From: Sedimentisphaerales bacterium
GTDB taxonomy: Bacteria > Planctomycetota > Phycisphaerae > Sedimentisphaerales > Anaerobacaceae
Assembly: GCA_016931715.1 (NCBI GenBank)
Contig: JAFGEF010000107.1
Span: 21,932-85,931 of the forward strand
DNA length: 64,000 nucleotides
Reading direction: 5' to 3'
In this document: in pieces, positions 1 through 64,000 of the stretch
Layout of the letters: the number at the start of each line of letters is the position of its first letter
How positions within the stretch are numbered: the stretch's first letter is position 1
Made by a program: the position numbers and the translations under genes
Notes under the pieces: model-generated
Told to the model about the DNA's origin: nothing
Database searches by the model: none
The model's input: the letters and a program-made list of their open reading frames with translations, nothing else

Positions 1-340
1 CAAGCTGCGTAAAAATATCACCATTCATCAAAATAAACGGCTCATCTTTACTAAATCTATCGCGCATCAACGACAAGGGACCTGCTGTACCGAGAGGTTT
101 TTCCTCATCAATATATGTAACGGAAAGCCCGAACTTAGACCCATCTCCGCAAAAGGCTTTTATTAATTCACCCTGGTAACCAATTGATATTATAATTTCA
201 GTTATGTTATACTTTTTGAAATTTTTTAATATAATTTCGAGAATAGGTTTTTCTCCAATCGGCAGCAAAGGCTTTGGAACTGAAAATGTCATGGGTCTCA
301 GGCGGGTACCCTGACCACCGGCTAATACCACTGCTTTCAT
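1..340 (-). CDS. sugar-phosphate nucleotidyltransferase (NDP-sugar pyrophosphorylase); only the N-terminal 113 codons are present because the gene runs off the window start
   Basis: My own minus-strand translation from ATG 340-338 gives MKAVVLAGGQGTRLRPMTFSVPKPLLPIGEKPILEIILKNFKKYNITEIIISIGYQGELIKAFCGDGSKFGLSVTYIDEEKPLGTAGPL, open to the window edge. GxGTRLxPxT plus KPxLP is the NDP-sugar pyrophosphorylase signature. It is absent from the supplied ORF track because it is truncated. Confidence 0.75.
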   Translation of the reverse strand, partial: MKAVVLAGGQGTRLRPMTFSVPKPLLPIGEKPILEIILKNFKKYNITEIIISIGYQGELIKAFCGDGSKFGLSVTYIDEEKPLGTAGPLSLMRDRFSKDEPFILMNGDIFTQL

Positions 341-349
341 TTATATCCC

Positions 350-1342
350 TCATACTCTGTATTTTTCCGGATTGTAAAAATCCGGATTATTTTTTATAAA
401 ATCAATCGTCTTGTTAAGCCCTTCCGTTAATGAAACTTTAGGTGACCATCCCACTATATTCAGGGCTTTTGCATTATCTGCACACAGTCTTTCGACTTCA
501 CTTTGCGCCGGACGAATTCTTTTCTTGTCACGCTCAACAGTAACGTCACGTCCGACAAGAAATATAATTTTCTTTATCAAATCTTCAATCGATATTTCTT
601 TACCAGTTCCTATATTTATCTCCTTTCCTGTCGTTTCAGAGGATTCAGCAATTTTAATAAAACCTTCTACAGTATCAGTTACATAAGTAAAATCTCTTGT
701 TGGGGTAGTATTACCCAAAATTAGCTTGTCTTTAGTTAAAACCTGCGAAATAATGGAAGGAATAACAGCCCGGTCGGATTGACGTGGACCATATGTATTA
801 AAGGGTCTTATTACAGCAACAGGTAAATCGAATGAATTGTAAAAGCTCAGAGCTATTGCATCAGCGGCTATTTTGCTCGCAGAATATGGAGATTGAGGTT
901 GTTTGGGATGTTCTTCATTTATAGGAACGTACCTTGCTGTGCCGTAAACTTCACTCGTGGAAGTTTGAACAAGTTTCTCTATCCCCGCGTCGCGTGCGGC
1001 CATTACAATATTCATCGTACCAATGGTATTTGTCTCAATTACTTCCTGCGGATGTATATAGGAGTAAGGTATACCCACCAAAGCAGCCAAGTTGAAAATA
1101 ATATCGACACCTTCCATAGCTTTAACTACAGTTTCAAGTTCCCTTATATCACCATAAACAATATCGATATTATTTCTGAGATCCTCGGAAAAATATTTGA
1201 TAAAACCATCATCAGACCTTGAAGTATAACGAACAAAAACCCTTACATTCGCTCCAAGCTGAAAAAGGCGTTCTCCAAGATGAGAGCCGATAAATCCCCC
1301 GGCGCCTGTAATCAGAGTTTTTTTGCCGCTCCATGAAAACAT
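350..1342 (-). CDS. extended-SDR NAD-dependent NDP-sugar epimerase/dehydratase (UDP-glucuronate decarboxylase-like)
   Basis: This is ORF 350-1426. The conserved part begins at the internal ATG 1342 (MFSWSGKKTLITGAGGFIGSHL, Rossmann GxxGxxG). The catalytic motif PYSASK is present. The substrate cannot be called. Confidence 0.8.
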   Translation of the reverse strand: MFSWSGKKTLITGAGGFIGSHLGERLFQLGANVRVFVRYTSRSDDGFIKYFSEDLRNNIDIVYGDIRELETVVKAMEGVDIIFNLAALVGIPYSYIHPQEVIETNTIGTMNIVMAARDAGIEKLVQTSTSEVYGTARYVPINEEHPKQPQSPYSASKIAADAIALSFYNSFDLPVAVIRPFNTYGPRQSDRAVIPSIISQVLTKDKLILGNTTPTRDFTYVTDTVEGFIKIAESSETTGKEINIGTGKEISIEDLIKKIIFLVGRDVTVERDKKRIRPAQSEVERLCADNAKALNIVGWSPKVSLTEGLNKTIDFIKNNPDFYNPEKYRV

Positions 1343-1725
1343 TTTATATTCCTTTATATTCTTATTTTCGTATAAAACTGGTTTAAATATCCTCAAAAGA
1401 TAAACAATATCACCCTCTTGTGTCAAATTAAATATAACAAAATTTGATATTTTGGTATTTCGAACCGGATTTAATCATTTATCCAGTCAGAACAATATAT
1501 TCTTTGTATTATATGTTCCCTGTAATTTTTATCATCAGAATATTGATCATTATCATCGTACCCGATGCTTATGTAGTTAACAAAATGAGTCGAAATTACT
1601 TCGCCAGTGAAAATCACATTTGCAGAATTATCAAAAATGATTCTTGGTCCTCCCCAATATTCATAAATACCTACAAGAACAAGAGAAACATGATCGGACA
1701 GAAAATTAACCAAGTTTAATCTAAT

Positions 1726-1772
1726 GGCCCTTTTTAGGGGCCTTCCTCACACCACCTGCTCTGCGGGTGGTG
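1726..1772 (-). terminator. two tandem stem-loops 3' of the methyltransferase gene (weak terminator candidate)
   Basis: The stems are CACCACC (1750-1756) with GGTGGTG (1766-1772), and GGCCC (1726-1730) with GGGCC (1738-1742). They lie directly downstream of the stop at 1778-1780. There is no clear U-tract. Confidence 0.3.
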
Positions 1773-1777
1773 AGTGA

Positions 1778-2698
1778 TTATGTTTTAAGATTTTTTGCAA
1801 AGACTATAATATTGTCACTCTTTCTAATTAAAGCAAATAGATGAGTAAATGGTGATATTAAATGCTTTATAATAGGAATATTCTTTATTTTGTCACGATA
1901 TTTATCATCATAGTTATTCCCATAAAAATAATATTGCAGAGAGCGAATAAAATTCTTGGATGATGGATCATGCTTAATTTTTATTACCTCTAATCCAGCC
2001 TTATCCATAAGTTTACTGATAGTCTCTGGTGTATAAATATAAAGATGTCTTGGACAATCAAGACAATACCATTTTTCCTTAAAAATTTTAGCGGTCATAC
2101 TATTATAATTTGGAATGCTTAATATACATATTCCATTTGGTTTAAGCAGTTGTTGAAACTTCTCAAGTACCTCAAGAGGATTTGGTACATGCTCTAAGTA
2201 TTGCCATGCAGTAATCAAATCAAAAGTGCTCCTCTCGAAAGGTGCTTTTGTTATAACACCCGGAACAATATCTAAACCGTACATAGATTTTGCAGTTTCA
2301 ATCGCTGTTTGAGAAAAGTCAAGTCCATATACCTGTGCATTAGTCATTTTTTTTACTTCATCCAGGAATTTCCCGTTTCCGCACCCAACATCTAATATCT
2401 TAGTCTTTTCGTTTAGACTACTCAGAATATTTTCCGGCAGAAGATTTTTTTTTCGCATCTTTTTATTTGATTGAGAGGATTTGCCTTTTTTAGAATGATG
2501 TGGAGCATAATCATTTGGGTAATAATCGGAGAGTTTATCTGCGTTGATTTGTGGATTCATATAAATAAGACCACATCTATTACAAATAACATATTCAAAA
2601 AGACCGCTTTTCCCATGTAAACGATCCTGACCTTTAAAAAGAAGTTTATATTCATTATTTCCACATAAACAACAAGAAACATTCTTACTATTACACAT
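1778..2698 (-). CDS. class I SAM-dependent methyltransferase with N-terminal Cys4 zinc-ribbon
   Basis: The N-terminus has CCLCGN...CNRCG. SAM motif I reads ILDVGCGNGKF, followed by the acidic loop YGLDFS and post-I/II blocks. The start is ATG at 2698. Confidence 0.75.
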   Translation of the reverse strand: MCNSKNVSCCLCGNNEYKLLFKGQDRLHGKSGLFEYVICNRCGLIYMNPQINADKLSDYYPNDYAPHHSKKGKSSQSNKKMRKKNLLPENILSSLNEKTKILDVGCGNGKFLDEVKKMTNAQVYGLDFSQTAIETAKSMYGLDIVPGVITKAPFERSTFDLITAWQYLEHVPNPLEVLEKFQQLLKPNGICILSIPNYNSMTAKIFKEKWYCLDCPRHLYIYTPETISKLMDKAGLEVIKIKHDPSSKNFIRSLQYYFYGNNYDDKYRDKIKNIPIIKHLISPFTHLFALIRKSDNIIVFAKNLKT

Positions 2699-2884
2699 TT
2701 TTATTCCTCACAACTGTTCCCTATAAAATTCCATGATAGAACGATGGCGGCTTACAATAAAAACGAAAAGTATTTAAAATTGTCTTGAAAACCAGAATGA
2801 GGTACGTAAATAAGTATTGGAAAATTCTTATATCCGTAGAGAAACAAGTCTCTTTTATTTTCATATCCTTAACTTATTCCTACT

Positions 2885-3559
2885 TCATTCCTTATAATAT
2901 TTTCCAATCATTAAAAAACCTGTTGGAGAAAATAAATGCCTATAGCCCAAAATCCAACGAAATATTCCTATTTTTGATAATATCTTCAGGAACTTGGCTG
3001 ATATACCCCGAATGATATGGCCGCTATTTTTGTGTTTGCTGAAGCTAAAAGATATTTTTCCCAGATCATCGTTTATTATTAAAAATTCACCTTCTTTTGA
3101 TGTAGCCGCCACACTTTTACTCTCATCAAATTTAATGTTGGGGAAAAGTTTTTTTATCCCTTCAGGAGTAAAACGCCAATAATCATTAGGATAGCCATGA
3201 ATTTGCCAACTGAAAGGAACACCAATACACACCGTTCCACCTGGTTTTAATAATAAAGTTATATTCTCTGCCATTTTGAAAGGATTTTCACAGTGCTCCA
3301 TGACACTAAGGCAAAATATAGTATCGAATCTTTTATGACCAAGCCTTTTATCAATTTGCTCAAAATCATCAGTCAAATCTACAACCACATCTACGCCGGG
3401 ACCATCTTGCATATCCACTCCAGTATATTCATTCTCCGAAGCAAATAATGAACGTAAATTTTGTGTTGTGCCGTAATCTTTAGAGCCTACTTCAAGAAAA
3501 GCCCCATGAAAATTATCCATGCGTTCCTTTATAAAGACAAATTGGTTAATATCTCCCAA
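2885..3559 (-). CDS. class I SAM-dependent methyltransferase (Methyltransf_11-like)
   Basis: Supporting motifs are FLEVGSKDYG, TGVDMQDGPGVD, FDTIFCLSVMEHCENP and LLKPGGTVCI. The track start at 3559 is TTG. An in-frame ATG at 3520 is an alternative start. Confidence 0.7.
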   Translation of the reverse strand: MGDINQFVFIKERMDNFHGAFLEVGSKDYGTTQNLRSLFASENEYTGVDMQDGPGVDVVVDLTDDFEQIDKRLGHKRFDTIFCLSVMEHCENPFKMAENITLLLKPGGTVCIGVPFSWQIHGYPNDYWRFTPEGIKKLFPNIKFDESKSVAATSKEGEFLIINDDLGKISFSFSKHKNSGHIIRGISAKFLKILSKIGIFRWILGYRHLFSPTGFLMIGKYYKE

Positions 3560-3598
3560 TTGTTGTTCTCCTTCATATACATCACAAAAACTAAACCA

Positions 3599-4627
3599 TT
3601 AAAACCATGGAGCATTATATGAACCATTCTCTATAAGCTCCAGATAATATTGTGCTATTTTCTCGCAATTGTACTCTTTATGCGCTCTATTCATTCCAGC
3701 ATCTGCAATTTGTTTTCTTTCTTCTTCATGTTTAAGATAATAATCCGCTAAATCAAAAAATTCATCTATGCTATCAAAATATCTGATATGTACTTTATCT
3801 TCAAAAAGTAAATCTGTATCCGGAACTCTTTTTGACAAAACAAAAGTACCACATGCTAAATAATGCGATAATCTGTCAGAGTGATAAAGCTTTACCGAAT
3901 TAATCGCATTTACATGTACTCCTATCTTTGCTCCGCATATTGAATATATGTAATCAAGAGTACCAATTTTAGGATAATTTTCACATCCATAGATCGCACA
4001 ATTTTTCATCGTGGAGAGCTTTTGGACAAGTTCTTCTCTTAATGTATCACTCGAATCAGCACTATGTTTAGTTTTTCCTACCCAAAGGATATCACTTTGC
4101 CATTTTTCTGACACAACATATCTATGTTCGAGGTCCGGATCAACCGCATTTGGCATAAAAGCACATAGCGGCACACCTGCCTGTCGATAATCATCCAGAT
4201 ATATTCCATTATTTGTAGCTGTAAGAATATCTAAACCTTTTGCCGTTTCTATTCTTGGAGATTTTTGCAGTTTCGGCCAGGCATCCCCATCATGCCCTAT
4301 AAAAACGGCATCGGGCCAGTTTTCTCTCATCAATGAAATGCTTTCATAGTTCAGATCCCTTGGAAAAAACATGATCACTATATCTGGTTGATAAGACTTC
4401 ATATTTTTTATTAAAAGCTGGTCTACTTTCTTTTTATATAATTTCGCGCCTATGGTTTTACTCTTAAAGGGATTAAAAGATTTCAGTACCATGCTGTAAT
4501 TGAACACAAGAATATGATGTCCTAATTTTGCATATCCCTTGCTATATCTATACTCCGGATAATTTAAGATTTTATTAGGATTATAATCATCATCAGTTAT
4601 TATAAGTATTCTTTTATTTGTTTTCAT
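3599..4627 (-). CDS. glycosyltransferase, CgeB-like / GT1-type C-terminal domain
   Basis: The C-terminal block reads HVNAINSVKLYHSDRLSHYLACGTFVLSKRVPD...FDSIDEFFDLADYYLKHEEERKQIADAGMNRAHKEYNCEKIAQYY. This resembles the Glyco_trans_1_2 / CgeB family. Confidence 0.6.
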   Translation of the reverse strand: MKTNKRILIITDDDYNPNKILNYPEYRYSKGYAKLGHHILVFNYSMVLKSFNPFKSKTIGAKLYKKKVDQLLIKNMKSYQPDIVIMFFPRDLNYESISLMRENWPDAVFIGHDGDAWPKLQKSPRIETAKGLDILTATNNGIYLDDYRQAGVPLCAFMPNAVDPDLEHRYVVSEKWQSDILWVGKTKHSADSSDTLREELVQKLSTMKNCAIYGCENYPKIGTLDYIYSICGAKIGVHVNAINSVKLYHSDRLSHYLACGTFVLSKRVPDTDLLFEDKVHIRYFDSIDEFFDLADYYLKHEEERKQIADAGMNRAHKEYNCEKIAQYYLELIENGSYNAPWF

Positions 4628-4674
4628 ATATAATTACCTTATATTTCTAAATTCGTTATTTTTATCATAATATG

Positions 4675-5631
4675 CTATGATTTAAGATTTATTGCCCTTA
4701 ATTTTTTAACCCGTTTTGCGACAGACTTCGTTTTTCTTATTACTCTGCTTATGATATAAGATACTATAGAAGCCGGCAGCATTAAAATAAGTGTGAGCAA
4801 TACCGTTCCTTCATAGCCGGTTCCCTTAGATGCCTGATACTGTCTTTTTATATATGTAGGAGCTCTCTTCAGAGAATAAACTCCCTCATAAAGATTCCTG
4901 CTTCTATGCGAATATTTTGTAAGAGCCTTGCCTTCATCAATCATCTTCTTAAGCGATTTACTCGATATACGCTTATGAAAGAGAATCTTGTCTGAAATAA
5001 GAATATTGTATCTTGCCAGAAATGCCATACGAAACTGGTCACAAAATCCTTTGGGATCATTATATAAATAATGAGCCACATTGATTAATGCCTCTCTTTC
5101 GAATATTGAATACGTAATACAGTCAATCATCATGATTTTAGGTGTATGTAAATACTTTATAATATCAGCCTTTTTATTCTTTGTAGATGAATAACCTGAG
5201 ATAGATGGCGGCCTAAGAATAGAATTGCCTTGTTCGTCTATTTGTTCAACGGAGCAGAACCATGCCTGATAGAAATTATCAGCTAAAAGTGCTTCAATGC
5301 CCGTTTGTATAAACTTCTGGTCCCAATAATCATCATCAGCAGCCCACATAAAATACTTACCCGTCGCCTGTTCCAATACAAATTTGAAATTCTGGCTTGC
5401 ACCCATATTTTTATCTTGGACATGGTACTTGATTCTGGGATCGTTTGATGCGAACTCCCTGGCGATTTTTTCGACCTGTTTATCCGGTGAACAATTATCA
5501 GAGACAATAATTTCAAGTTGTCTGTAAGTCTGACTCGTTATACATTCAAGTGTATGCTTTAATCCCAAAGGACGATTGTAAGTTGGGATGCCAATTGATA
5601 CTAAAGGATTTTCATTCACAATACTTGTCAT
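4675..5631 (-). CDS. family 2 glycosyltransferase
   Basis: The N-terminus reads VSIGIPTYNRPLGLKHTLECITSQTYRQLEIIVSDNCSPD, and the DxD-like motif AADDD is present. The start overlaps the upstream stop by 1 nt (TAATG). Confidence 0.8.
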   Translation of the reverse strand: MTSIVNENPLVSIGIPTYNRPLGLKHTLECITSQTYRQLEIIVSDNCSPDKQVEKIAREFASNDPRIKYHVQDKNMGASQNFKFVLEQATGKYFMWAADDDYWDQKFIQTGIEALLADNFYQAWFCSVEQIDEQGNSILRPPSISGYSSTKNKKADIIKYLHTPKIMMIDCITYSIFEREALINVAHYLYNDPKGFCDQFRMAFLARYNILISDKILFHKRISSKSLKKMIDEGKALTKYSHRSRNLYEGVYSLKRAPTYIKRQYQASKGTGYEGTVLLTLILMLPASIVSYIISRVIRKTKSVAKRVKKLRAINLKS

Positions 5632-6362
5632 TATTTTATTCTCCTAAGATAGCCGCCGGGAGCAACGGTTATCAGGAGTTTATTATCCATTTGGGTATCT
5701 ACCACAAAATTTTTATTTGTTTTTAGAAATTCTGCAACTGCTGTTTTTGGATTGTTACCTTTATCCCACGGTCTATCCGGAAACATGCCATTGGGTAAAT
5801 CTTCTATAATGGTATCAAAGACAACCAAATAGCTGCCTTTAGTTACAAGCGGAGAATAAAGTTCCATCTCTCTTAATACATGTTCATGTGTATGATTAGA
5901 ATCAAGACAAACAAGCACATTCTCTTTATTTTCTGCAAACGTACGTACCTGTTCTGCAACATCATCAGATATACTCGAACCTTCTATCATTTCAATGCGT
6001 TTGAACATCGGATGTTCTTCAATAACTTTGCGATTATGCTCTCTGATGTCAATATCTATCCCTAAAACCATACCCTTGCCTATAAGTTCCATCATCGAAG
6101 CATAAAATATGATTGAGCCTCCATGTGCTATTCCTGTTTCGATAATCAGATCGGGTTTTATTTCCCAAATAATTTCCTGTATTGCGATTATGTCTTGAGG
6201 GTATTGTATAATCGGTCTGCCAAGCCATGTAAAGTTATATGAGTATTTCGGTAGAGTAGATTCTACCATAAAATTAGCTGCCGCATCTTTCAATCGAGAG
6301 TTTTTTTCATAACTGCTAATTCTATTATTACATTCTGATCTAAACTTCCTGATTTCATCCAT
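5631..6362 (-). CDS. CmcI (cephalosporin hydroxylase) family methyltransferase, rhamnosyl O-methyltransferase-like
   Basis: The stretch YSYNFTWLGRPIIQYPQDIIAIQEIIWEIKPDLIIETGIAHGGSIIFYASMMELIG is characteristic of CmcI-family enzymes. Confidence 0.7.
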   Translation of the reverse strand: MDEIRKFRSECNNRISSYEKNSRLKDAAANFMVESTLPKYSYNFTWLGRPIIQYPQDIIAIQEIIWEIKPDLIIETGIAHGGSIIFYASMMELIGKGMVLGIDIDIREHNRKVIEEHPMFKRIEMIEGSSISDDVAEQVRTFAENKENVLVCLDSNHTHEHVLREMELYSPLVTKGSYLVVFDTIIEDLPNGMFPDRPWDKGNNPKTAVAEFLKTNKNFVVDTQMDNKLLITVAPGGYLRRIK

Positions 6363-6371
6363 ATTTAACTT

Positions 6372-7241
6372 TTACTCCATTAAACAGATATCATTATCTT
6401 TAAGGATTTTATTTAATTTTGAAGAATCACCCCAGAATTCCATAGGTTCATAATCCGGATATGAATAATAACCTAAATTCAGTTTTATGCTTTTATTTCT
6501 GCCTTCAAGGTATTTGTTTACCAGATCCAGAACAGTTACCGGTTTTCCACTGCAACAGTTCACAATTCCTGTAATTTTATTCTGTAAAGCAATTGTGAAA
6601 ATATATCGAGCTACCGTTTCAACTGGCAGGTAATCACGGATTTGGTCTCCCCGTGACATATTAAACTGTTCCTGGTCCTGAGACAAAGCTTGTTCTAGTT
6701 GAGACAATAGAGATTTAGGATTCTGTCCTGGTCCATACATATAGAACAAGCGTACCCATTTCAATTTAAAATCAACTGCTGACTGCAACTGTTCTAAAAA
6801 TCTTCGAAGACTATCTTTTGCTAAACCATACGGCGTAGTTGGTTTTGGCTCTTCATCTTCATTCAACATTCCGTTTTTCATTCCATATTCAAGACAAGTA
6901 CCAATTACAGTTACATCATTCAGACCATGTTCGACTATGTTCCTTAAAAATTGCCAGTTCCAGAACAGGTTGCTTTCGATATGTGAAAAACTCTTATAGT
7001 TCGGTAAACCTTCCCATGCCAAATGTATTAATCGATCAGGTTTTCCAAAAAATGTATAATAATCATCATTTATGTTTGCAAGGTTTTGAGAAATATAAGT
7101 TACCCTATCATACCAGTCGTATTCTTTAGCTTTCTCCGGACAATTGCATGTCGCAATAACTTCGTGACCTCTTTTTACTATGTCACTCACAACATGATTG
7201 CCCAAAAAACCACTGGCTCCAGTTACTAATATTTTCATCAT
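6372..7241 (-). CDS. SDR NDP-sugar epimerase/4-ketoreductase
   Basis: The N-terminus is MMKILVTGASGFLGNHV (GxxGxxG). The catalytic motif is a YGLAK-type YxxxK. The track start at 7271 is TTG. ATGATG at 7241-7236 is preceded by AAAGGA and is the more likely start. Confidence 0.75.
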   Translation of the reverse strand: MMKILVTGASGFLGNHVVSDIVKRGHEVIATCNCPEKAKEYDWYDRVTYISQNLANINDDYYTFFGKPDRLIHLAWEGLPNYKSFSHIESNLFWNWQFLRNIVEHGLNDVTVIGTCLEYGMKNGMLNEDEEPKPTTPYGLAKDSLRRFLEQLQSAVDFKLKWVRLFYMYGPGQNPKSLLSQLEQALSQDQEQFNMSRGDQIRDYLPVETVARYIFTIALQNKITGIVNCCSGKPVTVLDLVNKYLEGRNKSIKLNLGYYSYPDYEPMEFWGDSSKLNKILKDNDICLME

Positions 7242-7267
7242 TGTCCTTTTTATCCTTATTTTAACAC

Positions 7268-8500
7268 TCAAGAATTATGAATTTGAAGATCAGGTATTGC
7301 TACAACAAATTTGCCGTTCCATTTTCGGATATACTCCAGCTGCTTACTAATTTCCGATTTAAGATTCCACGGAAGAATTAATACGAAATCAGGCTGGAAC
7401 TTTCTGATCTGTTCCTCGCTGCATACGGGAATATGATTCCCCGGAAGGTACTTCCCCTGCTTATAAACAGAAGCGTCAGCTACGAAGGGAAGTAAATCTT
7501 TCTTTATGCCGCAGTAATTGAGCAGTGTATTTCCCTTTGCTGCTGCTCCATACCCTGCCACTTCTTTCTTCTGTTTCTTCTGATCTATGAGAAAAGATAT
7601 GAGATTATTCTTAATAAGATCGATTTTATTTTGAAATGGCTCATAGTATTCAGGCTTAAGCATTCCGGCATGTATTTCTTTTGTTAAAAGTTTATCAACT
7701 CTTTTGGAAACAGGCTTTGACGAGTCATCATAATGTCTGGCATAAATTCGCAGCGAACCGCCATGAGTAGGTATTTCTTCTACATCAAACAATTCAAGTC
7801 TATGAGCTGCAAATATACTTCTTACAGTATGAAATGATAAATATGAAAAATGCTCATGGTAAATAGTATCGAATTGATTCTGTTCCACTAAACGCATAAG
7901 GTGAGGAAATTCCATCGTGACTACGCCGGTTGATTTTAGTAATATTCTGAGACCTCCGACAAAGTCATTAATATTGGGAACATGAGCGATAACATTATTG
8001 CCAATAATCAAATCCGCCTTTCTATTTTGGTCAGCCAGCCGAGTGGCAAGTTTTTCCCCAAAAAACTCACTTATAACTTCAATACCCTTTTCTCTTGCCG
8101 CATTAGCTGTATTCTCTGCTGGTTCTATTCCCATGCAGGGTATTTTCTTCTGCTGAAAATATTGCAAAAGGTATCCATCATTGGAGGCGACTTCTATAAC
8201 ATTGGAAAATTCATCCAATCCGAGCTTACCTATAATCATTTCAACATAGGCCCTGCAATGCTTAAGCCAACTGACAGAATATGAAGAATAATAGATATAA
8301 TCTTTATTGAATATTTCATTGCTCTTTTTAAATTCATCTATCTGAACAAGCCAACACTTCCGGCAAACAAATAGTTTTAAAGGAAAAAATATTTCAGGTT
8401 CATTCAATTGTTGTATATCAAGAAATGAATTTGAAGGCGGAGAATTTCCCAAATTAACAAATTCCTGACTTAATTCATTATTACAAAAGCGGCATTTCAT
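7268..8500 (-). CDS. NDP-hexose C-methyltransferase (TylC3/NovU-like: Zn-ribbon, SAM MTase and C-methyltransferase C-terminal domain)
   Basis: The N-terminus is MKCRFCNNEL...LFVCRKCWLVQ. SAM motif I is VIEVASNDGYLL. The length of about 410 aa and the tail AGYGAAAKGNTLLNYCGI...D.S.YKQGKYLPG are typical of sugar 3-C-methyltransferases. Confidence 0.7.
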   Translation of the reverse strand: MKCRFCNNELSQEFVNLGNSPPSNSFLDIQQLNEPEIFFPLKLFVCRKCWLVQIDEFKKSNEIFNKDYIYYSSYSVSWLKHCRAYVEMIIGKLGLDEFSNVIEVASNDGYLLQYFQQKKIPCMGIEPAENTANAAREKGIEVISEFFGEKLATRLADQNRKADLIIGNNVIAHVPNINDFVGGLRILLKSTGVVTMEFPHLMRLVEQNQFDTIYHEHFSYLSFHTVRSIFAAHRLELFDVEEIPTHGGSLRIYARHYDDSSKPVSKRVDKLLTKEIHAGMLKPEYYEPFQNKIDLIKNNLISFLIDQKKQKKEVAGYGAAAKGNTLLNYCGIKKDLLPFVADASVYKQGKYLPGNHIPVCSEEQIRKFQPDFVLILPWNLKSEISKQLEYIRKWNGKFVVAIPDLQIHNS

Positions 8501-9051
8501 ATTTTAATTCCATCAAAATCAGCACTCAACAAAGGGTGCTGTCTGTCTCTTTCTGAAACCTCTGTTACACTAATGGGCCATTCAATTTCAACTCTGTTAT
8601 CATTATATCTTATACCGCCTTCATGGGTAGAACTGTAAAACTCGGTATGAAGATAAAGCATTTCAGAGTTTTCTTCAAGTGTTTGAAATCCATGTGCAAA
8701 ACCTTCAGGTATAAAAAGCATCTTTCTATTATTCACTGAAAGTTCACAACCATACCACTGAAGAAAAGTTTCTGAACCTTGCCGCAAATCTATCGCTGCA
8801 TCAAATACCCTGCCCTTTAAACAACGTACAAATTTTGCTTCAGCTTTGGGTTGATATTGAAAATGCATTCCTCTTATGCTTCCCGCTTGTTTAGTACAAG
8901 AATGATTAACTTGTTTAATAATCCTGTCCCCAAGCAATTCTCCAAGTTCATTTCTACAAAACAACCTCATGAAATATCCGCGTTCATCATTGATTAAGTT
9001 TGTTTCTATCAGGTATAATCCCTTTAATGACGTAGCTGAAACTTTCATCAT
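8497..9051 (-). CDS. NDP-4-keto-6-deoxyhexose 3,5-epimerase (RmlC-like cupin)
   Basis: Supporting motifs are DERGYFMRLF, QVNHSCTKQAGSIRGMHFQ, RCLKGRVFDAAIDLR and IPEGFAHGFQTL. The ATG at 9051 forms an ATGA overlap with the rfbG stop. The track start at 9060 is GTG. Confidence 0.75.
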   Translation of the reverse strand: MMKVSATSLKGLYLIETNLINDERGYFMRLFCRNELGELLGDRIIKQVNHSCTKQAGSIRGMHFQYQPKAEAKFVRCLKGRVFDAAIDLRQGSETFLQWYGCELSVNNRKMLFIPEGFAHGFQTLEENSEMLYLHTEFYSSTHEGGIRYNDNRVEIEWPISVTEVSERDRQHPLLSADFDGIKI

Positions 9052-10160
9052 ATTGCCCACTTCACCTTCCGTGTTATTGCATCATCAAAATATTTATCAA
9101 GCTGCTTTTCTGTGAGAATTAGTCCATCTTCATAATAAGCTTTGTACCATTGAGCAGTTGCTTTTATACCTTCTGGGTCATTCCAAACTGGTACCCATCC
9201 CAGGTTATTGTGAGCTTTTGAACAATCCAAACGAAGTATGTGAGTCTCATGGATTTCATTATTATCACGTTTAAATTCGAAATCTGCTTTAGGCCAGGAT
9301 TCACTAAAAACAGCAGCGAGTTGTTCAACAGAATAAACTCCACCATTTAAAGGCCCAAAATTCCAGGCCTGAGCAAATTCTTTTTCGCCTTCAAGTAATT
9401 TCTGACCAAGCATTAGATAACCACTCAAAGGTTCGAGTACATGTTGCCAAGCTCGTATCGAGGCCGGATTCCTTATAAGTGTCTTTTTCCCCTGGCTTGC
9501 GGCACGAACAATATCAGGAATAATCCTGTCTTTTGACCAATCTCCACCACCGATAACGTTTCCGGCTCGAGCACTTGCCATAAGAACCATATGATTTTTA
9601 CCATATTCACTTGGATTGAAAAATGATTGTCTATAACAGTCAATAACCAACTCTGCACAGGCCTTTGAAGAACTATAGGGATCAAATCCACCAAGTTGGT
9701 CAGATTCTTTATATCCTTTTTGCCACTTTTGATCCTTATAACATTTATCCGTAGTTATTATCACTATCGCCTTAAGTGAATCTAACTTTCGACACGCTTC
9801 GAGAAGATTCACAAGACCTAAAACATTTGTTTGAAATGTTTCAACTGGTTCTAAATATGAATATCGCACAAGCGGTTGTGCAGCAAGATGGAATACTATT
9901 TCAGGTTGATGTTTTTGTAGTGTTAGGCATAATTTTTCCGCATCAAGAATATTTCCAATAACTGACGAATATTTTTCATTTATAAGCTCGAAATGATTTG
10001 GAAACTCTTCTGGTGCTAAGGAATATCCGCAAACTTTAGCCCCCATAGAATTCAACCATATCCCCAACCATGAACCTTTAAAGCCTGTATGGCCTGTAAG
10101 CAGGACTTTCAATCCTTTGTATATCCCATGAAAAAAGTCTTCAGTTACCATCTTTTCCAT
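9048..10160 (-). CDS. rfbG: CDP-glucose 4,6-dehydratase
   Basis: Supporting motifs are KVLLTGHTGFKGSWLGIWL, PYSSSKACAELV, and the overall length and pattern of RfbG. Start choice is ambiguous between ATG 10160 and ATG 10151. Confidence 0.85.
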   Translation of the reverse strand: MEKMVTEDFFHGIYKGLKVLLTGHTGFKGSWLGIWLNSMGAKVCGYSLAPEEFPNHFELINEKYSSVIGNILDAEKLCLTLQKHQPEIVFHLAAQPLVRYSYLEPVETFQTNVLGLVNLLEACRKLDSLKAIVIITTDKCYKDQKWQKGYKESDQLGGFDPYSSSKACAELVIDCYRQSFFNPSEYGKNHMVLMASARAGNVIGGGDWSKDRIIPDIVRAASQGKKTLIRNPASIRAWQHVLEPLSGYLMLGQKLLEGEKEFAQAWNFGPLNGGVYSVEQLAAVFSESWPKADFEFKRDNNEIHETHILRLDCSKAHNNLGWVPVWNDPEGIKATAQWYKAYYEDGLILTEKQLDKYFDDAITRKVKWAI

Positions 10161-10918
10161 AATGCCTGGTTTTCTTCCCAAAGTCGATTCAGTTCGATCC
10201 TGTCACGCATTGTATCCATACATTTCCAAAAACCTTTATGCTGAAATGCAAACAATTGTTTATCTTTTGCTAATTTTTCCAAAGGTGCCTTTTCAAAAAT
10301 AGTCGCATCTGAATCTTTGATATAATCAAACACAAGCGGCTCACAAACAAAATAACCGCCATTGATCCATGTTCCATCACCAAGAGGTTTTTCTGTAAAC
10401 GATTCAATAAGACCATTTCCTTTCGAATTAACTGAACCAAATCTCCCCTCTGGTTGAACAGAGGTCATTGTTACCGCCCCATCATGAGATTTGTGATAGG
10501 CCAGCAAATCTCTAAGATCAACATCACATAGCCCGTCACCATAAGTGAGCATAAACGTTTCATCTTGTGCAAAGTCTTTCGCTCGAAGGATTCGTCCTCC
10601 CGTCATAGTCTCAATGCCTGTATCCAATAAAGTTACTTTCCATGATTCACTTGTGGTACTGTGCACATTCATTTTATTATTAGAAAGATCAATTGTCACA
10701 CTACTCTGATGAAGAAAATAGTTTGCAAAATATTCTTTTATTAAAAAACCTTTATACCCTAAAAGTATGACAAATTCATTAAAACCATAACAAGAATAAA
10801 TCTTCATTATATGCCAAAGGATAGGTTTACCACCGATCTCAACCATTGGCTTTGGACGCATATCCGTTTCTTCTCCAAGTCGAGTACCCCGGCCACCAGC
10901 TAATATAAATACTTTCAT
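10145..10918 (-). CDS. rfbF: glucose-1-phosphate cytidylyltransferase
   Basis: The N-terminus MKVFILAGGRGTRLGEETDMRPKPMVEIGGKPILWHIMKIYSCYGFNEFVILLGYKG, plus the length of 257 aa, is a classical RfbF pattern. Confidence 0.9.
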   Translation of the reverse strand: MKVFILAGGRGTRLGEETDMRPKPMVEIGGKPILWHIMKIYSCYGFNEFVILLGYKGFLIKEYFANYFLHQSSVTIDLSNNKMNVHSTTSESWKVTLLDTGIETMTGGRILRAKDFAQDETFMLTYGDGLCDVDLRDLLAYHKSHDGAVTMTSVQPEGRFGSVNSKGNGLIESFTEKPLGDGTWINGGYFVCEPLVFDYIKDSDATIFEKAPLEKLAKDKQLFAFQHKGFWKCMDTMRDRIELNRLWEENQALWKRW

Positions 10919-11178
10919 AGCAATTTTTCTCCGGATATCACGAATATAATACTCCTACCATAGATATAAGAATAAAAACCGCTGCTCATAAATAAATCAC
11001 AAATAGAACAACCAAGAAGCTTTTAACTATATCAATGCAAGTTCTAATTGAACAACTTTATAATTCATACTCAACTATGTTATTTCACAGAAATTTAATC
11101 AATAATCTTAGAATAAATAAATTTACTGTTTTTACATTTTATAAATCCGAAAATCAAAATAAAAGATTAATTATTTGA

Positions 11179-12192
11179 TTAACGGTTTTTGTACATTGAT
11201 TCGTAATATTTTTGATAGTCGCCGGATACAACATTTTTCAGCCATTTCTGGTTTTGGATGTACCAGTCAATCGTTTTAATAATGCCTTCCTCGAATTTCA
11301 CCGATGGTTTCCAGCCAAGCTCGTTCATAATTTTTGCCGCGTCAATCGCGTATCTCCTGTCGTGCCCGGGCCTGTCGGTAACAAACTTAATCAGCGATCT
11401 TGGCTTATTCAGACGATTGAGTATAAGACCGACCACTTCCAGGTTCGTCTTCTCATTGCAGCCGCCAATATTATAAATCTCTCCCGGCGGTGCATTTTCC
11501 AAAACTTTCCAAATAGCCGCACAATGGTCATAGACATACAGCCAGTCGCGCACATTCAGGCCGTCGCCGTAAACAGGCAGTTCCTTATCATTAAGAGCGT
11601 TGTTAATCATCAGCGGAATCATCTTTTCAGGAAACTGATATTCGCCATAGTTATTCGAGCATCGTGTAATGTTGTATTTTACGCCCCATGTATGCCCGAA
11701 CGCTCCGACCAGATGATCCGCCGCCGCTTTGCTTGCTGAATAAGGTGAATTCGGACTGAGCGGCGTTTGCTCGGTAAATTTTCCCTGCGGACCAAGCTCA
11801 CCATAAACCTCATCAGTCGATATTTGAATAAAACGTTTAATCTTTTTATCGCGTGCGGCTTCAAGAAGTGTCAAAGTTCCTGCTATATTTGTTTCGATAA
11901 ATATCTTCGGCTCGGTTATTGAACGGTCAACATGACTTTCCGCTGCGAAATTGATTATCGCATCGATTTTATACTCATCGATTATTTTCCCTGTCAACTT
12001 GCCATCACAAATATCACCTTTTATGAATTTATGGTTCTTATGCTCCAAATAACCAGCGAGATTTTCAAGGTTTCCCGCATAGGTAAGCTTATCGAGATTA
12101 ACGACAAAACAATCTTCATTCTCGGAAAGAACCATTCTTACGAAATTGCTTCCGATAAATCCGGCACCGCCTGTAACAAGAATCTTTTTCAT
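11179..12192 (-). CDS. rfbB: dTDP-glucose 4,6-dehydratase
   Basis: Supporting motifs are MKKILVTGGAGFIGSNFV, ISTDEVYG, PYSASKAAADHLV and TDRPGHDRRYAID. The ATG at 12192 forms an ATGA overlap with the rfbD stop. Confidence 0.9.
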   Translation of the reverse strand: MKKILVTGGAGFIGSNFVRMVLSENEDCFVVNLDKLTYAGNLENLAGYLEHKNHKFIKGDICDGKLTGKIIDEYKIDAIINFAAESHVDRSITEPKIFIETNIAGTLTLLEAARDKKIKRFIQISTDEVYGELGPQGKFTEQTPLSPNSPYSASKAAADHLVGAFGHTWGVKYNITRCSNNYGEYQFPEKMIPLMINNALNDKELPVYGDGLNVRDWLYVYDHCAAIWKVLENAPPGEIYNIGGCNEKTNLEVVGLILNRLNKPRSLIKFVTDRPGHDRRYAIDAAKIMNELGWKPSVKFEEGIIKTIDWYIQNQKWLKNVVSGDYQKYYESMYKNR

Positions 12193-13037
12193 AATTTTTT
12201 CAAATATCTTTCCAACATAACCTGCCATGACTCAATTTGCCCGCCGAGCAGGGCTGCTATTTTACTGCAATCGAAGCGGCTGTTCAGCGGCCTGGCCGCC
12301 GGTGTTACATAGTCGCTCGTTTTACATGGCAACAGATTAACATTCATCGAGAGCTTGTCAAATACAAACTTAGCCATCTCATACCGGCTTACATAACCGG
12401 AACTGGCGAAATGAAACAAACCGAGCGGCTTTTTCTCCAGCATCCTGCATATTGCTTTTGAAACTTCCGTTGTAGCAGTCGGTGAGCCTACCTGGTCATC
12501 GACGACTTTTACCGTGTTATTTGTTTTTGCCCGCTGGATTAATTTAGATACGAAATTATTTCCTGCTGAACCGTAGGTCCACTGCACTCGCACAATACAA
12601 TATTTGCAGCCGCTTTGAGCGAGAAGCTGTTCTCCGGCAAGTTTTGTTCTGCCATACTCGCTGATTGGATTCGGCAAGTCGGTTTCGATGTAAGGTTTTT
12701 CCTGCCTGCCGTCAAAAACAAAGTCCGTGCCGATATGCAGCACCCATGTATTATTATCCCCTGCAATTGCACCGAGCCGCCCCGCCGCTTCCGCATTTAC
12801 TTTATATGCCAATTCTTTCTGGCTTTCAGATCCATCGACATTCGTATAAGCGGCGCAGTTTATTACAACATCCGCGTGTTTTATCACTTTTTCGAGCTGC
12901 TTTAAATTTGTAATATCAAATTCAGGCAGGTCAAAAACCTGAACATTAATATTACGCTCATTGCATGTTTTAACAAGGTCTGTCCCAAGCATTCCTTTGC
13001 CGCCGAGAATTACTATACGAGGTTTGTTTAATGTCAT
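12189..13037 (-). CDS. rfbD: dTDP-4-dehydrorhamnose reductase
   Basis: Supporting motifs are IVILGGKGMLGTDL, NCAAYTNVD, YGRTKLAGEQ and VVDDQVGSPT. The start is taken at the internal ATG 13037. Confidence 0.85.
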   Translation of the reverse strand: MTLNKPRIVILGGKGMLGTDLVKTCNERNINVQVFDLPEFDITNLKQLEKVIKHADVVINCAAYTNVDGSESQKELAYKVNAEAAGRLGAIAGDNNTWVLHIGTDFVFDGRQEKPYIETDLPNPISEYGRTKLAGEQLLAQSGCKYCIVRVQWTYGSAGNNFVSKLIQRAKTNNTVKVVDDQVGSPTATTEVSKAICRMLEKKPLGLFHFASSGYVSRYEMAKFVFDKLSMNVNLLPCKTSDYVTPAARPLNSRFDCSKIAALLGGQIESWQVMLERYLKKL

Positions 13038-13050
13038 TAAAAACTCCAGT

Positions 13051-13779
13051 TTATTTTGGCGGATTTTCCAATACCAGCTCATTTGCCTTGCTCAGCGACT
13101 CGAAAGTCCCCGCGTCAGTCCACCAGCCGTCGAGAATGTCAAAAGCAAGCTCTCCCTTTTTAATATAAGCTTCATTAACATGAGTAATCTCGAACTCGCC
13201 GCGGTCCGAAGGTTTTAAAGTCCGTATTATATCGAAAACAGAACTATCGTAGAAATATATCCCTGTTACGGCATAATTCGTTTTCGGATTTTTCGGTTTT
13301 TCTTCTATGCCGACCACCTTATCGCCAACTATCTCGGCAACTCCGAAACGCTGAGGACTTGGCACCTGTTTAAGAAGTATTCTCGCACCCTTTTTATGAG
13401 CGAGGAATTTATTGGAATAATTTTTCAGGCTGTCTTCAAAGATATTGTCCCCAAGGATAACCACAATAGGCTGGTTTTGTGCAAAATTCTCCGCTAAAGC
13501 AAGCGCCTGTGCGATGCCACCCGCCTGGTCCTGAACCTTATATGTGAACCGGCAGCCGAAATTTGTGCCGGAGCCTAAAAGGTTCACAACGTCTCCCATG
13601 TGTTCGAGACCGGTAACAATCAAAATCTCTTCGATACCTATCCCTCTAAGTTTCTCGATAGGATAATAAATCATGGGCTTTTGCCCTACAGGCAGAAGAT
13701 GTTTATTCGTTACCTTAGTCAGCGGCATAAGACGCGAGCCTGTGCCGCCTGCAAGAACCACACCTCTTAAAAGCATCAT
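13051..13779 (-). CDS. rfbA: glucose-1-phosphate thymidylyltransferase-like nucleotidyltransferase (short form)
   Basis: Supporting motifs are GVVLAGGTGSRLMPLTKVTNKHLLPVGQKPMIYYPIEKL and QDQAGGIAQAL. The track start at 13797 is GTG. ATGATG at 13779 follows a GAAAGGGAAA RBS-like run. Confidence 0.8.
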   Translation of the reverse strand: MMLLRGVVLAGGTGSRLMPLTKVTNKHLLPVGQKPMIYYPIEKLRGIGIEEILIVTGLEHMGDVVNLLGSGTNFGCRFTYKVQDQAGGIAQALALAENFAQNQPIVVILGDNIFEDSLKNYSNKFLAHKKGARILLKQVPSPQRFGVAEIVGDKVVGIEEKPKNPKTNYAVTGIYFYDSSVFDIIRTLKPSDRGEFEITHVNEAYIKKGELAFDILDGWWTDAGTFESLSKANELVLENPPK

Positions 13780-13865
13780 TTTCCCTTTCATTTTCACTAT
13801 TGTTAATGTGATTTCCGAAGATTCTATATTATCAGGGCTTCGGTGTCAAATATCACATAGTAAAT

Positions 13866-14981
13866 TTAATCATTATAGAAAATAACATTCTTACCGGTTT
13901 GGTCAGGCTCAAAAATATGAATTTTATTGATATCGATATGAATTTTTACTGTTTGATTTACTCTTAAATCAGTATATGGAATCGTACACAGAATGAGTCT
14001 TTCCCCACTCGAATTACGAAGGTACACGTCAGTTTTGTTCCCCACAGGTTCGACTATCTCCACTATTGCAGTGAGTGTATTATCTTCCTGGTTCGCATAA
14101 GGAATCTGTGAGACATTTTCAGGGCGTATGCCCAAAATCATTTCTTTACCCTGATAGCCATTAAGGCAGGTCATCAACGATTGCGGCAGTATTATAGTAT
14201 TATCGTGCGTTACAAAATGTATTTTACTATTGTCAATCTTTACTTTGCCATCGATAAAATTCATCGGAGGAGTCCCGAAAAAACCTGCAACAAACCTGTT
14301 GACAGGTTTTTCATATATCTCCATCGGCTTGCCTGTCTGCATGATTTTGCCGTTATACATTACACAAACCCGCTCCCCTAATGTCATAGCTTCAACCTGG
14401 TCATGAGTGACATAAACAGTCGTGGTTTTTAACTTTTGATGCAGAGTTTTCAGTTCGGTACGCATAGCCAATCTCATTTTAGCATCAAGATTGCTAAGAG
14501 GCTCATCTAATAAAAATGCAGATGGCTTGCGAACGATAGCTTTGCCTAAAGCAACACGCTGTCTCTGGCCGCCCGATAAAGCATGAGGTTTGCGGCGTAA
14601 TAAATCCTCAATTCCGAGTAGTTTAGCTGTTTCTCTGACACGTTCTTTTATATATTTTCCCGGAAACTTGCGCATCTTTAATGCGAAAGCCATGTTCTGA
14701 AACGCAGTCATATGAGGATATAAAACATAATTCTGGAAAACCATAGCAACATCGCGGTTTTTGGCAGCAGTTTCATTGGCTAAAGTATCCCCGATATAAA
14801 TATTGCCGGAATCTGGCTGCTCCAAACCAGCAATAAGGCGAAGCGTAGTAGTTTTACCGCAGCCGCTCGGACCGACAATCACCATGAAGCAGCCTTCCGG
14901 AATTTCAAGAGTAAAATCAGAAACAGCGGCTGTTTCGCCATCAAATATTTTTGTTATATTTTCCAGTAGGATACGAGTCAT
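13866..14981 (-). CDS. ABC importer ATP-binding protein, MalK/UgpC/FbpC type, with a C-terminal OB/TOBE-like regulatory domain
   Basis: Walker A is GPSGCGKTT, the signature is LSGGQRQRVALGKA and Walker B is FLLDEPLSNLD. The extra C-terminal part of about 130 aa is typical of MalK-like importer NBDs. Confidence 0.85.
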   Translation of the reverse strand: MTRILLENITKIFDGETAAVSDFTLEIPEGCFMVIVGPSGCGKTTTLRLIAGLEQPDSGNIYIGDTLANETAAKNRDVAMVFQNYVLYPHMTAFQNMAFALKMRKFPGKYIKERVRETAKLLGIEDLLRRKPHALSGGQRQRVALGKAIVRKPSAFLLDEPLSNLDAKMRLAMRTELKTLHQKLKTTTVYVTHDQVEAMTLGERVCVMYNGKIMQTGKPMEIYEKPVNRFVAGFFGTPPMNFIDGKVKIDNSKIHFVTHDNTIILPQSLMTCLNGYQGKEMILGIRPENVSQIPYANQEDNTLTAIVEIVEPVGNKTDVYLRNSSGERLILCTIPYTDLRVNQTVKIHIDINKIHIFEPDQTGKNVIFYND

Positions 14982-14986
14982 AATTA

Positions 14987-16777
14987 TCAGAAGATTTTAC
15001 TCCTTAGACGCTTTTTGGCACGCCAGAGTAAAAACAGCGCAAGTATCATATATATACAGAACGAAATACAAAATGCAAACAATGAAACATCTGCACTTTC
15101 CCAGCCATTCGGCCAGGAATACTCCATATTTCCATTCCTCAAATGTATCCGGGTTATTATAGTACTAAATATTATAACAAGAATCTGGATAAAAGGATTT
15201 ACAAAAAAACAAATATTGCTCACTTCACGATCACCTGAAAATTCACCCATTATGCCGAATACTAACGGTATAAATCCCCAAATAAACACGATAAAAACGA
15301 AATTCATAATAACCGCAGTTGTTGTATGCTTAAAAATGGAGCTGAAATACATTCCGCTGCTGCATATTAAAAATACAAACCAAACTACTAATAATATTGT
15401 TAATGGAACAGCAACAGGATGGATGAATCCAATAACAGTGAAAGATAAAACATGTCCAATCAATAAAAGCCAGACAGGCAAACAGCGGCTCAATATGCCA
15501 TAAAGCTTGCCTATAACAATCTGGCTGTCAGTAAGAGTCGAAGTCAATAATAAAGGCCACGAACGAGATTCCTTCTCTGAAGTTATACTGACAGAAGAAA
15601 TAACTATAGTGAAAAGTGCACCTAATCCCATAAATACTAAAGCATATATAGCATGAATATCATCATCATCGAGAGCTTCTTCCTTATAGAAAAACCAATA
15701 TGAGTAGAATAAAACAGACAAAAATAAAATCGCAATTATAATACGATATATTTTCACGCTTCTGCGCAAAGGCAATATCAGCTCTTTCCAGAGGATTGGC
15801 GGCCCGAAAACACTTATCACAGAAGAGTTTGTTCCGGAAACTCTTAACTCTTCTTTGATTGCTTCTTTCTGGCGTGATGAAAACAACTGCCCTGTTGCCT
15901 GACGAAGCGCAACCTTTCGCACCATAATAATTGATAAGAAAATCAGTAATAACGATATAATTAGCATTAATATACAGTTCAATTTGTATAAGACGAAAAA
16001 TGAACTCCCCATACTGCCCGGACTCATCATCGTCATTGTTTCAGCAAAAAAACAAAGATACGGATTCGGCTGGATGAGAATAAATAATAATGTTCCTTCC
16101 GGAACTGTATTATATAATTTGGTTAAAGTAATTATTGAAACATATATAAAAGGCACTAATCCGAAAAATACTAAAAGCGTCAGAATGGTCATAATAATTA
16201 CAATGTAAGCTCGCCGGAAGAAAATCGAGTAGAAAAGACTGAGCGAACTTACCAAAAGAACTGTTGTAAGCGTCAGGCACATGCTGGATGTAATAAAACT
16301 CCATGGCACGCCGCCAAACATCCTGACGATGGCTAATAAAGGCATGCTGATAGCGAGCAGCAAAAGCAATTGAAGCAGTTTGCTTAACAGCTTGCCTATT
16401 ACAATCTGCATGCTCGTTATGGGCGTAGTCATTAACATGCCGAGAGTCTTGTGGTATATTTCATCGCTGATGGAATTACTCAGCATTACAACAGCGATAA
16501 TCTGGGCGGCACAAAACTGAAACCAAACAATATATGTGATGATATATTTTCCAGCCTGCGCCATTCGGGAAACCTGCAGTACATTCGAACCTCGATAGTC
16601 CACAGCCAGAATCCATATGAGCAATAAAATGGTCAGGAGCAGCGAAATATAGGCAAAACGAAGTATATAATTCCGCCGTCTGCGGCTCGATACTCGAAGC
16701 TCCTTATCAAATACAGGGCCAGTCAGCCATGAAAAATTAAGATAACACAATATATAATCTATTACTATTTCAGCCAT
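14987..16777 (-). CDS. ABC-2-type double permease, paralogue P6 (last in transcription order)
   Basis: The conserved N-terminus is TGPVFDKELRVSSRRRRNY. The first-half motif is SISDEIYHKTLGMLMTTPITSMQIVIGKLLSKLLQ. The second-half motif is ITSEKESRSWPLLLTSTLTDSQIVIGKL. It is polytopic. The start is moved to ATG 16777 (MAEIVIDY) by alignment with its paralogues. Confidence 0.7.
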   Translation of the reverse strand: MAEIVIDYILCYLNFSWLTGPVFDKELRVSSRRRRNYILRFAYISLLLTILLLIWILAVDYRGSNVLQVSRMAQAGKYIITYIVWFQFCAAQIIAVVMLSNSISDEIYHKTLGMLMTTPITSMQIVIGKLLSKLLQLLLLLAISMPLLAIVRMFGGVPWSFITSSMCLTLTTVLLVSSLSLFYSIFFRRAYIVIIMTILTLLVFFGLVPFIYVSIITLTKLYNTVPEGTLLFILIQPNPYLCFFAETMTMMSPGSMGSSFFVLYKLNCILMLIISLLLIFLSIIMVRKVALRQATGQLFSSRQKEAIKEELRVSGTNSSVISVFGPPILWKELILPLRRSVKIYRIIIAILFLSVLFYSYWFFYKEEALDDDDIHAIYALVFMGLGALFTIVISSVSITSEKESRSWPLLLTSTLTDSQIVIGKLYGILSRCLPVWLLLIGHVLSFTVIGFIHPVAVPLTILLVVWFVFLICSSGMYFSSIFKHTTTAVIMNFVFIVFIWGFIPLVFGIMGEFSGDREVSNICFFVNPFIQILVIIFSTIITRIHLRNGNMEYSWPNGWESADVSLFAFCISFCIYMILALFLLWRAKKRLRSKIF

Positions 16778-16905
16778 AATTTTCCAAGAACCTCTAACAA
16801 AAAGAATCGTGTCGCGGGCATCTTGCCCGCGAAACATTACCATGATGGTAATGCTGTATCTTAAAAATTCATTTTGTTACAGGCTCCAAAATATTGTTTT
16901 CTTTT

Positions 16906-18693
16906 TTAAAATATATTTTTCCTGAACCTGCATTTGGCTCTCCATGCAAAAACAAGACCAAGAAATGTATATCCGGCAAAACATGCAAGTATCCATGCGG
17001 TTGAAAGAAAGGCGTTGGCGCTGAAGCCTATCCAGCCATAATTTCCAGACGATGTATTCGTATTGGCGCTCATTATCACTACCGCATGAAGAAACGGATT
17101 TGTATCCATATAGACTTCCGCAAAATCCCGTAAATCTGCAATATGCAGAAACTCTCCGAGCATAACAAGAAGTAACGGAATAAAAATCCATATTGCAGCG
17201 GCGAAAATAAAATTTACTATAACCGCGGTAGTTGTATGCTTAAAACATGAGCCGAAATAAGTACCCGTGCAGAAAAGAAATGTCACAATCCAGATTGCCA
17301 ATATTGTTATTTGTATAACAGCCAGCGGGTTAATAATCATACAAAGACTGAAAATAACAATATGTGCGAATAAAAGAATCCAGACAGGAATCAATCGTCT
17401 CAATGTGCCTGCATATTTTCCGAACAGAATCTGCCTGTCATCCAGCGTAGTCATAAGCAGTATAGGCCATGAGCGAGCTTCTTTTTCAGTCGTTATTCCT
17501 GTGGCAGTAAGAATAATAGTGAATAAAGTTCCAAAAATCAGGAACGCCATTACAAAAAGCATGTGAACTTCTCTGTCATCCAATATCCTTTCTCTCGCGC
17601 AAAGCCAGTAAATAAAAATCAGCAGGCTCAATACGAGAAAAATACATATCGCAGAGAATATTTTATGCCGCCCGAACATAGGCATTCTCAGCTCTTTCCA
17701 AATAACAGGCGGATCCTTTACCGTCCTTATTTTTATATCAGGCTCCTGTTCGGCGGCTCCATATTTGGCGTACTTGTTTTTTTTACGTGCCGGCCTAAAT
17801 AACAATTGCCCCGTTGCCTGACGCAGCGCGACCCTGCGAACAAGAATCGTGGAAATTGTCAGAATGACGATAGAAGCCGCGGCTAATATGCCGCAGTTCA
17901 ACTGCCATGAGAAGAATGGAATACGACCAGGATTAGGCTCCAAAAGCTTAATCGTATTGAAAAACATTTGAACATAAGGATTCGGCTGACAGAAAACAGA
18001 AAAGAAAGTATCTTCATCAATTGCCCGATCCCAATTCATCAGATCAATTACAGCAAATGATACTAAAGGTATTACAGCAAAAATTACAATCAAAGCGATT
18101 ATTGTTTCAATTATTACGATATAGGCTCTCTGGGAATAAATCGAAAAGAAAAGACTCAGTGACCCTATAAATATTATAGTCGCCAGCGTAAGACAAAGAC
18201 TGGAAATAATAAAGTTCCATGGCACACCTCCGAATATACGAACGACAGCCAGCAGAGGCAAACTGATAACAAGAAGTAAAATCAGTTGAAGAAGCTTGCT
18301 GAGCAGCTTTCCCATCACAATCTGAAAACTGTTTATCGGCGTGCTCATTAATAAACCAAGTGTTTTATTATATATTTCATCGCTTATAGATGTACTGAGC
18401 ATAATTACCGCTATCAACTGTGTGGCACAAAACTGGAACCAGACTATAAAGGATATTATTGCCTGTCCCGCCTGAGCCATCCTGGATACATAGTACAGAT
18501 TGTATCCGCTTGTCTGAACAACATTTACCCAGAAAAAAAACAAAATAGTTGACAGCAGTGATATGTATGCGAAACGCAGGACATAATTTCTGCGTCTCCG
18601 GCTGGATACTCTCAGCTCCTTATCAAATATAGGTCCCAGCAGCCAAAAGGGATTCAATATTCGCCCGAAAAATTTTATCAAAGCCTCAGCCAT
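16906..18693 (-). CDS. ABC-2-type double permease, paralogue P5
   Basis: Motifs are LGPIFDKELRVSSRRRRNY, SISDEIYNKTLGLLMSTPINSFQIVMGKLLSKLLQ and ITTEKEARSWPILLMTTLDDRQILFGKY. The start is moved to ATG 18693 (MAEALIKFF), 4 nt after the P4 stop. Confidence 0.7.
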   Translation of the reverse strand: MAEALIKFFGRILNPFWLLGPIFDKELRVSSRRRRNYVLRFAYISLLSTILFFFWVNVVQTSGYNLYYVSRMAQAGQAIISFIVWFQFCATQLIAVIMLSTSISDEIYNKTLGLLMSTPINSFQIVMGKLLSKLLQLILLLVISLPLLAVVRIFGGVPWNFIISSLCLTLATIIFIGSLSLFFSIYSQRAYIVIIETIIALIVIFAVIPLVSFAVIDLMNWDRAIDEDTFFSVFCQPNPYVQMFFNTIKLLEPNPGRIPFFSWQLNCGILAAASIVILTISTILVRRVALRQATGQLLFRPARKKNKYAKYGAAEQEPDIKIRTVKDPPVIWKELRMPMFGRHKIFSAICIFLVLSLLIFIYWLCARERILDDREVHMLFVMAFLIFGTLFTIILTATGITTEKEARSWPILLMTTLDDRQILFGKYAGTLRRLIPVWILLFAHIVIFSLCMIINPLAVIQITILAIWIVTFLFCTGTYFGSCFKHTTTAVIVNFIFAAAIWIFIPLLLVMLGEFLHIADLRDFAEVYMDTNPFLHAVVIMSANTNTSSGNYGWIGFSANAFLSTAWILACFAGYTFLGLVFAWRAKCRFRKNIF

Positions 18694-18697
18694 TTTT

Positions 18698-20461
18698 TTA
18701 TAAAATCCTCCAGCGTATATGGTTTGCCGAAAGCTGATATGCACCGTAAGTCACCAGCAAATATATGACAGTATATATAATAAACGAAAAATGAGATGCT
18801 GCTATTATTTTAATTATGTACAAAGGAGTATTCGGGGAAATATTAAATGAATCAAACATTTCAATAAAACCGCCCCAAACACCAAAAATAGAAGCTGCAG
18901 CAAACAGAGGGCTTACGAAATATAAAAATGGAATACAGCAAACAGGAATTATACACGTTAAAAAAGTTATTATATTCAAGATGGAGGATGTTGTACTGCG
19001 TTTGCACATGGAACTGAACATAACACCGATAGAAGATACAAGCAATGCGCTGCTTATCGCTATAAGCACTAAAGGTATAAAAACAGGAGCTTTTATAATA
19101 CCGGCCAGAATAAACACAACCAGGTGAGCCGCAAGAAGAAGCCAGTATCCCCATGCACGCAGACATGAGCCGATTATTTTACACAAGGCTATTTCTTTTT
19201 CTGCTAAGGGACTTGTAAGCAAAATGGGCCATGACCTTGCCTCTTTTTCGTTCGTTATGCTCATTGAAGCAAATGTAGAAGTACGAATCAGGGCGATAAA
19301 GAAATATACGAGCACAAAGACTATATGGGTTACAATCCTGCCCAAAACTTCATAATAGATGCACAAGCCATAGGCAGTAACTAAAAATGCCAGCGATAAC
19401 AAAATACCTAATGCACTTGTAATACGATTCGGCTTAATCATCGGATTCGCTATTTCCCTCCAAATCACCGGGTGCCATTTGATATCTCTTATTTTTCCCG
19501 ACACAGGCGAGGAACTGTAACTTTGCCGGAGTTTTTTATCCGCTATTTTTCGCTCCTTCCTCGTTAAAAACAAGCCTGCCTGTCCCGTAATCTGTCTCAA
19601 GCCTGCCTTGCGAACACAGGATACAGACCAAATAAAAACAATGACAGACAAACCAAGCATAACAGCGCAATGCAATAACCATGTTTCGCCGGGAATAGAC
19701 GCTGAAGGCAATTGCATGGCAGTTGTTATGGTACGCATAAGCATAAATGGATTAATAAAAAACAGCCCAAGTTTGGGAATAAGCAAATGAAGATTATCCT
19801 TGCAGAATTCTCTCATAATAACAAAAGCAATCAGGGGCCCGGCATAAATAAAGAAACAGACCAAAAGAGTCCTGCTGATGACAAGATGCGACTGGCGATT
19901 GTAAATGGAAAATATAAGGCTTATAGTGCCTGCAAAAATCGATGCTGTTAAAGTTATGCAAAGGCTTGAAATAACAAAATACCAGGGAATCCCGCCAAAT
20001 ACTCGTATGATAGCTAAAAGAGGCAAACTAATCGCAATAAGCAGCAGCAGTTGAAGCAGTTTGCTCAGAAGTTTTCCAAAGACAATCTGGAAACTGCTTA
20101 TCGGAGTCGTCATTAAAACGCCTAATGTCTTGCTGTATATTTCATCGCTTATCGCCGTGCTTAACATAACAACGGCAAGAAACTGAACTATGATAAACTG
20201 AAACCAGACGATTGCAGTCGTAATACTGATTCCAACCTGTGCCAACTGAGACACCTGCATGACGGACGGGTATTGACCTCTGTAGCCAAAGACTCTCGTA
20301 AATGCAGAAGCAACAAAGAAAGCCAAAAAAAACGGATATGCGAAGCGGACAAAATAATTCCTCCTCCTCCGACTGGATACTATCAGCTCTTTTGCGAATA
20401 TCGGCCCGAAAAGCCGGACAGGATTTATATATTCCAGAATATCGATTAAAGTACTGTTCAT
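18698..20461 (-). CDS. ABC-2-type double permease, paralogue P4 (most divergent N- and C-termini)
   Basis: Motifs are FGPIFAKELIVSSRRRRNY, AISDEIYSKTLGVLMTTPISSFQIVFGKLLSKLLQ and ITNEKEARSWPILLTSPLAEKEIALCKI. The start is moved to ATG 20461 (MNSTLIDIL). Confidence 0.7.
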   Translation of the reverse strand: MNSTLIDILEYINPVRLFGPIFAKELIVSSRRRRNYFVRFAYPFFLAFFVASAFTRVFGYRGQYPSVMQVSQLAQVGISITTAIVWFQFIIVQFLAVVMLSTAISDEIYSKTLGVLMTTPISSFQIVFGKLLSKLLQLLLLIAISLPLLAIIRVFGGIPWYFVISSLCITLTASIFAGTISLIFSIYNRQSHLVISRTLLVCFFIYAGPLIAFVIMREFCKDNLHLLIPKLGLFFINPFMLMRTITTAMQLPSASIPGETWLLHCAVMLGLSVIVFIWSVSCVRKAGLRQITGQAGLFLTRKERKIADKKLRQSYSSSPVSGKIRDIKWHPVIWREIANPMIKPNRITSALGILLSLAFLVTAYGLCIYYEVLGRIVTHIVFVLVYFFIALIRTSTFASMSITNEKEARSWPILLTSPLAEKEIALCKIIGSCLRAWGYWLLLAAHLVVFILAGIIKAPVFIPLVLIAISSALLVSSIGVMFSSMCKRSTTSSILNIITFLTCIIPVCCIPFLYFVSPLFAAASIFGVWGGFIEMFDSFNISPNTPLYIIKIIAASHFSFIIYTVIYLLVTYGAYQLSANHIRWRIL

Positions 20462-20469
20462 AAATAATA

Positions 20470-22254
20470 TTAAAAAATGTGCCTTCGAAACTGACATTTG
20501 GCACGCCACGCAAAAAAAGCCCCTGAAAGTAAATAAGCAAATACAATATTTGTCATTAAAATAAAAGAACTCAAATAATCACGAGTTTGATCAGGCCATG
20601 TTATATATTGACGCACAGTATATAAATCAGTTGTCATTATTGTTTGTGTTAAAATAAACGGATTTATAATCATATAACTTCTATTGAACGGCCCGAATTG
20701 AAAATATTGTGCATAAAAGCGGGGAATATTAGAATCAATAACTACCGGAAATACTAACCATATTACCGACAAGAGAATAATTATCGCAATAATAGCATTG
20801 CTCGTATTTTTAAATCGAGAGCTGAAATAAAGACTCGCACCATAAAGAAAAGCTACAATTCCAATCATCATTATTGTCAGAAGGAAAAGTGATAAAGGAC
20901 CACGGCCTGATATGTTTGTGAATGCACAAAAATAAATAAAGAGCATTATCCAAATCGGCAGGATTCTCCTTAATATACCCACAAACTTGCCGGACATTAT
21001 CTGCCAATCGGACAGCGGCGTCATCAGTAAAGAACACCATGTTTGAGCTTCCTTCTCGGAAGTAATACATCTGACAGAAAAAAATACAGTGGAAAAGACT
21101 CCAAATCCCATAAATACATATAGATATAAGGTCAGTGCTTCGTCATATCCGTATTCACTGGCAATGTATGGGAATAAATACATAGCTATAATCATTATAA
21201 GCTCGATACTGATTATAATCGCAACGAACATTTTCTCCCTGCTTGAGAATTTCATTCTCATCTCTTTCCATGCAACCGCTGGACCCCACACATGCCGTAT
21301 TTGCTCATCTGGTTTTATCTTTTTAGTCGCAAATAATTTGTCGCAGAAAATATCTATCCGTCGAATCATTCTTTTCCAAAAACTCTTTTGTCCAAAAGCG
21401 TTTGCAAGCGCAATCTTTCTCAACAGATGGGATGATCTCAATAATAAAATCAATGATATTAAAAGTAAAAGAGAACTATAAATTATCAATTCATTATTAA
21501 AAATATTCTGTCCGGGAGAACGTATATAATTTATAATCTTTTCAAATATAAAAAAAGGAGAAAAAGATGGACTCCTATAACCATACCTGTTGAAGGAAAT
21601 GCCTCTTGAAAATCTAACGAAATCCAGATTTCTTAATCCATAAAGAAAACCAAGAATAGACATAGTCAAAATAATTACAAAATAAGCTTGTCGAAATACA
21701 ACAGAAAAAAACAGGCTAAGCGAGCCGGCGAAAATCACCGCAACCAGCGTTACACAAAGACTCGTCAAAATATAGCTCCATGAAACACCGCCAAAGATTC
21801 GGACTATAGCCAAAAGCGGCAGGCTTATTGCTATAAGAAGTATTATCTGGAACAACTTACTTACAAGCTTACCCATCACAATTTGAAAGCTTGTCACAGG
21901 TGTAGTTAGAAGAACTCCCAACGTTCTGTGGTAAATTTCATTGCTGACGGAATTACAAAATAATATCACTGCTATTACTTGAGTCGCGATAAACTGAAAC
22001 TGGACTATCGTTACAGTTATCATTCTTCCCATTTCCGCCAGACGAGATCTCTGAAATGTCATATTTCTGCTGTTTTCAATGATATTCACCCATGTTATTG
22101 CGACAAAAAACAGCAATGTCAAAACATATATCGCCCGAAGCAGATAATTCCTCCTGTGCCTGCTGGATACGCGCAGCTCTTTATCCAGGAAAGGTCCGGT
22201 CAGCCATTCCATGTTTAGAAAATCTTTGATAGCATTACTTATAACTGCAATCAT
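20470..22254 (-). CDS. ABC-2-type double permease, paralogue P3
   Basis: Motifs are TGPFLDKELRVSSRHRRNY, SVSNEIYHRTLGVLLTTPVTSFQIVMGKLVSKLFQ and ITSEKEAQTWCSLLMTPLSDWQIMSGKF. Confidence 0.7.
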   Translation of the reverse strand: MIAVISNAIKDFLNMEWLTGPFLDKELRVSSRHRRNYLLRAIYVLTLLFFVAITWVNIIENSRNMTFQRSRLAEMGRMITVTIVQFQFIATQVIAVILFCNSVSNEIYHRTLGVLLTTPVTSFQIVMGKLVSKLFQIILLIAISLPLLAIVRIFGGVSWSYILTSLCVTLVAVIFAGSLSLFFSVVFRQAYFVIILTMSILGFLYGLRNLDFVRFSRGISFNRYGYRSPSFSPFFIFEKIINYIRSPGQNIFNNELIIYSSLLLLISLILLLRSSHLLRKIALANAFGQKSFWKRMIRRIDIFCDKLFATKKIKPDEQIRHVWGPAVAWKEMRMKFSSREKMFVAIIISIELIMIIAMYLFPYIASEYGYDEALTLYLYVFMGFGVFSTVFFSVRCITSEKEAQTWCSLLMTPLSDWQIMSGKFVGILRRILPIWIMLFIYFCAFTNISGRGPLSLFLLTIMMIGIVAFLYGASLYFSSRFKNTSNAIIAIIILLSVIWLVFPVVIDSNIPRFYAQYFQFGPFNRSYMIINPFILTQTIMTTDLYTVRQYITWPDQTRDYLSSFILMTNIVFAYLLSGAFFAWRAKCQFRRHIF

Positions 22255-22267
22255 TTTGAAAGTTTAT

Positions 22268-24112
22268 TTAAATAATATTTTTCCTGATTCTTCTTTTAGC
22301 CAGCCATGCAAAAAACAAGCCAAATAAGCTGTAAGCCGTCATAATATACAGAAGCAGTTTAGTTGTAGAATACACATTACCGACATTTCTAAAATAATAT
22401 GAAAGATAAGGCCAGTCATATTTCAGGCCGGTAAGGCTCGAATTTGCATTATAAGCGCCGCCGGCGGCATCCATAACAACTCCAATCTGGACGATTGGAT
22501 TGATACAATAATATATTCCGGATAATTCTCTGTATAACTCTCTGTTGCGGATGATCTCTGTCACTATCCTCAGGCTGACCGGAACAAACACCCATATCAC
22601 AAGCGCAAACGCAAAACATATTATAATCGCCCATGTAGTTCGCTTGAAACACGAGCTTGCATACAAGCCGAAACCGGTAAGAAAAATCATCAAGCCGGAA
22701 ACAACTATTAATAACTGTAAAAAAGCTATCGGATTAATATATCCGACAATGGTAAATAAAAAGATATGCCCCGCCAACAAAAGCCATACGGGAAGACACT
22801 TATAAAACACGCCCAGCGCTTTTCCCTGCACAATCTGCCAGTCATCGAGCGAAGTTGTCAGCAGGATAGGCCAGGCCATAGATTCCTTTTCAGAAGTAAT
22901 GCACGATACAGACAGAACAAGATTAAAAATTATGCCGATTATTACAAACATAACAGCATATAGAAAGTGCACGTATCCTTCAGCGAGGCAATTGCTCGTA
23001 TAGCATACATAATAAGTCAACAGCAAAGTTACAACAGTAGCCGCAAGACCGACTTTATTATTTGTTCTGTCTATGCCCTGAATTAGGGGCTTTCTTATTT
23101 CTTTCCACATGACCGGCTGCCCTGTTACTTCTCTTACCGAACCTTCGTATTCTTTCAGTGAATCTCTTTTCGTATTTGAAAAGGACAACCTTAGTCTCGA
23201 GAACAGGTCAAGCTCTCCCAAAATCTGACGAAGAGCCACCCTGCGAACAACTTTAACGGAAAAGGCAAGTACCAGGGCGGAAGCAATCAGCATTATGATG
23301 CAATTAATAGGCCAGAAAAAAAATGGTATAGTCGCCGCCGGCGACATCATGATAACAGTATTAAGCGACATTGTTCCCAAAGGATTGAGATGAAGAAACG
23401 CAATCAATAAAGGAAACATTGAAATCCGTCTGCTGTAATTTAACACATAGAGCCATTGCTCCCCGAAAACTGCCGCCAGTATTAAAGGCAGAACTATATA
23501 AACAACACCGATAGTAAATACTGCCTTGATAATAACAACGTAAGTATGAATATTTTTTATTGAAAAAGCCAGGCTGATCGAACCTGCGAATATCGATGCA
23601 CTTAGTGTTATGAAAAAGCTGGAAATAATATAGCCCCACGGCACGCCGCCGAAAACACGAACTATAGCGAGTATCGGAAGGCTTATCGCCAGCAAAATAA
23701 TAATTTGCAGCAATTTGCTGAATAATTTTCCAATTACAATCTGAAGGCTGTTTATGGGAGTAGTCATCAGCACACCTAAAGTGCGATGATATATTTCGTC
23801 ACTGATGGAATTGCTTAAAAGAATAACAGCTAATATCTGCGCCGCGAAAAACTGAAAAACGACTATGGTAAGAACGATGCTCTTTCCTATCTCCGCCAGT
23901 CTGGATTTCTGATACGCCAGTGTTCCATGCAATTGTCCATAGCTGAGCCATGTTCCGACAACAAAGGAAGTCAGAAGAATTACATATGCAAAGCGCAGGT
24001 AATAATTGCGTCTTCGCCTGCTTGAAACGCGAAGCTCCTTATCGAACAAAGGCCCGGTCAGCCAGAAAAATCTTAAAAATTTTATACAAGGATTTATGGT
24101 TAAGCTCGCCAT
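22268..24112 (-). CDS. ABC-2-type double permease, paralogue P2
   Basis: Motifs are TGPLFDKELRVSSRRRRNY, SISDEIYHRTLGVLMTTPINSLQIVIGKLFSKLLQ and ITSEKESMAWPILLTTSLDDWQIVQGKA. Confidence 0.7.
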   Translation of the reverse strand: MASLTINPCIKFLRFFWLTGPLFDKELRVSSRRRRNYYLRFAYVILLTSFVVGTWLSYGQLHGTLAYQKSRLAEIGKSIVLTIVVFQFFAAQILAVILLSNSISDEIYHRTLGVLMTTPINSLQIVIGKLFSKLLQIIILLAISLPILAIVRVFGGVPWGYIISSFFITLSASIFAGSISLAFSIKNIHTYVVIIKAVFTIGVVYIVLPLILAAVFGEQWLYVLNYSRRISMFPLLIAFLHLNPLGTMSLNTVIMMSPAATIPFFFWPINCIIMLIASALVLAFSVKVVRRVALRQILGELDLFSRLRLSFSNTKRDSLKEYEGSVREVTGQPVMWKEIRKPLIQGIDRTNNKVGLAATVVTLLLTYYVCYTSNCLAEGYVHFLYAVMFVIIGIIFNLVLSVSCITSEKESMAWPILLTTSLDDWQIVQGKALGVFYKCLPVWLLLAGHIFLFTIVGYINPIAFLQLLIVVSGLMIFLTGFGLYASSCFKRTTWAIIICFAFALVIWVFVPVSLRIVTEIIRNRELYRELSGIYYCINPIVQIGVVMDAAGGAYNANSSLTGLKYDWPYLSYYFRNVGNVYSTTKLLLYIMTAYSLFGLFFAWLAKRRIRKNII

Positions 24113-24124
24113 ATTATTAATAAC

Positions 24125-25855
24125 TTAAAAGATATTACACCTTAATTTTTGTATTGATAGCTTCAATAAATACAAACCTGCTGCTGTATAAACAGCAGTC
24201 ATTACAAATATCGAAGCAATATTATAATAAGCAACAGAAAAAGGAGTCATAAGACGAACAAAAATTAACACAAATAAATAATTCAAGATAAATTCCACTA
24301 AAAAAATACCTATTGTAGCAATGACAGCCGCCATGGAGTTTTTCATACGTACACCGAAATATGCACCGCAACCAACAATAAATAATACCCTGCTAATAAT
24401 ACTTGCTGCTGAAATCGGAATCTGATAAATAATTTGAGAGAATCTAATAATTCCTTGTGAACTATAGGAAAAATATATAAAAAAACGCAGAACAAAATAT
24501 AATGCGAGCAAACTGATATTTCTCATAAGAGCAGCTTTAACTTTACTGAGAATAATATCCTTATCTTCGAGAGGAGTCACCAGTAATATCGGTAAAGTCC
24601 TCGCCTCTTTCTCGCCAGCAATACTTCCTGCTATAGAAATAGCAAGACGGAGCATAAGTATAAGATACAGACCGGAAATCGTGAAACTAAGCATTACTAT
24701 TGATAGACGATTTCGTAAAACAAGCAATAACATAATTCCAAATATGCAAAGCAGGTAAATTGTTATCGTTACTATCTTGTCAATTTTCCCCTTTCCGAAG
24801 AAATATCCATAATTTTCTTTCCAGACAATTGGATTTCCGATAACTCGTATGATACGTTCTGAATATTCATTACCGCAATATCTTTCTTTCCATATAATAG
24901 GTATGCCGTACACTTTTCTAATATAGTCCGAATATTCGTAATAGTGTTTTCTCTCTGAATCTTCTACATCTTTTATCAGAACTTTTGACTCGATATTTTT
25001 ACGCCTGACAATCATATCTCTAAAAGCGGCAGAACGTACTTTCCAAATCGAAAAAACCAATAAAACAGCAGAAGCGCTCAACATAATCATACAGTGTATT
25101 AAAATGTTTATCGAATTGGCTGGTTTCTGTTCAGCAGCCGCAACCATAGCTAAAAATGGATTTACATTAACAAAAATTGCGAGAACTTCACTGTTGCTGA
25201 ACGAAAGCTGGGTACATAAAAAAGGTAAAAGACCAAAGATAAAAAAATACCCGACAAAAATTAGTATAATAACACGATACGGGTAACGATTGAAAATAGA
25301 AAGAAACAGGCTCAAAGAACCAGCAAAAATTACAGAGGTTAATGTAATAAATAAACCGAATACTACATAATTCCAGGGTATGCCTCCGAAGACACGCATA
25401 ATTGCCAGCAAAGGCAAACTCATCGCCAACAGTAATAACACCTGTAAAAGTTTGCTTAACAGTTTTCCCGTAACTATTTTGAAACTGCTGACTGGCGTCG
25501 TCATAAGCACATTTAATGTCCCCGTGCGGATTTCATCGCTTATCGAAGAGCTGAGCATAACAATCGCGAGAATCTGAGAGGCAATAAATTGAAACCAGAC
25601 AATAGCAATTATTGCATTCTTTCCTATTTGCGATGACCTTGATGCCTGGAATATAGCAGAACTCTTACTCCCGGCGCCAATCACTGAGAGCCACATAAAT
25701 AAAATAAAAACGGCTAATAAAATAATATAAGCTGAACGAAGCAGGTAATTTCTTTTTCTCCGGCTCGAAACGCGAAGCTCCTTATCGAAAATCGGTCCGA
25801 AAATCCGGGCCGGATTGAAGAAGTCCAAAAAAAGATTTATTGATTCCGCTTTCAT
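24125..25855 (-). CDS. ABC-2-type double permease, paralogue P1 (first after the ATPase)
   Basis: Motifs are FGPIFDKELRVSSRRKRNY, SISDEIRTGTLNVLMTTPVSSFKIVTGKLLSKLLQ and IAGEKEARTLPILLVTPLEDKDIILSKV. Confidence 0.7.
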   Translation of the reverse strand: MKAESINLFLDFFNPARIFGPIFDKELRVSSRRKRNYLLRSAYIILLAVFILFMWLSVIGAGSKSSAIFQASRSSQIGKNAIIAIVWFQFIASQILAIVMLSSSISDEIRTGTLNVLMTTPVSSFKIVTGKLLSKLLQVLLLLAMSLPLLAIMRVFGGIPWNYVVFGLFITLTSVIFAGSLSLFLSIFNRYPYRVIILIFVGYFFIFGLLPFLCTQLSFSNSEVLAIFVNVNPFLAMVAAAEQKPANSINILIHCMIMLSASAVLLVFSIWKVRSAAFRDMIVRRKNIESKVLIKDVEDSERKHYYEYSDYIRKVYGIPIIWKERYCGNEYSERIIRVIGNPIVWKENYGYFFGKGKIDKIVTITIYLLCIFGIMLLLVLRNRLSIVMLSFTISGLYLILMLRLAISIAGSIAGEKEARTLPILLVTPLEDKDIILSKVKAALMRNISLLALYFVLRFFIYFSYSSQGIIRFSQIIYQIPISAASIISRVLFIVGCGAYFGVRMKNSMAAVIATIGIFLVEFILNYLFVLIFVRLMTPFSVAYYNIASIFVMTAVYTAAGLYLLKLSIQKLRCNIF

Positions 25856-25916
25856 TGATAACTATCATGTATAGTGACATGAATATTATCTCTCTTCCTG
25901 TCACTATTCCTATTTG

Positions 25917-26843
25917 CTAATGTACTATTCCTTTTGTCAACTGGAGGAACGCATCATCAAGTTTGAGCTGTTCGGGCTGTATCGCAACAACATCAATATT
26001 GGCGTTAACCAGTGTGCGGGCGATAATACCATCCATATTTTCACCTTCACGGAATGTCACGGATATATAATTTTTACATAGCTGCACCTGGCTTATCTGC
26101 GGCAGAGCTGCCAATATTTCTATCGCCTTTTCCTGGTTATCAAGCACCTGCACACGAACCTTTGTATGAATTCCCAGTCTTGGGCGAATCTCCTCTATCG
26201 TTCCGCTATAGACCAACTGGCCATGCTCGATGATTCCCACGTGGTCGCATATTTCTTCAAGCTCGCTGAGAATATGACTGGAAATCATAATGGTCTTTCC
26301 CATTCTCTTGAGTTCCTTGAGCAATTCCCTGATTTCAATTCTTGCTCTCGGGTCGAGCCCGCTGGCAGGCTCGTCAAGAATAAGCACCTTCGGATCATGA
26401 ATCAGAACCCGCGCAAGACCGAGACGCTGCTGCATTCCGCGCGAAAGACTGTCAACTGTCGCACTTTTCTTGGATTGCAGGTCTGTCAATTCAAGAACGC
26501 CTTCGACAATCGATTTTCTTTTAGAGCGTTCAATGCCGAAAGCGGCGGCAAAGAACTCAAGGTACTCGAATACTTTCAGGTCATCATAAACACCCATAAA
26601 GTCGGGCATGTAACCGATAATCCTGCGAACCTTTTGGCCGTTTCTCGTAACATCAAGGCCGTCAATTAAAGCATGACCTCGAGTAGGCTCCATCAGCGTT
26701 ACAAGAATGCGCATTGTCGTGGTTTTACCTGCGCCGTTCGGGCCGATAAAGCCGAATATATCACCCTGCTTTATAAATAAATTCAGGTCATCAACCGCGG
26801 TAAGATTACCGAATACTTTCGTTAAATGTTTCGTTTCAATCAT
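25917..26843 (-). CDS. ABC-2 subfamily ATP-binding protein
   Basis: Walker A is GPNGAGKTT, the signature is LSRGMQQRLGLARV and Walker B is LILDEPASGLD. The length of 308 aa includes a C-terminal extension typical of ABC-2 exporter NBDs. It overlaps the upstream stop by 8 nt. Confidence 0.85.
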   Translation of the reverse strand: MIETKHLTKVFGNLTAVDDLNLFIKQGDIFGFIGPNGAGKTTTMRILVTLMEPTRGHALIDGLDVTRNGQKVRRIIGYMPDFMGVYDDLKVFEYLEFFAAAFGIERSKRKSIVEGVLELTDLQSKKSATVDSLSRGMQQRLGLARVLIHDPKVLILDEPASGLDPRARIEIRELLKELKRMGKTIMISSHILSELEEICDHVGIIEHGQLVYSGTIEEIRPRLGIHTKVRVQVLDNQEKAIEILAALPQISQVQLCKNYISVTFREGENMDGIIARTLVNANIDVVAIQPEQLKLDDAFLQLTKGIVH

Positions 26844-28977
26844 TTTCTATTCCCTCTGAATTCGGAAAAACAACAAGACGTGCTAATTGCACATGTTCAT
26901 AACTAAAGGTATGGTCTTTCACTCCAAATGATATCGGAGCTTTGTCATATGTCACACAGACAAGAGACGCTCCTTTGCTGAGATAATTATTAATAGCCTG
27001 TGTTCGCTGTAGAGTTCCCTGTGCAAAAAAAGCTGCTTCGTTTCTGAAATTATTAGCTGCCTGAGAATATTGGCGAATAAGATTATCCCAATATGGCAAT
27101 GGCTGGTTTCGTTGACGGAATTCCTGTGTGCCATGCGCAGGTACACTGCTGAGATAAATACCGTGATTTTTATCCATAAGGACATAACCGCCCATAATCG
27201 CTGCGTCAGATTCATTCTTTATTGTAATGATTACATCATCTCCATTTTGACGCACTTCAGCGCTGAACGGCAGCTTTTCAAGCGGCGATTCGGTAAGCAT
27301 GCACTGTATATCCCAGATATTAACAGGCAGCGATTCAGGCAAATTCCCCCCATCCTCCTGAACGCAGTAGATTCTTCTGCTCCCAATCTCATTGCTGAAA
27401 GCCGAAAGGGTATCCTGTGTAGGGGCAATGCCGGACCACCACTGATTCGGCTGAAGCCCGTCAAGCTCATAACTGTCGCTTCGAGAAGCGAATAAGCCGC
27501 TGTAATGCGTAGCCCATGCGGCATCTTCATCCTGAATGCCGTCCAGCACCGAAACTACCTTCAACTGCATTTTGCCGCCGCGAATGTACTGGACGCCGTA
27601 ATACGCACCGACTGTGAATAAAATAATCCAGAAAGAGCAGGTCAACCACGTCAGCGGCAATCGGTCTATATGCTTGAGAAATTTATAATCGAAAGGGCCA
27701 AGCAGAATAGCAAGGGCGCCCAATAAAAGGATTACAAACCAGACACTCAAAGGTTTTATTTCCGAATACAGAAACTCCATAACTTTGTTGTTCAGAGAAT
27801 ATGCGCTTCCGATTTCATAATATCCGGGATAACCCGATCTTGATCTGACCAGCGGTCTGCTTCCACCCGTGACAGGTACGTTTGTTCCGACCGGGGCCGC
27901 ACTTGAATCCTGAACAAATTCAATTCTGCGCTGTGCGATTATAGTATTTTCGACAGAAACTTCCGCTTTCAGCACAGCCTGAATTATATTTACCCAGAAC
28001 CGGGACTGGTTTGCGCCCTGTAAGGCGCTGAAATCATAAGGGTCAAAACCTAACACTCCAATACGTCCGAAACCTGAATTCCCGACCGCAAATAAACATT
28101 GATTGTCCTGATAAACACCCTCATAAAATTTAGCTCCGGATTTCGGGACAAGAGGTTTGAGTGTAACCGTTTCCGAATCACTGCCCGTCAAATTCCATTT
28201 ATAAAGCTGTTCCCTCGAAATATCAACCTGTTTTGCATCCATAAAATCGAAAGGTATCAAATTAATAACAGGATTATTTCCCATCGGAGGATTACTGCCC
28301 AAAACAAGCAGCAACCTGCCGCCATTGGATACCCATTCTGCAATAGCTTTTAACTGCGATTCCTGTAACTGAATCCAGTCGGGATCGTAAAGAACAAGCA
28401 AATCCAGAGAAACAAATCCTGTCCAGTCCCAGGGCACCATTGCCGCCTGTTTGGTCTCCACCTGCACACTGCCGCTTGCTGCCTTGAAATAACTGACGGA
28501 TTGTTTTCCAAGACTTAACAAGCCGAACTTTCCTGCTCCAACTATTCCAATAAGTATATCATATTCGTTAAGAACAGGGAATTTTCCGGGAGTCAATTTG
28601 CTCTCATACGGCTGGCTCCAGACTGTTTTCCTTCGTTTTCCAATTACCTGATCGAGCTTAAGATTACAGCCCTGACTTGTATAAGCAATCTTTGTTACCA
28701 GCGGCTGATAAATTGTAAGCTCTGGTGTCAAGTCAAATTCCGGCACCATTATATTCAACGTGTTTAATCCATCCTGCTGAGAAGAAAGAGTTAACTCACC
28801 ATTAAATGCGTTTTTTAACGAATTATATACTGTAATTTCAACAGGAGTCCATTCCATAGGTCGATAATAGCCCCCCCAGCCATAATACAAATCTATATTA
28901 AACGGTGATTCATCTTCCGCCAAAACCGCACTGGTAAAGGCAAGGCAAATAATTATACACACCAAAATCTTATACAT
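26836..28977 (-). CDS. hypothetical exported/membrane protein (signal peptide plus central TM cluster)
   Basis: The N-terminus MYKILVCIIICLAFTSAVLA resembles a signal peptide. The block WVSNGGRLLLVLG resembles GATase1-like/DUF4350-type folds. The central hydrophobic segments are VWFVILLLGALAILLG and WLTCSFWIILFTVGAYYGV. No family is assigned. Confidence 0.55.
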   Translation of the reverse strand: MYKILVCIIICLAFTSAVLAEDESPFNIDLYYGWGGYYRPMEWTPVEITVYNSLKNAFNGELTLSSQQDGLNTLNIMVPEFDLTPELTIYQPLVTKIAYTSQGCNLKLDQVIGKRRKTVWSQPYESKLTPGKFPVLNEYDILIGIVGAGKFGLLSLGKQSVSYFKAASGSVQVETKQAAMVPWDWTGFVSLDLLVLYDPDWIQLQESQLKAIAEWVSNGGRLLLVLGSNPPMGNNPVINLIPFDFMDAKQVDISREQLYKWNLTGSDSETVTLKPLVPKSGAKFYEGVYQDNQCLFAVGNSGFGRIGVLGFDPYDFSALQGANQSRFWVNIIQAVLKAEVSVENTIIAQRRIEFVQDSSAAPVGTNVPVTGGSRPLVRSRSGYPGYYEIGSAYSLNNKVMEFLYSEIKPLSVWFVILLLGALAILLGPFDYKFLKHIDRLPLTWLTCSFWIILFTVGAYYGVQYIRGGKMQLKVVSVLDGIQDEDAAWATHYSGLFASRSDSYELDGLQPNQWWSGIAPTQDTLSAFSNEIGSRRIYCVQEDGGNLPESLPVNIWDIQCMLTESPLEKLPFSAEVRQNGDDVIITIKNESDAAIMGGYVLMDKNHGIYLSSVPAHGTQEFRQRNQPLPYWDNLIRQYSQAANNFRNEAAFFAQGTLQRTQAINNYLSKGASLVCVTYDKAPISFGVKDHTFSYEHVQLARLVVFPNSEGIEND

Positions 28978-29009
28978 ATGTAAACCTCGCTTAATTTTAA
29001 CTTTTTCTG

Positions 29010-31004
29010 CTAAATCCGAACTTTCAAATTATATACCAGCCATTCAATACAGGCAAGCAATAAAGCCAGACCTGCAAGGAACGGCCATAAAGGTATGTTT
29101 GCCCTGCTTATGGTTTCTTTCTGTGCCGCAATTGTCTGCGAATTCGATATTTCAAGTTCCTTTACAGGTTTTATGTCACTCTCATGTGCATCCAAAAGAT
29201 TAACCACGTAAAAACGCTCTGCGCCGTCTGAAATACTCAGACGGTATTGTCCGACATGACTTGTATCAGCGAAACGGATAATACCGCTCGGGTTGGCCTG
29301 AATATCTTCTTTTTCTCCATCCGATCTGGTAACTTTTGCCTCTAATCCGGGCGATAGCCCTTCAACTGCAATAGGCTCTCCTACTTTAAGGTCATTTTTC
29401 TGCTGCTGCGAAACCTGCAATCCAAGATAGCCTGTCGCGTTATAACAGAATAATACAAAACTCGGCTCAAAAGGCCAGTTTGTTTCGAGAATATCGAATC
29501 CGGCCAGCAGGAAAATGCTCCCGTTTCGTTCCACAAGAGCCAAAGCAGGCGTTTCGCTGAATTCTGCAAGAGTTTCCGCGTCACGCGGCAAACTCATTTT
29601 ACAACATTTCGCCGCGAAAAGATTTATCAAATTAACATAATTTAAAATCGGATGTTTTTGCCTCCAGTCTATAATAACCTGGTTTTCAAGCTGACCGGAT
29701 ACAGCTACATCTATATTATCCGGAGGCTGACCGAATATAATATATCTCCCCTTAGGCAAGTGCTCATTCGTATGATTATCAAGAACAATAACATCATACG
29801 GATTTTCAAATCCAAATGCAGTCTGATCCATCGAATCAAACTTTTCAGGCGGCTGAATTTCAAGTTTTGCCAGAGGACATGCTTTTAACGCCGACTCCAG
29901 AGCCGGATTGTTCGCGGAAACAAGTAAAACAGACAACTTCCTTGGCGGCGAAATTATGGACCAGGCTGTATTGTCGCAATCAAGACAATCCTCGTAAAGA
30001 AGCCTGACTTCAAGTACACCTGATTCAATACCGGAAAGAGAAAAATTCACTGCCGCTTTACCCGGCTCTTCTTTTTTAGTTTCACTGTTTAAGCCCGATG
30101 ACGGCACGGATATATCTCTTACGGCTTTCACGTCACTATCGACACTAAGCTGTAAACTTGTTTCAAGCGGCTTGCCATCATAATTGAAAACTGATGCGAA
30201 TATTTCTATCTCGTCCGGATTTTCATAAGACCTCATAGCCTGCATCGAAGTTATGCCTGCATTTTTGCTGGAATCAACTCCTATCGAGTGATATGTTATC
30301 TCATCAGCTGCAACTGACAGTTCGAGCAAATCGCTGATTCGACCATCACTGAAGAGTTCCAGCTTTGCAGGCTCCTCCTGATTTAAATAATCTGCTTCGT
30401 CGCCCGGTGATTGCGAAAAGGCACGAGCTACGACAATTGCTTCGGATAAAGATGACTTTCCATGCCCCGCTGAAATAGAATCTATCGCGTAAATAAGCTG
30501 TTGTTTATTGGAAGTAAAATTACACATTACTTTAGCATGGTCATCGAAAGCAATAACCATTGTCTGTTCGCTGTCATCTTTTAATGAAAATACCGCTTTT
30601 TGCCGCATTGATTCGACAAAAACCTTCGCCTGCTCCTTTGCTTTCTCAAGCCTGCTCTGCCTGCCTGAATAACCTGACGATGCTTCATCTATTGTATTCA
30701 TGCTCGCGGAACGGTCTATTAATAAAACGTATCTTCGTCCCTGTCCGGTTTTCATGGATAAAACAGGCCATGCTATCGCAAACAATACCGCAAATAATAT
30801 TAATAACTGAAGAAGCAGCAGTATGTTATGTCTTAATTTTTGAAACGGCGCGTTTACCTGCAAATCACGAATGGCGCGCTTCCAAAGCAGGGTGCTCGAT
30901 ACGATATGCTCATGCCGCTTTAATTTCAGAAAATACAAAAGCAGCAGAAGCGGCACCGTAATCAAGGCGGCATAAAGAGCGGTAAATGGTGTCAGCCATT
31001 CCAT
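29010..31004 (-). CDS. BatA-like protein: N-terminal double-TM domain plus VWA domain, with a C-terminal TM
   Basis: The N-terminus reads TPFTALYAALITVPLLLLLYFLKLKRHEHIVSSTLLWK...LLLLQLLILFAVLFAIAWP. The VWA MIDAS-like motif is VLLIDRSASM. The C-terminal anchor is WPFLAGLALLLACIEWLVY. Confidence 0.7.
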   Translation of the reverse strand: MEWLTPFTALYAALITVPLLLLLYFLKLKRHEHIVSSTLLWKRAIRDLQVNAPFQKLRHNILLLLQLLILFAVLFAIAWPVLSMKTGQGRRYVLLIDRSASMNTIDEASSGYSGRQSRLEKAKEQAKVFVESMRQKAVFSLKDDSEQTMVIAFDDHAKVMCNFTSNKQQLIYAIDSISAGHGKSSLSEAIVVARAFSQSPGDEADYLNQEEPAKLELFSDGRISDLLELSVAADEITYHSIGVDSSKNAGITSMQAMRSYENPDEIEIFASVFNYDGKPLETSLQLSVDSDVKAVRDISVPSSGLNSETKKEEPGKAAVNFSLSGIESGVLEVRLLYEDCLDCDNTAWSIISPPRKLSVLLVSANNPALESALKACPLAKLEIQPPEKFDSMDQTAFGFENPYDVIVLDNHTNEHLPKGRYIIFGQPPDNIDVAVSGQLENQVIIDWRQKHPILNYVNLINLFAAKCCKMSLPRDAETLAEFSETPALALVERNGSIFLLAGFDILETNWPFEPSFVLFCYNATGYLGLQVSQQQKNDLKVGEPIAVEGLSPGLEAKVTRSDGEKEDIQANPSGIIRFADTSHVGQYRLSISDGAERFYVVNLLDAHESDIKPVKELEISNSQTIAAQKETISRANIPLWPFLAGLALLLACIEWLVYNLKVRI

Positions 31005-31054
31005 AACTTAATCTTCCTTTTAGTACAACTCTGCGGGCACGGTATCACGATTTA

Positions 31055-31966
31055 TCAGTGCAGGAGGTTAATTCGCCGCAGATATTTTAATACGAGCGTC
31101 TCTATCGAATCAGACGAATTCGCAAGAACATAAACCGCGCCTCTGCGCGCACAAAAATCCTTTAATTCATTACAATAAGCATTCAAAGTTTTTTTATAAT
31201 ATTTTAATAACGCACCTGAGACCGTAATCTCAGCGATATCGGCATCTTCGATATCAATCAATTTCAGTTCTCCCGTTATATCAGGTGAAAGCTCCTGCGC
31301 GGAAAGCACATGGATAACATAAAGGTCATAATTCTGCCCTATAAGGCGGCGAAGACCCGAGTCGTAGCCTTCCTTAAATAAAAAGTCACTGATGACTATT
31401 GTTATTCCGGAGCCGATGCGCCCCGATACGAGCTGCCTGCATGACTTCTCGAAATGTGAAAATCCGTCACATTCGGCAGATATCAGGTAATCAGCCATTT
31501 TATGGAGATAGCTGCGCCCGCGCATATTGGCAAGCTGTCCTTCTATGCCGTCCGCGAAGAAGCTGATTGTCACCCTGTTATTATTCACAAGACTTACATA
31601 ACCCAGCGCGGCAGTCAATTTCTTTATGAAAAGAGCTTTCGACGGCTCGCCAAAACTCATTGACGAACTAAGGTCGGCAACGATATGAACCGTAAGGTCC
31701 TGCTCTTCAAGAAAAAGTTTTAGGAACAACTGCTCCAGGCGGCCATAAATGTTCCAGTCCACGAATCTTAAATCATCACCAGAGACATATGGACGATGGT
31801 CGGCAAATTCCGCGCTGTGCCCCCTTCGCTTGGTTCGGCGTTCTCCGTGAAGTTTGCCCTGCAATATCTTGCGGCTCATCACATCGAGTGAATCCAGCCT
31901 TGCCATAAACTCAGGATCAAGCAGGTCCGTCAGACGTTTGCGTGTTGTGGTTGTTTTATGGTACAT
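31055..31966 (-). CDS. DUF58 domain protein (MoxR-associated)
   Basis: The block GHSAEFADHRPYVSGDDLRFVDWNIYGRLEQLFLKLFLEEQDL is the typical DUF58 core. The gene overlaps the moxR stop by 11 nt. Confidence 0.75.
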   Translation of the reverse strand: MYHKTTTTRKRLTDLLDPEFMARLDSLDVMSRKILQGKLHGERRTKRRGHSAEFADHRPYVSGDDLRFVDWNIYGRLEQLFLKLFLEEQDLTVHIVADLSSSMSFGEPSKALFIKKLTAALGYVSLVNNNRVTISFFADGIEGQLANMRGRSYLHKMADYLISAECDGFSHFEKSCRQLVSGRIGSGITIVISDFLFKEGYDSGLRRLIGQNYDLYVIHVLSAQELSPDITGELKLIDIEDADIAEITVSGALLKYYKKTLNAYCNELKDFCARRGAVYVLANSSDSIETLVLKYLRRINLLH

Positions 31967-33011
31967 TTACTTTTTGTTCCAGTGCAGCAGGTGTATTTTC
32001 TTTTATTTGAGCAAGCAGTTCGTCAGTCGTAATTCCTTCTGCCTGTCCCTCGAAATTCAGCAGAATTCTATGCCGCAGCGTAGGCAATATCGATTCTGCA
32101 ATATCGCCGAAGCTGACATGATAACGCTCATCGAGCAGCGCACGGACTTTTCCCGAAAGCACAAGAGCCTGAACGCCTCGCGGCGAGGAGCCGAAACGAA
32201 CATACTTATTCGTTACTTCCGCCGCAAATTCTCCCTGGGGATGCGTTGCCAAAACCAGGCGTATCGCATAATCCTGTACATGCTCGGCGATTACGACTTT
32301 TCGAACAAGGTCCTGGGCTTTGATTATATCTTCTTTTCCCATGACATTTTGCGCTCTTGTATCATGGCCTGTTGTGGTTCTGTCAATAATCGCTCCAAGC
32401 TCTTTGCGGTTACTGTAAGGCACAAGTATCTTAAAGAAGAATCTGTCAAGCTGCGCTTCAGGCAATGGATAAGTTCCTTCCTGTTCGATGGGATTCTGAG
32501 TGGCAAGTACAATGAACGGCTCAAGCAATTTGCGAACCTGCCCGCCGCTTGTTACAGAATGTTCCTGCATCGCTTCGAGCATCGCAGACTGGGTCTTCGG
32601 CGTTGCGCGGTTTATTTCATCAGCTAAAATAATCTGTCCGAAAATCGGGCCCGGCTGAAACTCGAACCTGCGCCTTCCGGAGGATGCGTCTTCCATAACT
32701 ATATTAGTGCCGATTATATCAGCAGGCATCAGGTCGGGAGTAAACTGGATGCGCCTGAACTCAAGTGAAAAAACATCGCTCAATGTCCTGACCAGCAGAG
32801 TTTTTCCAAGTCCCGGCACTCCTTCGAGCAGGACGTGGCCCCCGCAGAATATGCTGATGAGCACATTATCCACGATTGATTCGTGCCCTACTATGACTTT
32901 GCCGATTTCCTTGCGCAGCGAATCGAATATTTTCCTGAAATCTTTGCATTGTTCTTCGACTTTTTTATCTTCTTTCGTCATCTTATTTATCTCCTGAGAT
33001 TCACTATTCAT
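31956..33011 (-). CDS. MoxR-family AAA+ ATPase
   Basis: Walker A is EGVPGLGKT and Walker B is ILADEINRATPKTQSALLEAMQE-like. The motifs ATQNPIEQEGTYPLPEAQLDRF and GSSPRG are also present. Confidence 0.9.
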   Translation of the reverse strand: MNSESQEINKMTKEDKKVEEQCKDFRKIFDSLRKEIGKVIVGHESIVDNVLISIFCGGHVLLEGVPGLGKTLLVRTLSDVFSLEFRRIQFTPDLMPADIIGTNIVMEDASSGRRRFEFQPGPIFGQIILADEINRATPKTQSAMLEAMQEHSVTSGGQVRKLLEPFIVLATQNPIEQEGTYPLPEAQLDRFFFKILVPYSNRKELGAIIDRTTTGHDTRAQNVMGKEDIIKAQDLVRKVVIAEHVQDYAIRLVLATHPQGEFAAEVTNKYVRFGSSPRGVQALVLSGKVRALLDERYHVSFGDIAESILPTLRHRILLNFEGQAEGITTDELLAQIKENTPAALEQKVNVP

Positions 33012-35955
33012 TTTCGTTTTCTTTTCGAGACTCGCCCGACTTTCTCTTGGCTTTGAGCAGCCTCTGAATATGAGTCACTTCCTCCTGCGGCGCCTTTTTA
33101 GGCTCTTCTTTCCTGGCCGCAGGTTCAGGCGGTTTTTTATCCTGTATCTGTGATACCGGCAGGTCTCCTTTGAATTTTTCATCCGCAGTGTATCTTCTGG
33201 AAGCAGCAGCCTCCTCCGAACGGCTCTTAAACTGGTCCTGAACCTGTTTTCTCTTTAGCTTCAATTTTTCAAGAGTCGGGTCGGCCTTGCGCTCCCGCTT
33301 GAGCATAATAAAATGTACTGCCCTGCGTGACATAGCCTTGAAATCAAGCGCGAGCCTGCGAACGGCGACATCAAGAAGAAATAAAGCCAGCCAGATAAGC
33401 ATTAAAGGTCTTATCATGGGCAATTGAGTTTCCGGGAATTTCAGTCCCGAATAATCAAACAGATTTGCCTGGTTGGGATCAGTGCTTAAAATCCGTCCAT
33501 CAGTTAATTCGCTTACCTGTGTCAGCAAAGGCATATTATCTGAAAGATCGCGGAATTCCGGTGCAAAAGGAATCGTAACCGCCGTATCAGTGACATACGT
33601 TTTATCAGGCTCACCGATTTTTTTATATCTCAAATTCACAATATAGCTTCCGGAACCTTTTGCCTCGAATTTGCCGCTGTATTGGCCCGGCCCAACCTGT
33701 ACAAGCTCAAGGTGTTCGATATCAACATCAGGCGAAATTACCTGGCCATCGATATCCGAAAACTGAATGAATTTCCCCTCATCATCAACTGCTTCCACAT
33801 TGACAGTGACCTGTTTGTCCTGAACATCGGCGGTAACTTCACAATCCGGTGATTGTGCCGGTTTTCCAGCCCATCGAACGACCTGCTCCCAAAAAGTTTC
33901 AAAATTGCTCCATCCGAGCCAGTTAGTCGCCCATCGGCTGTCAATCGAAGATGTGAACGCCGCACATCGGCCCAAACCGGACTGGCATATTGCAAGTACC
34001 GGATCAGACTCCTGACTATTTAGAATCACCTGGTTCAATCCTCCTTTGGGACCGGTAATTACATAACCATCGAGATCAGGAAATCCGGCAGAAAGCCCTT
34101 TTGTTATTTCACTCAGTGAATATACTAATTGTGGCGTAAAAGTCTGTTCATTAATCAAACTGCGCCTTACAACCTGCGCTTCCTTTATAAATATTTGCGG
34201 AAGCTGACTCGGGGTCGTGACATCATACATCCTTCCGCCGGTAAAATCAGCGATTCTTCTGAGTTTTTGCAAATCATATGGATTATTATTATGCGGAAAA
34301 ATAGCGACAGTAGTACATGTTATACCGGATTCGACATATGCCTTTAATAAATCGTCAGAGGGAGGCTGAGGGTCTCCGTCAGTAATGATAATTACGTGTT
34401 TTTGAGAAGCATCACATTTTTTAAGCTCGTTATAAGCCTCCTGCATATGTGCATGAATACTCATCATGTCACCCATCTGCATTATGTTTATTGCCGATTT
34501 GACTTCCTGTTTGTCCCCGACTTCTGATAAAGGAAAGACCCAGTTATCAATCCCGGCGCCCTGCCAGTTATAGGCAAGAATGCCGACCAAATCCAGTCGG
34601 CTTAACGCATCAACCGCCGAAGATGCAACCATTTTACCCCAGTAATTACCCTGGGGCATCTCACAGGCATGCATAACCAGAACCAGGGCGCCTTTCGGCA
34701 GGTCTTTTCTCTGCGGCGGGTCCAAATCCACTGGTAAAATATCCGCTACAGGTGAACCAATCCAGCCGCCGGCGCCGAAAGAACTCGGACCGCCTGTCAT
34801 TACAAGGCCGCCGCCAAGGTCATTGACATAACTGCATATCATATCCTGCTGAGCAAAAGAAAAATTGCTGCAATCCGTATTTACTAAAATTACAGCATCA
34901 GTATCCATCAGCCTTGCCAGATTATCAGGAAATTCCGCTGCCATTATATAACGCACGTCAATATTCGATTCGGCAAGAGCTTTTACCATAGTCTGTCCTG
35001 ACAGGCCGTCTGAATCAACAATCAGGACATGACCCGGACCGGTAACATGAGTTATCGCACTGGCTACATTATTCTGGCTGACTTTATCCTGTGATTCGTC
35101 ATCCGGAATAAAAATCGCTTCAAATTCATGAATACCGCCTGAACCGACAGGCACTGACACTGTCTGGACATTTGTGCCCGGAACCAATTCGACAGGTACA
35201 GTAACATCATCCGAATCAGGGGCAAGGTCTATCTGCTTGTCATTGAGGTTAAGCTGTAATTTGCCTTTGGCGGCGGACGTACTGCTTAGAATAAATCGCA
35301 GAGGAACAGTCTGGCTGCTTCTTGCTCTCGAAGGAGCGACCAGGCGTTTAAACACAACCTCGCTTTTATATTGATACTGTATCGGCAGAATATCAATCGG
35401 TATGTTATTCGCGGCTGCTGTTTGTGCCGCTTGCCTCAAATCTCCCGCTGTTTCGTTGCCTTCGCTGATAAGCAATATTCTCACTGCTGTATTTGGCGGA
35501 GCTATTGCCAAAGCCATTTCAATACCTGCATCCAGTTTTGTCTGCCCGCCTGTGAGTGTTGTATTTCTCTGCCGGACTCCGGAATTAGTTGACGGCAGCT
35601 TTGAAATACATGCTGTTTCAGCCACATCTATAACAGCTACCTGATCAGGCGCAATTTTATCCCCCAATGCCTGCGACAAATATTCAAGGCTTTGATCCTG
35701 AAGCTCCTGCGAAATAGACTGACTGCGGTCAAGCACGATAATTACAGTCAAATGTTTGCTTTTACGCGTTAGAGCAGGTCGGGCAAGCAGCAATACGAGG
35801 AACAATACAACAATACAGCGCAGAATAATCGCGCACCAGCGTCTAAGCGGGCTTAAACTGGTTAGATTTCGCCTGGCCAGCCAGATTATCGGCACTAATA
35901 AAATACATCCCAGCAACCACCATGGCTGACCAAAATAGAATCCGTAATTATACAT
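33004..35955 (-). CDS. large BatA/BatB-like membrane protein: N-terminal double-TM, VWA-like and GATase1-like (DUF1355-like) domains, with a charged C-terminal tail
   Basis: The N-terminus is PWWLLGCILLVPIIWLARRNLTSL...VVLFLVLLLARP, followed by VIIVLDRSQS and VNDLGGGLVMTGGPSSFGAGGW. A late TM is MLIWLALFLLDVAV, and the tail is K/E-rich. Confidence 0.65.
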   Translation of the reverse strand: MYNYGFYFGQPWWLLGCILLVPIIWLARRNLTSLSPLRRWCAIILRCIVVLFLVLLLARPALTRKSKHLTVIIVLDRSQSISQELQDQSLEYLSQALGDKIAPDQVAVIDVAETACISKLPSTNSGVRQRNTTLTGGQTKLDAGIEMALAIAPPNTAVRILLISEGNETAGDLRQAAQTAAANNIPIDILPIQYQYKSEVVFKRLVAPSRARSSQTVPLRFILSSTSAAKGKLQLNLNDKQIDLAPDSDDVTVPVELVPGTNVQTVSVPVGSGGIHEFEAIFIPDDESQDKVSQNNVASAITHVTGPGHVLIVDSDGLSGQTMVKALAESNIDVRYIMAAEFPDNLARLMDTDAVILVNTDCSNFSFAQQDMICSYVNDLGGGLVMTGGPSSFGAGGWIGSPVADILPVDLDPPQRKDLPKGALVLVMHACEMPQGNYWGKMVASSAVDALSRLDLVGILAYNWQGAGIDNWVFPLSEVGDKQEVKSAINIMQMGDMMSIHAHMQEAYNELKKCDASQKHVIIITDGDPQPPSDDLLKAYVESGITCTTVAIFPHNNNPYDLQKLRRIADFTGGRMYDVTTPSQLPQIFIKEAQVVRRSLINEQTFTPQLVYSLSEITKGLSAGFPDLDGYVITGPKGGLNQVILNSQESDPVLAICQSGLGRCAAFTSSIDSRWATNWLGWSNFETFWEQVVRWAGKPAQSPDCEVTADVQDKQVTVNVEAVDDEGKFIQFSDIDGQVISPDVDIEHLELVQVGPGQYSGKFEAKGSGSYIVNLRYKKIGEPDKTYVTDTAVTIPFAPEFRDLSDNMPLLTQVSELTDGRILSTDPNQANLFDYSGLKFPETQLPMIRPLMLIWLALFLLDVAVRRLALDFKAMSRRAVHFIMLKRERKADPTLEKLKLKRKQVQDQFKSRSEEAAASRRYTADEKFKGDLPVSQIQDKKPPEPAARKEEPKKAPQEEVTHIQRLLKAKRKSGESRKENENE

Positions 35956-38501
35956 TACAATCGCCAGACCTGAATTCTGTTATTTCCGGCATCTACCACG
36001 TACACATCTCCATCTTTATTAACTGCTGCGCCCCAGGGATAAGCCAGTTCGCCTGACTGACGCCCTGCTTTGCCATACACACCGACACTTTGTCCCGCCG
36101 GACTGAATAATTGTATCCTGTTATTGCCAAATTCGCAAACAACTAATGTCCCATCTTTTAAAAGAGCAAGACCATATGGATAACGAAGCTGACCGGCGTC
36201 AAGACCCGCAGTCCCGAAATATTCTATCAAAGTCCCGTTAAAATCATAAACTGCAATCCTGTGATTGCAGGCGTCAACTGCATAAAGCCGCTTGCGAGAT
36301 TTATCGACGCACAGAGCCGAAGGTCGTGATAATTGTCCCTGCCCGCTGCCTGAACTGCCAAAAGCATATAAAAAGTCACCCTGCTCATTGAAAACACTGA
36401 TTCTGTCATTTCCGCCATATTCACTTACGAAGATTCTGCCGTCACCGGAAAAAGCAACATCAGTAGGATAAATAAAACAGCCGTTATCCTTTCCGAATTT
36501 TCCCCACTGACGAATGATTTCGCCATTGGGAGAAAAAACTAACACCCGGTAGTAATGAGTATCTGCAACATATAGATTGCCGTCAGGCCCGAACGAAATT
36601 CCAGTGGGTTTACCAGACTCGATTTGGGGCATATCAAACGCGTCTATAAATTTGCCGTTTGGAGAAAACTTCTGGATTCTGCCTGTTTTATCAACAACAT
36701 AAACTGAGCCGTCATCTGCTATATCTATCGCACGGGGGTATTCGAATTCCCCGGGACCTTGTCCGGATTTGCCAAATTCATTTATTACATCCGGCCTGCC
36801 GGACAATGATGAATCGTCATCACAGCCTGATACAGCGAATAAACAAACACAGAAAACCAACACAAATGCCAGCCATCGCAGACGCACTAATCTCAGCAGC
36901 AATACCAAAACAAGAGTCATCAACAGGAAAAAGCTGATTAAAATCAAACATGAAGCGATAACCTGCTGGTCACGTGCATAGTGCATCTGGTTGAGAAGAC
37001 GCTGGGCAAAGTTTGGCAGACCGGGGGGAAGCAATATCATAGTCGCTGCCAATTCTGTCATACTGAACATAATAATCATAATAAAAGCCCCCGTTAGAAG
37101 AGGCCAAATATGCGGCAAATGGATATGCCTGAAAATTTGAAATTGAGAAGCGCCGTCAACAAGAGCCATTTCCGAAAGCGTTTGTCCCTGGGAATATCGT
37201 GCCAGTAAAAGTAAAATCAATGCAACTCCCGCAAATCGACTCGCAAGACCGATAGAAACAATGAACCATCCCTGCCTTATTGACATCGGAAAATTCAACA
37301 CAGCCAAAAACTTCAATATAGAAACCGCAATAATAGAGGCTGGTAAAAACATAACAAGAAAAATCGAACTGCAAACTATTAATGGCAGAATATGAATTCT
37401 GATATAAGAACATATGGTCATAAATGCACAAGCTCCCTTTTTTTGTGGATTTTGTACATCAGTACTCCTGAGCATTTGTGCTGTATTTCCAAGTGAGAAA
37501 GCTCCATAAGCGATTATATAAGCCAATCCTGCCGCTAAAAATGAAATAGCAAAAGACCAGAGTAAATCATCGTAATGAAGTATTAAAAACTGCTTGAACG
37601 GCACAATATCAGAAACATTATAGATAAGAAGTAAAACGGGAATCAGTAACGAAACTCCGACCAGCAGAACTAATACAATCCATTTCCCCCTTTGCGATTT
37701 TTGTTCTATCGTCCCGATTGCTTCATTAGATGATATCCACGTTCTGAAGTTTTTACCCAAAATAACAGCCAGAATTAAAGCGGCTATCGCAACAGGCCGG
37801 GATGCTCGTGCAAGAGCTGCCTCTGAATGTGTTAATTGATAGAGAACTGATAATTCTGTACCGATTGTTTTAACGCCTGCAAGATGAAACGTCGCAAATT
37901 CTGAAAGTGACAAAATAAAACAAGTCCCGAACGCCAGCAATACTGGTCTTCCAAGCAAAGGCAATGTTATATTTCGGAAAATACCTAAATTACCTGCATC
38001 GAGAGACGCACTGTCCCATATCCGGCGGTCGATATTCCGCCATCCCTGACCCAGTAATAACGCAGCCAATGGCCAGTACCACATAATTAAAACCAGTGTC
38101 GTGCTGGATGTCCCTATGAATTTTGCGAGTTCAGTTTTGCCTGATAAATATGCTCCAAGCGAAGTAGTCGGGCTTAAAAGCAGCCACCATGCGTAGTAAA
38201 GCACATAACGCGGCAATACCAAAGGCATTAATAAAAGCAGCAGCAATAAATCTCTGCGAGCATGACAAGTTCCGAAAAGCCTGCCCGGAATCCATCCCAG
38301 CAAAATCGACACTCCGGCAATAATCGCTGATAAAACCAGCGAACGAAAAAGCGAGGAATAAATATCATCGCTTATTTTGACTTTTGCATCCGGATTTAAT
38401 GAAGATATAAAAAGCACAAGCAGCGGCAGTAAAACAACAACAGCCCATATCAATAATGACGCCGCTCTGGAAACTTTTATAAATACACTTTCATTTTTCA
38501 C
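35955..38501 (-). CDS. two-module ABC importer permease (FbpB/ThiP-like) fused to a C-terminal six-repeat NHL beta-propeller
   Basis: About 540 aa are polytopic with two EAA-like permease modules (LDAGNLGIFRNITLPLLGRP and VDGASQFQIFRHIHLPHIWP). The region 35958-36824 encodes six NHL-type repeats (YPRAIDIADDGSVYVVD through YPWGAAVNKDGDVYVVDAGNNRIQVW). The start is GTG, in a GTGA overlap with the SBP stop. Confidence 0.75.
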   Translation of the reverse strand: MKNESVFIKVSRAASLLIWAVVVLLPLLVLFISSLNPDAKVKISDDIYSSLFRSLVLSAIIAGVSILLGWIPGRLFGTCHARRDLLLLLLLMPLVLPRYVLYYAWWLLLSPTTSLGAYLSGKTELAKFIGTSSTTLVLIMWYWPLAALLLGQGWRNIDRRIWDSASLDAGNLGIFRNITLPLLGRPVLLAFGTCFILSLSEFATFHLAGVKTIGTELSVLYQLTHSEAALARASRPVAIAALILAVILGKNFRTWISSNEAIGTIEQKSQRGKWIVLVLLVGVSLLIPVLLLIYNVSDIVPFKQFLILHYDDLLWSFAISFLAAGLAYIIAYGAFSLGNTAQMLRSTDVQNPQKKGACAFMTICSYIRIHILPLIVCSSIFLVMFLPASIIAVSILKFLAVLNFPMSIRQGWFIVSIGLASRFAGVALILLLLARYSQGQTLSEMALVDGASQFQIFRHIHLPHIWPLLTGAFIMIIMFSMTELAATMILLPPGLPNFAQRLLNQMHYARDQQVIASCLILISFFLLMTLVLVLLLRLVRLRWLAFVLVFCVCLFAVSGCDDDSSLSGRPDVINEFGKSGQGPGEFEYPRAIDIADDGSVYVVDKTGRIQKFSPNGKFIDAFDMPQIESGKPTGISFGPDGNLYVADTHYYRVLVFSPNGEIIRQWGKFGKDNGCFIYPTDVAFSGDGRIFVSEYGGNDRISVFNEQGDFLYAFGSSGSGQGQLSRPSALCVDKSRKRLYAVDACNHRIAVYDFNGTLIEYFGTAGLDAGQLRYPYGLALLKDGTLVVCEFGNNRIQLFSPAGQSVGVYGKAGRQSGELAYPWGAAVNKDGDVYVVDAGNNRIQVWRL

Positions 38502-39589
38502 TCGAGAATCTCTTTAGCACTTTCAATGGATGCCGGTAACAAATCAGCTATTTTTTCATATTCGATATTAAGACGCTCTTTTATCGCATACTTACTGTAT
38601 TTTTCTGCAAGAGACGGATGAATCGGACTATTATGCGAATCGCTTTCAGCAAGCAAAATTTCCAGTTCCTCACTTAGAATAAAATCCAGCAGTTCTTTCG
38701 CCTGGTCAGGATGGGGAGCATTTTTTATTAAAGCCGCAGTGTTGGGTATTGCAAGCGGACCGTGACCATCCTGCCTGAGAAGATTCATCGCTACAGGATG
38801 ACCATTTCTTTGAGCTGCATAGACATCATCTGTATCAGTAAAACAAATATCAGCCTGACCCGTAGATACCATCCTGACTGCCGTACTGTTGCCGGAAACA
38901 GTCCTGATTCCATTTTCTTTCAATGCCTTTAAAATTTCTGCCGCTTTTTCCGTGCCATAATGTGCAAACCAGCTCGCCACGTCACCGCCTGTCGTACCGA
39001 AAGACGGCGTTGCCATAACAATACGACCTCTCCACTTGCTGTCGAGGCAATCTTCCAGAGATTTCGGTGACTCTTCGGCAGAAACTTTGTTTGTATTATA
39101 AGCAATTACTCTCGCACGTAATCCGAAACCATGCCATCTGTTCATTTTATCTTTAAATAATTCAGGCCAGTCTTTTATAGTTTCGCTTTCATAAGGAGCC
39201 AGTAATCCTTCGTTTGCAAGTTGTATTGTATAAAAAATCTCACCAGACCAGAAAACATCAGCGACAGGATTTGAAGCTTCAGACCTTATTCTCTGAACAA
39301 GGCCGACTGTTTTGGTCGCTTCCTCATCAAATCGTTCGAGAACATCGATTCCGGACTGCTTTTCAAATCTCTCGATAATTGGTTCGGCAAATTGCATATC
39401 AACCGAGCAGTACAGCACTACTTTTTTCTTTGATGAATCCTGTTTTTTACATGAGGTTATGGTCAAAAAAAGGCATAAAAAAGCAAAGACACACAGGCAC
39501 AAAGAAAAACCGGTACTTTGTCTCTTTGCTGCTTTGTTGCTTTGTTTTTTTGTCACTATTTTAATATTTTTCTCTGATTTTCCCTGCAT
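38498..39589 (-). CDS. family-1 solute-binding lipoprotein, Fe(III)/thiamine-type ABC importer
   Basis: The lipobox is LFLTITSC. The mature part starts VVLYCSVDMQFAEPIIERFEKQSGIDV, with later WSGE, TPSFGTTGG and TDTDDVY blocks resembling FbpA/AfuA-type SBPs. The substrate is not certain. Confidence 0.7.
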   Translation of the reverse strand: MQGKSEKNIKIVTKKQSNKAAKRQSTGFSLCLCVFAFLCLFLTITSCKKQDSSKKKVVLYCSVDMQFAEPIIERFEKQSGIDVLERFDEEATKTVGLVQRIRSEASNPVADVFWSGEIFYTIQLANEGLLAPYESETIKDWPELFKDKMNRWHGFGLRARVIAYNTNKVSAEESPKSLEDCLDSKWRGRIVMATPSFGTTGGDVASWFAHYGTEKAAEILKALKENGIRTVSGNSTAVRMVSTGQADICFTDTDDVYAAQRNGHPVAMNLLRQDGHGPLAIPNTAALIKNAPHPDQAKELLDFILSEELEILLAESDSHNSPIHPSLAEKYSKYAIKERLNIEYEKIADLLPASIESAKEILE

Positions 39590-39615
39590 TCCGTTATCTT
39601 TGAAAAATTGTGTCC

Positions 39616-41307
39616 TTACTCCTGCTGCCCTGCTTCCTTTGAAGTCGGGAACGTTTCTTCGATATTGCCAAAATATGCTTTTATTGCTTCCTCATATCTT
39701 CGCGGGATTTCATTGTCACTGATTGCTTCCGCCGCTGTGTCACGACCAGCCTGTATAACTTCCGACAAATCACGCTTTGATTCGCCTTCAACCTGTATAT
39801 CCTTAACATACCAGCTTGCGATGACAGGGCCCTGCCGGGGCGGTCTTTTAATAATTTCCTTGTCCGTATCGTAGTCACCCTCACTGTCTGAATCGCGTTC
39901 TCCCGTTCCCATTCCGGGACCGCCTGTACCCTGGCCGAAATTATTTATGTCACCTTCACGCCATGGTCCCTGGTCGCCAAGCCCCTGTGCCATACCCTGA
40001 CCAAGACCATTCATGGCACGTGCAATTTCCCTAAGACTTGCTTCGGTTAAATTCATCTGCTGCTGCAGAGCCTCCAGACCATCCAACTGCTCAATTGCAT
40101 CAGCTAATTCATCTGCCGATAATCCGCCTGCGCCTCCTGCACCGCTTGCCGCCATTGCACCGGCCATTTGCGAGAGCCTGTCACGAGCCATATTTGAAGC
40201 GGCCGCCTTATTCATAAGGCCATCTATTTTATCAGCGCTCAGCCCCTGTTTCTGCAAAGCCTCTCGAAGCTGTTTTTCTCCCAATTTCGCAAGTTCCTTA
40301 TCCAGTCCCATCGCCTCAAGCTCTTTCTCAAACTGGCCGCTCTGCTGTGCCAAATCTTCCAATGACTTCGCCAAAGCCTGCATTTGCTCGGACAATTTCT
40401 TTTGTTGTTCTTCAGAAAGTTGTCCCCCGGTCAATTCCTTTTGAATTTGTTTTAGAAGTGCGGCAGCCTGACCGAAATTGCCCTTTGCCAATTCCATTCG
40501 CAACTGCTGAGAAAAAGAATCAGGAGAGCCTTTAAGCTGCCTGAGCATCTGCTCCATCATTTTCATTGATGCAAGAACATCACTTTTCTGCATATTCTTG
40601 ACCTGCTCAGAAAGGTTCCCTAATTGACGCATAGCCTCCCTTTTAACCTCCTGTGGTTTTGCACCGGGAGGCATGTTATCCAGCTTGCCAAGAGCTTCGG
40701 CAATATTGGGATCGTTTATGTTTTTCATTGCCAGTTTTATCGATGAAGCTGCTTCTTTGACCTGGGATTGTGCTTTTTCTTTTTGTTGAGTAATCTCGTT
40801 CTGTTTATCTCTTTTACGCTGAATACCAAGAAGGTCTTTTTGCGGCAGATATGCAAATAATAACAAAACTGTCAGCCATAATGCACCTGTGTAAGCCCAG
40901 CCTTTACAAAGCTTTATGGGAAAATGCCCCTGTAAATCCAGCGATTGCGCCTTTTCTATTGCTTCATTACGAGCGGCTTCGGAGAATTCATCGCGCGCAT
41001 CAGATATTTTAAAAGTCGTGCTGAAACGCTCCTTGAGCTTCATCCTCTCATCCAAAAGCAGCGAAATCTGCATCTTGTTGGGCTGTTTATACAGCCAGAT
41101 TCCAAAAATAGCGGCAGCAAAAATAATGAGATAAACAGCCAGAGTGTTTGTACTTATGACATTCAAAGCTAAAAGTTTTTGTAACAAAATCGCCAATATT
41201 GCTATAACTCCTGCTATAATAAGGACTTGCCCTGCATATCGCAATAGAAGGTTAATGCTGCACCGCACCCTGACTTTTTGAATATTCTTCTCAAAAATCT
41301 TATGCAT
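39616..41307 (-). CDS. membrane-anchored coiled-coil protein (possibly DUF4175-like Bat-operon partner)
   Basis: The N-terminal TM helices are VLIIAGVIAILAILL, VYLIIFAAAIFGIW and TGALWLTVLLLFAY. A long Q/E/K/A/L-rich coiled coil and a Gly-rich stretch follow. The conserved-looking C-terminus is EIPRRYEEAIKAYFGNIE. The family assignment is tentative. Confidence 0.5.
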   Translation of the reverse strand: MHKIFEKNIQKVRVRCSINLLLRYAGQVLIIAGVIAILAILLQKLLALNVISTNTLAVYLIIFAAAIFGIWLYKQPNKMQISLLLDERMKLKERFSTTFKISDARDEFSEAARNEAIEKAQSLDLQGHFPIKLCKGWAYTGALWLTVLLLFAYLPQKDLLGIQRKRDKQNEITQQKEKAQSQVKEAASSIKLAMKNINDPNIAEALGKLDNMPPGAKPQEVKREAMRQLGNLSEQVKNMQKSDVLASMKMMEQMLRQLKGSPDSFSQQLRMELAKGNFGQAAALLKQIQKELTGGQLSEEQQKKLSEQMQALAKSLEDLAQQSGQFEKELEAMGLDKELAKLGEKQLREALQKQGLSADKIDGLMNKAAASNMARDRLSQMAGAMAASGAGGAGGLSADELADAIEQLDGLEALQQQMNLTEASLREIARAMNGLGQGMAQGLGDQGPWREGDINNFGQGTGGPGMGTGERDSDSEGDYDTDKEIIKRPPRQGPVIASWYVKDIQVEGESKRDLSEVIQAGRDTAAEAISDNEIPRRYEEAIKAYFGNIEETFPTSKEAGQQE

Positions 41308-41551
41308 ATTGCGCTCCCTTTCTATCAGAAACAGCCTTTATAATATAAGATTCAGCTTTCGCGTTTAGCTTTTCCTGCCAGCTATACGCTGCTCCTATAC
41401 GCTGATATTATTATAGACGTTTATTCCGCCAAAATGTTACTGAAATTTCCCTTTTTTTACTGAAAATTTATATTTTTATGTATTTAGTTGTTAGGTTTCG
41501 GTTTTTAGTTCACAAAGGTAAAAATCGCCAATATCGCAACTAAGTACTTCT

Positions 41552-42964
41552 CTATTTTTCCACAATAAAAGTAATATCCCAGGTCGAATTCATCTTTTGC
41601 TTTTTTTCTTTTGGCATTTCTCTGCCGTTATCGTCAGATAAATCCTCTCCGATACTGTAAATCACAAAACCTTTATCAAGTCTTTTATATCGTAATTCCT
41701 CTCCATCAAACGGGTCTAATGGTATTGATTCGATATATTCAGGAACAAGATTACCAAGCGAATCTGGCAATTTTTTATGTTTTAACCTGTAACGCTGAAC
41801 AGCCAAAGCAGTTCGAGCTAAACTGAGTCGAGTAATGTTTTTTAAATCTAAAATTATGAAACGTCCGAATGAAGGCAAAATATTTCCTAATAATACATGT
41901 ATATTCGGAATTTCTTTTATTTTTAAGTCGATAGCTTTAGCAGCCTCACGACGCTGATGTGGCGGAAAATTATAAGCTTTGATTATATCATCTGTTAGTT
42001 TAAGAAGAATGATTGCGTCACTTTCACTTAATCCTATCGTCTTATATAGAGTAAGAACAGGTGGAAATGAAAATAATACAGGATTGGAATTAGGATTAAA
42101 ATATATCGATTGGGGTTGAGTAATCAAATCTAAGGCCATAATACGTTCTCCCACAACAGCATTTAACATGCCCTGAGCTTTCTCTGCTTTAGTACAAGCA
42201 TTACCAAGCTCGATTAGCTGCTCATCTGAAAAAGCTGTTTTGTTCAGAGAATATTCCAAAACTGAGACCGCAATGTCCTGACAAGCTATTCTAACTGACT
42301 GTGAAACCATTACAGGTTCATTATCAAGAGAGAATGCAACACCAAAAATGGATTGTATAGATTGAAATGCAATATCCGAATTTTCATTTTCAGCAGCGTG
42401 AACAGCCTCAAGTTGGAGTAGTTGTGCACTGTCCTTAGATTGACTAATATGTGTTAATAGAACTCCTTGCCCAAGCCTGAAATCAGCAGGATAACGTCCA
42501 TGCTCCAATCCGGCAGTTTTGTGCAGTAATTCGAGACTCTTCTGATTATCAATGAGAAATTGTAAAATAAGTTTCTTCATTTCATCTGACATAGTTTCAG
42601 TTCTGCCCGGAAGTTCAGCATTACCTGTAACAGGCAAAAGCTTTCCATCATTAGGCTCTTTATAGTAACCAATAGCATCCAAAACAATATAAGCTGAATT
42701 TTCCACACCCATTGGTATCGAATACCACTGGTTCAATTCCTCGAAAGTTACAGGGTACCCCGCCGCACGAATTGTTTCTATTCTTTCGTTCAGCTCATTT
42801 TTCAGGTATATACGATAAAAAGCAAAAGCCGCAAGAAGAAGAACAAAAAGCATAATCAAAACATGTGAAGTTTTGACTCTTCGCCGCTTTTCTGAAAGAG
42901 TTATCTTATCACGAGTCATAAAATCTCCCAAAATATTATTCAGGATGATTTTATACTTTTTCAA
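41552..42964 (-). CDS. TM-anchored hypothetical protein with a GspG-like C-terminal motif
   Basis: There is a single N-terminal TM (VLIMLFVLLLAAFAFY). The C-terminus reads LPDSLGNLVPEYIESIPLDPFDGEELRYKRLDKGFVIYSIGEDLSDDNG. ATG 42919 (MTRDKITL) is an alternative start. Confidence 0.55.
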   Translation of the reverse strand: MKKYKIILNNILGDFMTRDKITLSEKRRRVKTSHVLIMLFVLLLAAFAFYRIYLKNELNERIETIRAAGYPVTFEELNQWYSIPMGVENSAYIVLDAIGYYKEPNDGKLLPVTGNAELPGRTETMSDEMKKLILQFLIDNQKSLELLHKTAGLEHGRYPADFRLGQGVLLTHISQSKDSAQLLQLEAVHAAENENSDIAFQSIQSIFGVAFSLDNEPVMVSQSVRIACQDIAVSVLEYSLNKTAFSDEQLIELGNACTKAEKAQGMLNAVVGERIMALDLITQPQSIYFNPNSNPVLFSFPPVLTLYKTIGLSESDAIILLKLTDDIIKAYNFPPHQRREAAKAIDLKIKEIPNIHVLLGNILPSFGRFIILDLKNITRLSLARTALAVQRYRLKHKKLPDSLGNLVPEYIESIPLDPFDGEELRYKRLDKGFVIYSIGEDLSDDNGREMPKEKKQKMNSTWDITFIVEK

Positions 42965-43034
42965 TTATAATACAAGGAAAAAGAAGATAACTTCAGCACT
43001 AAATGGCGGGCTAAAGCCTGCCCTGCACACAGTG

Positions 43035-43973
43035 TTATACAAAGTGCTTTCTGTACCATTCAATTGCGGTTTTCAGTCCCTGCTCGAAAGACACAATAGG
43101 CTTGAAGCCGATAAGTTTTTTTGCGGCTGTTATATCAGCCAGAGAATGTTTGACGTCTCCGGGACGTTCGGTAACGTATATAGGTTTGACATTTTTGCCC
43201 AGAGACTTATTTATCATTTCAATAATCTGGTTGACTGTCACTGCCTCGCCGCAGGCGATATTTATGACCTGCCCGCAGGTTTTTTTAGCTCTTGCGGCTA
43301 ATAAATTCGCCTCGACAACATTATCAATATATGTAAAGTCCCTGCTCTGCTCGCCATCGCCGTAAATAGTCGGAGACTGGTCTTTTAATATAGCTGTAAC
43401 AAAAGCGGGAATAGCAGCGGCGTACTGGCTCTTCGGGTCCTGCTGCGGACCAAATACGTTGAAATATCTAAGCGCAATAGTTTCGAGGCCGTACACATGA
43501 CTGAACACCGAACAGTAATGCTCGCCGACAAGCTTGCCTACCGCATAGGGTGACAATGGCGATGGGCACATTGTCTCAACTTTTGGCAATGTCGGCGTAT
43601 CGCCATAAGCCGAGGAGCTTGCGGCGTAAACAAAACGTTTTATACCTGCATCACGGGCGGCAAGAAGAAGCGTAAAGGTCGCATCTATACAATGCCTGTG
43701 AGTAAGAGCAGGGTCATCGACACTTCGCGGCACTGACGGCAAAGCGCCCTCGTGAAAAACAACGTCAATATCCTTCATAGCCGCACGTGCCGCCTGCTCG
43801 TCGCCCATGTCGGCTTCGATGAATTCGATTTTATCGATAATTTCAGCGAGATTGCTTTTTTTGCCTGTAAGAAGATTATCAATAACACGCACAAAGCATT
43901 TTTGCGAGACAAGTTTTTTTGCAATGTTCGAGCCGATAAAACCGGCACCGCCTGTTACAAGAAATTTTTCCAT
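43035..43973 (-). CDS. UDP-sugar 4-epimerase-like extended SDR (WbpP/TviC-like)
   Basis: Supporting motifs are MEKFLVTGGAGFIGSNI, SSSAYG, PYAVGKLVGEHY and GDGEQSRDFTYIDNVV. The start is set at the internal ATG 43973. Confidence 0.85.
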   Translation of the reverse strand: MEKFLVTGGAGFIGSNIAKKLVSQKCFVRVIDNLLTGKKSNLAEIIDKIEFIEADMGDEQAARAAMKDIDVVFHEGALPSVPRSVDDPALTHRHCIDATFTLLLAARDAGIKRFVYAASSSAYGDTPTLPKVETMCPSPLSPYAVGKLVGEHYCSVFSHVYGLETIALRYFNVFGPQQDPKSQYAAAIPAFVTAILKDQSPTIYGDGEQSRDFTYIDNVVEANLLAARAKKTCGQVINIACGEAVTVNQIIEMINKSLGKNVKPIYVTERPGDVKHSLADITAAKKLIGFKPIVSFEQGLKTAIEWYRKHFV

Positions 43974-44318
43974 AATTAAGTCCAAAATAAAAGCCAAAAA
44001 CCATGAAATCAGCATATCCTGATATTATTATTGCTATTTTTATACAAAATTTACGAAAGATTGGGAAGCATATTTTTATACTGGATTCACATTTCCAAAA
44101 TTAACAAGTGCAGATAAAGGGAAATTTCTTGGTTGTTTAAAGTAAATATAGTAAAATTATTCCTATAAATCGAAAATCATATTGTTTACGAAAAAACCTG
44201 TGAATGGTTGCATAAACTACGACAAGATTTTGGATACTACATCTACAAGAGCATTATTTATTTAATCGGCAACAGGGATTATTAAGCAATTCAGATTTTT
44301 TAGCTTAGAGGAGATAAT

Positions 44319-47300
44319 ATGAAAAATGTAAACATAATCCTAACAATAATTTTCATCATAATAATCTCCTTTACATATGCATCCCAGATAAGAGCAGATT
44401 ATCCAGTTATGTCGCAGCATTATGCCGCTGATCCTACGGCAATTGAATGGGACGGTCGATTATATGTTTATTGTTCCAATGACCAGGAAAACACTGAAAA
44501 TAGCGGCTATATCATGGATTCCATCGTTTGTTTCTCGACGGATGACCTTAAAAACTGGACTGACCACGGAATAGTTTTTGATGCGGATGATGTTTCATGG
44601 ATAGGGACCGCATGGGCCCCGTGTATCGTTCAAAACCATAACAAGCTATACCTTTATTTTGGAGATCCTTATTGGGGTATTGGTGTCGTAACGAGTACCT
44701 CCCCGACGGGTCCGTTTACTGCTCCAAAGAATGGTCTGGTAGTGAAACGCTCAACCCTCTCGGGAGGTACTTCTGGTGCAGATAGCACATGGCTCTTCGA
44801 TCCTGGTGTGTTAGTCGACGATAACGGCCAGCCATATCTCTTTTTCGGTGGAGGCGGATCCAATCAAGCCCGCTATGTATTGCTGGATACAAACATGTAT
44901 GATGCTATAAGTTCAGCTTATCCAATTAATTTCCCGGATTTCTTTGAAGCATCGCATATGCACAAATACAACGGAATTTATTATTATTCCTATGCTGACA
45001 ATTATGACAATAACTACAACAATCCAGCGCCGACACCTGGATCTCAAATCGCATACATGACAAGTTCCAATCCGACAGGCCCATTTGTGTATCAGGGCAT
45101 AGCCCTTGGGCCGCCACCTGATAATTATGGAAATAACAATCACCATACATTTTTTACCTTTCTGGGGCAATGGTATTGTGTGTACCATAATCGCTATCAA
45201 GCGGGGATTGACGGAGTTTCGACCACAGAGCATCGAAATATTTGTCTTGACAGGATGGAATATAATCCCGATGGAACAATCCAGCCTGTCGTTCCAACTA
45301 TCGATGGTCTAACACAATTAAAGTGTCTCGATCCCTGCATAAGAGTAGAAGCTGAAACAATCGCGCAGCAAAGCGGTATCAAAACCGAGACATGCTCGGA
45401 AGGTGGTATGAATGTAACCTCCATTGAAAATGGAGACTGGATACGACTGCGCGGTGTAGATTTTGGTACGGACGCGAATAGTTTTGGTGCTCGTGTTGCC
45501 AGTACTCATTTCAGCGGAAGCATAGAACTGCGGCTGGACAGCCTAAATGGAACCGTGATAGGAACTTGCTTTGTTCCAAATACCGGGGATGCTCAAACAT
45601 GGACTACGGCGTATTGCTCTATATACGAAGCATCTGGTATTCATGATCTTTATCTGAAATTCAAGGGTGATCAGGACAAGAATCTGTTCAATATAAACTG
45701 GTGGCAGTTCGATATAAAATATGACGATGATGTGATTATAGAAACTCTTCCCGATCCAATCCATCTCTATAGCTTTAATGAACAAGGCGGAAATCGGATT
45801 TATGACTCATTCGGTTCGGCTGATGGATGGGTAATTAATGGAGGTGTGTTGAATAATGGAATCCTGAATCTTTCCAAGTCGTTGAGCCAATATGTGGATC
45901 TACCGGATGGACTCGTAAGTTCACTAACTGATTGTACAATTGCCGCCTGGATCAAACTTAACTCTGTCGATAATTGGGTACGCATTTTTGACTTCGGCTC
46001 CGGAACAGGAGTAAATATGTTCCTTACTCCGACTTACTGGGGAAATGCACTTCGTTTTGGGATAAAAAACGATGGCACAGAGCAGAACATCAATTCAACC
46101 CAGGGTCCATTGACGACAGGTTTGTGGACGCATGTCGCAGTCACCCTGCAGGGAAATACCGGTGCTCTCTATGTCAATGGCGTAAAGGCTGGACAGAGTA
46201 ATTCTATAACATGGAATCCAGGTGATCTTGGTGATACGACGCAGAATTGGCTGGGACGTTCGCAATGGAACGATCCTTATCTCGATGGTCAGTTCGACGA
46301 GTTCCGAATTTACGATGTTGCCTTTTCTGCGAATGAGGCCGCATGGCTTTTTGAAGGCGGAGAACCACGTGAATTTGTTTCAGGAACAACGGTCGAGAAG
46401 GTTGAGATCAACGCATCCGAAACTCACCAGACTATCGAAGGTTTGGGCGGAGCGATATGTTTTTATAACGGGTGGTTTACAGCACATCCCTGCAAGCAGG
46501 AAATTTTTGACTATGCTTTTAGCGGTTTAAATCTTTCGATGCTGCGGATTGGTAACTGGTGGCGCGGTGTTAATGGTCAGGATACTGCAATCTATGAAAT
46601 AGCTGAAGCTGCTAATCAAAGATTGGGGCATCCTGTGCCGATTCTGATAAGTTCGTGGTCACCGCCAGCATATTTGAAGAGTAATGGTGAAGTAGGTAAT
46701 GGAGGAACCCTAATCAAAAAAGATGGAGTTTATGATTACACAGGATTTGCCGACTACTGGTACGATTCGATTCAGGACTATATTGCACATGGTATTACTC
46801 CTGCATGGATCGGCATACAGAATGAACCGGACTGGACCGCTCCTTATGATTCGTGCAGGTTTAATCCAAGTGAAGCCCAATGGGACGGACAAAATTACGC
46901 AAGCTTTGCTCTGGCACTTGATGCAGTTCACCAGAAACTGGAAGATGGTATGGCTTCGCCGCCAAAACTGCTTGGACCTGAAAATGTAGGCGTCGGCTAT
47001 AATTGCCTTCAGGATTTTATGGCGGAAATGAACACTGACAGTTTTTACGGGATTGCGCACCACCTCTATAACGGCAGTATCGACAGCAGTCCAGACGGAT
47101 ACAACATGGCTTTTAATGATGTATTGAACACGACAAAAAATCTGTTTCCGGGCAAACCGAGATTCATGACCGAATACGGAGATATTGATGGATTGATACC
47201 GTGCGCGAATTTGATTCACAACTCCCTCGTTGTCGAGCAGGTCAGCGGATACAACCACTGGAGTTTGATTTGGCCCAAAAATAGAAATGATCCAAATGAT

Positions 47301-48635
47301 AATCCCTCCAACGGAAATACGTCACTGGTTGAGATCGAGTTTCCATGGGATTCAAGTGATTGGATAAGTCCAAAGGGCTACTGGATCAACCCGTCTTATT
47401 GGTCGATGAAGCATTATTCTTATTTCATAGAGCCAGAATATAAACGAGTAACGACCCAATCCAGCAATTACGACCTCATGACATCAGCCTTCATTTCGCC
47501 TGACCATAACAGGCTGGTTACTGTGATAATCAATAGAAGCACAGAGTCCCCCGCCATAGTGACATTGGATGTCAATTCTTTTGACTATGATTACTCTCGC
47601 ATCTATCAGAGCATGGGCGATAATCATTTCGAATCACTTGGCAATCTTCACAATTTACAGGTCACTGTACCGGTATCATCAATAACTACAATTGTTCTGG
47701 ATAAAGAAGTGGAGGTCGGGCAGGCCGGCAATCCTACACCTGCTGACTGCGAAACAGGGCAACCCAAAAATGTGACATTGACATGGACACCCGGAACCAG
47801 CGCAACAAGTCATGCGATCTATTTAGGGACGGATTGTAACGCAGTAGCAACTGCAACACCGGAATCGCCGGAATATCAGGGTACAGTTCCAACATCGAGT
47901 TTTATGCCAGAGTCACTTTCTTCCAGTACGACTTATTACTGGTCAGTAGATGAGATAGCCTATTCGAGTATTTGTCCGGGCCAGGTTTGGTCGTTCAGTA
48001 CCGCGCCAGCCGTGTTACATGCTCATCTTAAGTTTGATGAAAAACGCGGCACCGGAGTCTCCGATTCCACAGGCAACGGCTGGAATGGTACGCTTGTTAA
48101 CGGTGGTCTATGGACATCCGGCAAGTCTGGCAATGCGGCAGATTTGGATGGCAGCAATGACTATGTAAGTCTGCCTGCCGGTGTGGTCGATGGCTTGACC
48201 AATTATACGATTTCCTCATGGGTGCACCTTGATACAGTCAGTACATGGTCCCGAGTGTTTGATTTCGGAAGCGGAACTACAAAAAGCATGTATTTAACCC
48301 CGCAGTGTGGTGGGTCGAATACAGTGCGCTTTGCCATCACTACAGGCGGCTCCAGCGGAGAACAGCAAATAAATGGCACTGCCGCGATTCCGTCTGGTGT
48401 CTGGACTCACGTGGCCGTGACATATCAAGCTGGTACTGGTATTCTTTATATTGATGGAATTGAAGTTGGCCGCAACAATAATATATCCCTTACTCCTTCT
48501 TCGCTCGGCCGCACAATGCAAAACTACATCGGCAAGTCCCAATGGCCTGATCCATATCTCAATGGGCGTGTGGATGATTTCCGCATATACTCCGATGTGC
48601 TGAGCGCTTCTGAAGTAGCTGCATTAGCCAAATAA
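44319..48635 (+). CDS. secreted multidomain glycoside hydrolase: GH43, CBM6, LamG, a clan GH-A (GH30-like) barrel, an FN3-like module and LamG
   Basis: A strong RBS (GAGGAG) lies 7 nt upstream and the signal peptide is MKNVNIILTIIFIIIISFTYASQIRA. GH43 motifs are ADPTAIEWDGRLYVY, WAPCIV and FEASHMHKY. The CBM6-like part runs IRVEAETIAQQSG...WWQF. The two LamG modules are (I/V)FDFGSG...WTHVAVT...DEFRIY and DDFRIY. The clan GH-A catalytic motifs are IQNEPD and FMTEYG. Confidence 0.85.
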   Translation: MKNVNIILTIIFIIIISFTYASQIRADYPVMSQHYAADPTAIEWDGRLYVYCSNDQENTENSGYIMDSIVCFSTDDLKNWTDHGIVFDADDVSWIGTAWAPCIVQNHNKLYLYFGDPYWGIGVVTSTSPTGPFTAPKNGLVVKRSTLSGGTSGADSTWLFDPGVLVDDNGQPYLFFGGGGSNQARYVLLDTNMYDAISSAYPINFPDFFEASHMHKYNGIYYYSYADNYDNNYNNPAPTPGSQIAYMTSSNPTGPFVYQGIALGPPPDNYGNNNHHTFFTFLGQWYCVYHNRYQAGIDGVSTTEHRNICLDRMEYNPDGTIQPVVPTIDGLTQLKCLDPCIRVEAETIAQQSGIKTETCSEGGMNVTSIENGDWIRLRGVDFGTDANSFGARVASTHFSGSIELRLDSLNGTVIGTCFVPNTGDAQTWTTAYCSIYEASGIHDLYLKFKGDQDKNLFNINWWQFDIKYDDDVIIETLPDPIHLYSFNEQGGNRIYDSFGSADGWVINGGVLNNGILNLSKSLSQYVDLPDGLVSSLTDCTIAAWIKLNSVDNWVRIFDFGSGTGVNMFLTPTYWGNALRFGIKNDGTEQNINSTQGPLTTGLWTHVAVTLQGNTGALYVNGVKAGQSNSITWNPGDLGDTTQNWLGRSQWNDPYLDGQFDEFRIYDVAFSANEAAWLFEGGEPREFVSGTTVEKVEINASETHQTIEGLGGAICFYNGWFTAHPCKQEIFDYAFSGLNLSMLRIGNWWRGVNGQDTAIYEIAEAANQRLGHPVPILISSWSPPAYLKSNGEVGNGGTLIKKDGVYDYTGFADYWYDSIQDYIAHGITPAWIGIQNEPDWTAPYDSCRFNPSEAQWDGQNYASFALALDAVHQKLEDGMASPPKLLGPENVGVGYNCLQDFMAEMNTDSFYGIAHHLYNGSIDSSPDGYNMAFNDVLNTTKNLFPGKPRFMTEYGDIDGLIPCANLIHNSLVVEQVSGYNHWSLIWPKNRNDPNDNPSNGNTSLVEIEFPWDSSDWISPKGYWINPSYWSMKHYSYFIEPEYKRVTTQSSNYDLMTSAFISPDHNRLVTVIINRSTESPAIVTLDVNSFDYDYSRIYQSMGDNHFESLGNLHNLQVTVPVSSITTIVLDKEVEVGQAGNPTPADCETGQPKNVTLTWTPGTSATSHAIYLGTDCNAVATATPESPEYQGTVPTSSFMPESLSSSTTYYWSVDEIAYSSICPGQVWSFSTAPAVLHAHLKFDEKRGTGVSDSTGNGWNGTLVNGGLWTSGKSGNAADLDGSNDYVSLPAGVVDGLTNYTISSWVHLDTVSTWSRVFDFGSGTTKSMYLTPQCGGSNTVRFAITTGGSSGEQQINGTAAIPSGVWTHVAVTYQAGTGILYIDGIEVGRNNNISLTPSSLGRTMQNYIGKSQWPDPYLNGRVDDFRIYSDVLSASEVAALAK

Positions 48636-48710
48636 TAGAAATTTATATGAACTCACCACAATCATACACCGTATGCCAGACACTGTTTTTTCTGACACTG
48701 ATTAACACGG

Positions 48711-48807
48711 GATTTACACAGATTTTTTTCTACGTTTGTCATTACCGGTGATGGCTTGGCCATGCCATAGGCAAGACGGGAATCCATTTACTATTCACTA
48801 AAGACTA
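48711..48807. repeat. hairpin-containing intergenic repeat module M2 (left, inverted copy)
   Basis: The core cgggaatccatttactattcacta at 48777-48800 is 24/24 identical to the reverse complement of 59667-59690. The flanking blocks cacagatt, ttttcta and gtttgtcatt are also shared. This copy carries a longer central hairpin (ccggtgatggcttggccatgccataggcaagacgg). Confidence 0.6.
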
Positions 48808-48901
48808 AATATTGTCAGTAAAAAATAGTTGATTATGCTCACAGCTCTTTTAACTAAAAGACAACAACTTATGTCCGAATGTATTATTTTCTACAGTATT
48901 C

Positions 48902-49741
48902 TTATATCGATTTACGTAATTTCCAGCCGCCGATTCCCAAACCGATAAGGCCAAGAATTATAGTGCCTGGAACAGGTGTGAGTATTATTTTGGCGTCTGA
49001 ACTAATAATCCAGAAGTCTGTATCAAGCAACTCCCCTGATGCTAATATCCCGGTTAGATTCCTTAAAGATTCTTCCCAAGGATCACCGGTTATGCTTAAG
49101 ATTTCACCAGAAAAAGGCACTCCATCAACGGCAAAATTAGATCCATTGATTATAATAGTAGAGCTATTATCAAGATAGAATAAATCCCCAAAATTGCCGC
49201 CAGAAATATCAACTATACTGTTATGAAATGTATATATTGGACCATTTATTGTTCCGCCAGAGATATAAACATGGCTATCGTTTGATGTCCATATATTTTG
49301 ACCGACCCATCCGCCGGATAAATATATTTGACTGTAATCAATAGTATTTAGCCCGCCGTTAAGTATTCCACCAGAGATATGAGTCTGGCTGTAGTCTTCG
49401 GCTAATATAGAAGGGAAAGACGGATTTTCTCCAATTATACCACCTGAAATATTGACTTGGCTCCTATGGGCAGGAGCTATTCTTTGAGTAACCTCACCAT
49501 CGACAACATTGAGTAAACTATCTTCGCACATAGTTATAATCGGAATCTTTCCTCCTTTTAACAAATTCACTGTTGTTCCATCTCCTGGTCTGTATTCGTC
49601 AACTAATATGCTGGCAGTAATTTCTGTGTTGATGTTGTAAGTACCACCACCCCAGAGCCACATTACATCAGCAAACAGCGGCGAATCAAAAACAAAAATT
49701 GCCGCCGTAATCGCTATTATTGTCATCCTTGCATTTTTCAT
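48902..49741 (-). CDS. PEP-CTERM-type anchored secreted protein with about 20-aa ISGG repeats (beta-helix-like)
   Basis: The signal peptide is MKNARMTIIAITAAIFVF. There are five repeats with the cores NISGG, HISGG, YLSGG, YISGG and DISGG. The C-terminus TPVPGTIILGLIGLGIGGWKLRKSI combines a PEP-like motif, a TM helix and a basic tail. Confidence 0.7.
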   Translation of the reverse strand: MKNARMTIIAITAAIFVFDSPLFADVMWLWGGGTYNINTEITASILVDEYRPGDGTTVNLLKGGKIPIITMCEDSLLNVVDGEVTQRIAPAHRSQVNISGGIIGENPSFPSILAEDYSQTHISGGILNGGLNTIDYSQIYLSGGWVGQNIWTSNDSHVYISGGTINGPIYTFHNSIVDISGGNFGDLFYLDNSSTIIINGSNFAVDGVPFSGEILSITGDPWEESLRNLTGILASGELLDTDFWIISSDAKIILTPVPGTIILGLIGLGIGGWKLRKSI

Positions 49742-50237
49742 CTTTTTGCCCTTTCATAATTTTCATTTTATTTGGTAATTGAGAATTTATTCAAATACTG
49801 AACTTGTTGTCAACAGAACCACAAAAATCGAAATCAAAATAGGTTTGTGTTTCATTATGTACCTCCTTTCAAAAATAATCACATATATGTTCTTATTTTC
49901 TTATTTCCACATTTTAGCACTAAAACAAGAAATGTTAAGATATTTTTCGTTTATTGGCATTTTTATAGTAAATATTTTGGCATCGCCATACGCCGTATAT
50001 ATGGCAATTGTTTTTCTTGTTGTTTTTTATGAAAATAGGAAGGAATAAGAAGTTTTGAATTAACTAACAACTAAAGACTAAAAACTATTGATTGCCACAT
50101 AGGGCACAGAAAATAAAGAGATTTTAGCCATAAGCAAAAACATTGCGCTTTGCGCAATAAATAGCAGTCAAACAGGCCGCAGAGAGAAAATACCTGATAA
50201 ATATTGATAATTATGTATGAATTGTGCTTTATTATTG

Positions 50238-50264
50238 TTGACATAAACGCTCTATTGTTATAAA
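50238..50264 (+). promoter_or_regulatory. sigma70-like promoter candidate (TTGACA, 15 nt spacer, TGtTATAAA extended -10)
   Basis: TTGACA lies at 50238-50243. TATAAA lies at 50259-50264, preceded by TGT. It points towards the 43-codon ORF at 50310-50441 and the FRG gene. Promoter consensus in this lineage is unknown. Confidence 0.25.
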
Positions 50265-50441
50265 TAGCATATGTAGTAAAGACGGTCGTACTGAATATTC
50301 GGATCGTCGGTGAGCTTGAGTATTAACGTCGGGCTTAAAGAAAAAGCGAATCGCCTTCCTATTCATGCGGCTGTCATATATTTTACCAAGAAGAAACGCG
50401 AAGAAAAGGACGCTATTGATGTCATACTAAAAACTAAATAA

Positions 50442-50475
50442 TTAACCACGAATTAACACTAATGAACACGAATTA
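50442..50475. repeat. short intergenic repeat module M1 (left copy)
   Basis: The sequence ttaaccacgaattaacactaatgaacacgaatta matches the reverse complement of part of 59521-59561 at 26 of 34 positions by hand alignment. It is low complexity, so support is weak. Confidence 0.35.
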
Positions 50476-50588
50476 TGTAAAACAAGGAGATAGAGGTTTT
50501 TATTAAGAATTAGACACTAATCCGCCAAATTAGTTCTGGCGGACTAAAAGGCACAAAGGTTATGGTAATATTATAGAGCAAGAGTACT

Positions 50589-50912
50589 ATGAAAAGAGTA
50601 GTTGACTACGATGAACTCGCAGGCGAGTTAAATAGTTTCGAAAATAAAGTAGCCCTTCATCCAAATTGGTTATTTAGAGGTCAGACAAATAGCGATTGGA
50701 CTTTGAAACCTTCTTTTACAAGAATAGCGGAAAAAAGGAGGCTTAGCAGAAATCAAGCTCTCCAATTAGAGCGTGAAGCTGTGCATAAGTTCTCTATAAG
50801 CGGAAGCAAGCTTCTGCCGCTAAAGTATACGATCGACTTGACCCTATCGCGTTTCAAGTCTCAGAATGGTGCTGGCATTGATTTTGGGAGATTATTGGTA
50901 GTAAGACAATGA
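50589..50912 (+). CDS. FRG-domain protein, apparently a truncated N-terminal fragment (possible pseudogene)
   Basis: The stretch HPNWLFRGQTNSDWTLKPSFTR is the eponymous FRG motif. The ORF stops after 107 aa, before the region that normally follows in FRG proteins of about 250 aa. Confidence 0.5.
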   Translation: MKRVVDYDELAGELNSFENKVALHPNWLFRGQTNSDWTLKPSFTRIAEKRRLSRNQALQLEREAVHKFSISGSKLLPLKYTIDLTLSRFKSQNGAGIDFGRLLVVRQ

Positions 50913-51006
50913 GATTAAACAATTAAATATTAGCTCGAGTTGGTGGAAAATGTGATGTTGTATGGCCCCAAACAAATATTAGCAGGGCTCAGTTAGGTGA
51001 AACAAA

Positions 51007-51774
51007 ATGACAGTAGACGAATATCTGCAAAAATTGGTTAATAAATATCGAGTTCCAGCTGTTGCACAAGGAACGCCAGAATTTAAAGCAGCAAACTCAA
51101 TATATCCAATTATACAAAGATGGGCAGGCAACCAATTAAGAGAAGTTACTTTTTCTGGCTCTAATGCCAAAGGCACAGCTATACGTGGGAGAACAGATGT
51201 AGATTTATTTATATCCTTAAAATCGGACACAAATGAAACCTTAAAAGAAATATTTAACAGTCTATATAATTATATGGTTCAGAATGGATATTCTTCCACA
51301 AAGAAACAACATGTTTCTATTCATATAGTTCATAGTGGTATTGAAGTTGATTTAGTTCCTGCAAAACACTTCGGTGGTAATACCGAGGACCATTGGCTTT
51401 ATGTGAATAGACCAAACAGAGAAAGAATAAAAACTAACGTTAATGAACACATTAACTTGGTAAGGGATTCGAACCGGACAAATGAAATAATCCTAACAAA
51501 AATCTGGCGACTAAATCATAACTTGGATTTCCCGTCGTTTTATCTGGAGCTTGTTGTTATCGAAGCGTTGAAATATAAACGTGTAGGACTTTCAGAAAAT
51601 TTCTTATCAGTTCTGGAATATCTATCAAACAGTTTTATCTCGGCTCGTTTCATTGATCCAGCGAATACAAACAATATCATTTCTGATGATCTCGCAGACA
51701 TTGAAAAGAAAGCCATTGCCAGTCAGGCAAAGAAAAGCAAGGCAGAACGGTTATGGGAAAGTATTGTATGGTAA
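51007..51774 (+). CDS. Pol-beta superfamily nucleotidyltransferase, OAS/CD-NTase/SMODS-like
   Basis: The stretch FSGSNAKGTAIRGRTDVDLFISL gives the GS...GT...DxD signature, and the third acidic residue is in IEVDLVPA. The helical C-terminal half contains TKIWRLNHNLDFPSFYLELVVIEAL and IDPANTNNIIS, as in OAS/CD-NTase-type enzymes. Confidence 0.7.
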   Translation: MTVDEYLQKLVNKYRVPAVAQGTPEFKAANSIYPIIQRWAGNQLREVTFSGSNAKGTAIRGRTDVDLFISLKSDTNETLKEIFNSLYNYMVQNGYSSTKKQHVSIHIVHSGIEVDLVPAKHFGGNTEDHWLYVNRPNRERIKTNVNEHINLVRDSNRTNEIILTKIWRLNHNLDFPSFYLELVVIEALKYKRVGLSENFLSVLEYLSNSFISARFIDPANTNNIISDDLADIEKKAIASQAKKSKAERLWESIVW

Positions 51775-52493
51775 AACCTAAGAATCAAATCGATATCAGA
51801 GAAATATTTTTAGGTATGCAACGGCAGATGCGCACAAAGCTTACTTTGAACAGAAAAATATTGACTCACCCTGTTGTAAAAGGTGATGTAAGTGAAGCGG
51901 AATGGATTGACATGCTTTCATCGTATTTGCCAAGCCGCTATCGAGTTGATAAGGCATTTGTTATTGATTGCGACGGCATTGTGAGCGATCAAATTGACAT
52001 TGTTATTTATGACCGCCATTATTCGCCTTTTATTCTCAAACAAAACGGCTCAACGTATATCCCTGCCGAAAGTGTTTATGCAGTGATCGAGGTCAAACCA
52101 ACTTTGACTGCGAAAAATATTGACTACGCCGCACATAAAGCCTATTCTGTACGAAGACTTAAACGCACAACTGCACGAATTGTTCATGCAGCTGGAGAAA
52201 TAAAAAAGCCTAAAAAACCATTCAATATTCTGGCGGGAATTTTAACAATAGATGGTAAATGTACCGATGCCTTGAAGACAAAACTTATGAAACTGCCCAA
52301 GAAGCAGACTTTGCAATTCGGGTGTTCACTTGACTATGTTTCATTCTGGTTAAAGAAGAATAAATTTGAGAAGAGTTTGCAGACAGACGCACTGATTTTC
52401 TTTTTTATTAATTTACTATCGGAGCTTCAGCAATTAGGGACGGTGAGTGCAATTAATTTGAAAGCATATATAAAAACCTTTAAGGAAAAATAA
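51768..52493 (+). CDS. DUF6602-like PD-(D/E)xK (restriction-endonuclease fold) protein
   Basis: The stretch THPVVKGDVSEAEWIDMLSSYLPSRYRVDKAFVIDCDGIVSDQIDIVIYDRHYSPFILKQNGSTYIPAESVYAVIEVKPTL matches my memory of the DUF6602 core (E...YLP..Y...D..G..S.Q.DIVIYD...P.E.VYAVIEVK). The start is either ATG 51753 or ATG 51768. The latter overlaps the NTase stop as ATGGTAA. Confidence 0.65.
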   Translation: MVKPKNQIDIREIFLGMQRQMRTKLTLNRKILTHPVVKGDVSEAEWIDMLSSYLPSRYRVDKAFVIDCDGIVSDQIDIVIYDRHYSPFILKQNGSTYIPAESVYAVIEVKPTLTAKNIDYAAHKAYSVRRLKRTTARIVHAAGEIKKPKKPFNILAGILTIDGKCTDALKTKLMKLPKKQTLQFGCSLDYVSFWLKKNKFEKSLQTDALIFFFINLLSELQQLGTVSAINLKAYIKTFKEK

Positions 52494-52543
52494 TATTATT
52501 TTATTATATACAAAATAATATGAATAGCTATTAGGATAATCCA

Positions 52544-54328
52544 ATGGAACCGGAAAAACTAAAACCATACAAATCGTTTTTATTTTGTACGATTGCAGAT
52601 ATTCCTGTCACAACAGTAAGTGATGATATTGAGGAACTGGTAAAAGGAAAAGAAGGTACTGTTCTTTCAAGAAATAATCTTGAACCAGAAGGTTTGGAAA
52701 TATCATTATTTACTTATATTGATAAAATAACACCTCCTTGGAGTAATGATGAATCTGTAAAAGATATTATTAATGAATTAGTAGTAGTAGTTAAAAAGAA
52801 TAAATATATTGCTATTTATTCTTCAAATACATCTATTCGAGATACTATCAGAAGTTTTATATCTGGCACAAAGAAGAAAAAAGAAAATAAATTTACTTAT
52901 CTAAAACTTATTCCGCGCGGTTTACTAAACGCTGCTTTTATTAAAGGACAAACTCAAACATTATGGCTGTCAGGAACACATAGACGAACCGCTTCAAAGG
53001 TGGATAATAAAATTATCAACGGTCTTGATTTGCGATACGCTTTAGATCCGTTGGGTGATCAGTCATTTTTCTTTACTGCCGCAAGATGCAAGCTCCCGAC
53101 TAATATATTTAAAAATCTTATTGGTATATCGCCCAGAAAAAGTTCTCTATGGGCGGGTTTTTCTAAACAATGGGATGATTTTATTGTTAGTACAAAATTA
53201 CTATTAAACCTTTTAGAAGATACCAAAAAGCCTAATCAGAATCCATTACCAATATTAGCTGAAAGTATTAATGGATTAAATGACTTAGAAAATATTGGTA
53301 AATGTTATGATGCTGCAATTATTCCCCCCATATTGCTTGCAGAAACAGATATAGACTCTAATGATCGAAAAGATGCTGAAATGTGGAATGAATTGCATTT
53401 TGAAATAGTTTCGACTGAAAGCTCATTGAATTTTAAGGCGGAAGTTTCGTTATTTGAAATTGATAAGTTAAATAACATCGGAACATTTTCATTTACGTTT
53501 GATGATTTGACTATGTTACCACAGGTTGAATACAAAATTGAAGGTGAAGCAGCATCATCGGAGAATCAAGAAATTTTTAACAAAGCTCTTAATATGTTAC
53601 AAACTAATAAGAATTGGCTAAAAGTATGGTATGATTCAGGACATGTCATTGCAGAAAGAGAAATCTTTTTGCACCGGTTTCGTGATATGCCTTTTATGCA
53701 TTTTGAAGGACAAGCTTTAATTAATATCTCTATTAAAAATGAAAAGCCGCCTTATCCGATCGAGGATAATATTGGAAAGCATAAGTCACTTTTTTGTTAT
53801 GTTAAGAATACACTAACGAAAGGTTGGTTGACTTGTGATGATGGATCAATGGAAATGGCTGATTTTATTCATTTTAATAAAATCACGGATAAACCAACAA
53901 TCTCTCTCATTCATGTAAAGGCTTCCAAAAAAAATGAACCAAAACGTAATATGGCGGTATCTGATTATGAAATAGTTGTTAGCCAGGCAATTAAGAATAT
54001 TCGATATTTGAGCACAGATAATTTATTGGAAGGCTTAACAGCCGGGTTGAAAAAGAAGATACAAAATGCTACATGGAAGGATGGGAAAAAGCAGAGTAAT
54101 GGACGCAAAGGGATGCTAAAAGAAATTGAAAAATGTGGAACCAACATTTCTTATAAAGTTATTGTTTTTCAACCGCGTGCTCGTATTTCAGAAATTGAAA
54201 AGACCAGAGTAAATAAGAAGGGAAAATCATATAAGATTTTGCAACAACTTGATACTTTATTATTGGGAGCCAGTCATGATTGTCAATCTGCAGGAGCAGA
54301 ATTTATAGCTTGGATAGATGGTAGTTGA
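52544..54328 (+). CDS. 594-aa hypothetical protein with a C-terminal endonuclease-fold-like motif
   Basis: AGGA lies 7 nt upstream of the ATG. About 420 aa at the N-terminus have no recognisable family. The C-terminus reads CDDGSMEMADFIHFNKITDKPTISLIHVKASKK...VSDYEIVVSQAIKNIRYL and is reminiscent of sporadically distributed TIGR04141/DUF6119-type proteins (tentative). Confidence 0.55.
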   Translation: MEPEKLKPYKSFLFCTIADIPVTTVSDDIEELVKGKEGTVLSRNNLEPEGLEISLFTYIDKITPPWSNDESVKDIINELVVVVKKNKYIAIYSSNTSIRDTIRSFISGTKKKKENKFTYLKLIPRGLLNAAFIKGQTQTLWLSGTHRRTASKVDNKIINGLDLRYALDPLGDQSFFFTAARCKLPTNIFKNLIGISPRKSSLWAGFSKQWDDFIVSTKLLLNLLEDTKKPNQNPLPILAESINGLNDLENIGKCYDAAIIPPILLAETDIDSNDRKDAEMWNELHFEIVSTESSLNFKAEVSLFEIDKLNNIGTFSFTFDDLTMLPQVEYKIEGEAASSENQEIFNKALNMLQTNKNWLKVWYDSGHVIAEREIFLHRFRDMPFMHFEGQALINISIKNEKPPYPIEDNIGKHKSLFCYVKNTLTKGWLTCDDGSMEMADFIHFNKITDKPTISLIHVKASKKNEPKRNMAVSDYEIVVSQAIKNIRYLSTDNLLEGLTAGLKKKIQNATWKDGKKQSNGRKGMLKEIEKCGTNISYKVIVFQPRARISEIEKTRVNKKGKSYKILQQLDTLLLGASHDCQSAGAEFIAWIDGS

Positions 54329-54340
54329 GTTAGGATTTGT

Positions 54341-55066
54341 ATGGGAAAGCAACGATTATTAGTAAGTATTAGAGGTAAAAAGGAAGCTTTAGCAGCAATA
54401 AAAGGTGGTGCTCAAATTGCTGATGTCGAATTTCCGGCTTCGGCCTTAGGGACACCGTATCCGTTAAATATTCGAGTAGTTAGAAATGCTATGCCCAAGC
54501 ATATCAAAGTTGCAACCAATATCGGCGAGGAACAGTCTGGTCGTTCAAGTGCATGTCAGGCAGCTTTAGGTGTGGCGTTGGCGGGGGCAGATATTGTCAA
54601 ATTAGGCCTTGCTAAAATGTCTCTTGGTGAAGCAAAAGAGTTCGGGCCGGCACTCGTTAGAACGGTCAAGAAATGGTTTCCGCGAAAGCAATGTATTCCA
54701 GCATTATTTGCTGATGAACGTCTGGCCAATTGGTATATTGACCCTATAAAACAAGGACCTGAATTAGCAGAACTTATGAAAGCAGATGGATTATTGGTGG
54801 ATACTTTTGATAAATCACTTGGAAAAGGTCTGATGGATTATTATACAATTGGTGATATCAGAAAATTTGTAAAGAAATGCCATGATAGGAATATTGAGGC
54901 ATGGTTGGCAGGAAGTATTGGTAAAGATGAACTTCCTGATTTGTGGGAAGCTGGGGTTGATGTTGTTTGTGTTCGTGGTGCTGCTTGTAAGTCGGGTACA
55001 GGACCGGGAAGATTTGGAGAAGTTGATACAAAACTTGTGAAAGAACTAATTAGTACTATTCCATGA
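54341..55066 (+). CDS. MfnB/DUF556-like class I aldolase TIM-barrel ((5-formylfuran-3-yl)methyl phosphate synthase family)
   Basis: Supporting blocks are LLVSIRGKKEALAAIKGGAQIADVEFPASALGTPYP, GADIVKLGL, LLVDTFDKSLGKGL, EAWLAGSIG and VDVVCVRGAAC. Their order and spacing match the family pattern. Confidence 0.6.
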   Translation: MGKQRLLVSIRGKKEALAAIKGGAQIADVEFPASALGTPYPLNIRVVRNAMPKHIKVATNIGEEQSGRSSACQAALGVALAGADIVKLGLAKMSLGEAKEFGPALVRTVKKWFPRKQCIPALFADERLANWYIDPIKQGPELAELMKADGLLVDTFDKSLGKGLMDYYTIGDIRKFVKKCHDRNIEAWLAGSIGKDELPDLWEAGVDVVCVRGAACKSGTGPGRFGEVDTKLVKELISTIP

Positions 55067-55890
55067 CAGCTGAAGAAAAGAACCAGAATAAAGGATATTT
55101 GAATGGTGCTCGAGTTTATCTTTCGGGTCCCATGGATTTTGTTGCTTCTCGCGAAGAAGAAAAAAAGAATGGATGGCGGATTCGTGTAAAACAATTCCTC
55201 CAGTCCTACGGAGCAATAGTTTTTGATCCATGGGAAAAGCCTAAAGTTCGTGGCCTTCATGAATATGGCAAAGAAGGTGTTGTTTCAATCAATGTACGCG
55301 AGAATTGGACATTTGAAGAAAGTAGAAAGGGTGCTGAAATACGTTCTGAATGTGCTCAAAAATTTTATGAAACCATGCATATAGATTTAAGAATGGTTGA
55401 TATAAGCGATTTTGTAATTGCATATTGCCCGACAAATATATATAGCGTTGGTACTCCTCATGAAATAATCACTGCAAGAAACCAGCAAAAGCCGGTTTTA
55501 TTTATTAGTACTCCGGTTGTATTTCCTGCTTTGGAGAATTTGAAAACTCATCTTAATAGCTCTGGAGATAAAGCTGGTTTGCAGTTATTAAACGAATTAG
55601 AAAATCAGGTTCCAATTAAACAAAATCCCAAAGGGATACCAAGTTTATGGTATATGCCTTTGATTGGAAGTAACAACTTTTTTGATAGTTTTGGTTTTTC
55701 TAAATATGCTGAAAAATATAAATGGTCTAAGTCTCCTTCAGATGATCTTGAACAGCATAATCCACCAAAGCGACCATTATTAGATTTTCTCAGGCAATTA
55801 AACATGAAGCTTCCACAAAAATGGAATATAAATAAAAATAAAATTGAAAAAGATGATGACTGGCTCTTGCTTGATATAAAGCAGGTATGA
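55063..55890 (+). CDS. nucleoside 2-deoxyribosyltransferase-like (NDT/LOG/DNPH1-superfamily) protein with a C-terminal extension of about 110 aa
   Basis: Supporting blocks are ARVYLSGPMDF, VFDPW and DLRMVDISDFVIAYCPTNIYSVGTPHEIITARNQQKPVLFIS. Together these give the YxxGP start, the acidic D, and the GTxxE(I/L)xxA...KPV pattern. The start is an ATGA overlap with the preceding gene. Confidence 0.55.
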   Translation: MTAEEKNQNKGYLNGARVYLSGPMDFVASREEEKKNGWRIRVKQFLQSYGAIVFDPWEKPKVRGLHEYGKEGVVSINVRENWTFEESRKGAEIRSECAQKFYETMHIDLRMVDISDFVIAYCPTNIYSVGTPHEIITARNQQKPVLFISTPVVFPALENLKTHLNSSGDKAGLQLLNELENQVPIKQNPKGIPSLWYMPLIGSNNFFDSFGFSKYAEKYKWSKSPSDDLEQHNPPKRPLLDFLRQLNMKLPQKWNINKNKIEKDDDWLLLDIKQV

Positions 55891-55915
55891 ATAATCTATC
55901 AAATTCTTTTAAAGA

Positions 55916-57928
55916 CTATACAGATTTTTCCACAATTTCTTCTGATAAAGTATAATTATAATACTGAAGACCTGTTTCAGATTCCTCTATAGTATCAGCA
56001 TTACCAACCGATGCAGACAAAGGTTTATCACACTTTATTATAGCAATATCAATATGACACTTATAGTTCTGGCAAGTATTATTACGCATAGATAATAAGT
56101 CATATAGATTGGAAGAATTTTCTTTAAATGTATTATTAAAATCAAAAATAAGATATAAACCAACTGTAGGCCTACCTTCAATCTTATCTTTTAGCATGTG
56201 TTGAACTAATTCTTTATCAATCCCTTGTTTCCAGTTACCGGAATCTTTCTTAAGCTCTATCCATAACTTATTTGGTTGTCGCTCAATGAGATAGTCACAT
56301 TGACCAAGTCCGCTATCTCCCTTTGGAGTTAATATTGCTCCTCGTTTACGAACATAGTGATCAAGTTGAAGTCTCATAAGAGCATCAATATTTTTTTCCT
56401 TGACAGGAATATTTTTCTCATACCAAAGTGCATTCCAAAAACCACCGAGGCGAATATCTTTTACCAAAGTTTTAAGAAAATCATGAATTCCTTCGAGAAG
56501 ACCTTTATTTCCTTTTTCAAAAGGTGCATCAATACTCTGTTGTGTTATTATAACTGTCTGAGTAGTATTCGTTACTTCATATAGGTGACTGCTAATGAGC
56601 GGCTCTAATCCCGATCTTTCAGGTAATTGTTTTATTCTTTCCATTAAATCATCGTGCATATTAACAATCTGGAATACTATTCCAGCATCTTTACTATGTT
56701 TATCACGTTTTTCTTCGTATCTCCACCCTCGCAATGCTTGGGCTCTACAACAAAATCGGCATCCATCCTTGCTATCAACAAGGGTCAGGTTAACAAAATT
56801 TATTACCCGCTTATGTTCCTGATTACGAAGTTTTATAGTAACTAGCTCATTCTTAAATCCTGTGCAATCTTCTATATAATCATCCCATTTGATATGGACA
56901 CCATTACCTTGGATAGCAAAATCAACAACAGTTCCATATAAATCTACTGTATTTTCTTCATACACACAATTGATTATGGCATTCCATCCGTTACCATTTC
57001 TTCGAAGTGGCCGAGGATCTCTTCCGCATAAACAAGGGATTAATTCAGATAAAGGACTTTGAAGTAAACGTCTTGTATCGATCATATCTCTATGTAATGC
57101 ATTTAAAATCTTATAAGCATCTTCGAAATATGATGAAATTAAAGATGGACGATTACAACTTAATCTATCTATGCCTGTCCTTTGTATGAGATTTGGTAAT
57201 TTTGATAAAACTCTTCGAACGTCGTATGTTTCCTGTTGTAGAGCTATTTCGGGATTACGTCTTACTGCAATATCAATCAGCTTTATTGTCTCAAGGATAT
57301 AGCGTGGCACTAATTCTTTTTTTACAGAGAGGATAGACTCGAGGATTTCTGACAGAAATACACTTGCTGATTTATTAACAGTCTCCGTATTGTCCGGTGA
57401 GAGGAGTGTCCCAATCCTTGAAACATATCCCGTAACAGCTCTCCCGAAATGTTCGGTTTCATTATAGAGACCTTCAAGACGAAGAAGTCTAAGGTAGCTT
57501 GGTAGGATCTTTTCATTAACATATTGTAAATCCGATATCCAACCTTCTAATACTTTTTGTGGATTGAGAATGCGGTTGTAATTTGGATTTTTTTGGGCCA
57601 ATACTTCCTCACCTCCAAGTCCATATTTCCATGTATCAAAAAGAATGGGGAATATCTTTTCGCACAATTCCTCTGCTTCGGGTATAAATGCTAATGATTT
57701 CATTATTTGTATAGCCCTTGCGCAAAATAAAGGACAATCTGGCCATTTAGCTTTATCCGTTAGTTCTTGAGCTTTATTGATAATACGAGCCTTCACACTT
57801 GATGTGAGTTTGCCTCCATGCAGAATGTATTCAATCTCTTCTAACATATTATGTCCTATTGTATTAACACAGGTGTGATTAAACCATTCGCTATGTGTAT
57901 CAATTGGTGTATTTTGTTTTCCTAACAT
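55916..57928 (-). CDS. 670-aa hypothetical protein: helical N-domain, PilZ-like barrel signature and PD-(D/E)xK-like C-terminal domain
   Basis: GGAG lies 9 nt upstream of ATG 57928. R306-P-L-R-R310 and D336-F-A-I-Q-G341 match the PilZ motifs. D545...E558-L-K560 (CDYLIERQPNKLWIELKK) matches a nuclease core. No family is assigned with certainty. Confidence 0.55.
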   Translation of the reverse strand: MLGKQNTPIDTHSEWFNHTCVNTIGHNMLEEIEYILHGGKLTSSVKARIINKAQELTDKAKWPDCPLFCARAIQIMKSLAFIPEAEELCEKIFPILFDTWKYGLGGEEVLAQKNPNYNRILNPQKVLEGWISDLQYVNEKILPSYLRLLRLEGLYNETEHFGRAVTGYVSRIGTLLSPDNTETVNKSASVFLSEILESILSVKKELVPRYILETIKLIDIAVRRNPEIALQQETYDVRRVLSKLPNLIQRTGIDRLSCNRPSLISSYFEDAYKILNALHRDMIDTRRLLQSPLSELIPCLCGRDPRPLRRNGNGWNAIINCVYEENTVDLYGTVVDFAIQGNGVHIKWDDYIEDCTGFKNELVTIKLRNQEHKRVINFVNLTLVDSKDGCRFCCRAQALRGWRYEEKRDKHSKDAGIVFQIVNMHDDLMERIKQLPERSGLEPLISSHLYEVTNTTQTVIITQQSIDAPFEKGNKGLLEGIHDFLKTLVKDIRLGGFWNALWYEKNIPVKEKNIDALMRLQLDHYVRKRGAILTPKGDSGLGQCDYLIERQPNKLWIELKKDSGNWKQGIDKELVQHMLKDKIEGRPTVGLYLIFDFNNTFKENSSNLYDLLSMRNNTCQNYKCHIDIAIIKCDKPLSASVGNADTIEESETGLQYYNYTLSEEIVEKSV

Positions 57929-58017
57929 TATAATTCTCCAGTTAAGATATTAAAGAGGAACTATAACCTGTAATATTCTTATAATCCTTATAAGATGATT
58001 TATTCATATTAAACGTA

Positions 58018-58989
58018 TCATTTGTTACTAATTGTTAGTTTTCTATTCACAATAAAGGTATTATTTGAAAGTTTTGGAGGATGATCTCGGAAACACAATT
58101 CAAGGTAAAAATCACTACTTGGTTTTCCATAAAACCAAAGCATCTCTTTAGCCAATTTTCTATCACTATGACGAACTGGAATGATACAGATACTTCCATC
58201 CATAACCTCGACAGGAGTTCCAAGAGTTTGAAATAGAACTATGTCGTATGCTTCTGGCGCTATATGAGCTTTATTTGGTTGGATATGAGTATAAAATAAT
58301 TCTTTTGCCTCTCTTGTAGCATATACAGTGTCAAAAGTTGCAATTTCATTAAGTAAACGAGTATAGCTGGACACAGATAACCATGGTTGTTGCCCAATAA
58401 GATAATCATAAGTTGCACCGTCAAATTTAAGATTAAGAACAAACATATCCTTTGCTTTCGGAGCTAATGGAGGTAGAAGAAAAGATGTAAATGAAGGTTC
58501 CTTACCTCTATGATTTTCAGGTTTTAAGTCTATCTTATGTTGTTCATTCATAAAGCAACCTTCTGGACCCGCTATTGAATATTCGATTGGTTGTTGAGCT
58601 ATAGACAGACAATTTACTCTTGGATAAAATAGAATCGATTTATCATCATTTGTATTTTGAATGATTCGGTCAGAATACAAACGATTTAGAAGATTCAAAG
58701 CTTCATTTTCAGTCTCAAAATCAAATGGTTCCAGCCATCCTTGCACATCTCCACGGTGGACTACGCGAGCACGCATCGGAATCGTATAAGGATTTTCAAG
58801 AAACAGAATTAAGGTGATATATACTTCTCTATCTTCGTTTTTAAATACCAATCCTTCAGTCACTTGTCGTGCTATCAATGAGGGACATGTTGGCCATTCA
58901 GAAGTGAGGACAATGCAGTCAGATCCACAATTGCAACTGTACTTTTTATGATTGGTGGTATTTAAGTGAGTATTATTTTTTTGATTCAT
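58018..58989 (-). CDS. 323-aa hypothetical protein (Cys-rich N-terminus), upstream partner of the 670-aa gene
   Basis: GGAG lies 10 nt upstream of ATG 58989. The N-terminus is YSCNCGSDCIVLTSEWPTCPS. The gap to the next gene on the same strand is 89 nt. No family is recognised. Confidence 0.5.
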   Translation of the reverse strand: MNQKNNTHLNTTNHKKYSCNCGSDCIVLTSEWPTCPSLIARQVTEGLVFKNEDREVYITLILFLENPYTIPMRARVVHRGDVQGWLEPFDFETENEALNLLNRLYSDRIIQNTNDDKSILFYPRVNCLSIAQQPIEYSIAGPEGCFMNEQHKIDLKPENHRGKEPSFTSFLLPPLAPKAKDMFVLNLKFDGATYDYLIGQQPWLSVSSYTRLLNEIATFDTVYATREAKELFYTHIQPNKAHIAPEAYDIVLFQTLGTPVEVMDGSICIIPVRHSDRKLAKEMLWFYGKPSSDFYLELCFRDHPPKLSNNTFIVNRKLTISNK

Positions 58990-59520
58990 AAATATAACTC
59001 CAAAAATAACATTTAATATAATATAAATACAGATTATTTGGACCCATCTGAAGCAAGTTAAAATTATTGCGGTAGTCTATGTATTTATGGTTTAAGAGGG
59101 AATTAGAATTTAACACAATTAGTTGTTCAGATGATATATTAAGAATTCTGAAAGTAAAATGGCGATAGAATTTCAGCGAAACCAAGGATAGTAGAGGTGA
59201 AAAAAAATTAATGATTCCACAATGAGTATTCTTCATTCTCTGTCCTTGTATTTTTACTTTTCTTTTTTAAAACAGACAATAATGCTAATCTAATCCTACA
59301 TCGATTAGCTATCTACAAAAATAAATCTTTTCCGAATATTACATTGTAATACAATTATGTAAGATTTGTCAATTGTGGTAACTACGTATTTTAATACGAA
59401 AAATATTTGTTTTTGAGCTAAAAACAAGCATTAGTAGAAATTTATTATTCTTCTTAGAAAAAGCATATGAAAATATAGTCCGAATCCTTTTTATATGGCG
59501 TTAGGGTATTTTTTTGATTT

Positions 59521-59561
59521 TTATCCGTGTGTATTGGTGTTAATTTGTGGTTTTGAATTAG
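59521..59561. repeat. short intergenic repeat module M1 (right, inverted copy)
   Basis: Its reverse complement, ctaattcaaaaccacaaattaacaccaatacacacggataa, aligns with 50442-50475 at 26 of 34 positions. Confidence 0.35.
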
Positions 59562-59660
59562 TATTTAGTCTCAAGCTGTTAGTGGTTATATTTCCGCCTG
59601 CGGTGGATCTTCGACTTTGCGTGCTTTGCGGCTTTGCGGGAAATTTAGTCGTTAGTCGTT

Positions 59661-59733
59661 TGTCGTTAGTGAATAGTAAATGGATTCCCGCCTTCGCGGG
59701 AATGACAAACTTAGAAAATAATCTGTGAAAATC
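59661..59733. repeat. hairpin-containing intergenic repeat module M2 (right copy)
   Basis: The sequence is tgtcgttagtgaatagtaaatggattcccgccttcgcgggaatgacaaacttagaaaataatctgtgaaaatc. The central hairpin is cccgc-cttc-gcggg. It is the reverse complement of the 48711-48807 element, with a 24/24 identical core. Confidence 0.6.
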
Positions 59734-59858
59734 TGCGTTCATCTGCGGATAATATCTTCGAGTTCTTCGTGTGCTTCGTGGTGGAAATTTATTTAGTCCG
59801 TTAAAATGTGTTTTAACAGCATTGTGAGAGTATGCACTATTTCTTGAAAAAGTATCGG

Positions 59859-59902
59859 CGATATGCGCGTCGCGCAAGCGGCTGATCGGGCGCGCGCATC
59901 GG
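59859..59902 (-). terminator. GC-rich stem-loop downstream of the autokinase gene (terminator candidate)
   Basis: ATGCGCG (59863-59869) pairs with CGCGCAT (59893-59899), with possible extension CGAT/ATCG. On the minus strand a TTTTT run (59847-59851) follows about 8 nt later. It lies about 80 nt after the stop at 59981. Confidence 0.3.
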
Positions 59903-59980
59903 TTATGTCGAGAGTGAGTATCGGCTATATAATTATCGCTTATAGCGTACAGGGGAAAAATGCAAGTGTCTTGACGGCGG

Positions 59981-62221
59981 TTATATTCCGTATGCCAGGC
60001 GTTGTTTTTTCTGGTATTTCCGGTATGATTTATACTGCTGTTTAAAATAGCCGCCTGTTCTTGCTCTTGCCGCAAAAAGGACACAGCCGACTATGCTTGA
60101 GCTTGCGCCTTTTATTTCGCGTATTGTTCTCTGGGCAGCGCCGGTATTGGTATCATCTGCACAGAAGACCAGCAGCGTCGCATCCGCAAGCGAGGCTAAA
60201 ACTGTAGAATCGCTTACGAGAAGTACCGGAGCGCCGTCGATTATGATATGGTCATAATTCCTTCGCAATTCTCTGACAAGCTCATCCATTCTTATGCTTC
60301 CGAGCAGGTCGGAAGGATTAGCCGGCATCGGGCCGCAATCGATTATGCTGAGTCCCTCGATGCCGCTTGATCTGATGGCATTCTCTGTCTTGCACTGGTG
60401 CATCAGAACGCTGCTCAGGCCGAAATTGAAATGCTGCGATTCAAGGCTTTCGAGACTTTGTCCTTCTACTCTCGGGAAAATTACATGCAGATTTGGATTC
60501 CTGAAATTAGCGTCAATGAGCAGAACTTTTTTGCCTGAAGCTACGAAGACAAGCGCAAGATTGACTGCGGTTGAAGTTTTTCCCTCGCCGCTCATTCCGC
60601 TCGCAACGAGAATTGTCTTTAGTGACTCAAGCGGGCCTGAGAGCATGAGATTTGCCCTTAATCGGCGATAAGATTCACTTATCATCGAATAAGGGGCCTG
60701 CCTGACAATCTGACGAAGCTCGACGCCGCGAGAAAGTTTTTCTTCGGACACATCAGGAATGACCGACAGAAGAGGAATTCGCAGGAATCTCGAAACCTCG
60801 CTCGGGGTAGCTATCTGGTCATTTGTAAGCTCACCCATAAATGCAAGCGATATACCGAGTAAAAGGCCCAGCATTGTTAATGTAGGCAGCCACATATACC
60901 ACTGTCGTGATAAAATCATTTCCAGAGGCGCCGGAGCCGGACCAACAGATTGAATCTTCGGAATTTCCGGGTCGTTAAGCAGTGATGTCACTTTCTCGAT
61001 TTGCTCATCGATTTTTTTGAGCATATCCAGTCTCTCATCACGTATCTTCAGTTGTTTGTCAAATTCGATGCGTGCGGTATCAAGATCCGTTTTCTTTTTC
61101 TGGGCTTCAGCACGAAGATCGCTGAGCTTATCGTATCTTTCCTGCAGGATGTACAAGCCATCTCTTGCGTTTTCAAGATTTGCCAGACGTGTCTGATTGG
61201 CTATCTCTTCCTTTCTTAAATCCCGCTGTTTAAGAGTCTGCGCTACCATCTCCCTGACATGAATAACATCCCTGTGGCCTTCTCCGAACCTGGTTCTAAG
61301 AGCGGATAACTGAGTCTGCTGTTCAGTCAACTGCTGAGCAAGCGAAAGCATAATCGGGTCTTTTTCAACCAATATTTCGATTTGCTCGTTAATAGGACCA
61401 TCCGCCAGCTCCTGAAGATTTTTAATATCAGCTTTTAATTGCTCCAAACCCATATCGAGGTTAATTTGCTCAAGCTCTATGCTTTCGAGAATTTGAGTAA
61501 CGGTATGGCGAAAATTGCGGGTCTCCGGCATCTCAAGATCCAATATGCCGGCTTTGTTTCGTATTGCCGATAATCCATCATTTGCATTATCCAGGTCTTT
61601 TTGAATGGACTTTCGCTGGTCATTGAGCGGCTTCAGCTTTTGTGTGACTTCTTCTTTTTCGACACCCATTTGCTTGGCAAGAAATAGTTCCACCATTTTA
61701 TTGACTATAACCGCGGACTCCTCGGCATTACCGGCTGTCATCGATAACTCGACAAAATCGCTGTCTCTTTGCGGAAAAGCAACGAAGGAATTTTTTAAAG
61801 ACCGTACTAATTTGACAATGTCACTGTCTTTGTCCTGGTACCATTTAGTCTTTCTTATCGTATCATTGTCCAAAAGATATTCCAACATGCTTTGCTGCTT
61901 GATTAAATTTGCGATAGACCTGCGATGTGCGTAAAGGATATCCTTTTGCGGCTGCACGCCTCCAATCACCCATGGATCGGATGGCGTCGGAGAAAGAATC
62001 TTGATATATGTAGTTGCATTATATTTCGGGTAATATTTCTGTAAAACCTTCCAAACCCCGAAACCTGCGATAAAACCAAATACTGTCAGGATAAATATCA
62101 GGAATATATGACGCCGCAAAATCCCACAAACCTCCCTGGCAGTCAGTGAGGCAGAATCCTGTGACCTCATACCCGCCGGCACAGACATTCTGTTGGATAT
62201 TAGTGGGCTTTTCTCAACCAT
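59981..62221 (-). CDS. polysaccharide co-polymerase / tyrosine autokinase (Wzc/GumC/EpsG-like)
   Basis: The N-terminal TM is IFLIFILTVFGFIAGFGV, followed by a long coiled-coil periplasmic region and a second TM (WLPTLTMLGLLLGISLAF). The P-loop is SGMSGEGKTSTAVNLA, with VLLIDANFRNP and IIIDGAPVL. The tail YFKQQYKSYRKYQ is Tyr-rich. Confidence 0.8.
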   Translation of the reverse strand: MVEKSPLISNRMSVPAGMRSQDSASLTAREVCGILRRHIFLIFILTVFGFIAGFGVWKVLQKYYPKYNATTYIKILSPTPSDPWVIGGVQPQKDILYAHRRSIANLIKQQSMLEYLLDNDTIRKTKWYQDKDSDIVKLVRSLKNSFVAFPQRDSDFVELSMTAGNAEESAVIVNKMVELFLAKQMGVEKEEVTQKLKPLNDQRKSIQKDLDNANDGLSAIRNKAGILDLEMPETRNFRHTVTQILESIELEQINLDMGLEQLKADIKNLQELADGPINEQIEILVEKDPIMLSLAQQLTEQQTQLSALRTRFGEGHRDVIHVREMVAQTLKQRDLRKEEIANQTRLANLENARDGLYILQERYDKLSDLRAEAQKKKTDLDTARIEFDKQLKIRDERLDMLKKIDEQIEKVTSLLNDPEIPKIQSVGPAPAPLEMILSRQWYMWLPTLTMLGLLLGISLAFMGELTNDQIATPSEVSRFLRIPLLSVIPDVSEEKLSRGVELRQIVRQAPYSMISESYRRLRANLMLSGPLESLKTILVASGMSGEGKTSTAVNLALVFVASGKKVLLIDANFRNPNLHVIFPRVEGQSLESLESQHFNFGLSSVLMHQCKTENAIRSSGIEGLSIIDCGPMPANPSDLLGSIRMDELVRELRRNYDHIIIDGAPVLLVSDSTVLASLADATLLVFCADDTNTGAAQRTIREIKGASSSIVGCVLFAARARTGGYFKQQYKSYRKYQKKQRLAYGI

Positions 62222-62242
62222 TCTTTTCTCCGTTTATATAAA

Positions 62243-64000
62243 TTAAGGCGAAACACGCTCAATAGCCTTATTTATCCTGTCCCTGGTTTTTTCTGATAAA
62301 TATTTATCGCCAAGTTCCAGCGCCCTTTTATACGCTGTAAACGCTTCTTCCTTTTTTTCAAGCTTTTCTTTTATCATTCCCTTGTGTTCATAAACCTCAG
62401 CGGGCACAGTCGTTATTCCCTGCCGGGTATATTCTCTCAGCGCTTCGTCAATAATTCTTTCCGCTTCCGCATTTTTCCCGTTTTTAAGCAATACAAAAGC
62501 GTAAGTATCCAAAAAGCCAGGATCATTGGGTCGTATATCCTGAATCCGCCCGGAGTATTCAAGAGCATCAGATAGACGCTGATTACTCTCTGCAAGCATA
62601 TACGCCAGGTTATTCAGCACCTTGATATTATTCGGCATTTCAGACAAGAGACTTTCGTAATCACTGATTGCCCTGTCGATATATTTGTTATCGGAAGTAT
62701 ATGAATAGGCATAAAGAAGCGTCTCTGCCTTTTTTAGGACATAATCAGTTTTTATCGGGCTGTCTTTGCCGGCCAGCTCGATGCATTTATTGATATATTC
62801 GATAGATTTGTCATAATCATTATTTATTCTTGATAAATAATACATGGTATAATTTGCCGCGAGCGAACCGGGATTTTTTTCAAGCATTTCCTTGCAGAAT
62901 TTCCTGGTTTCCTCCAGTCCGATAATGGTATGCATTTTTATGAGAACGTCGGAAGCATATTTCTCGTTTGTTCTTATTTTATCAAGAGCTAAACGACTGT
63001 ACTCCGCTGCTTTATCCTCGTCATGAAGTAAAAGTTTTGCCTCTGTCATATGCAAATAAGCCGGAGATGCATAACTGGTGTTAATATACTTTTGGGCTTC
63101 TTTAAGAACAGTTTCCGCTTTTTCAGGATGCCAGTTATCAGTGCCTGAATTACCGGTTTTTTCTAAAAGAGTCCTGAGATAACCATCGAATACAGTGACA
63201 TACAACGGGTCGTCAATTTCATTACCCTTATTTTCGCCGCTGAAATGCTCACGAAGTATTTCGCACGATTTTTCATAAAATTTTTCAGCTCTTTCGTATT
63301 CTTTTATTTGAAAAGCATACGCGGCTGCCCTGTTAAGCCATTGAACGTGGTCAGGCTGATTCTTCAGAATATCATCATATAGATTCTCCAGTGCAGTCTT
63401 CCTGTTAAGCTGCATGTAAATATTTTCAAGCAGCAGTCTTGCCTCATCAGGAGAATCAGGTTTGCGCAAAATGCCCCTCAGCACACTTTCGGCTTCATCA
63501 AATCTGCTTATCTGGATATATACTTTAGCCAGCTTAATCCCTGTATCAGGATTATCCGAGAGCGTTATGCTTGTTTTTAAATCACTGATTGCTTTATCAT
63601 ACTCCGCCATAGCGGCATTTATTTCGCTGCGCAACTCCCACGCCGCAGGATTTGTTTTATTAGTTTGCAGATAGCTGTCTATTGTCTCCAATGCCTTTTT
63701 ATTATTATCCTGCCTGAACAGCAGCCACGCCTGAAGCATTTTTATACCGGATTCATCCGGGTATTTTTCTTCGAGACTTTGCAGTTTATGCTCGGCTTCG
63801 GTGATAAGTCCGACTGTAAGAAAAGCTCTTATCTGCGAAACAATATTATCTAAATTATTATTAATAGAAAGCAGTTCATCTGAATATTTTTTGACTGCTT
63901 CCTTATCATTTAATTTTTGAGAAACAAGCATTAAACCTCTCAGAACATCAGTATCATTGGCATCTTTTTTATATAACCTTTCGAGCACATTTTTGGCTCC
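62243..64000 (-). CDS. TPR-repeat protein (EPS / PEP-CTERM-locus associated); the N-terminus lies beyond the window end
   Basis: It consists of many 34-aa TPR-like repeats (A..Y...L...P....L..LA..) throughout. The reading frame stays open upstream of the GTG at 63988 to nt 64000, so the gene is probably partial. Confidence 0.7.
   Translation of the reverse strand, partial: GAKNVLERLYKKDANDTDVLRGLMLVSQKLNDKEAVKKYSDELLSINNNLDNIVSQIRAFLTVGLITEAEHKLQSLEEKYPDESGIKMLQAWLLFRQDNNKKALETIDSYLQTNKTNPAAWELRSEINAAMAEYDKAISDLKTSITLSDNPDTGIKLAKVYIQISRFDEAESVLRGILRKPDSPDEARLLLENIYMQLNRKTALENLYDDILKNQPDHVQWLNRAAAYAFQIKEYERAEKFYEKSCEILREHFSGENKGNEIDDPLYVTVFDGYLRTLLEKTGNSGTDNWHPEKAETVLKEAQKYINTSYASPAYLHMTEAKLLLHDEDKAAEYSRLALDKIRTNEKYASDVLIKMHTIIGLEETRKFCKEMLEKNPGSLAANYTMYYLSRINNDYDKSIEYINKCIELAGKDSPIKTDYVLKKAETLLYAYSYTSDNKYIDRAISDYESLLSEMPNNIKVLNNLAYMLAESNQRLSDALEYSGRIQDIRPNDPGFLDTYAFVLLKNGKNAEAERIIDEALREYTRQGITTVPAEVYEHKGMIKEKLEKKEEAFTAYKRALELGDKYLSEKTRDRINKAIERVSP

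Follow-up and report, generated by a model that had tools for sequence, protein, structure and literature searches.

The type V ABC exporter Rv1217c-Rv1218c of M. tuberculosis (PDB 8k1m-8k1p) is composed of Rv1217c, which carries two TMDs in one chain, and a homodimer of Rv1218c (PMC11406275). Type V transporters are characterized by a CnH before TM1 and TM7, a CpH between TM2-3 and TM8-9 and an EH-turn-EH preceding the final TM in either half, with the absence of domain swapping as a further criterion (PMC11406275). A second point of reference is provided by the Bacteroides aerotolerance (Bat) proteins, whose function is experimentally undefined (PMC3557215). Here we describe a locus in which a tandem array of fused double ABC-2 permease genes lies behind a single ABC-2-type NBD gene, within a cluster encoding MoxR, DUF58, BatA and VWA proteins (Table 1). 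The analysed DNA, referred to as the window, is a 64-kb stretch of a metagenome-assembled genome (MAG). The host is a sediment planctomycete of the order Sedimentisphaerales.

Table 1. Coordinates of the array genes and neighbouring features within the window, in 5' to 3' order of the minus strand.
Feature	Position	Strand	Size	Remarks
Periplasmic solute-binding protein (SBP) of importer	38498..39589	-	363 aa	PhnS/SfuA-like
Type I importer permease	35955..38501	-	848 aa	two BPD_transp_1 repeats fused to NHL beta-propeller
VWA x2 + GATase1-like protein	33004..35955	-	983 aa	
MoxR-type AAA+ ATPase	31956..33011	-	351 aa	AAA_3 206 bits, AAA_lid_2
DUF58 protein	31055..31966	-	303 aa	
BatA N-terminal double-TM anchor + VWA protein	29010..31004	-	664 aa	
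X713 membrane protein	26836..28977	-	713 aa	directly upstream of NBD gene, 8-nt overlap
ABC-2-type NBD	25917..26843	-	308 aa	DrrA/GldA/ABCA-like ATPase
P1 fused double ABC-2 permease	24125..25855	-	576 aa	subfamily A
P2 fused double ABC-2 permease	22268..24112	-	614 aa	subfamily B
P3 fused double ABC-2 permease	20470..22254	-	594 aa	subfamily C
P4 fused double ABC-2 permease	18698..20461	-	587 aa	ATG at 20461; subfamily D
P5 fused double ABC-2 permease	16906..18693	-	595 aa	ATG at 18693; subfamily E
P5-P6 spacer	16778..16905	-	128 nt	sole long intergenic gap within array
P6 fused double ABC-2 permease	14987..16777	-	596 aa	ATG at 16777; subfamily E, lineage-specific duplicate
MalK/UgpC-type NBD	13866..14981	-	371 aa	OB_MalK + TOBE domains; start 5 nt past P6 stop

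An array of six internally duplicated permeases

The permease array consists of six minus-strand genes encoding proteins of 576-614 aa, separated from P1 to P6 by spacers of 12, 13, 8, 4 and 128 nt, and the coordinates and spacers given in a preliminary description of this DNA proved exact. ATG starts were placed by aligning each gene with its array paralogues and with orthologues; the mechanical ORF of P4 reaches 20509, beyond the chosen ATG. The preliminary description had also noted that the array would lose significance if several copies were pseudogenes. This is refuted: no frameshift or internal stop is found in any of P1-P6 and all six copies are intact. The short spacers of 4-13 nt and the lack of terminator or promoter signals exceeding chance level within the array fit co-transcription. 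Within the P5-P6 spacer lie a hairpin rich in G+C (16813-16831) and a palindromic sequence (16835-16853).

As had been proposed, the six genes are paralogues, with pairwise amino acid identities of 30-49% overall, 42-58% for the N halves and 20-41% for the C halves. The first-half motif by which they were initially grouped is present with exceptions, P2 having V and P3 having Q in place of its W, and LLS and LFC, respectively, in place of its MLS. In P1, a CnH2-like motif is present in duplicate (PIIWKE at 319 and PIVWKE at 342), and P5 is 100% identical to a protein from a Sedimentisphaerales MAG. At the nucleotide level, third-codon-position identity between copies is 0.26-0.42 and exact matches do not exceed 23 nt. 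This low similarity indicates that the array is no recent amplification, gene-conversion product or assembly artefact, in agreement with the initial judgement on amplification and artefact.

Each array gene is an internally duplicated ABC-2 permease, resulting in 12 ABC-2 modules in all. The duplication, first suggested by signatures in both halves, is supported by Pfam matches of P1-P6 to PF12679 (ABC2_membrane_2) in both halves (28.7-59.3 bits; gathering threshold 27.2 bits), by hhalign comparison of the N-half and C-half profiles (probability 95.9%, E 6e-9, 191 columns), by a 6+6 TM hydropathy pattern and by an AF2 model of P5 with 12 TM helices (pLDDT 83, pTM 0.74). In this model, CnH (H15-32, H329-336) precedes TM1 and TM7, CpH (H111-116, H409-414) is located between TM2-3 and TM8-9, and EH-turn-EH pairs (H227-251, H519-543) lie ahead of TM6 and TM12, so that P5 is predicted to possess the structural characteristics of type V transporters. 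All Foldseek matches of the P5 model are likewise type V (NosY, Rv1217c, PmtCD, ABCG, ABCA, Wzm and KpsM). Each P5 half aligns with NosY at a TMt of 0.63-0.68, while full-length P5 aligns with Rv1217c (8k1n/8k1p) over 620-640 columns with a TMq of 0.42-0.46 and 12-14% identity. A permease profile search of the PDB yielded no significant match, NosY alone appearing at E = 0.3. The permeases share the architecture and fold class of Rv1217c and fall outside its sequence family.

Region by region, conservation along the permease chain is highest at CnH1, CpH1, TM3, EL2 and CpH2. Paralogue identity in the N half is 55-79% across CnH1, TM2, CpH1, TM3, the external TM3-TM4 loop and TM4. The external loop of TMD1 reaches 0.79, with R152, G155 and G156 invariant in 78 sequences. 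For the NBD-contact elements, identity among the six paralogues is 0.72 (CnH1), 0.66 (CpH1) and 0.53 (CpH2). In the C-terminal half, the coupling helix is common to the paralogues and the remainder is subfamily-specific. C-half identity is 0.34-0.49 within subfamilies versus 0.25-0.32 between them; the corresponding values for the N half are 0.46-0.57 and 0.43-0.49.

ATPases, neighbouring genes and related loci

The ABC-2-type NBD gene is located 61 nt upstream of P1 and encodes a protein with intact catalytic motifs (Walker A GPNGAGKT, signature LSRGMQ, Walker B VLILDE, H-loop SH). It matches ABC_tran (103 bits) and DrrA1-3_C in Pfam as well as the NCBIfam models for the drrA subfamily (262 bits) and GldA (249.3 bits), staying below the equivalog cutoff of each. 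Sequence matches in the PDB are ABCA NBDs, NosF and Rv1218c. The preliminary description counted this as the only NBD, which is correct for the ABC-2 (DrrA/GldA) type; the MalK/UgpC-type NBD following P6 had been missed. The latter scores 437.7 bits with the NCBIfam UgpC subfamily model (cutoff 432) and, with its TOBE domain, would supply the MalK/UgpC-class ATPase of a type I importer alongside the SBP and the two BPD_transp_1 TMDs. At 29 of 53 related loci a MalK-type NBD follows the last permease. The MalK-type NBD and the SBP/BPD-NHL genes are both present at three loci and both missing at two, with one exception (L002). Judged from family type and co-occurrence, the MalK-type NBD is probably the ATPase of a split importer whose other genes open the cluster at its 5' end, rather than an ATPase for the ABC-2 permeases; as such it would add no further partners for the array.

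A search for the same array in relatives identified the operon at more than 70 related MAG loci with one to six permease copies. The gene order is VWA-GATase1-like, MoxR, DUF58, BatA-VWA, 713-aa membrane protein, NBD and a variable number of permeases. Exactly one DrrA-type NBD is encoded at 56 of 57 related loci independent of permease number, corresponding to one NBD for one to six permeases. Rather than standing alone as an exporter locus, the permease array belongs as one module to a conserved MoxR/DUF58/BatA/VWA envelope operon of Sedimentisphaerales, and conserved gene order suggests a functional tie between the array and the MoxR/VWA proteins. X713 is found in essentially all related loci and has 477 homologues, none of them named. 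It begins with an N-terminal signal/anchor helix, has extracytoplasmic beta-sandwich and alpha/beta domains and three TM helices in its central part, and ends in beta domains (AF2 model: pLDDT 77, pTM 0.80). Foldseek comparison of the X713 model with the PDB returned nothing informative. Sub-threshold matches of its orthologues to DUF4350 (26 of 62, best E 0.0006) and ABC_transp_aux (11 of 62, best E 0.0028) were observed, and X713 could represent a GldG-like accessory protein.

The permeases sort into about five subfamilies (A-E) whose order, A-B-(C)-(D)-E, is conserved. Subfamilies B and E form the core, B occurring in almost every array and being the only copy at one locus (L042), and E occupying the final position. 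Subfamily A is mostly found first and C is patchily distributed; A, C and D can each be absent. Lineage-specific duplications (EE, AAA) are also seen. Positional orthologues of the window copies exist in relatives, and comparison with them gives a dN/dS of 0.09-0.26 for all six copies (0.14 for P2, 0.09-0.11 for P5). Every copy is under purifying selection, the subfamilies predate the sampled species and the array evolves through tandem birth and death inside about five old subfamilies of fixed order. The initial impression of an old and maintained array is upheld by these data.

A proposed shared ATPase and alternative explanations

With a probability of roughly 0.6, we favor a reading in which the array encodes six complete TMD1-TMD2 permeases, each operating with a homodimer of the single upstream NBD and together yielding up to six alternative transporters. 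Each permease would represent the whole membrane part of a type V/ABC-2 transporter with 6+6 helices, and the NBD homodimer would pair with each of them as Rv1218c does with Rv1217c. The layout in relatives, with one to six copies, suggests one ATPase for several alternative exporters; both physical sharing of the NBD and the export direction are features that we infer. The N-terminal half would act as a constant module docking the common NBD and possibly also a common extracytoplasmic partner, for example X713. Because only the coupling helix is common among C-terminal halves while the remainder is subfamily-specific, the C-terminal half may give each transporter its own substrate or partner specificity. 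We can only guess at the cargo, which might be hydrophobic or lipid-linked envelope components. A speculative alternative to cargo would be that the permeases couple mechanically to extracytoplasmic proteins, as in NosFY-NosD; work on NosDFY reportedly indicates that permeases of the NosY family can drive a partner outside the cytoplasm rather than move a solute across the membrane. The full modular scheme would have one ABC-2 ATPase dimer driving up to six interchangeable TMD1-TMD2 modules, TMD1 docking both the NBD and a shared partner such as X713, TMD2 setting specificity and the whole wired into a MoxR/VWA envelope-assembly pathway. We put this scheme forward tentatively, as possible but short of an even chance.

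The preliminary description had offered a choice between exporters with different substrates and a large hetero-oligomeric membrane assembly. Alternative transporters with different specificities fit better because each polypeptide holds a complete TMD pair, and no specific support emerged for the hetero-oligomer. Such a machine would unite several fused permeases, NBD dimers, MoxR, VWA proteins, BatA and X713 in one envelope complex, and the fixed gene order would mirror its assembly order or stoichiometry. The conserved relative order of subfamilies is consistent with this, as is the permanent association of the array with genes for membrane-anchored VWA proteins and for MoxR, a chaperone-like ATPase, and the conserved TM3-TM4 loop of TMD1 suggests a common extracytoplasmic contact. 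However, a polypeptide forming a full TMD pair needs no further TMD, the range of one to six copies with dispensable A, C and D subfamilies is hard to fit to an obligate multi-subunit complex and the EE and AAA duplications resemble diversification of stand-alone units, making a hetero-oligomer quite unlikely.

Sharing of the NBD would be limited if one or two permeases used the operon NBD and the others relied on dedicated ATPases at other loci. We consider such one-to-one pairing unlikely, given that CnH1, CpH1 and CpH2 show the highest conservation within either half across the six paralogues, as expected of a common partner, that the number of NBDs in cis is constant at one over 56 loci for any permease count and that permeases and NBD are tightly packed into one apparent operon. 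Still, the visible portion of the genome is 64 kb, and trans partnerships exist: two loci (L033, L048) encode fused permeases of the same family with no NBD within 10 kb, indicating that an NBD encoded elsewhere can serve family members and that gene proximity is an unreliable guide to partnership in this family. It is very improbable that the copies result from dosage amplification or are degenerating duplicates with no distinct roles. P5 and P6 do form a relatively recent pair (49% identity, both subfamily E), and one permease copy is split in a relative (L001), but the X713, MalK and FGGY genes of that assembly are split as well, pointing to indel errors rather than decay. The six window genes are intact and constrained relative to their positional orthologues (dN/dS 0.09-0.26), synonymous sites between copies are saturated, and the subfamilies, older than the sampled species, have kept their order.

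Comparison with described systems

Like the array permeases, Rv1217c combines two fused ABC-2 TMDs, with 12 TM helices and the CnH/CpH/EH-turn-EH arrangement, in about 550-600 aa and is encoded next to one NBD gene; the homodimer is established for Rv1218c. No other structure matched the P5 model over its full length as well as Rv1217c, and at the sequence level Rv1218c is among the PDB matches of the window NBD. In contrast, the mycobacterial system, which functions in drug efflux, has a single permease gene per NBD, no array and no MoxR/VWA cluster, and the permease likeness is structural only, with no significant sequence similarity. The layout had been called non-standard in the preliminary description. 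This applies to the multiple alternative TMD proteins per NBD, whereas a fused TMD protein with a homodimeric NBD has been solved in Rv1217c-Rv1218c.

NosY, a component of the NosFY(D/L) ABC system for copper delivery (PDB 7o0y and others), is the best structural match to the individual permease halves, and the window NBD is related in sequence to NosF, but NosY has six TM helices in a single protein, forms homodimers and shares 15-18% identity with the permeases. Pfam and NCBIfam scans of the neighbouring window genes identified no NosD, NosL or NosZ. Similarity to GldAFG, an ABC transporter for gliding motility in Bacteroidota, is seen in GldA as the second-best NCBIfam model of the NBD, in weak matches of the permeases to GldF and in weak matches of X713 to the GldG-type ABC_transp_aux/DUF4350 models in a minority of orthologues. 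Equivalog cutoffs are missed by a wide margin for GldA (249.3 vs 402.6 bits) or GldF (17-30 vs 288.5 bits), and GldAFG differs in its single-TMD GldF, the lack of an array and its occurrence in another phylum. Bat or MoxR-DUF58-VWA operons encode MoxR (AAA_3), DUF58 and the BatA anchor with VWA in the same order as found here. We know of no classical Bat operon with an ABC-2 transporter array, a 713-aa protein or an embedded importer.

Group II ECF transporters use one ATPase to power several different membrane modules. The multitask NBDs MsmK, MsmX and MsiK similarly serve several membrane modules of type I importers (PMC7658222, PMC4519317). These systems work as importers, their TMDs have unrelated folds and the TMD genes are dispersed over the genome, whereas the locus described here encodes full fused type V TMD pairs in cis behind the NBD that they would share. 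A fused permease with one NBD gene is a known layout and the conserved, ordered multi-paralogue array is new. If the modular scheme is correct, it would be an exporter counterpart to ECF transporters or to the multitask ATPases of importers.

Organization of the six-permease array

The array consists of six tandem fused double ABC-2 permease genes, P1 to P6, numbered outward from the single DrrA-type ABC-2 ATPase (NBD) gene that precedes them. Starts were placed at ATGs that fit the alignment to the other copies and to orthologues, and the genes are separated by 12, 13, 8, 4 and 128 nt, with a 61 nt gap between the NBD gene and P1. The extent (14987-25855) and spacers given in the preliminary description were reproduced exactly, and a check for pseudogenes found all six copies intact, with no frameshift or internal stop in any of them. 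All six pass the gathering score of Pfam ABC2_membrane_2 with both halves matched, hydropathy analysis yields 6+6 TM segments, and profiles of the six N halves and six C halves align to each other with an hhalign probability of 95.9% (E 6e-9, 191 columns). Each gene is thus an internal duplication, as had been proposed. Pairwise identity among P1-P6 is 30-49% overall, 42-58% for N halves and 20-41% for C halves. At the nucleotide level, copies agree at a fraction of 0.26-0.42 of their third codon positions and share no exact match longer than 23 nt; the same comparisons give no sign of gene conversion between P1-P6. The duplications are therefore old and an assembly artefact is excluded, in line with the earlier claim that the array is neither a recent amplification nor an artefact. 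P1 alone among the six paralogues carries an insertion in which the connecting-helix-2 motif occurs twice within residues 319-347 (PIIWKE at 319 and PIVWKE at 342). P5 and X713, a 713-aa membrane protein encoded just upstream of the NBD gene, are 100% identical to proteins JW787_12630 and JW787_12660 of a Sedimentisphaerales MAG (Planctomycetota, Phycisphaerae).

Coordinates of the permease array and neighbouring features in the window
Feature	Position	Strand	Description
dTDP-rhamnose genes	11179-13797	-	RmlA-like NTP_transferase, RmlD, RmlB-like dehydratase
MalK-type NBD gene	13866-14981	-	371 aa; OB_MalK and TOBE domains; 5 nt after P6 stop codon
P6	14987-16777	-	596 aa
P5-P6 spacer	16778-16905		only long spacer of the array
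Spacer hairpin	16813-16831		G+C-rich
Spacer palindrome	16835-16853		
P5	16906-18693	-	595 aa
P4	18698-20461	-	587 aa
P3	20470-22254	-	594 aa
P2	22268-24112	-	614 aa
P1	24125-25855	-	576 aa
DrrA-type NBD gene	25917-26843	-	308-aa ABC ATPase, precedes array (ORF listing, translation)
BPD_transp_1 x2 fused to NHL propeller (BPD-NHL)	35955-38501	-	848 aa; 5' end of gene string
Solute-binding protein (SBP), PhnS/SfuA-like	38498-39589	-	5' end of gene string
Two conserved proteins	39616-42964	-	470 aa and 563 aa; no Pfam family
Glycoside hydrolase	44319-48635	+	1438 aa; GH43, CBM6, GH30 C-terminal beta-sandwich, two Laminin_G_3
CBASS-type anti-phage pair	51007-52493	+	CD-NTase/SMODS cyclase, then NucC-type endonuclease effector

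An AF2 model of P5 built from 78 sequences (pLDDT 83, pTM 0.74) contains 12 TM helices. Connecting helices (CnH) are predicted before TM1 (residues 15-32) and TM7 (329-336), short coupling helices (CpH) between TM2 and TM3 (111-116) and between TM8 and TM9 (409-414), and helix-turn-helix pairs before TM6 and TM12. The predicted elements correspond to the connecting helices, coupling helices and EH-turn-EH motifs by which the type V fold is recognised (PMC11406275). A Foldseek search of the PDB with the model returned type V transporters only: NosY matches each half (TMt 0.63-0.68), and Rv1217c, a fused TMD1-TMD2 chain, matches the full length over 620-640 columns (TMq 0.42-0.46). The type V fold also includes ABCA, ABCG, Wzm and NosY. 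No sequence homology of the permeases to Rv1217c was found, a PDB profile search giving NosY only (E = 0.3), and at the sequence level they are not members of the Rv1217c family. The DrrA-type NBD belongs to the ABCA/DrrA class, has sequence matches to NosF and Rv1218c, and retains intact Walker A, signature, Walker B and H-loop motifs.

No RNA genes were detected in the window by Rfam or tRNA scans. Between 13.5 and 33.4 kb, promoter-like sites occur at chance level, as judged with a sigma-70 consensus that may not suit Planctomycetota, and every minus-strand terminator-like site falls within an ORF; the scan thus gives no indication of internal transcription units. The hairpin in the P5-P6 spacer reads CGCGGGC-AAGAT-GCCCGCG on the coding strand with a T-run some bases later, and the spacer might serve as an attenuator, as a processing site or as an internal promoter region. 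It is apparently not kept in the related MAG locus L004, where only about 10 nt separate permease ORFs five and six.

Conservation, subfamilies and genomic neighbourhood

A scan of species-representative genomes identified 74 related loci, all in Sedimentisphaerales, Phycisphaerae or Planctomycetota MAGs, and the ORFs of every locus were scored with HMMs built from the window proteins. The recurrent gene order is VWA/GATase1-like, MoxR, DUF58, BatA-VWA, X713, DrrA-type NBD and a variable number of fused permeases, followed in about half of the related loci by a MalK-type NBD. Exactly one DrrA-type NBD is present in 56 of the 57 loci in which 1.5 kb or more of sequence precedes the first permease, which agrees with the single ABC-2 NBD noted before the array. 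The proposed search for the same array and its copy-number variation in relatives recovered one to six permeases per array: raw ORF counts for the 28 arrays bounded on both sides, window included, are one (1 locus), two (1), three (8), four (7), five (4) and six (7). The whole segment is colinear with L004, L005, L007 and L001 at 71-80% nucleotide identity. The six permease ORFs of L001 represent five genes, one of them split; pseudogenisation was rejected here as X713, MalK and FGGY are also split on that contig, and indel errors are the likely cause. Oversized ORFs in relatives (734-1474 aa) are stop-to-stop ORF-calling artefacts in which the permease match starts far inside, with one exception, the last permease of L053 (copy 4, L053:13526-16048, 841 aa). 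Its N-N-C arrangement includes an extra partial copy of the conserved N half, a sign that internal rearrangement continues within the family. When 1.84 billion cluster representatives were searched with a profile, 1267 clusters (50% identity) of the fused family were returned at E<=1e-30; almost all of the best 150 measure 550-650 aa and are matched over nearly their full length, indicating a large family that is diverse in metagenomes.

Permease copies cluster by array position and not by genome. This is obvious even in a simple neighbour-joining tree, built from 112 full-length copies found in complete arrays, which carries no support values and whose fine branching calls for caution. P1 groups with copies that stand first in other arrays (subfamily A), P2 with second copies and the single copy of L042 (B), P3 falls in a patchy group (C), P4 in subfamily D, and P5 and P6 group with terminal copies (E). 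With each copy labelled by its best window paralogue, the arrays read ABCDEE (window, L004, L005 and L018), ABDE, ABE, BDE and B, and lineage-specific expansions (AAA..., ...EE) are also seen. For each of the six window genes, comparison with its positional orthologues in L004 and L005 puts pN far below pS and dN/dS within 0.09-0.26; these ratios are rough because dS is near saturation. The most constrained subfamilies are B and E, which occur in nearly every array. Purifying selection on every copy rejects pseudogenes and essentially excludes redundant decay and, with the positional orthologues, upholds the view that the array is maintained. Separately, the segment spanning P6, the MalK gene and the rml genes (window 11179-16759) is 79.5% identical in nucleotides to L005:11814-17432, compared with 72-74% for the rest of the operon; dS is 0.41 for P6 and 1.3-2.0 for P1-P5, and in the tree some window copies pair with L004 and others with L005. 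These differences suggest that the array has recombined or is of mosaic ancestry, or that the MAG bins are chimeric.

X713 is kept in essentially every related locus and has 477 unnamed homologues. Its orthologues give weak, sub-threshold matches to DUF4350 (26 of 62) and to GldG-type ABC_transp_aux (11 of 62). Searching the PDB with its AF2 model (pLDDT 77) in Foldseek produced only low-TM beta-sandwich matches, to the COPI mu-homology domain and glycosidase accessory domains, which were set aside as uninformative. The 470-aa and 563-aa proteins, the latter with a weak SpoIIE-like match, are also encoded 5' of the cluster in L078, L082 and L002 and may belong to the same operon.

UgpC/MalK-class ATPases work with type I importers. 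The preliminary description recognised only one NBD, which holds for the DrrA type but overlooks the MalK-type NBD gene adjoining P6, whose product scores 437.7 bits against the NCBIfam UgpC/MalK subfamily cutoff of 432. This ATPase gene lies about 21 kb downstream of the SBP and BPD-NHL genes, past the permease array. All three genes are present in the window, L079 and L080 and absent from L078 and L082; L081 has SBP and BPD-NHL (the 3' end of the locus is outside coverage), and the reduced variant L002 has the MalK-type NBD with no SBP or BPD-NHL within 2.7 kb upstream. Both importer parts are thus jointly present or jointly absent in five of six informative related loci. With moderate confidence, these gene contents assign the MalK-type ATPase to a type I importer that brackets the MoxR/VWA/ABC-2 block. 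The fusion of BPD_transp_1 permeases to an NHL propeller is itself unusual.

The dTDP-rhamnose genes, joined by RmlC in relatives, lie directly 3' of the array or MalK gene in several of them (L001, L078 and L082), while L080 and L002 differ; they could hint at a glycan cargo or simply reflect a conserved neighbourhood. The CBASS pair (PADLOC Cyclase, 285 bits; NucC-type effector, 294 bits, Pfam DUF6602) is followed 3' by a 594-aa protein with a weak PDC-S71 match, a 4HFCP_synth-like protein and a 275-aa unknown, and it sits in a low-GC stretch at about 50000-56000 (33-37% GC vs 40-46% around it). The 1438-aa hydrolase fits the polysaccharide-degrading lifestyle of Sedimentisphaerales.

Possible partners of the ATPase and its proposed sharing

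In the best-supported model, to which we assign a probability of about 0.6, every one of the six proteins is a full type V TMD pair that works with a homodimer of the one NBD encoded upstream. One type of NBD homodimer would then serve up to six alternative transporters, with the N-terminal half as the constant docking half and the C-terminal half as the variable specificity half, and the transporters would form part of a conserved MoxR/DUF58/BatA/VWA envelope operon. When the alignment of P1-P6 is mapped on the P5 model, mean pairwise identity is high in CnH1 (0.72), TM2 (0.61), CpH1 (0.66), TM3 (0.75), the external TM3-TM4 loop (0.79) and TM4 (0.55). In the C half it is 0.53 for CpH2 and 0.20-0.37 for all other regions. 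Among the 112 sequences, N-half identity is 0.43-0.49 between and 0.46-0.57 within subfamilies; C-half identity is 0.25-0.32 between and 0.34-0.49 within, making the C half clearly subfamily-specific. The elements through which type V transporters contact their NBD are the shared ones, as expected with a common NBD partner. A conserved motif on the outer face of TMD1, R-x-F-G-G-(V/I)-(P/S)-W, hints at a further common contact outside the membrane.

Alternatively, the permeases could be served by dedicated NBDs encoded elsewhere in the genome. Two loci on one 2.9-Mb Sedimentisphaerales scaffold (JBGLNQ010000001) bear on this, as neither has an ABC-2 NBD within 10 kb of its fused permeases. L033 carries one permease (L033:10244-12025), with an ECF sigma factor and an F5/8-type-C protein encoded upstream of it. 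L048 carries two in tandem (L048:8339-11695), after which TPR proteins and a response regulator are encoded, its only nearby ATPase being an ABC-F protein 6 kb away. Family members can thus rely on an NBD from another locus, so that NBDs acting in trans are possible for the window genome too; the same dependence makes NBD sharing plausible, and the NBD-contact elements conserved across all six paralogues fit a single partner. We accordingly regard dedicated NBDs as unlikely. The MalK-type NBD is an unlikely second partner, given its type I importer class and co-occurrence with SBP and BPD-NHL. Assembly of the permeases into a hetero-oligomeric super-complex, the other possibility raised in the preliminary description, is likewise considered unlikely, and its suggestion of alternative transporters on one NBD remains the favoured one.

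Comparison with known systems

Literature searches on Sedimentisphaerales, MoxR/DUF58/Planctomycetes, tandem ABC-2 paralogues and BatA/MoxR/ABC-2 returned no description of this array. Neither an array of fused type V permease paralogues that is conserved and keeps its order nor the coupling of such an array with a MoxR/VWA cluster is described in that literature. The function of Bat/MoxR-VWA operons remains undefined (PMC3557215). The fused permease family is large, has no characterised member and is tied to MoxR/DUF58/BatA/VWA operons, the role of which has stayed obscure from the time the Bat locus was first reported. Finding the cargo of the family could clarify both the permeases and the Bat-type operons, and shed light on the envelope of the abundant anaerobic planctomycetes that live in sediment. 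The contrast between constant and variable halves could help to find specificity determinants of the type V fold, and the clean comparative-genomic pattern suggests direct experiments.

ABC exporters are usually viewed as fixed pairings of one NBD and one TMD. The layout had initially been considered non-standard, a view that does not hold for its basic unit: the mycobacterial Rv1217c-Rv1218c exporter comprises one Rv1217c chain and an Rv1218c NBD homodimer, so one fused double ABC-2 permease with one NBD gene is a known and structurally solved layout. The locus may be built along lines similar to GldAFG, but the window NBD and permeases fail the NCBIfam GldA and GldF equivalog models, and it is thus not a GldAFG system. 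Type I importers provide documented cases of shared 'multitask' ATPases (PMC7658222, PMC4519317). Both the fused-permease building block and the ATPase-sharing principle are already known; up to six type V modules operating on one ATPase would, if true, extend that principle from importers to exporters.

Follow-up and report, generated by a model that had tools for sequence, protein, structure and literature searches.

Organization of the locus

Within the window (the whole 64,000-nucleotide stretch of DNA analyzed), five plus-strand open reading frames reported by a first-pass annotation were recovered at the positions listed in Table 1, with a partial gene to their left and two convergent genes to their right. 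The junctions likewise agree with that annotation: ATGGTAA at 51768-51774 joins genes 1 and 2, an ATGA overlap at 55063-55066 joins genes 4 and 5, spacers of 50 and 12 nt separate gene 2 from gene 3 and gene 3 from gene 4, and AGGA sites lie 7 nt ahead of 52544 and before 54341. The earliest in-frame ATG of gene 2 is located 15 nt upstream of 51768, which may itself be the start and would then overlap the stop codon of gene 1. No plus-strand terminator-like site was found inside the five-gene array and promoter-like matches within it were not above shuffled controls, so co-transcription of the five genes is plausible.

Table 1. Genes and gene fragments at the locus, with their proposed assignment to system A or system B
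Feature	Coordinates	Strand	Length (aa)	Assignment
FRG-domain fragment	50589..50912	+	107	Outside systems A and B
Gene 1	51007..51774	+	255	System A; short CD-NTase, CBASS oligonucleotide cyclase, CdnC-related
Gene 2	51753..52493	+	246 (241 from 51768)	System A; NucC endonuclease effector
Gene 3	52544..54328	+	594	System B; RdgC-like N-terminal region and PD-(D/E)xK-like C-terminal domain
Gene 4	54341..55066	+	241	System B; MfnB-fold (DERA-like) TIM barrel
Gene 5	55063..55890	+	275	System B; NDT/DNPH1-fold N-glycosidase with family-specific C-terminal extension
670-aa protein	55916..57928	-	670	Proposed system B; canonical C-terminal PD-(D/E)xK core; convergent to gene 5 (25-nt gap)
323-aa protein	58018..58989	-	323	Proposed system B; putative partner of the 670-aa protein; homologs beside gene 4-5 pairs

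The array had been judged by eye to be richer in AT than its flanks, and its GC fraction is indeed 0.352 (51007-55890) vs 0.435 on the left and 0.427 on the right; the low-GC tract is wider than the five genes, extending over 49742-59500 (GC 0.344). At the left edge of this AT-rich island, the FRG fragment (Pfam FRG 6.3e-5, under the gathering threshold; PADLOC PDC-S15 1.3e-8, confined to the N-terminal portion of models 254-420 aa long) is probably the remnant of another defense gene.

Genes 1 and 2 encode a minimal type I CBASS

Gene 1, suspected in the first pass to be a CD-NTase, proved to be one: it matches PADLOC PDLC00803 over its full length (1e-85, residues 1-255 against profile positions 1-253 of 253), receives a Pfam SMODS/NTP_transf_2 call (SMODS 2.5e-9), carries the GS...DVD...VDLVPA motifs in its translation, and has CdnC from E. 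coli MS115-1 as its nearest solved structure (6p80, 2e-5). Its score against the NCBIfam CBASS cyclase equivalog, 71.6 bits, is far under the 200-bit cut-off. Gene 2 had been described as a DUF6602-like nuclease, and both the domain (Pfam DUF6602 3.2e-33) and the nuclease core stand, but its identity as NucC had been missed. That identity is given by PADLOC (Effector "Endonuclease (NucC)" PDLC00745, 2.5e-88; NucC PDLC01051, 2.2e-60) and by full-length matches to solved NucC structures (6uxf, 9e-47; 7zgv, 6p7o and 6q1h), and an ID-x30-EVK motif is found in the translation. Since NucC lies beside a CD-NTase, genes 1 and 2 (51007-52493) constitute a minimal but complete CBASS of type I, and the earlier statements that no canonical partner was present and that the locus matched no named system do not survive, NucC being a canonical cyclic-oligonucleotide-activated CBASS effector.

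CdnC is the natural partner of NucC, whose characterization comes from type III CRISPR loci and from type III CBASS in E. coli MS115-1 and P. aeruginosa. Genes 1 and 2 resemble type I CBASS with NucC in their arrangement, a CD-NTase followed by a NucC that is full-length and keeps its ID-x30-E-x-K site intact, and in having CdnC as the nearest solved cyclase. They differ in the unusually short cyclase of the PDLC00803 type, and from known NucC CBASS in the absence of HORMA/TRIP13 or Cap2/Cap3 regulators, for none of which a match was obtained among the neighboring genes with Pfam, PADLOC and NCBIfam profiles. By analogy with the characterized family, infection would lead the CdnC-like enzyme to produce a cyclic oligonucleotide signal (probably a trinucleotide) that would activate NucC to degrade DNA and thereby abort the infection.

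Gene 3 combines an RdgC-like region with a nuclease-like domain

Nuclease-type cores had been noted in genes 2 and 3 alike, and for gene 3, which has no Pfam match, this is supported by PADLOC PDC-S71 (8.2e-13, aa 397-493 only) and by the similarity of its C-terminal domain to a helicase-nuclease C-terminus (hhalign probability 84%, E 8e-6). Candidate residues of this domain are D440, H457-x-K459 and Q481, and the 313 relatives of gene 3 share invariant residues. The AlphaFold model has a pLDDT of 87.6, structural comparison gives a match to the C-terminus of HamA (probability 0.91), and phage RdgC proteins are matched in BFVD (3.5e-6 to 1e-3). PDC-S71 itself, a single-gene candidate in PADLOC to which gene 3 is distantly related, is similar to gene 3 in length and has the conserved core at matching positions (profile 393-484 of 589); however, only about 100 residues match, and the closest relatives of gene 3 are linked to genes 4 and 5.

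Genes 4 and 5 have the folds of MfnB and DNPH1

The first-pass annotation had likened gene 4 to the MfnB/DUF556 aldolases. The fold is confirmed (Pfam 4HFCP_synth 1.5e-40; PDB MJ1099, 4rc1, 2.5e-30), which places gene 4 in the TIM-barrel family of MfnB (4-HFC-P synthase, MJ1099) and the class I aldolase DERA, two enzymes with common active-site residues (PMC6604932); the equivalents of Asp25, Lys85, Asp151 and Lys155 (MfnB numbering) are invariant in the gene 4 family (alignment A2). A true MfnB is nevertheless ruled out, because the Schiff-base residue Lys27 (PMC6604932) is replaced by Glu in all 24 subfamily members of the same alignment (Glu30 in gene 4). The score against the NCBIfam equivalog is 135.6, far under the cut-off of 341, and, unlike MfnB, the family is bacterial and lies within defense islands, without methanofuran gene context. 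Metagenome loci carry a DVE[YF]P or DIEYP motif in 68 of 80 cases. The earlier remark that an aldolase-like component is without precedent holds for PADLOC-DB 2023 and the searchable literature.

For gene 5, the suggested NDT/DNPH1 type was upheld at the level of fold: nucleoside 2-deoxyribosyltransferases (NDTs) and human DNPH1 are the PDB structures that Foldseek ranks at the top, with a probability of about 1 and a best E of 2e-4 (model pLDDT 73.5), and with Pfam Nuc_deoxyrib_tr at 3.4e-4, under threshold. Gene 5 has 2269 relatives. An invariant family motif, S128-V-G-T-P-H-E134 (alignment A1), reproduces the Ser(-6)...Glu catalytic-motif spacing of DNPH1/Rcl and the NDTs, and makes Glu134, by motif only, the candidate catalytic residue. 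DNPH1/Rcl is a 2'-deoxynucleoside 5'-phosphate N-hydrolase that acts on 5-hydroxymethyl-dUMP. Gene 5 differs from these enzymes in length, being extended by a conserved segment of about 125 aa, and has no PDB sequence match. Retron-Eco1/Ec86, with its NDT-like effector, likewise has an NDT-fold N-glycosidase as part of an anti-phage system; in contrast, the gene 5 locus has no RT or ncRNA, and gene 5, whose partner is an aldolase-like barrel, comes from another and much more conserved family.

A conserved gene 4-5 core with swappable partners

Judged from sequence comparisons, genes 4 and 5 are the conserved core of system B, a module that is widespread and strongly conserved in defense islands and so far undescribed in PADLOC 2023 and the searchable literature. 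Conservation reaches 70-92% for gene 4 and 58-88% for gene 5, and the core was found in about 300 species genomes, in operons whose partners are swappable: Septu PtuAB, DUF6119, relatives of gene 3, and sometimes a decarboxylase with DUF3326. The pairing takes four architectures. Genes 4 and 5 may be adjacent, as in the loci where DUF6119 precedes them (L002, L093, L120); a 598-aa protein (C3) with an MfnB-like domain (hhalign probability 92.6%) may adjoin gene 5 relatives; a six-gene cluster combines PtuA-PtuB-decarboxylase-DUF3326-NDT-like with a divergent MfnB-like gene; and a short DNPH1-like protein (K13; PDB Rcl 7.4e-10) may be encoded directly upstream of sister MfnB-like genes.

Co-occurrence across genomes had been proposed earlier as a check. 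Genes 3-5 recur together (L007, L180), and defense genes adjoin gene 4 homologs. Upstream sequence of 1.5 kb or more was available for 40 of the 70 non-redundant gene 4 loci, and in 18 of these 40 PtuA lies directly upstream in divergent orientation. In other loci the immediate neighbors include LmuB, HamB, Shedu, Cap5, CD-NTase, E2 and restriction-modification genes, and L002 and L174 have WYL regulators at the flanks of the module. The module was absent from the viral contigs searched.

Genes 4 and 5 could instead be ordinary metabolic genes, acting in nucleotide salvage or catabolism or in a furan or cofactor pathway, with only the CBASS and perhaps gene 3 serving defense. Their very high conservation across phyla would fit such a role, as would the source annotation of gene 4 relatives as (5-formylfuran-3-yl)methyl phosphate synthase, the syntenic housekeeping-like neighborhoods of Chthoniobacterales gene 5 relatives, and the housekeeping genes that flank L173, L175 and L176. 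We consider this quite unlikely in view of the sporadic distribution (gene 5 occurs in 299 of 185,579 species genomes, about 0.16%), the position of genes 4 and 5 within a low-GC island, the tight PtuA/PtuB operons that include the core genes (gaps of 1-29 nt, L105), the repeated adjacency of Septu, Lamassu, Hachiman, Shedu, CBASS, restriction-modification and WYL genes, the loss of the catalytic lysine of MfnB, and the absence of methanofuran genes near the loci examined. Against the system B reading, many of the Chthoniobacterales gene 5 relatives stand alone amid housekeeping-looking genes.

Probable extension of the second unit beyond gene 5

The right boundary at 55890 set in the first pass is probably too narrow. 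The 670-aa protein (phrog_30194, 1.3e-6 over aa 486-640) carries the core motif GxGxC-D545-Y...E558-L-K560...KQGI, invariant in alignment A5, and belongs to a rare family of 44 representative clusters, homologs of which adjoin the gene 4-5 pair in L126 (4e-72), L093 (4e-37) and L002-L004 (2e-54). The 323-aa protein has no recognizable domain; its homologs are found in L093 (1.3e-50) and L126 (3.7e-22), and as the C-terminal third of a 996-aa fusion protein in L002-L004 (1.7e-41). Such a fusion points to a joint function of the pair. Since the two genes recur beside the gene 4-5 pair elsewhere, once fused and in varying orders and orientations, system B probably extends over 52544-58989. Against this extent, L007 has genes 3-4-5 but no 670-aa/323-aa pair within 3.3 kb downstream.

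Probably two independent systems in tandem

The first-pass annotation had proposed that the five genes form one defense system. The locus is a defense locus, but as a single conserved unit the five genes do not hold together. The gene 3-4-5 order recurs without CBASS in L007 (a Pirellulales MAG) and L180, so that it is seen, with the window, on three independent contigs, with gaps of 12-18 nt and gene 3 identities of 61-68%. On plasmids of Paenibacillus and Cupriavidus (L177, L178) the same short cyclase, with a DUF6602/NucC gene directly after it, is found by itself, without relatives of genes 3-5 within 5 kb, and none of the 166 loci for which gene 4 or gene 5 served as anchor contains NucC. 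As a set, the five genes were found syntenic nowhere else, whereas genes 3-5 were. By these comparisons genes 3-5 are a unit separate from CBASS genes 1 and 2, and our reading, to which we assign a probability of roughly 0.65, is that the stretch belongs to an AT-rich defense island of ~10 kb with two independent systems in tandem, the minimal type I CBASS (system A) and the undescribed module (system B). Because the 50-nt spacer between genes 2 and 3 holds no terminator, the two may still be co-transcribed and could interact.

Were the five genes instead one integrated CBASS-like system, as first proposed, genes 3-5 might, on the model of QueC/TGT/OGG in type IV CBASS, be accessories or effectors with a part in the response to the CD-NTase signal, in its processing or in its regulation. 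The tight spacing, common strand and lack of an internal terminator would be expected of such a system, and CBASS genes do meet MfnB-like genes elsewhere: Cap5, CD-NTase, E2 and MfnB-like genes lie on one strand in L168, a PDLC00803 cyclase (the gene 1 family) accompanies E2 and MfnB-like genes in L171, and in L152 and L158 a gap of 13-29 nt separates the MfnB-like gene from a Cap5-like gene downstream of it. We regard integration as very unlikely, given the gene 3-5 units free of any CBASS gene (L002 and L093 in addition to L007 and L180), the solitary cyclase-NucC pairs, the lack of NucC among the anchored loci, gaps of 300-480 nt between E2 and the MfnB-like gene in L168 and L171, and the absence of SAVED, CARF or STING-type sensor domains from genes 3-5 in Pfam and PADLOC searches. 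About 7 of the 70 non-redundant loci (about 10%), L171 among them, have CBASS parts close to the MfnB-like gene, a share comparable to that of Hachiman, Lamassu and restriction-modification neighbors and far under that of Septu.

Autonomous copies of gene 3 relatives, DUF6119, PtuAB and other partners also exist without the enzymes, and gene 3 may therefore be a third independent system, a single-gene PDC-S71-like nuclease between the CBASS and the enzyme pair, the latter with or without the 670-aa/323-aa pair. Stand-alone gene 3 relatives with 35-42% identity in unrelated contexts (L087, L088, L091), the single-gene entry of PDC-S71 in PADLOC and the many other partners of the enzyme pair speak for this division. 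It is rather unlikely in our estimate, as the gene 3-4-5 order and its short gaps are kept on the three independent contigs, and as in nine non-redundant loci the slot directly upstream of gene 4 is taken by other nuclease-like proteins (DUF6119, K9).

Proposed function of system B

For system B, we propose a deoxynucleotide-converting step coupled to nucleases. Like DNPH1, the gene 5 N-glycosidase would act on a 5'-phosphorylated (deoxy)nucleoside, removing or exchanging its base, and the gene 4 barrel would then convert the freed (deoxy)ribose 5-phosphate. The outcome could be to drain or sanitize the deoxynucleotide pool required by phage replication, or to supply a sugar-phosphate-derived ligand for DNA-targeting partners, which in the window would be gene 3, with its RdgC-like DNA-binding region and nuclease-like domain, and the convergent 323-aa/670-aa pair. 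Depletion or conversion is the primary chemistry that we favor, depletion tentatively so; a ligand or signal role is possible though doubtful, DNA modification and non-defense metabolism are both unlikely, and any other role is improbable. The very high conservation of genes 4 and 5 is unusual for defense proteins and counts against the system B reading, and a pure depletion model leaves the decarboxylase and DUF3326 partners unexplained.

The commonest architecture of the gene 4-5 family, PtuA-PtuB in an operon with an additional non-nuclease module, recalls Retron-Eco7/Ec78 (retron type I-A), in which PtuAB is combined with RT-msDNA (PMC12819146, PMC12673091). The added module differs in consisting of small-molecule enzymes (decarboxylase, DUF3326, NDT-like and MfnB-like) rather than a reverse transcriptase and ncRNA, and the window has no PtuAB, with gene 3 and the 670-aa/323-aa pair in that position.

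Under a modification role, genes 4 and 5, joined in some loci by the decarboxylase and DUF3326, would form a module that modifies DNA or nucleotides, and the variable nucleases would be its restriction part, in a logic like that of Dnd, Ssp or Dpd, where conserved modification enzymes are joined to swappable restriction partners. To our knowledge no NDT-fold enzyme acts on DNA, no ATPase or DpdA/TGT-type transglycosylase was found, and PtuAB, the gene 3 family and DUF6119 also occur alone without modification genes, which would be lethal if they targeted unmodified DNA; these points make the proposal unlikely. In its favor are the strong conservation of the enzymes against the variability of their nuclease partners, "orphan" enzyme copies without nucleases, as known for orphan modification genes, and the RdgC-like DNA-binding region of gene 3. 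The decarboxylase step, moreover, is kept despite non-orthologous replacement of the enzyme, which suggests a real biosynthetic pathway using an amine building block.

Organization of the Island

The five plus-strand open reading frames lie exactly where the first-pass annotation had placed them, and their junctions are likewise as described, with ATGGTAA at 51768-51774 joining genes 1 and 2 (gene 2 has an additional, earlier in-frame ATG at 51753), a 50-nt spacer and an AGGA upstream of 52544 ahead of gene 3, a 12-nt spacer and an AGGA upstream of 54341 ahead of gene 4, and an ATGA overlap between genes 4 and 5. No plus-strand terminator-like site was found inside the array, and since the matches in a promoter scan were not above shuffled expectation, no claim is made on internal promoters. 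The AT-richness reported for the array was borne out by calculation (GC 0.352, compared with 0.435 on the left and 0.427 on the right). As a whole, the low-GC tract is twice the length of the five-gene array and contains an FRG fragment, the CBASS genes, genes 3-5 and two convergent genes (see the table). The FRG fragment lies at the island's left edge and probably represents a defence gene in decay. No tRNA, integrase or convincing flanking repeats were found around the island, and PADLOC gave no PtuA or PtuB match within it, both Septu components being seen in related loci only. Just left of the island lies a gene for a 1438-aa secreted-looking protein with apparent glycoside-hydrolase-like and two LamG-like regions, recognized by eye from the translation only.

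Coordinates of features in the window and in related loci (L handles) on other contigs or genomes
Feature	Coordinates	Strand	Content or match
1438-aa protein	44319-48635	+	
Low-GC tract	about 49742-59500		GC 0.344; flanks about 0.43
FRG-domain fragment, 107 aa	50589-50912	+	Pfam FRG 6e-5; PADLOC PDC-S15 1e-8, start only of 254-420-aa models
Gene 1	51007-51774	+	predicted CBASS cyclase
Gene 2	51753/51768-52493	+	predicted NucC
Gene 3	52544-54328	+	
Gene 4	54341-55066	+	predicted MfnB-like barrel
Gene 5	55063-55890	+	predicted NDT/DNPH1-like N-glycosidase
670-aa protein	55916-57928	-	no Pfam or PADLOC match
323-aa protein	58018-58989	-	no Pfam or PADLOC match
L002	8991-11981		996-aa fusion protein
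L001	4199-11771		292-aa protein, NDT-like, 598-aa protein, EEP-family (Exo_endo_phos) protein
L090	6038-10744		truncated gene 3 relative and neighbours
L105	4244-9720		six-gene Septu-linked cluster
L152	1523-5046		Lamassu LmuB, MfnB-like, Cap5 fragment
L164	3236-8340		Hachiman HamB, DNPH1-like NDT, MfnB-like, Shedu SduA
L166	1557-2732		PLP-dependent decarboxylase (probable)
L167	3722-4888		PLP-dependent decarboxylase (probable)
L168	2612-10191	all one strand	Cap5, CD-NTase, E2, MfnB-like, helicase-nuclease
L171	3741-6512		PDLC00803 cyclase (1e-72), CBASS E2, MfnB-like 311 nt downstream
L174	5459-6625		PLP-dependent Orn/DAP/Arg decarboxylase

Genes 1 and 2 as a Predicted Type I CBASS

Gene 1 matches the PADLOC CBASS oligonucleotide-cyclase model PDLC00803 from end to end (1e-85) and exceeds the gathering cut-off of Pfam SMODS (2.5e-9). 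Its translation reads GSNAKGT...DVD...VDLVPA, corresponding to the Pol-beta catalytic residues GS...DxD...D, and among solved structures E. coli MS115-1 CdnC is nearest to it. The protein falls below the equivalog cut-off of NCBIfam CBASS_cyclase_a and CBASS_cyclase_b (71.6 and 45.3 bits vs 200 bits); it belongs to a shorter clade outside these models, and the PADLOC assignment is not contradicted. For gene 2, DUF6602 had been recognized correctly in the first-pass annotation, but DUF6602 is NucC, an identity that had been missed. Gene 2 scores 2.5e-88 against PDLC00745, the "Endonuclease (NucC)" effector model of PADLOC, aligns with four solved NucC proteins over their full length (6uxf at 9e-47), and carries the NucC-type active site ID-x30-E-A/V-K as QIDIVIYD...(30 residues)...EVK, in a region conserved relative to 6uxf.

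Searches of the island's eight genes against Pfam, PADLOC and NCBIfam gave no match to Cap2/Cap3 (type II), HORMA/TRIP13 (type III) or QueC/TGT/OGG (type IV). Because the cyclase is adjacent to NucC with no HORMA, TRIP13, Cap2 or Cap3 nearby, genes 1 and 2 are assigned, on sequence evidence, to a named system, minimal type I CBASS. Following the established logic of CBASS with NucC, infection would activate the cyclase, the resulting cyclic oligonucleotide would activate NucC, and NucC would then degrade DNA; the signal is probably a cyclic trinucleotide, given the presence of NucC and the similarity of the cyclase to CdnC. Relatives of the short cyclase with 44-48% identity occur on 25 plasmids. 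A DUF6602 gene comes immediately after the cyclase in Paenibacillus rhizovicinus and Cupriavidus taiwanensis, with no relatives of genes 3-5 within 5 kb of the pair. CBASS with NucC is already known, and this half of the array is routine, a further short-cyclase/NucC pair from a Sedimentisphaerales (Planctomycetota) MAG.

Genes 3-5 and the Convergent Genes as a Probable Separate Unit

The proposal that the five genes form one unit is unlikely to hold, as genes 3-5 recur without CBASS and the cyclase and NucC recur without genes 3-5. For example, the gene 3-4-5 order is found without CBASS in L007, a Pirellulales MAG (gene 3 identity 61%; its duplicate L097 was left out of independent counts), and in L180 (gene 3 identity 67%), and L002, L093 and L120 show a comparable arrangement, with DUF6119 followed by genes 4 and 5. 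Profile searches yielded 299 positives among 185,579 species genomes for gene 5 and 257 positives among metagenome contigs for gene 4; the 166 loci scanned comprise 80 from each of these searches plus L001-L006, which were retrieved by contig look-up. NucC was detected in 0/166, and a gene 1-type cyclase in one, L171. The MfnB-like genes near CBASS genes in L171 and L168 may reflect either a chance island neighbourhood or a real CBASS link. Matching of longest-contig sizes, used as a co-occurrence proxy, was useful for genes 4 and 5, with 24 sizes in common, but misleading for the proteins P0131 and P0007, since L098 (3296 bp) has PtuA upstream, not a gene 3 relative.

The right boundary originally drawn at gene 5 probably also needs to be moved, as the unit seems to extend downstream into the convergent genes. 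Homologues of the 670-aa and 323-aa proteins lie beside the gene 4-5 pair in L126 (4e-72 and 3.7e-22, respectively) and L093 (4e-37 and 1.3e-50), and in L002-L004 they occur as a 996-aa fusion of a 670-aa-like (2e-54) and a 323-aa-like (1.7e-41) part, annotated by JGI as PF28130/DUF8371, a family not included in the Pfam copy used here. That order and orientation vary from locus to locus speaks for selection and against a block copied as a whole; the absence of the pair from L007 makes it a frequent, not an obligatory, partner. The 670-aa family is rare (44 representative clusters among 1.84 billion proteins), matches phrog_30194, and has the invariant signature GxGxCDY...ELK...KQGI with D545...E558-L-K560, which reads as the canonical PD-(D/E)xK core of a putative nuclease. 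A phage origin was considered and rejected: with the patterns used, IMG/VR viral contigs gave no relatives of the cyclase, NucC, the 670-aa protein or the gene 4 subfamily, the last sought among 2.9 million such contigs.

Gene 3 (NCBI JW787_12735; P0121, 100% identical) has 313 relatives and no Pfam domain, and its match to the PADLOC candidate PDC-S71 is not full-length, covering residues 397-493 against profile positions 393-484 of 589 (8.2e-13). The structural model is confident (pLDDT 87.6); its whole-chain fold search against the PDB gave no significant match, while searches of BFVD indicated resemblance of the N-terminal region to phage RdgC DNA-binding proteins (3.5e-6 to 1e-3) and a weak HamA likeness of the C-terminus. 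The C-terminal alpha-beta-beta-beta-alpha unit, with invariant D440, H457-x-K459 and Q481, has the predicted topology of a PD-(D/E)xK core with His457 in place of the acidic residue, the structural matches to FokI and HamA being weak, and shares homology with the C-terminal domain of a ResIII helicase that adjoins MfnB-like genes (hhalign probability 84%). At 35-42% identity, the relatives occur as stand-alone genes. A relationship to DUF6119 was rejected, BLASTP and hhalign giving nothing significant for a motif likeness seen by eye only, as was one to the 598-aa neighbour protein C3, with which there is no similarity. A truncated gene 3 relative (58% identity) was also seen in L090, where it lies in an IS-rich island with a Prok-JAB protein on one side and Metallophos and EEP genes on the other, DUF87 and methyltransferase genes being near.

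The Predicted MfnB-like Barrel and NDT/DNPH1-like N-glycosidase

Gene 4 matches Pfam 4HFCP_synth (PF04476; 1.5e-40, 139.8 bits vs a cut-off of 22.4) and aligns with MfnB from M. jannaschii (PDB 4rc1, 2.5e-30). In MfnB, two lysines and two aspartates, common to DERA, are essential, and Lys27 forms the Schiff base (PMC6604932). The residues corresponding to the other three essential positions of MfnB, Asp25, Lys85 and Asp151, are invariant in the gene 4 subfamily (D28, K87 and D154), as is the counterpart of Lys155 (K158), whereas Lys27 is replaced by glutamate (Glu30) in gene 4 and in 24/24 aligned subfamily members (DVE[FY]PA vs DVKNP). Because of this replacement and of scores far below the NCBIfam MfnB equivalog cut-offs (135.6 and 124.5 bits vs 341 and 304), we consider gene 4 to encode a predicted MfnB/DERA-like barrel with altered chemistry, not MfnB; with the catalytic lysine missing, the automatic annotation "(5-formylfuran-3-yl)methyl phosphate synthase" of gene 4-type genes is probably wrong. 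No mfn (methanofuran/methylofuran) genes were present in any neighbourhood inspected. The subfamily comprises 1137 matches, the top 120 at 70-92% identity; plasmid matches were discarded as true MfnB-type genes of about 30% identity.

Gene 5 falls under the Pfam PF05014 gathering threshold (21.2 vs 28.8 bits, E 3.4e-4), a minority of its family members have a precomputed PF05014 match, and its family profile gave chance matches only against PDB sequences. The assignment comes from the structural model (pLDDT 73.5), for which the top 47 Foldseek matches in the PDB are all NDT, PTD or DNPH1 (probability about 1.0, best E 2e-4, TM (target) about 0.5), and the predicted fold is thus that of NDT/DNPH1. 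Residues invariant among 29 sequences include YLSGPMDF and S128-V-G-T-P-H-E134. Glu134 is a candidate catalytic residue, with the Ser(-6)...Glu spacing of the Rcl/DNPH1 motif S-x-G-x-G-x-E, a comparison made via the DNPH1-like neighbour protein K13 and at motif level only. The family has 2269 matches, the top 120 at 58-88% identity from several phyla, and is absent from 72,556 plasmids.

Architectures and Neighbours of the Core Pair

Upstream sequence of at least 1.5 kb is present in 40 of the 70 non-redundant gene 4 loci, and in 18 of those 40 the immediate upstream neighbour, in divergent orientation, is Septu PtuA; in nine of the 70, a nuclease-like gene (DUF6119, the gene 3 family or K9) lies directly upstream on the same strand. 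The Septu association culminates in a six-gene cluster in which PtuA, PtuB, an AdoMet_dc-like decarboxylase, a DUF3326 protein and the NDT-like protein form one operon with the MfnB-like gene divergent. This cluster, which appears to be undescribed, was found in L105 (gaps of 1-29 nt), L125, L174, L175, L176 and about 15 more loci; in L173, a 353-aa protein takes the place of PtuAB. DUF3326 is the family of PavB, which with a decarboxylase condenses amines in pavettamine biosynthesis (bioRxiv 10.64898/2026.06.12.731819). The pyruvoyl AdoMet_dc-like gene is exchanged in L174 for a PLP-dependent Orn/DAP/Arg decarboxylase, confirmed by Pfam in this locus only, and probably likewise in L166 and L167. 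The swap is a non-orthologous replacement that keeps the decarboxylation step beside DUF3326.

A sister subfamily of MfnB-like proteins (58-63% identity to gene 4) is preceded by the 162-aa K13, which passes the Pfam NDT threshold and matches rat and human DNPH1/Rcl at 7.4e-10 via the S-x-G-x-G-x-E motif. In a third architecture, gene 5 relatives adjoin the 598-aa protein, in which hhalign identifies an MfnB-like C-terminal half (probability 92.6%). The four-gene set containing this protein occurs in L001, L005, L016 and L043, its 292-aa member having no domain match; the L001 copy sits immediately downstream of Septu PtuA/PtuB. As the association is seen with gene 5, with K13 and in the 598-aa architecture, the partnership between a DNPH1/NDT-type N-glycosidase and an MfnB/DERA-type barrel is of ancient date and was put together more than once. 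Other immediate neighbours of the core genes include Lamassu LmuB, Hachiman HamB, Shedu, Cap5, CD-NTase, CBASS E2, restriction-modification genes and WYL regulators, for example in L152 and L164. Comparison of the neighbour proteins C2, C3, K9 and K25 with AdoMetDC-like, DUF3326 and gene 3 profiles gave nothing, the MfnB-like domain of C3 being the sole match, and a by-eye call of the 393-aa K24 as an NDT-domain protein was dropped, as neither Pfam nor hhalign supported it.

Proposed Function

Direct evidence on the unit formed by genes 3-5 and the convergent genes consists of the fold identities, the loss of Lys27, the conserved DNPH1-like motif, a pairing that recurs, and operons shared with nucleases. 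One far-reaching reading, at a probability of roughly 0.3, places the MfnB-like barrel (Lys to Glu) and the DNPH1/NDT-like N-glycosidase at the centre of a large unrecognised anti-phage family. On this reading the two enzymes form a nucleotide/sugar-phosphate module, sometimes with the decarboxylase and DUF3326, whose product would be a new small molecule serving as immune signal, nuclease ligand or nucleic-acid modification, and which would be plugged into interchangeable nucleases (Septu PtuAB, DUF6119, the gene 3 family or the 670-aa/323-aa pair). As to mechanism, the N-glycosidase would act on a 5'-phosphorylated (deoxy)nucleoside, and the (deoxy)ribose 5-phosphate so freed would belong to the substrate class of the DERA-like barrel, the two enzymes together constituting a two-step deoxynucleotide-converting shunt. 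The outcome might be that phage DNA synthesis is starved or sanitised, or that a ligand or modification is supplied to DNA-targeting partners. The decarboxylase and DUF3326 partners favour a biosynthetic product, and the occurrence of the nuclease partners on their own points to an enzyme module that is likewise autonomous; depletion or conversion is ranked first among the readings.

The MfnB-like/NDT-like module has no match in PADLOC (PADLOC-DB 2023) and no description in the 8 million full texts searchable, whether sought via MfnB, UPF0264, DUF556, DUF6119, DUF3326, or Septu with decarboxylase or deoxyribosyltransferase, a result bounded by the resources searched and not proof of absence. 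It follows a known logic, the combination of nucleotide-processing enzymes with nucleases, with unprecedented parts. This second half of the array is the weightier, with two very strongly conserved enzymes that are known from about 300 species-level genomes, and from metagenomic protein clusters numbering in the thousands, and that share operons again and again with Septu and other nuclease modules in defence islands. If it is a defence module, it could add a new attack on phage deoxynucleotide supply or, alternatively, a new small-molecule layer controlling Septu-like nucleases, and a small-molecule core would, if true, define a biochemical principle new to bacterial immunity. Going by the molecule names in PDB entries, hydroxymethyl-dUMP is removed by human DNPH1, and in a defence setting an enzyme of this type would be an obvious weapon against modified-DNA phages.

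Against a defence role, many gene 5 relatives in Chthoniobacterales stand alone in syntenic, housekeeping-looking neighbourhoods. Those in L024-L078 (Chthoniobacterales/Verrucomicrobiota; 58-62% identity), which have no MfnB-like neighbour, may be orphans or may serve in housekeeping. Their syntenic neighbours are HI0933-like flavoprotein, YggS-like, DUF72-like and YihY-like genes, the family names being given by eye from the sequences.

Follow-up and report, generated by a model that had tools for sequence, protein, structure and literature searches.

A probable two-gene Type I CBASS of a compact CD-NTase and a NucC endonuclease in a Sedimentisphaerales bacterium

Two overlapping genes in a 64,000-nucleotide stretch of Sedimentisphaerales DNA (the window; contig JAFGEF010000107.1) very probably make up a Type I (two-gene) CBASS anti-phage system, in which a CD-NTase would produce cyclic tri-AMP (cA3) and a NucC endonuclease would be activated by it. 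The case is built directly on the identities of both proteins, an intact set of catalytic and ligand-binding residues, a conserved two-gene architecture and the absence of accessory genes. The two components, like their combination, have been described and catalogued before, and the locus is no new kind of system.

Results

Organization of the gene pair

The first gene (51007–51774, + strand, from the ORF listing) encodes a 255-aa CD-NTase, a CBASS oligonucleotide cyclase of a compact ~254-aa subfamily. The second (51768–52493, + strand) encodes the NucC endonuclease effector, with 241 aa from the start backed by comparison, or 246 aa from an alternative ATG at 51753. The cyclase stop codon (TAA) occupies 51772–51774, and both in-frame ATGs, at 51753 and 51768, lie 5' of that stop. 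Read from the sequence itself, the junction ATGGTAA (51768–51774, + strand) sets the NucC start over the last Trp codon and the stop of the cyclase, an overlap of 7 nt. A first-pass annotation had described both open reading frames, several motifs and this start/stop overlap, and all of them were located at the checked positions: GSNAKGTAIRGRTDVDLF at residues 51–68, IEVDLVPA at 112–119 and IDPANTNN at 216–223 of the cyclase, and YLPSRY at 58–63, DIVIYD at 82–87 and AVIEVK at 110–115 of its partner (246-aa numbering). As it had also proposed, the overlap of stop and start codons couples the two genes.

We compared the two candidate NucC starts among close relatives. An ATG equivalent to 51768, within ATGGTAA or ATGGTGA and with a 7-nt overlap, was kept in 10 of 11 close relatives with overlapping genes, whereas the upstream ATG equivalent to 51753 was found, besides the window, in only two of these 11; the closest relative (94% identity) is annotated in public records from the start that gives 241 aa. 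The retained ATG and this public annotation make 51768, rather than 51753, the more likely start. Across the wider family, cyclase and NucC genes overlapped or lay no more than 11 nt apart in 56 of 68 loci.

Identity and active site of the effector

Gene 2 matched Pfam DUF6602 (3.2e-33), in line with its first description as a DUF6602 PD-(D/E)xK endonuclease, and the PADLOC models CBASS Effector 'Endonuclease (NucC)' (2.5e-88) and NucC (2.2e-60). Against five solved NucC sequences it aligned over residues ~15–241 of 246 (9e-47 to 1e-41), with nearly full-length matches to NucC from V. metoecus (9e-47), Serratia (2.9e-46) and E. coli MS115-1 (1.4e-43). E. coli NucC itself matches the DUF6602 model (4.7e-30), which indicates that DUF6602 is the nuclease core of NucC.

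In an alignment with E. coli NucC that ran without gaps at an offset of nine residues, the NucC catalytic motif ID-x30-EVK fell on D82, E113 and K115 (246-aa numbering; 51996–52097, + strand; E. coli D73, E104 and K106). The 30-residue spacing between I81-D82 and E113-V-K115 was identical to that of E. coli NucC and conforms to the motif ID-x30-E-[AV]-K; the D73N substitution in this active-site motif of E. coli NucC leads to loss of activity (bioRxiv 10.1101/694703). Putative cA3-pocket residues R62, Y90, T230 and V231 were all identical to the aligned pocket residues R53, Y81, T226 and V227 of E. coli NucC, and, together with gate-loop H145 (E. coli H136), they span 51936–52445 (+ strand); the roles of the NucC pocket and gate-loop residues have been described (bioRxiv 10.1101/694703). 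In the gate-loop latch, H145 is kept and E. coli Tyr141 is replaced by Ile150. The cA3-responsive V. metoecus NucC also has no Tyr at the aligned position, and Tyr141 may therefore not define the NucC family. Among 17 diverse NucC homologues, Y85, T225 and K110 (241-aa numbering) were invariant, and R57, D77 and E108 (241-aa numbering) were at least 90% conserved. With catalytic and ligand-pocket residues both conserved, gene 2 is, by its sequence, a NucC, predicted to be a cA3-activated endonuclease.

Identity, fold and predicted product of the cyclase

Gene 1 matched Pfam SMODS (2.5e-9; 38 bits, cut-off 26.5) and NTP_transf_2 (5.4e-6), and its match to PADLOC Cyclase PDLC00803 (1e-85) covered protein residues 1–255 and positions 1–253 of the 253 in the model; the SMODS and PADLOC matches bear out its initial reading as a CD-NTase/SMODS-type synthase. 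The family assignments of both genes exceed chance by a wide margin. NCBIfam CBASS cyclase models scored 71.6 and 45.3 bits, far under their cut-off of 200, and the cyclase is therefore no equivalog of those particular subfamilies.

An AlphaFold2 model of the cyclase (pLDDT 94.3, pTM 0.89) was compared with solved structures using Foldseek. Its best matches were E. coli CdnC (2e-13, TMq 0.76) and P. aeruginosa CdnD, and across CdnC, CdnD, CdnE, CdnB and CdnG the values were E = 2e-13 to 1e-8 with TMq 0.7–0.8; the best 22 matches were CD-NTases in all 22 cases, led by the cA3-making CdnC and CdnD. The model thus predicts the two-lobe CD-NTase fold, an NTase core followed by a C-terminal helical lobe. 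A cyclase family profile searched against the PDB likewise returned CdnC (1.9e-11) and CdnD (1.6e-10 for B. cereus, and 4e-7). Identity to CdnC was 18–19%, and CdnC and CdnD are the closest solved relatives by nearest match. Judged by these nearest solved relatives, and with ~18% identity to CdnC, the subfamily appears closest to clades C/D.

The active-site residues were located by alignment with E. coli CdnC. The XGSX motif S50-G51-S52-N53, with the GS of the NTase active site (51154–51165, + strand), aligns with SGSL; the catalytic, metal-binding DxD D64-V-D66 (51196–51204, + strand) with DID; and the third catalytic Asp, D115 in IEVDLVPA (51349–51351, + strand), with VDIVP. Residues S50, G51, S52, D64, D66 and D115 were invariant across 38 cyclase family members, and the cyclase appears to hold a pol-beta-type active site of the form GS ... 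[DE]x[DE] ... [DE]. In E. coli CdnC, a D72N/D74N mutant abolished immunity (bioRxiv 10.1101/694695). From the sequence alignment we infer that T143 and H148 (TNVNEH; 51433–51450, + strand) are the lid residues, corresponding to the T...H of E. coli CdnC with an equal 5-residue spacing; both were at least 90% conserved across the 38 members. According to a published XGSX rule, S or T in the first position denotes cA3 and Q (QGSI) denotes cAAG; for clades C/D, the same source links a cAAA product to His at Lid 2 (PMC13424991). Taken together, the specificity motifs SGSN and Thr143/His148 predict cA3 as the most likely product.

Relatives of the cyclase in databases number about 1,400, nearly all of them 253–255 aa among the matches listed; no homologue was found in the phage collection searched. 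A reading of gene 1 as a chance neighbour of a restriction-like nuclease, either a nucleotidyltransferase of the antibiotic (aminoglycoside/lincosamide) type or an enzyme of the CCA-adding/poly(A) type, is effectively refuted. The generic NTP_transf_2 match fits such an enzyme and CCA-adding enzymes appear as weak sequence matches (0.006) and lower-ranked fold matches, but CD-NTases rank first by sequence, by profile and by fold (an antibiotic enzyme as best alignment was the outcome that the first-pass annotation had said would weaken its reading), antibiotic nucleotidyltransferases occur neither in the top 50 fold matches nor among the sequence and profile matches, and adjacency to NucC is conserved.

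Conservation of the pairing

We then examined the neighbourhood of related cyclases, for which an alignment-based metagenome scan was the productive source of loci, a genome-contig scan with a single protein having yielded two. NucC lay immediately downstream on the same strand in 69 of 81 evaluable non-redundant cyclase loci, and nearby in two more; approached from the NucC side, a CD-NTase adjoined NucC in all four evaluable loci. The first-pass annotation had recognized a synthase–effector module, which is borne out as CD-NTase plus NucC, and had held that the pairing would lose its meaning if DUF6602 homologues usually occurred without an adjacent nucleotidyltransferase; NucC-type DUF6602 adjoined a cyclase in every evaluable locus examined. 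Its statement that no characterised example of the pairing was known does not stand, as CD-NTase plus NucC is well studied and full-length PADLOC models exist for both proteins (1e-85 and 2.5e-88). A minority of cyclase loci carried a known CBASS 1TM effector in place of NucC.

The toxin-type module that had been offered as an alternative found no support. In that reading, which we consider very unlikely, the pair would resemble a toxin–antitoxin system, the nucleotidyltransferase acting on the nuclease itself, by modification or neutralisation, rather than through a diffusible second messenger. Pairs of a small nucleotidyltransferase and a toxin are an established class, for example MNT-HEPN. 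The translational coupling of the two genes would suit such a pair, as would a weak Epsilon_antitox match (0.089, far under its cut-off). A standalone DUF6602 defence gene, 'Damona', also exists (bioRxiv 10.1101/2024.07.02.601686). However, the nucleotidyltransferase has the family signature and a predicted full two-lobe CD-NTase fold rather than a minimal MNT fold, the nuclease keeps all NucC cA3-contacting residues, which would be pointless without the ligand, and the exchange of NucC for the CBASS 1TM effector in some loci is a hallmark of diffusible-signal modularity.

The two-gene layout of the cyclase family spans many phyla and plasmids, with the length of ~254 aa conserved. Conjugative plasmids of Cupriavidus and Rhizobium carry the pair beside integrase, transposase and Abi genes, and it was also found on a viral contig from IMG/VR. 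Its flanking genes differed in every context examined and were entirely different in the closest relative (94% identity). When 691 neighbour ORFs from 83 cyclase loci were clustered, no accessory gene recurred; the commonest neighbours, Type I restriction-modification subunits, occurred in at most 6 of the 83 loci, and no recurring HORMA- or TRIP13-like gene was found near any of them. As a separate observation, a Pseudomonas-like viral contig carries, in order, a cyclase, a 214-aa ORF, a 310-aa ORF and NucC, the gene order of Type III judged by ORF order and size alone.

System class

Among the window ORFs between 50589 and 57928, neither Pfam nor PADLOC detected Cap2/Cap3 (E1/E2/JAB) or HORMA/TRIP13 genes. 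The locus consists of cyclase and effector only, which defines Type I CBASS, and lacks the HORMA and TRIP13/Pch2 genes that define Type III.

We considered whether the pair could instead be an inactive remnant, a CdnC-like cyclase and NucC that survive from a Type III system decayed by loss of the regulators HORMA and TRIP13. In favour of this, the cyclase has its closest solved relatives in CdnC and CdnD, which depend on HORMA and are inactive alone, and an FRG-domain gene fragment (Pfam, PADLOC) lies just upstream of the cyclase, which implies that the neighbourhood has undergone decay. Such a remnant is nevertheless highly improbable, because the two-gene layout is the norm (69 of 81 loci, many phyla and plasmids) with invariant catalytic residues and a constant length of ~254 aa, no HORMA- or TRIP13-like gene recurs near the 83 loci, both ORFs are intact, and functional Type I CdnC-NucC operons have been reported (bioRxiv 10.1101/2023.05.21.541620).

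Flanking genes

Downstream of the pair, and on the same + strand, lie p594, a 4-HFC-P synthase-like (4HFCP-like) gene and a nucleoside deoxyribosyltransferase (NDT)-like gene; the five + strand genes from the cyclase on are separated by gaps of 50 nt and 12 nt and an overlap of 4 nt. GC content was modestly lower in the cyclase (35%), NucC (37%) and p594 (32%) than in the window (40%). In a promoter/terminator scan around the pair, shuffled sequence contained more promoter-like sites than the real one and a similar number of terminator-like sites; the terminator-like sites found were confined to the − strand, with none on the + strand within 50000–54600.

The close + strand spacing and the lack of a + strand terminator-like site in that interval would be compatible with a five-gene operon, in which the three downstream products act with or on the nucleotide signal. 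In locus L091, too, a NucC has as neighbours a 4HFCP_synth gene (60% identical to that of the window, 6e-101), an NDT-like gene and DUF6119. We give this reading very little credence: in tblastn searches of the 89 cyclase loci first fetched (L001–L089), the three downstream genes had no homologue, the closest relative of the pair has other downstream genes, and p594 and the L091 DUF6119 protein share no BLASTP similarity. The 4HFCP-like gene is highly conserved (70–92% identity, more than 100 matches), and in three contexts elsewhere neither NucC nor an NDT-like gene was adjacent to it. On these pairwise comparisons, the homologue search and the three contexts, a functional link of the pair to 4HFCP_synth, NDT and DUF6119 was rejected, and the CBASS system does not include the downstream genes. 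The 4HFCP-like gene seems to be a conserved part of the chromosome that borders a variable spot of defence genes.

Other candidate associations were also rejected. As a third gene travelling with the pair, the FRG fragment, p594, the 4HFCP-like and NDT-like genes, p670 and p279 all gave no tblastn match in the 89 loci. A CRISPR association was discarded, the window having no spaced repeats or arrays and no Rfam match, and the ORFs scanned no Cas domain. A search for mobile-element borders found no noteworthy flanking repeats, whether direct or inverted, and no tRNA gene.

Discussion

CD-NTase plus NucC is among the best-studied CBASS pairings (bioRxiv 10.1101/694695, 10.1101/694703). By operon make-up, a close counterpart is XpCdnC03-NucC, a two-gene Type I operon among those listed as phage-restricting (Richmond-Buccola et al., bioRxiv 10.1101/2023.05.21.541620): like the window locus, it joins a clade C-like CD-NTase to NucC with no accessory regulators, whereas the host of the window is a Sedimentisphaerales (Planctomycetota) MAG. 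The Type III systems of E. coli MS115-1 (CdnC-HORMA-TRIP13-NucC) and P. aeruginosa (CdnD-HORMA1/2-TRIP13-NucC) (PDB 6P80, 6P8J, 6P7O, 6Q1H) have NucC proteins homologous to that of the window over nearly their full length (1e-41 to 1e-43); the window protein retains the catalytic and cA3-pocket residues, and CdnC and CdnD share cA3-type specificity motifs with the window cyclase. They differ in their HORMA and TRIP13 genes, absent from the window locus and related loci, and in the length of the cyclase, which in the window is ~65 aa shorter than CdnC (255 versus 321 aa), mostly in the C-terminal lobe.

The best sequence matches of the window effector are NucC proteins of Type III CRISPR systems (Vibrio metoecus and Serratia; PDB 6UXF, 7ZGV), which are likewise cA3-activated (bioRxiv 10.1101/694703). 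There the signal comes from Cas10, whereas the window has an adjacent CD-NTase instead and no CRISPR array. Damona, a single-gene DUF6602 cassette of Vibrio integrons that matches CBASS and CRISPR small-endonuclease profiles (bioRxiv 10.1101/2024.07.02.601686), has the DUF6602 nuclease domain in common with the window effector; it stands alone, without a cyclase, whereas the window effector is a full-length NucC with cA3-pocket residues and an adjacent cyclase.

For the Type I CBASS that we favour, characterised homologues supply the model for what is made (cA3), how NucC oligomerises and how infection is aborted. Phage infection would activate the 255-aa CD-NTase through some cue, and the activated enzyme would condense three ATP into cyclic tri-AMP (3',3',3'-cAAA). 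One cAAA would bind the three-fold pocket of a NucC trimer, whose gate loops would then close; two trimers would pair into a hexamer with juxtaposed active sites, and this would cut double-stranded DNA with little sequence preference, destroying phage and host DNA and so aborting the infection. The ATGGTAA stop/start overlap may ensure that sensor and effector are produced together.

Without HORMA proteins, CdnC and CdnD show no activity (bioRxiv 10.1101/694695), and the window locus carries no HORMA gene. We raise, as a doubtful proposal, that the ~254-aa family is the most compact CD-NTase lineage, with a CdnC/CdnD-like core, a trimmed C-terminal lobe, no HORMA partner and a mechanism of sensing or inhibition new for clade C/D. 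Being trimmed and HORMA-less, it could sense infection, or stay inactive, by a mechanism undescribed for this clade; if so, the family would be a minimal model of how a Type I CBASS cyclase is switched on. The window cyclase is in any case a very compact enzyme for studying Type I CBASS activation.

The main value of the finding is for annotation. Public labels, in the NCBI record of the window protein, RefSeq plasmids and others, read only 'nucleotidyltransferase', 'hypothetical protein' or 'DUF6602 domain-containing protein', and these under-labelled genes are recognisable as a CBASS cyclase and a NucC effector. Treating DUF6602 as the NucC nuclease core, and the ~254-aa SMODS subfamily as a Type I CBASS cyclase, would allow hundreds of loci to be correctly labelled, in Planctomycetota, Omnitrophota, Nitrospirota, Paenibacillus, rhizobial plasmids and others. 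For the host itself, the locus adds a defence cassette, very probably of Type I CBASS, to a poorly studied anaerobic planctomycete lineage.

A cyclase gene and a nuclease gene joined at an overlapping junction

Two plus-strand ORFs adjoin in the window, one at 51007..51774 (255 aa, the cyclase) and one at 51753..52493 (246 aa, NucC), the latter with a further in-frame ATG at 51768. The first-pass annotation had described both ORFs at the same coordinates; every motif it quoted is present in its place, and the families it named were borne out by Pfam, with SMODS on the first ORF (2.5e-9), which NTP_transf_2 also matches, and DUF6602 on the second (3.2e-33). Comparison with the PADLOC defence-system models was decisive for the identities of the two proteins. 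The cyclase gave a full-length match to the CBASS "oligonucleotide cyclase" model PDLC00803 (1e-85; residues 1–255 on model positions 1–253), and its partner matched the CBASS effector "Endonuclease (NucC)" PDLC00745 (2.5e-88) and another NucC model (2.2e-60).

The cyclase gene ends in TGG TAA (51769-51774), which together with the ATG at 51768 forms the overlap ATGGTAA. This overlap, or ATGGTGA, is kept in 10 of the 11 close relatives with overlapping genes, just 2 of which have the upstream ATG equivalent to 51753. Starting at 51768 yields a 241-aa product, which matches E. coli NucC in length, and the closest relative's public annotation places the start at this same point; 51768 is thus better supported as the NucC start than 51753. 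Since the junction is kept and gaps or overlaps among relatives are small (overlap or gap ≤11 nt in 56/68 loci), translational coupling of the two genes is plausible and conserved.

The nuclease retains the functional residues of NucC

NucC aligned nearly end to end with NucC enzymes of solved structure from Vibrio metoecus (9e-47), Serratia (2.9e-46) and E. coli MS115-1 (1.4e-43), and almost full length with the sequence of PDB 6Q1H, deposited as "Bacterial protein ORF C62" (1e-41). The E. coli NucC sequence, taken from the alignment, itself matches Pfam DUF6602 (4.7e-30), so DUF6602 represents the nuclease core of an enzyme that is already well characterised. In the single-gene system Damona, DUF6602 stands alone, whereas the window protein is of the full NucC type.

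The core aligns with that of E. coli NucC without gaps at an offset of nine residues, and we mapped the functional residues of the E. coli enzyme (bioRxiv 10.1101/694703) onto the 246-aa numbering. By this alignment the catalytic residues D73, E104 and K106 (window D82, E113, K115) and the residues contacting cyclic tri-AMP (cA3, or cAAA), R53, Y81, T226 and V227 (window R62, Y90, T230, V231), are intact, as is the gate-loop H136 (window H145). The only difference among the mapped residues is at the latch, where Tyr141 corresponds to Ile150; the aligned position also lacks Tyr in V. metoecus NucC, a cA3-responsive enzyme.

The cyclase is a minimal CD-NTase with a predicted cAAA product

The cyclase has 1,427 relatives with E ≤ 1e-3, and among the 120 listed almost every one is 253–255 aa long; the public record of the identical protein (Sedimentisphaerales, Planctomycetota MAG) is labelled just "nucleotidyltransferase". 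Across 38 aligned family members S50-G51-S52, D64, D66 and D115 do not vary, and an AlphaFold2 model built from the same alignment is confident (pLDDT 94.3, pTM 0.89). In the PDB, the fold of this model came closest to E. coli CdnC (2e-13, TMq 0.76) and P. aeruginosa CdnD; CdnE, CdnB and CdnG ranked next and CCA-adding enzymes and NF90/NF45 lower, and the top 50 contained no antibiotic nucleotidyltransferase. The family profile matched PDB sequences of CdnC (1.9e-11) and of the CdnD enzymes from B. cereus (1.6e-10) and P. aeruginosa (4e-7). CdnC and P. aeruginosa CdnD are cAAA makers and natural NucC partners (bioRxiv 10.1101/694695).

In clades C/D, cAAA is associated with an XGSX motif that begins with Ser/Thr, together with His at "Lid 2", and cAAG with the QGSI form together with Gln at Lid 2 (PMC13424991, a 2026 structural paper). 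The window cyclase has SGSN, and in the alignment to CdnC its lid residues are T143 and H148; these fit the published rules, and we predict cAAA as its product. The enzyme is ~65 aa shorter than CdnC, mainly in the C-terminal lobe, and whereas CdnC and CdnD require HORMA proteins, it has none.

The locus has the gene content of a Type I CBASS

Neither HORMA, TRIP13, Cap2 nor Cap3 was detected in the window ORFs scanned with Pfam and PADLOC, and none recurs in related loci. The window contains no CRISPR array or Rfam match, and the ORFs scanned no Cas domain. Judged by this gene content, the locus is a Type I (two-gene) CBASS. In a Type I screen (Richmond-Buccola et al., bioRxiv 10.1101/2023.05.21.541620) an XpCdnC03-NucC operon was among the phage-restricting operons, and the authors state that minimal two-gene operons suffice for defence. 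The first-pass annotation was right in kind in proposing a synthase-effector module; it was wrong on the pairing, of which it knew no characterised example: CBASS cyclase plus NucC is a known, catalogued system type.

By homology with characterised systems, the cyclase would make cAAA upon infection; NucC trimers would bind it, close their gate loops and form hexamers, which would cut dsDNA with low specificity and cause abortive infection.

Genomic surroundings of the cassette

A plus-strand ORF of 107 aa (50589-50912) ending 94 nt upstream of the cyclase matches an FRG domain (Pfam 6.3e-5, slightly under the cut-off) but retains just its N-terminal portion. Its match to the PADLOC candidate PDC-S15 (1.3e-8) spans approximately model positions 26–111 of models 254–422 long. 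The ORF resembles the truncated remainder of a defence-candidate gene, which the arriving CBASS cassette may have cut short. Downstream, 50 nt past NucC, starts a 594-aa plus-strand gene (p594, 52544-54328) with a partial match to PADLOC candidate PDC-S71 (8e-13), limited to residues 397–493. Neither Pfam nor NCBIfam matched it, none of 89 related CBASS loci encodes a homologue, and BLASTP showed no similarity between it and the DUF6119 protein that occupies the equivalent position in a comparison locus, L091; p594 is probably a defence-island gene in its own right, so far uncharacterised. GC is 32–37% over the cassette (cyclase 35%, NucC 37%) and p594, the latter being the region's lowest (32%), versus 40% for the window. 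The FRG fragment, p594 and low GC are consistent with acquired DNA within a defence island.

After p594 come a 4-HFC-P synthase-like (UPF0264/MfnB-like) gene (54341-55066, plus strand) and, overlapping it by 4 nt, a gene weakly like nucleoside 2-deoxyribosyltransferase (NDT-like; 55063-55890, plus strand). The two families also overlap in L091 (2951-4176), beside a NucC, with 60% identity between the UPF0264 proteins. The 4-HFC-P synthase-like gene was rejected as a CBASS component: it is highly conserved (>100 homologues at 70–92% identity) and had no NucC or NDT-like neighbour in three other genomes (L098, L099, L100). In L098 and L099 it adjoins a different defence-like pair, an AAA_15/AAA_21 ATPase plus HNH, which suggests a site of defence-gene integration beside this core gene. 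We take the gene to be a conserved one of the chromosome, edging a variable defence-gene spot. A 670-aa minus-strand protein (55916-57928) matched nothing in Pfam, NCBIfam or PADLOC; a PD-(D/E)xK-like pattern (...CDYLIERQPNKLWIELKKD...) can be seen by eye in the C-terminal part, and the gene may likewise be an uncharacterised member of the island.

Elsewhere in the window, six tandem minus-strand genes (14987-25855, ~576–618 aa each) carry ABC-2-type transporter membrane domains in 3/3 scanned, suggesting a paralogous array. They sit in a long minus-strand block with sugar-nucleotide epimerase/dehydratase, glycosyltransferase, C-methyltransferase and BatA/VWA genes. The gene for a secreted-looking 1,438-aa protein (44319-48635, plus strand) has the region's highest GC (45%); by eye, the protein shows glycoside-hydrolase-like regions and two LamG/laminin-G-like repeats ("...WVRIFDFGSG...", "...WSRVFDFGSG...").

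Conservation of the pairing and exchange of its effector

We fetched 89 loci encoding cyclase relatives, representing 83 non-redundant cyclases, 81 with flanking DNA sufficient for judging. A NucC homologue lies directly downstream on the same strand in 69/81, close by in another arrangement in 2, and is absent in 10. From the NucC side, a CD-NTase adjoins NucC in 4/4 evaluable loci: a Type II-like operon that encodes a 293-aa cyclase as well as a ThiF/E1 protein, a locus with a SMODS+AGS_C cyclase, an IMG/VR viral contig with the window's minimal cyclase type, and a locus of Type III gene order (cyclase, two ORFs matching HORMA/TRIP13 by size alone, NucC). In every evaluable locus examined from the NucC side there is therefore an adjacent nucleotidyltransferase, the co-occurrence that the first-pass annotation had wanted checked.

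In L060, L062 and L081, NucC stands between two unlike cyclases, a minimal ~254-aa enzyme upstream and a ~434-aa protein 20–57 nt downstream. The ~434-aa proteins group with cyclases by BLASTP, and the scanned L081 representative matches PADLOC PDLC00773 (1.3e-83). In L091 (6001-8131) a 449-aa cyclase (Pfam SMODS + AGS_C) follows NucC, with no minimal cyclase upstream. Double arrangements may represent two sensors converging on one effector, or just adjacent systems.

The window's neighbour genes had no homologue in the 89 cyclase loci, and when 691 neighbouring ORFs were clustered, no accessory gene recurred. Type I restriction-modification subunits were the commonest neighbours (≤6 loci), reflecting defence-island co-location. 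Pfam-labelled contexts of relatives have unrelated flanks in each; in the closest relative, whose NucC is 94% identical, the pair is followed by genes for a phosphonate transporter and for an NB-ARC/TPR protein. Conjugative plasmids of Cupriavidus and Rhizobium carry the pair, labelled "nucleotidyltransferase" and "DUF6602 domain-containing protein". The cassette is conserved and self-contained, its two genes shifting from one genomic context to another and occurring on plasmids and a viral contig as well, and the window locus is a further, under-annotated member of a known CBASS system type.

In 5 of the 10 exceptions a ~165-aa membrane protein matching the PADLOC CBASS "1TM" effector (4.6e-61) replaces NucC, which is effector swapping typical of CBASS. 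This protein has a single N-terminal membrane helix and lies directly upstream of the cyclase in L005, L022, L034 and L051, and downstream in L076. In L005/L006 the 1TM-effector-like gene precedes a 55%-identical cyclase, and only short ORFs (63–83 aa) occupy the usual NucC place (6766-7860); here the effector may have been replaced, leaving a decayed remnant behind. If the product of the ~254-aa family is cA3 throughout, the ~165-aa 1TM protein would be a cA3-responsive membrane effector.
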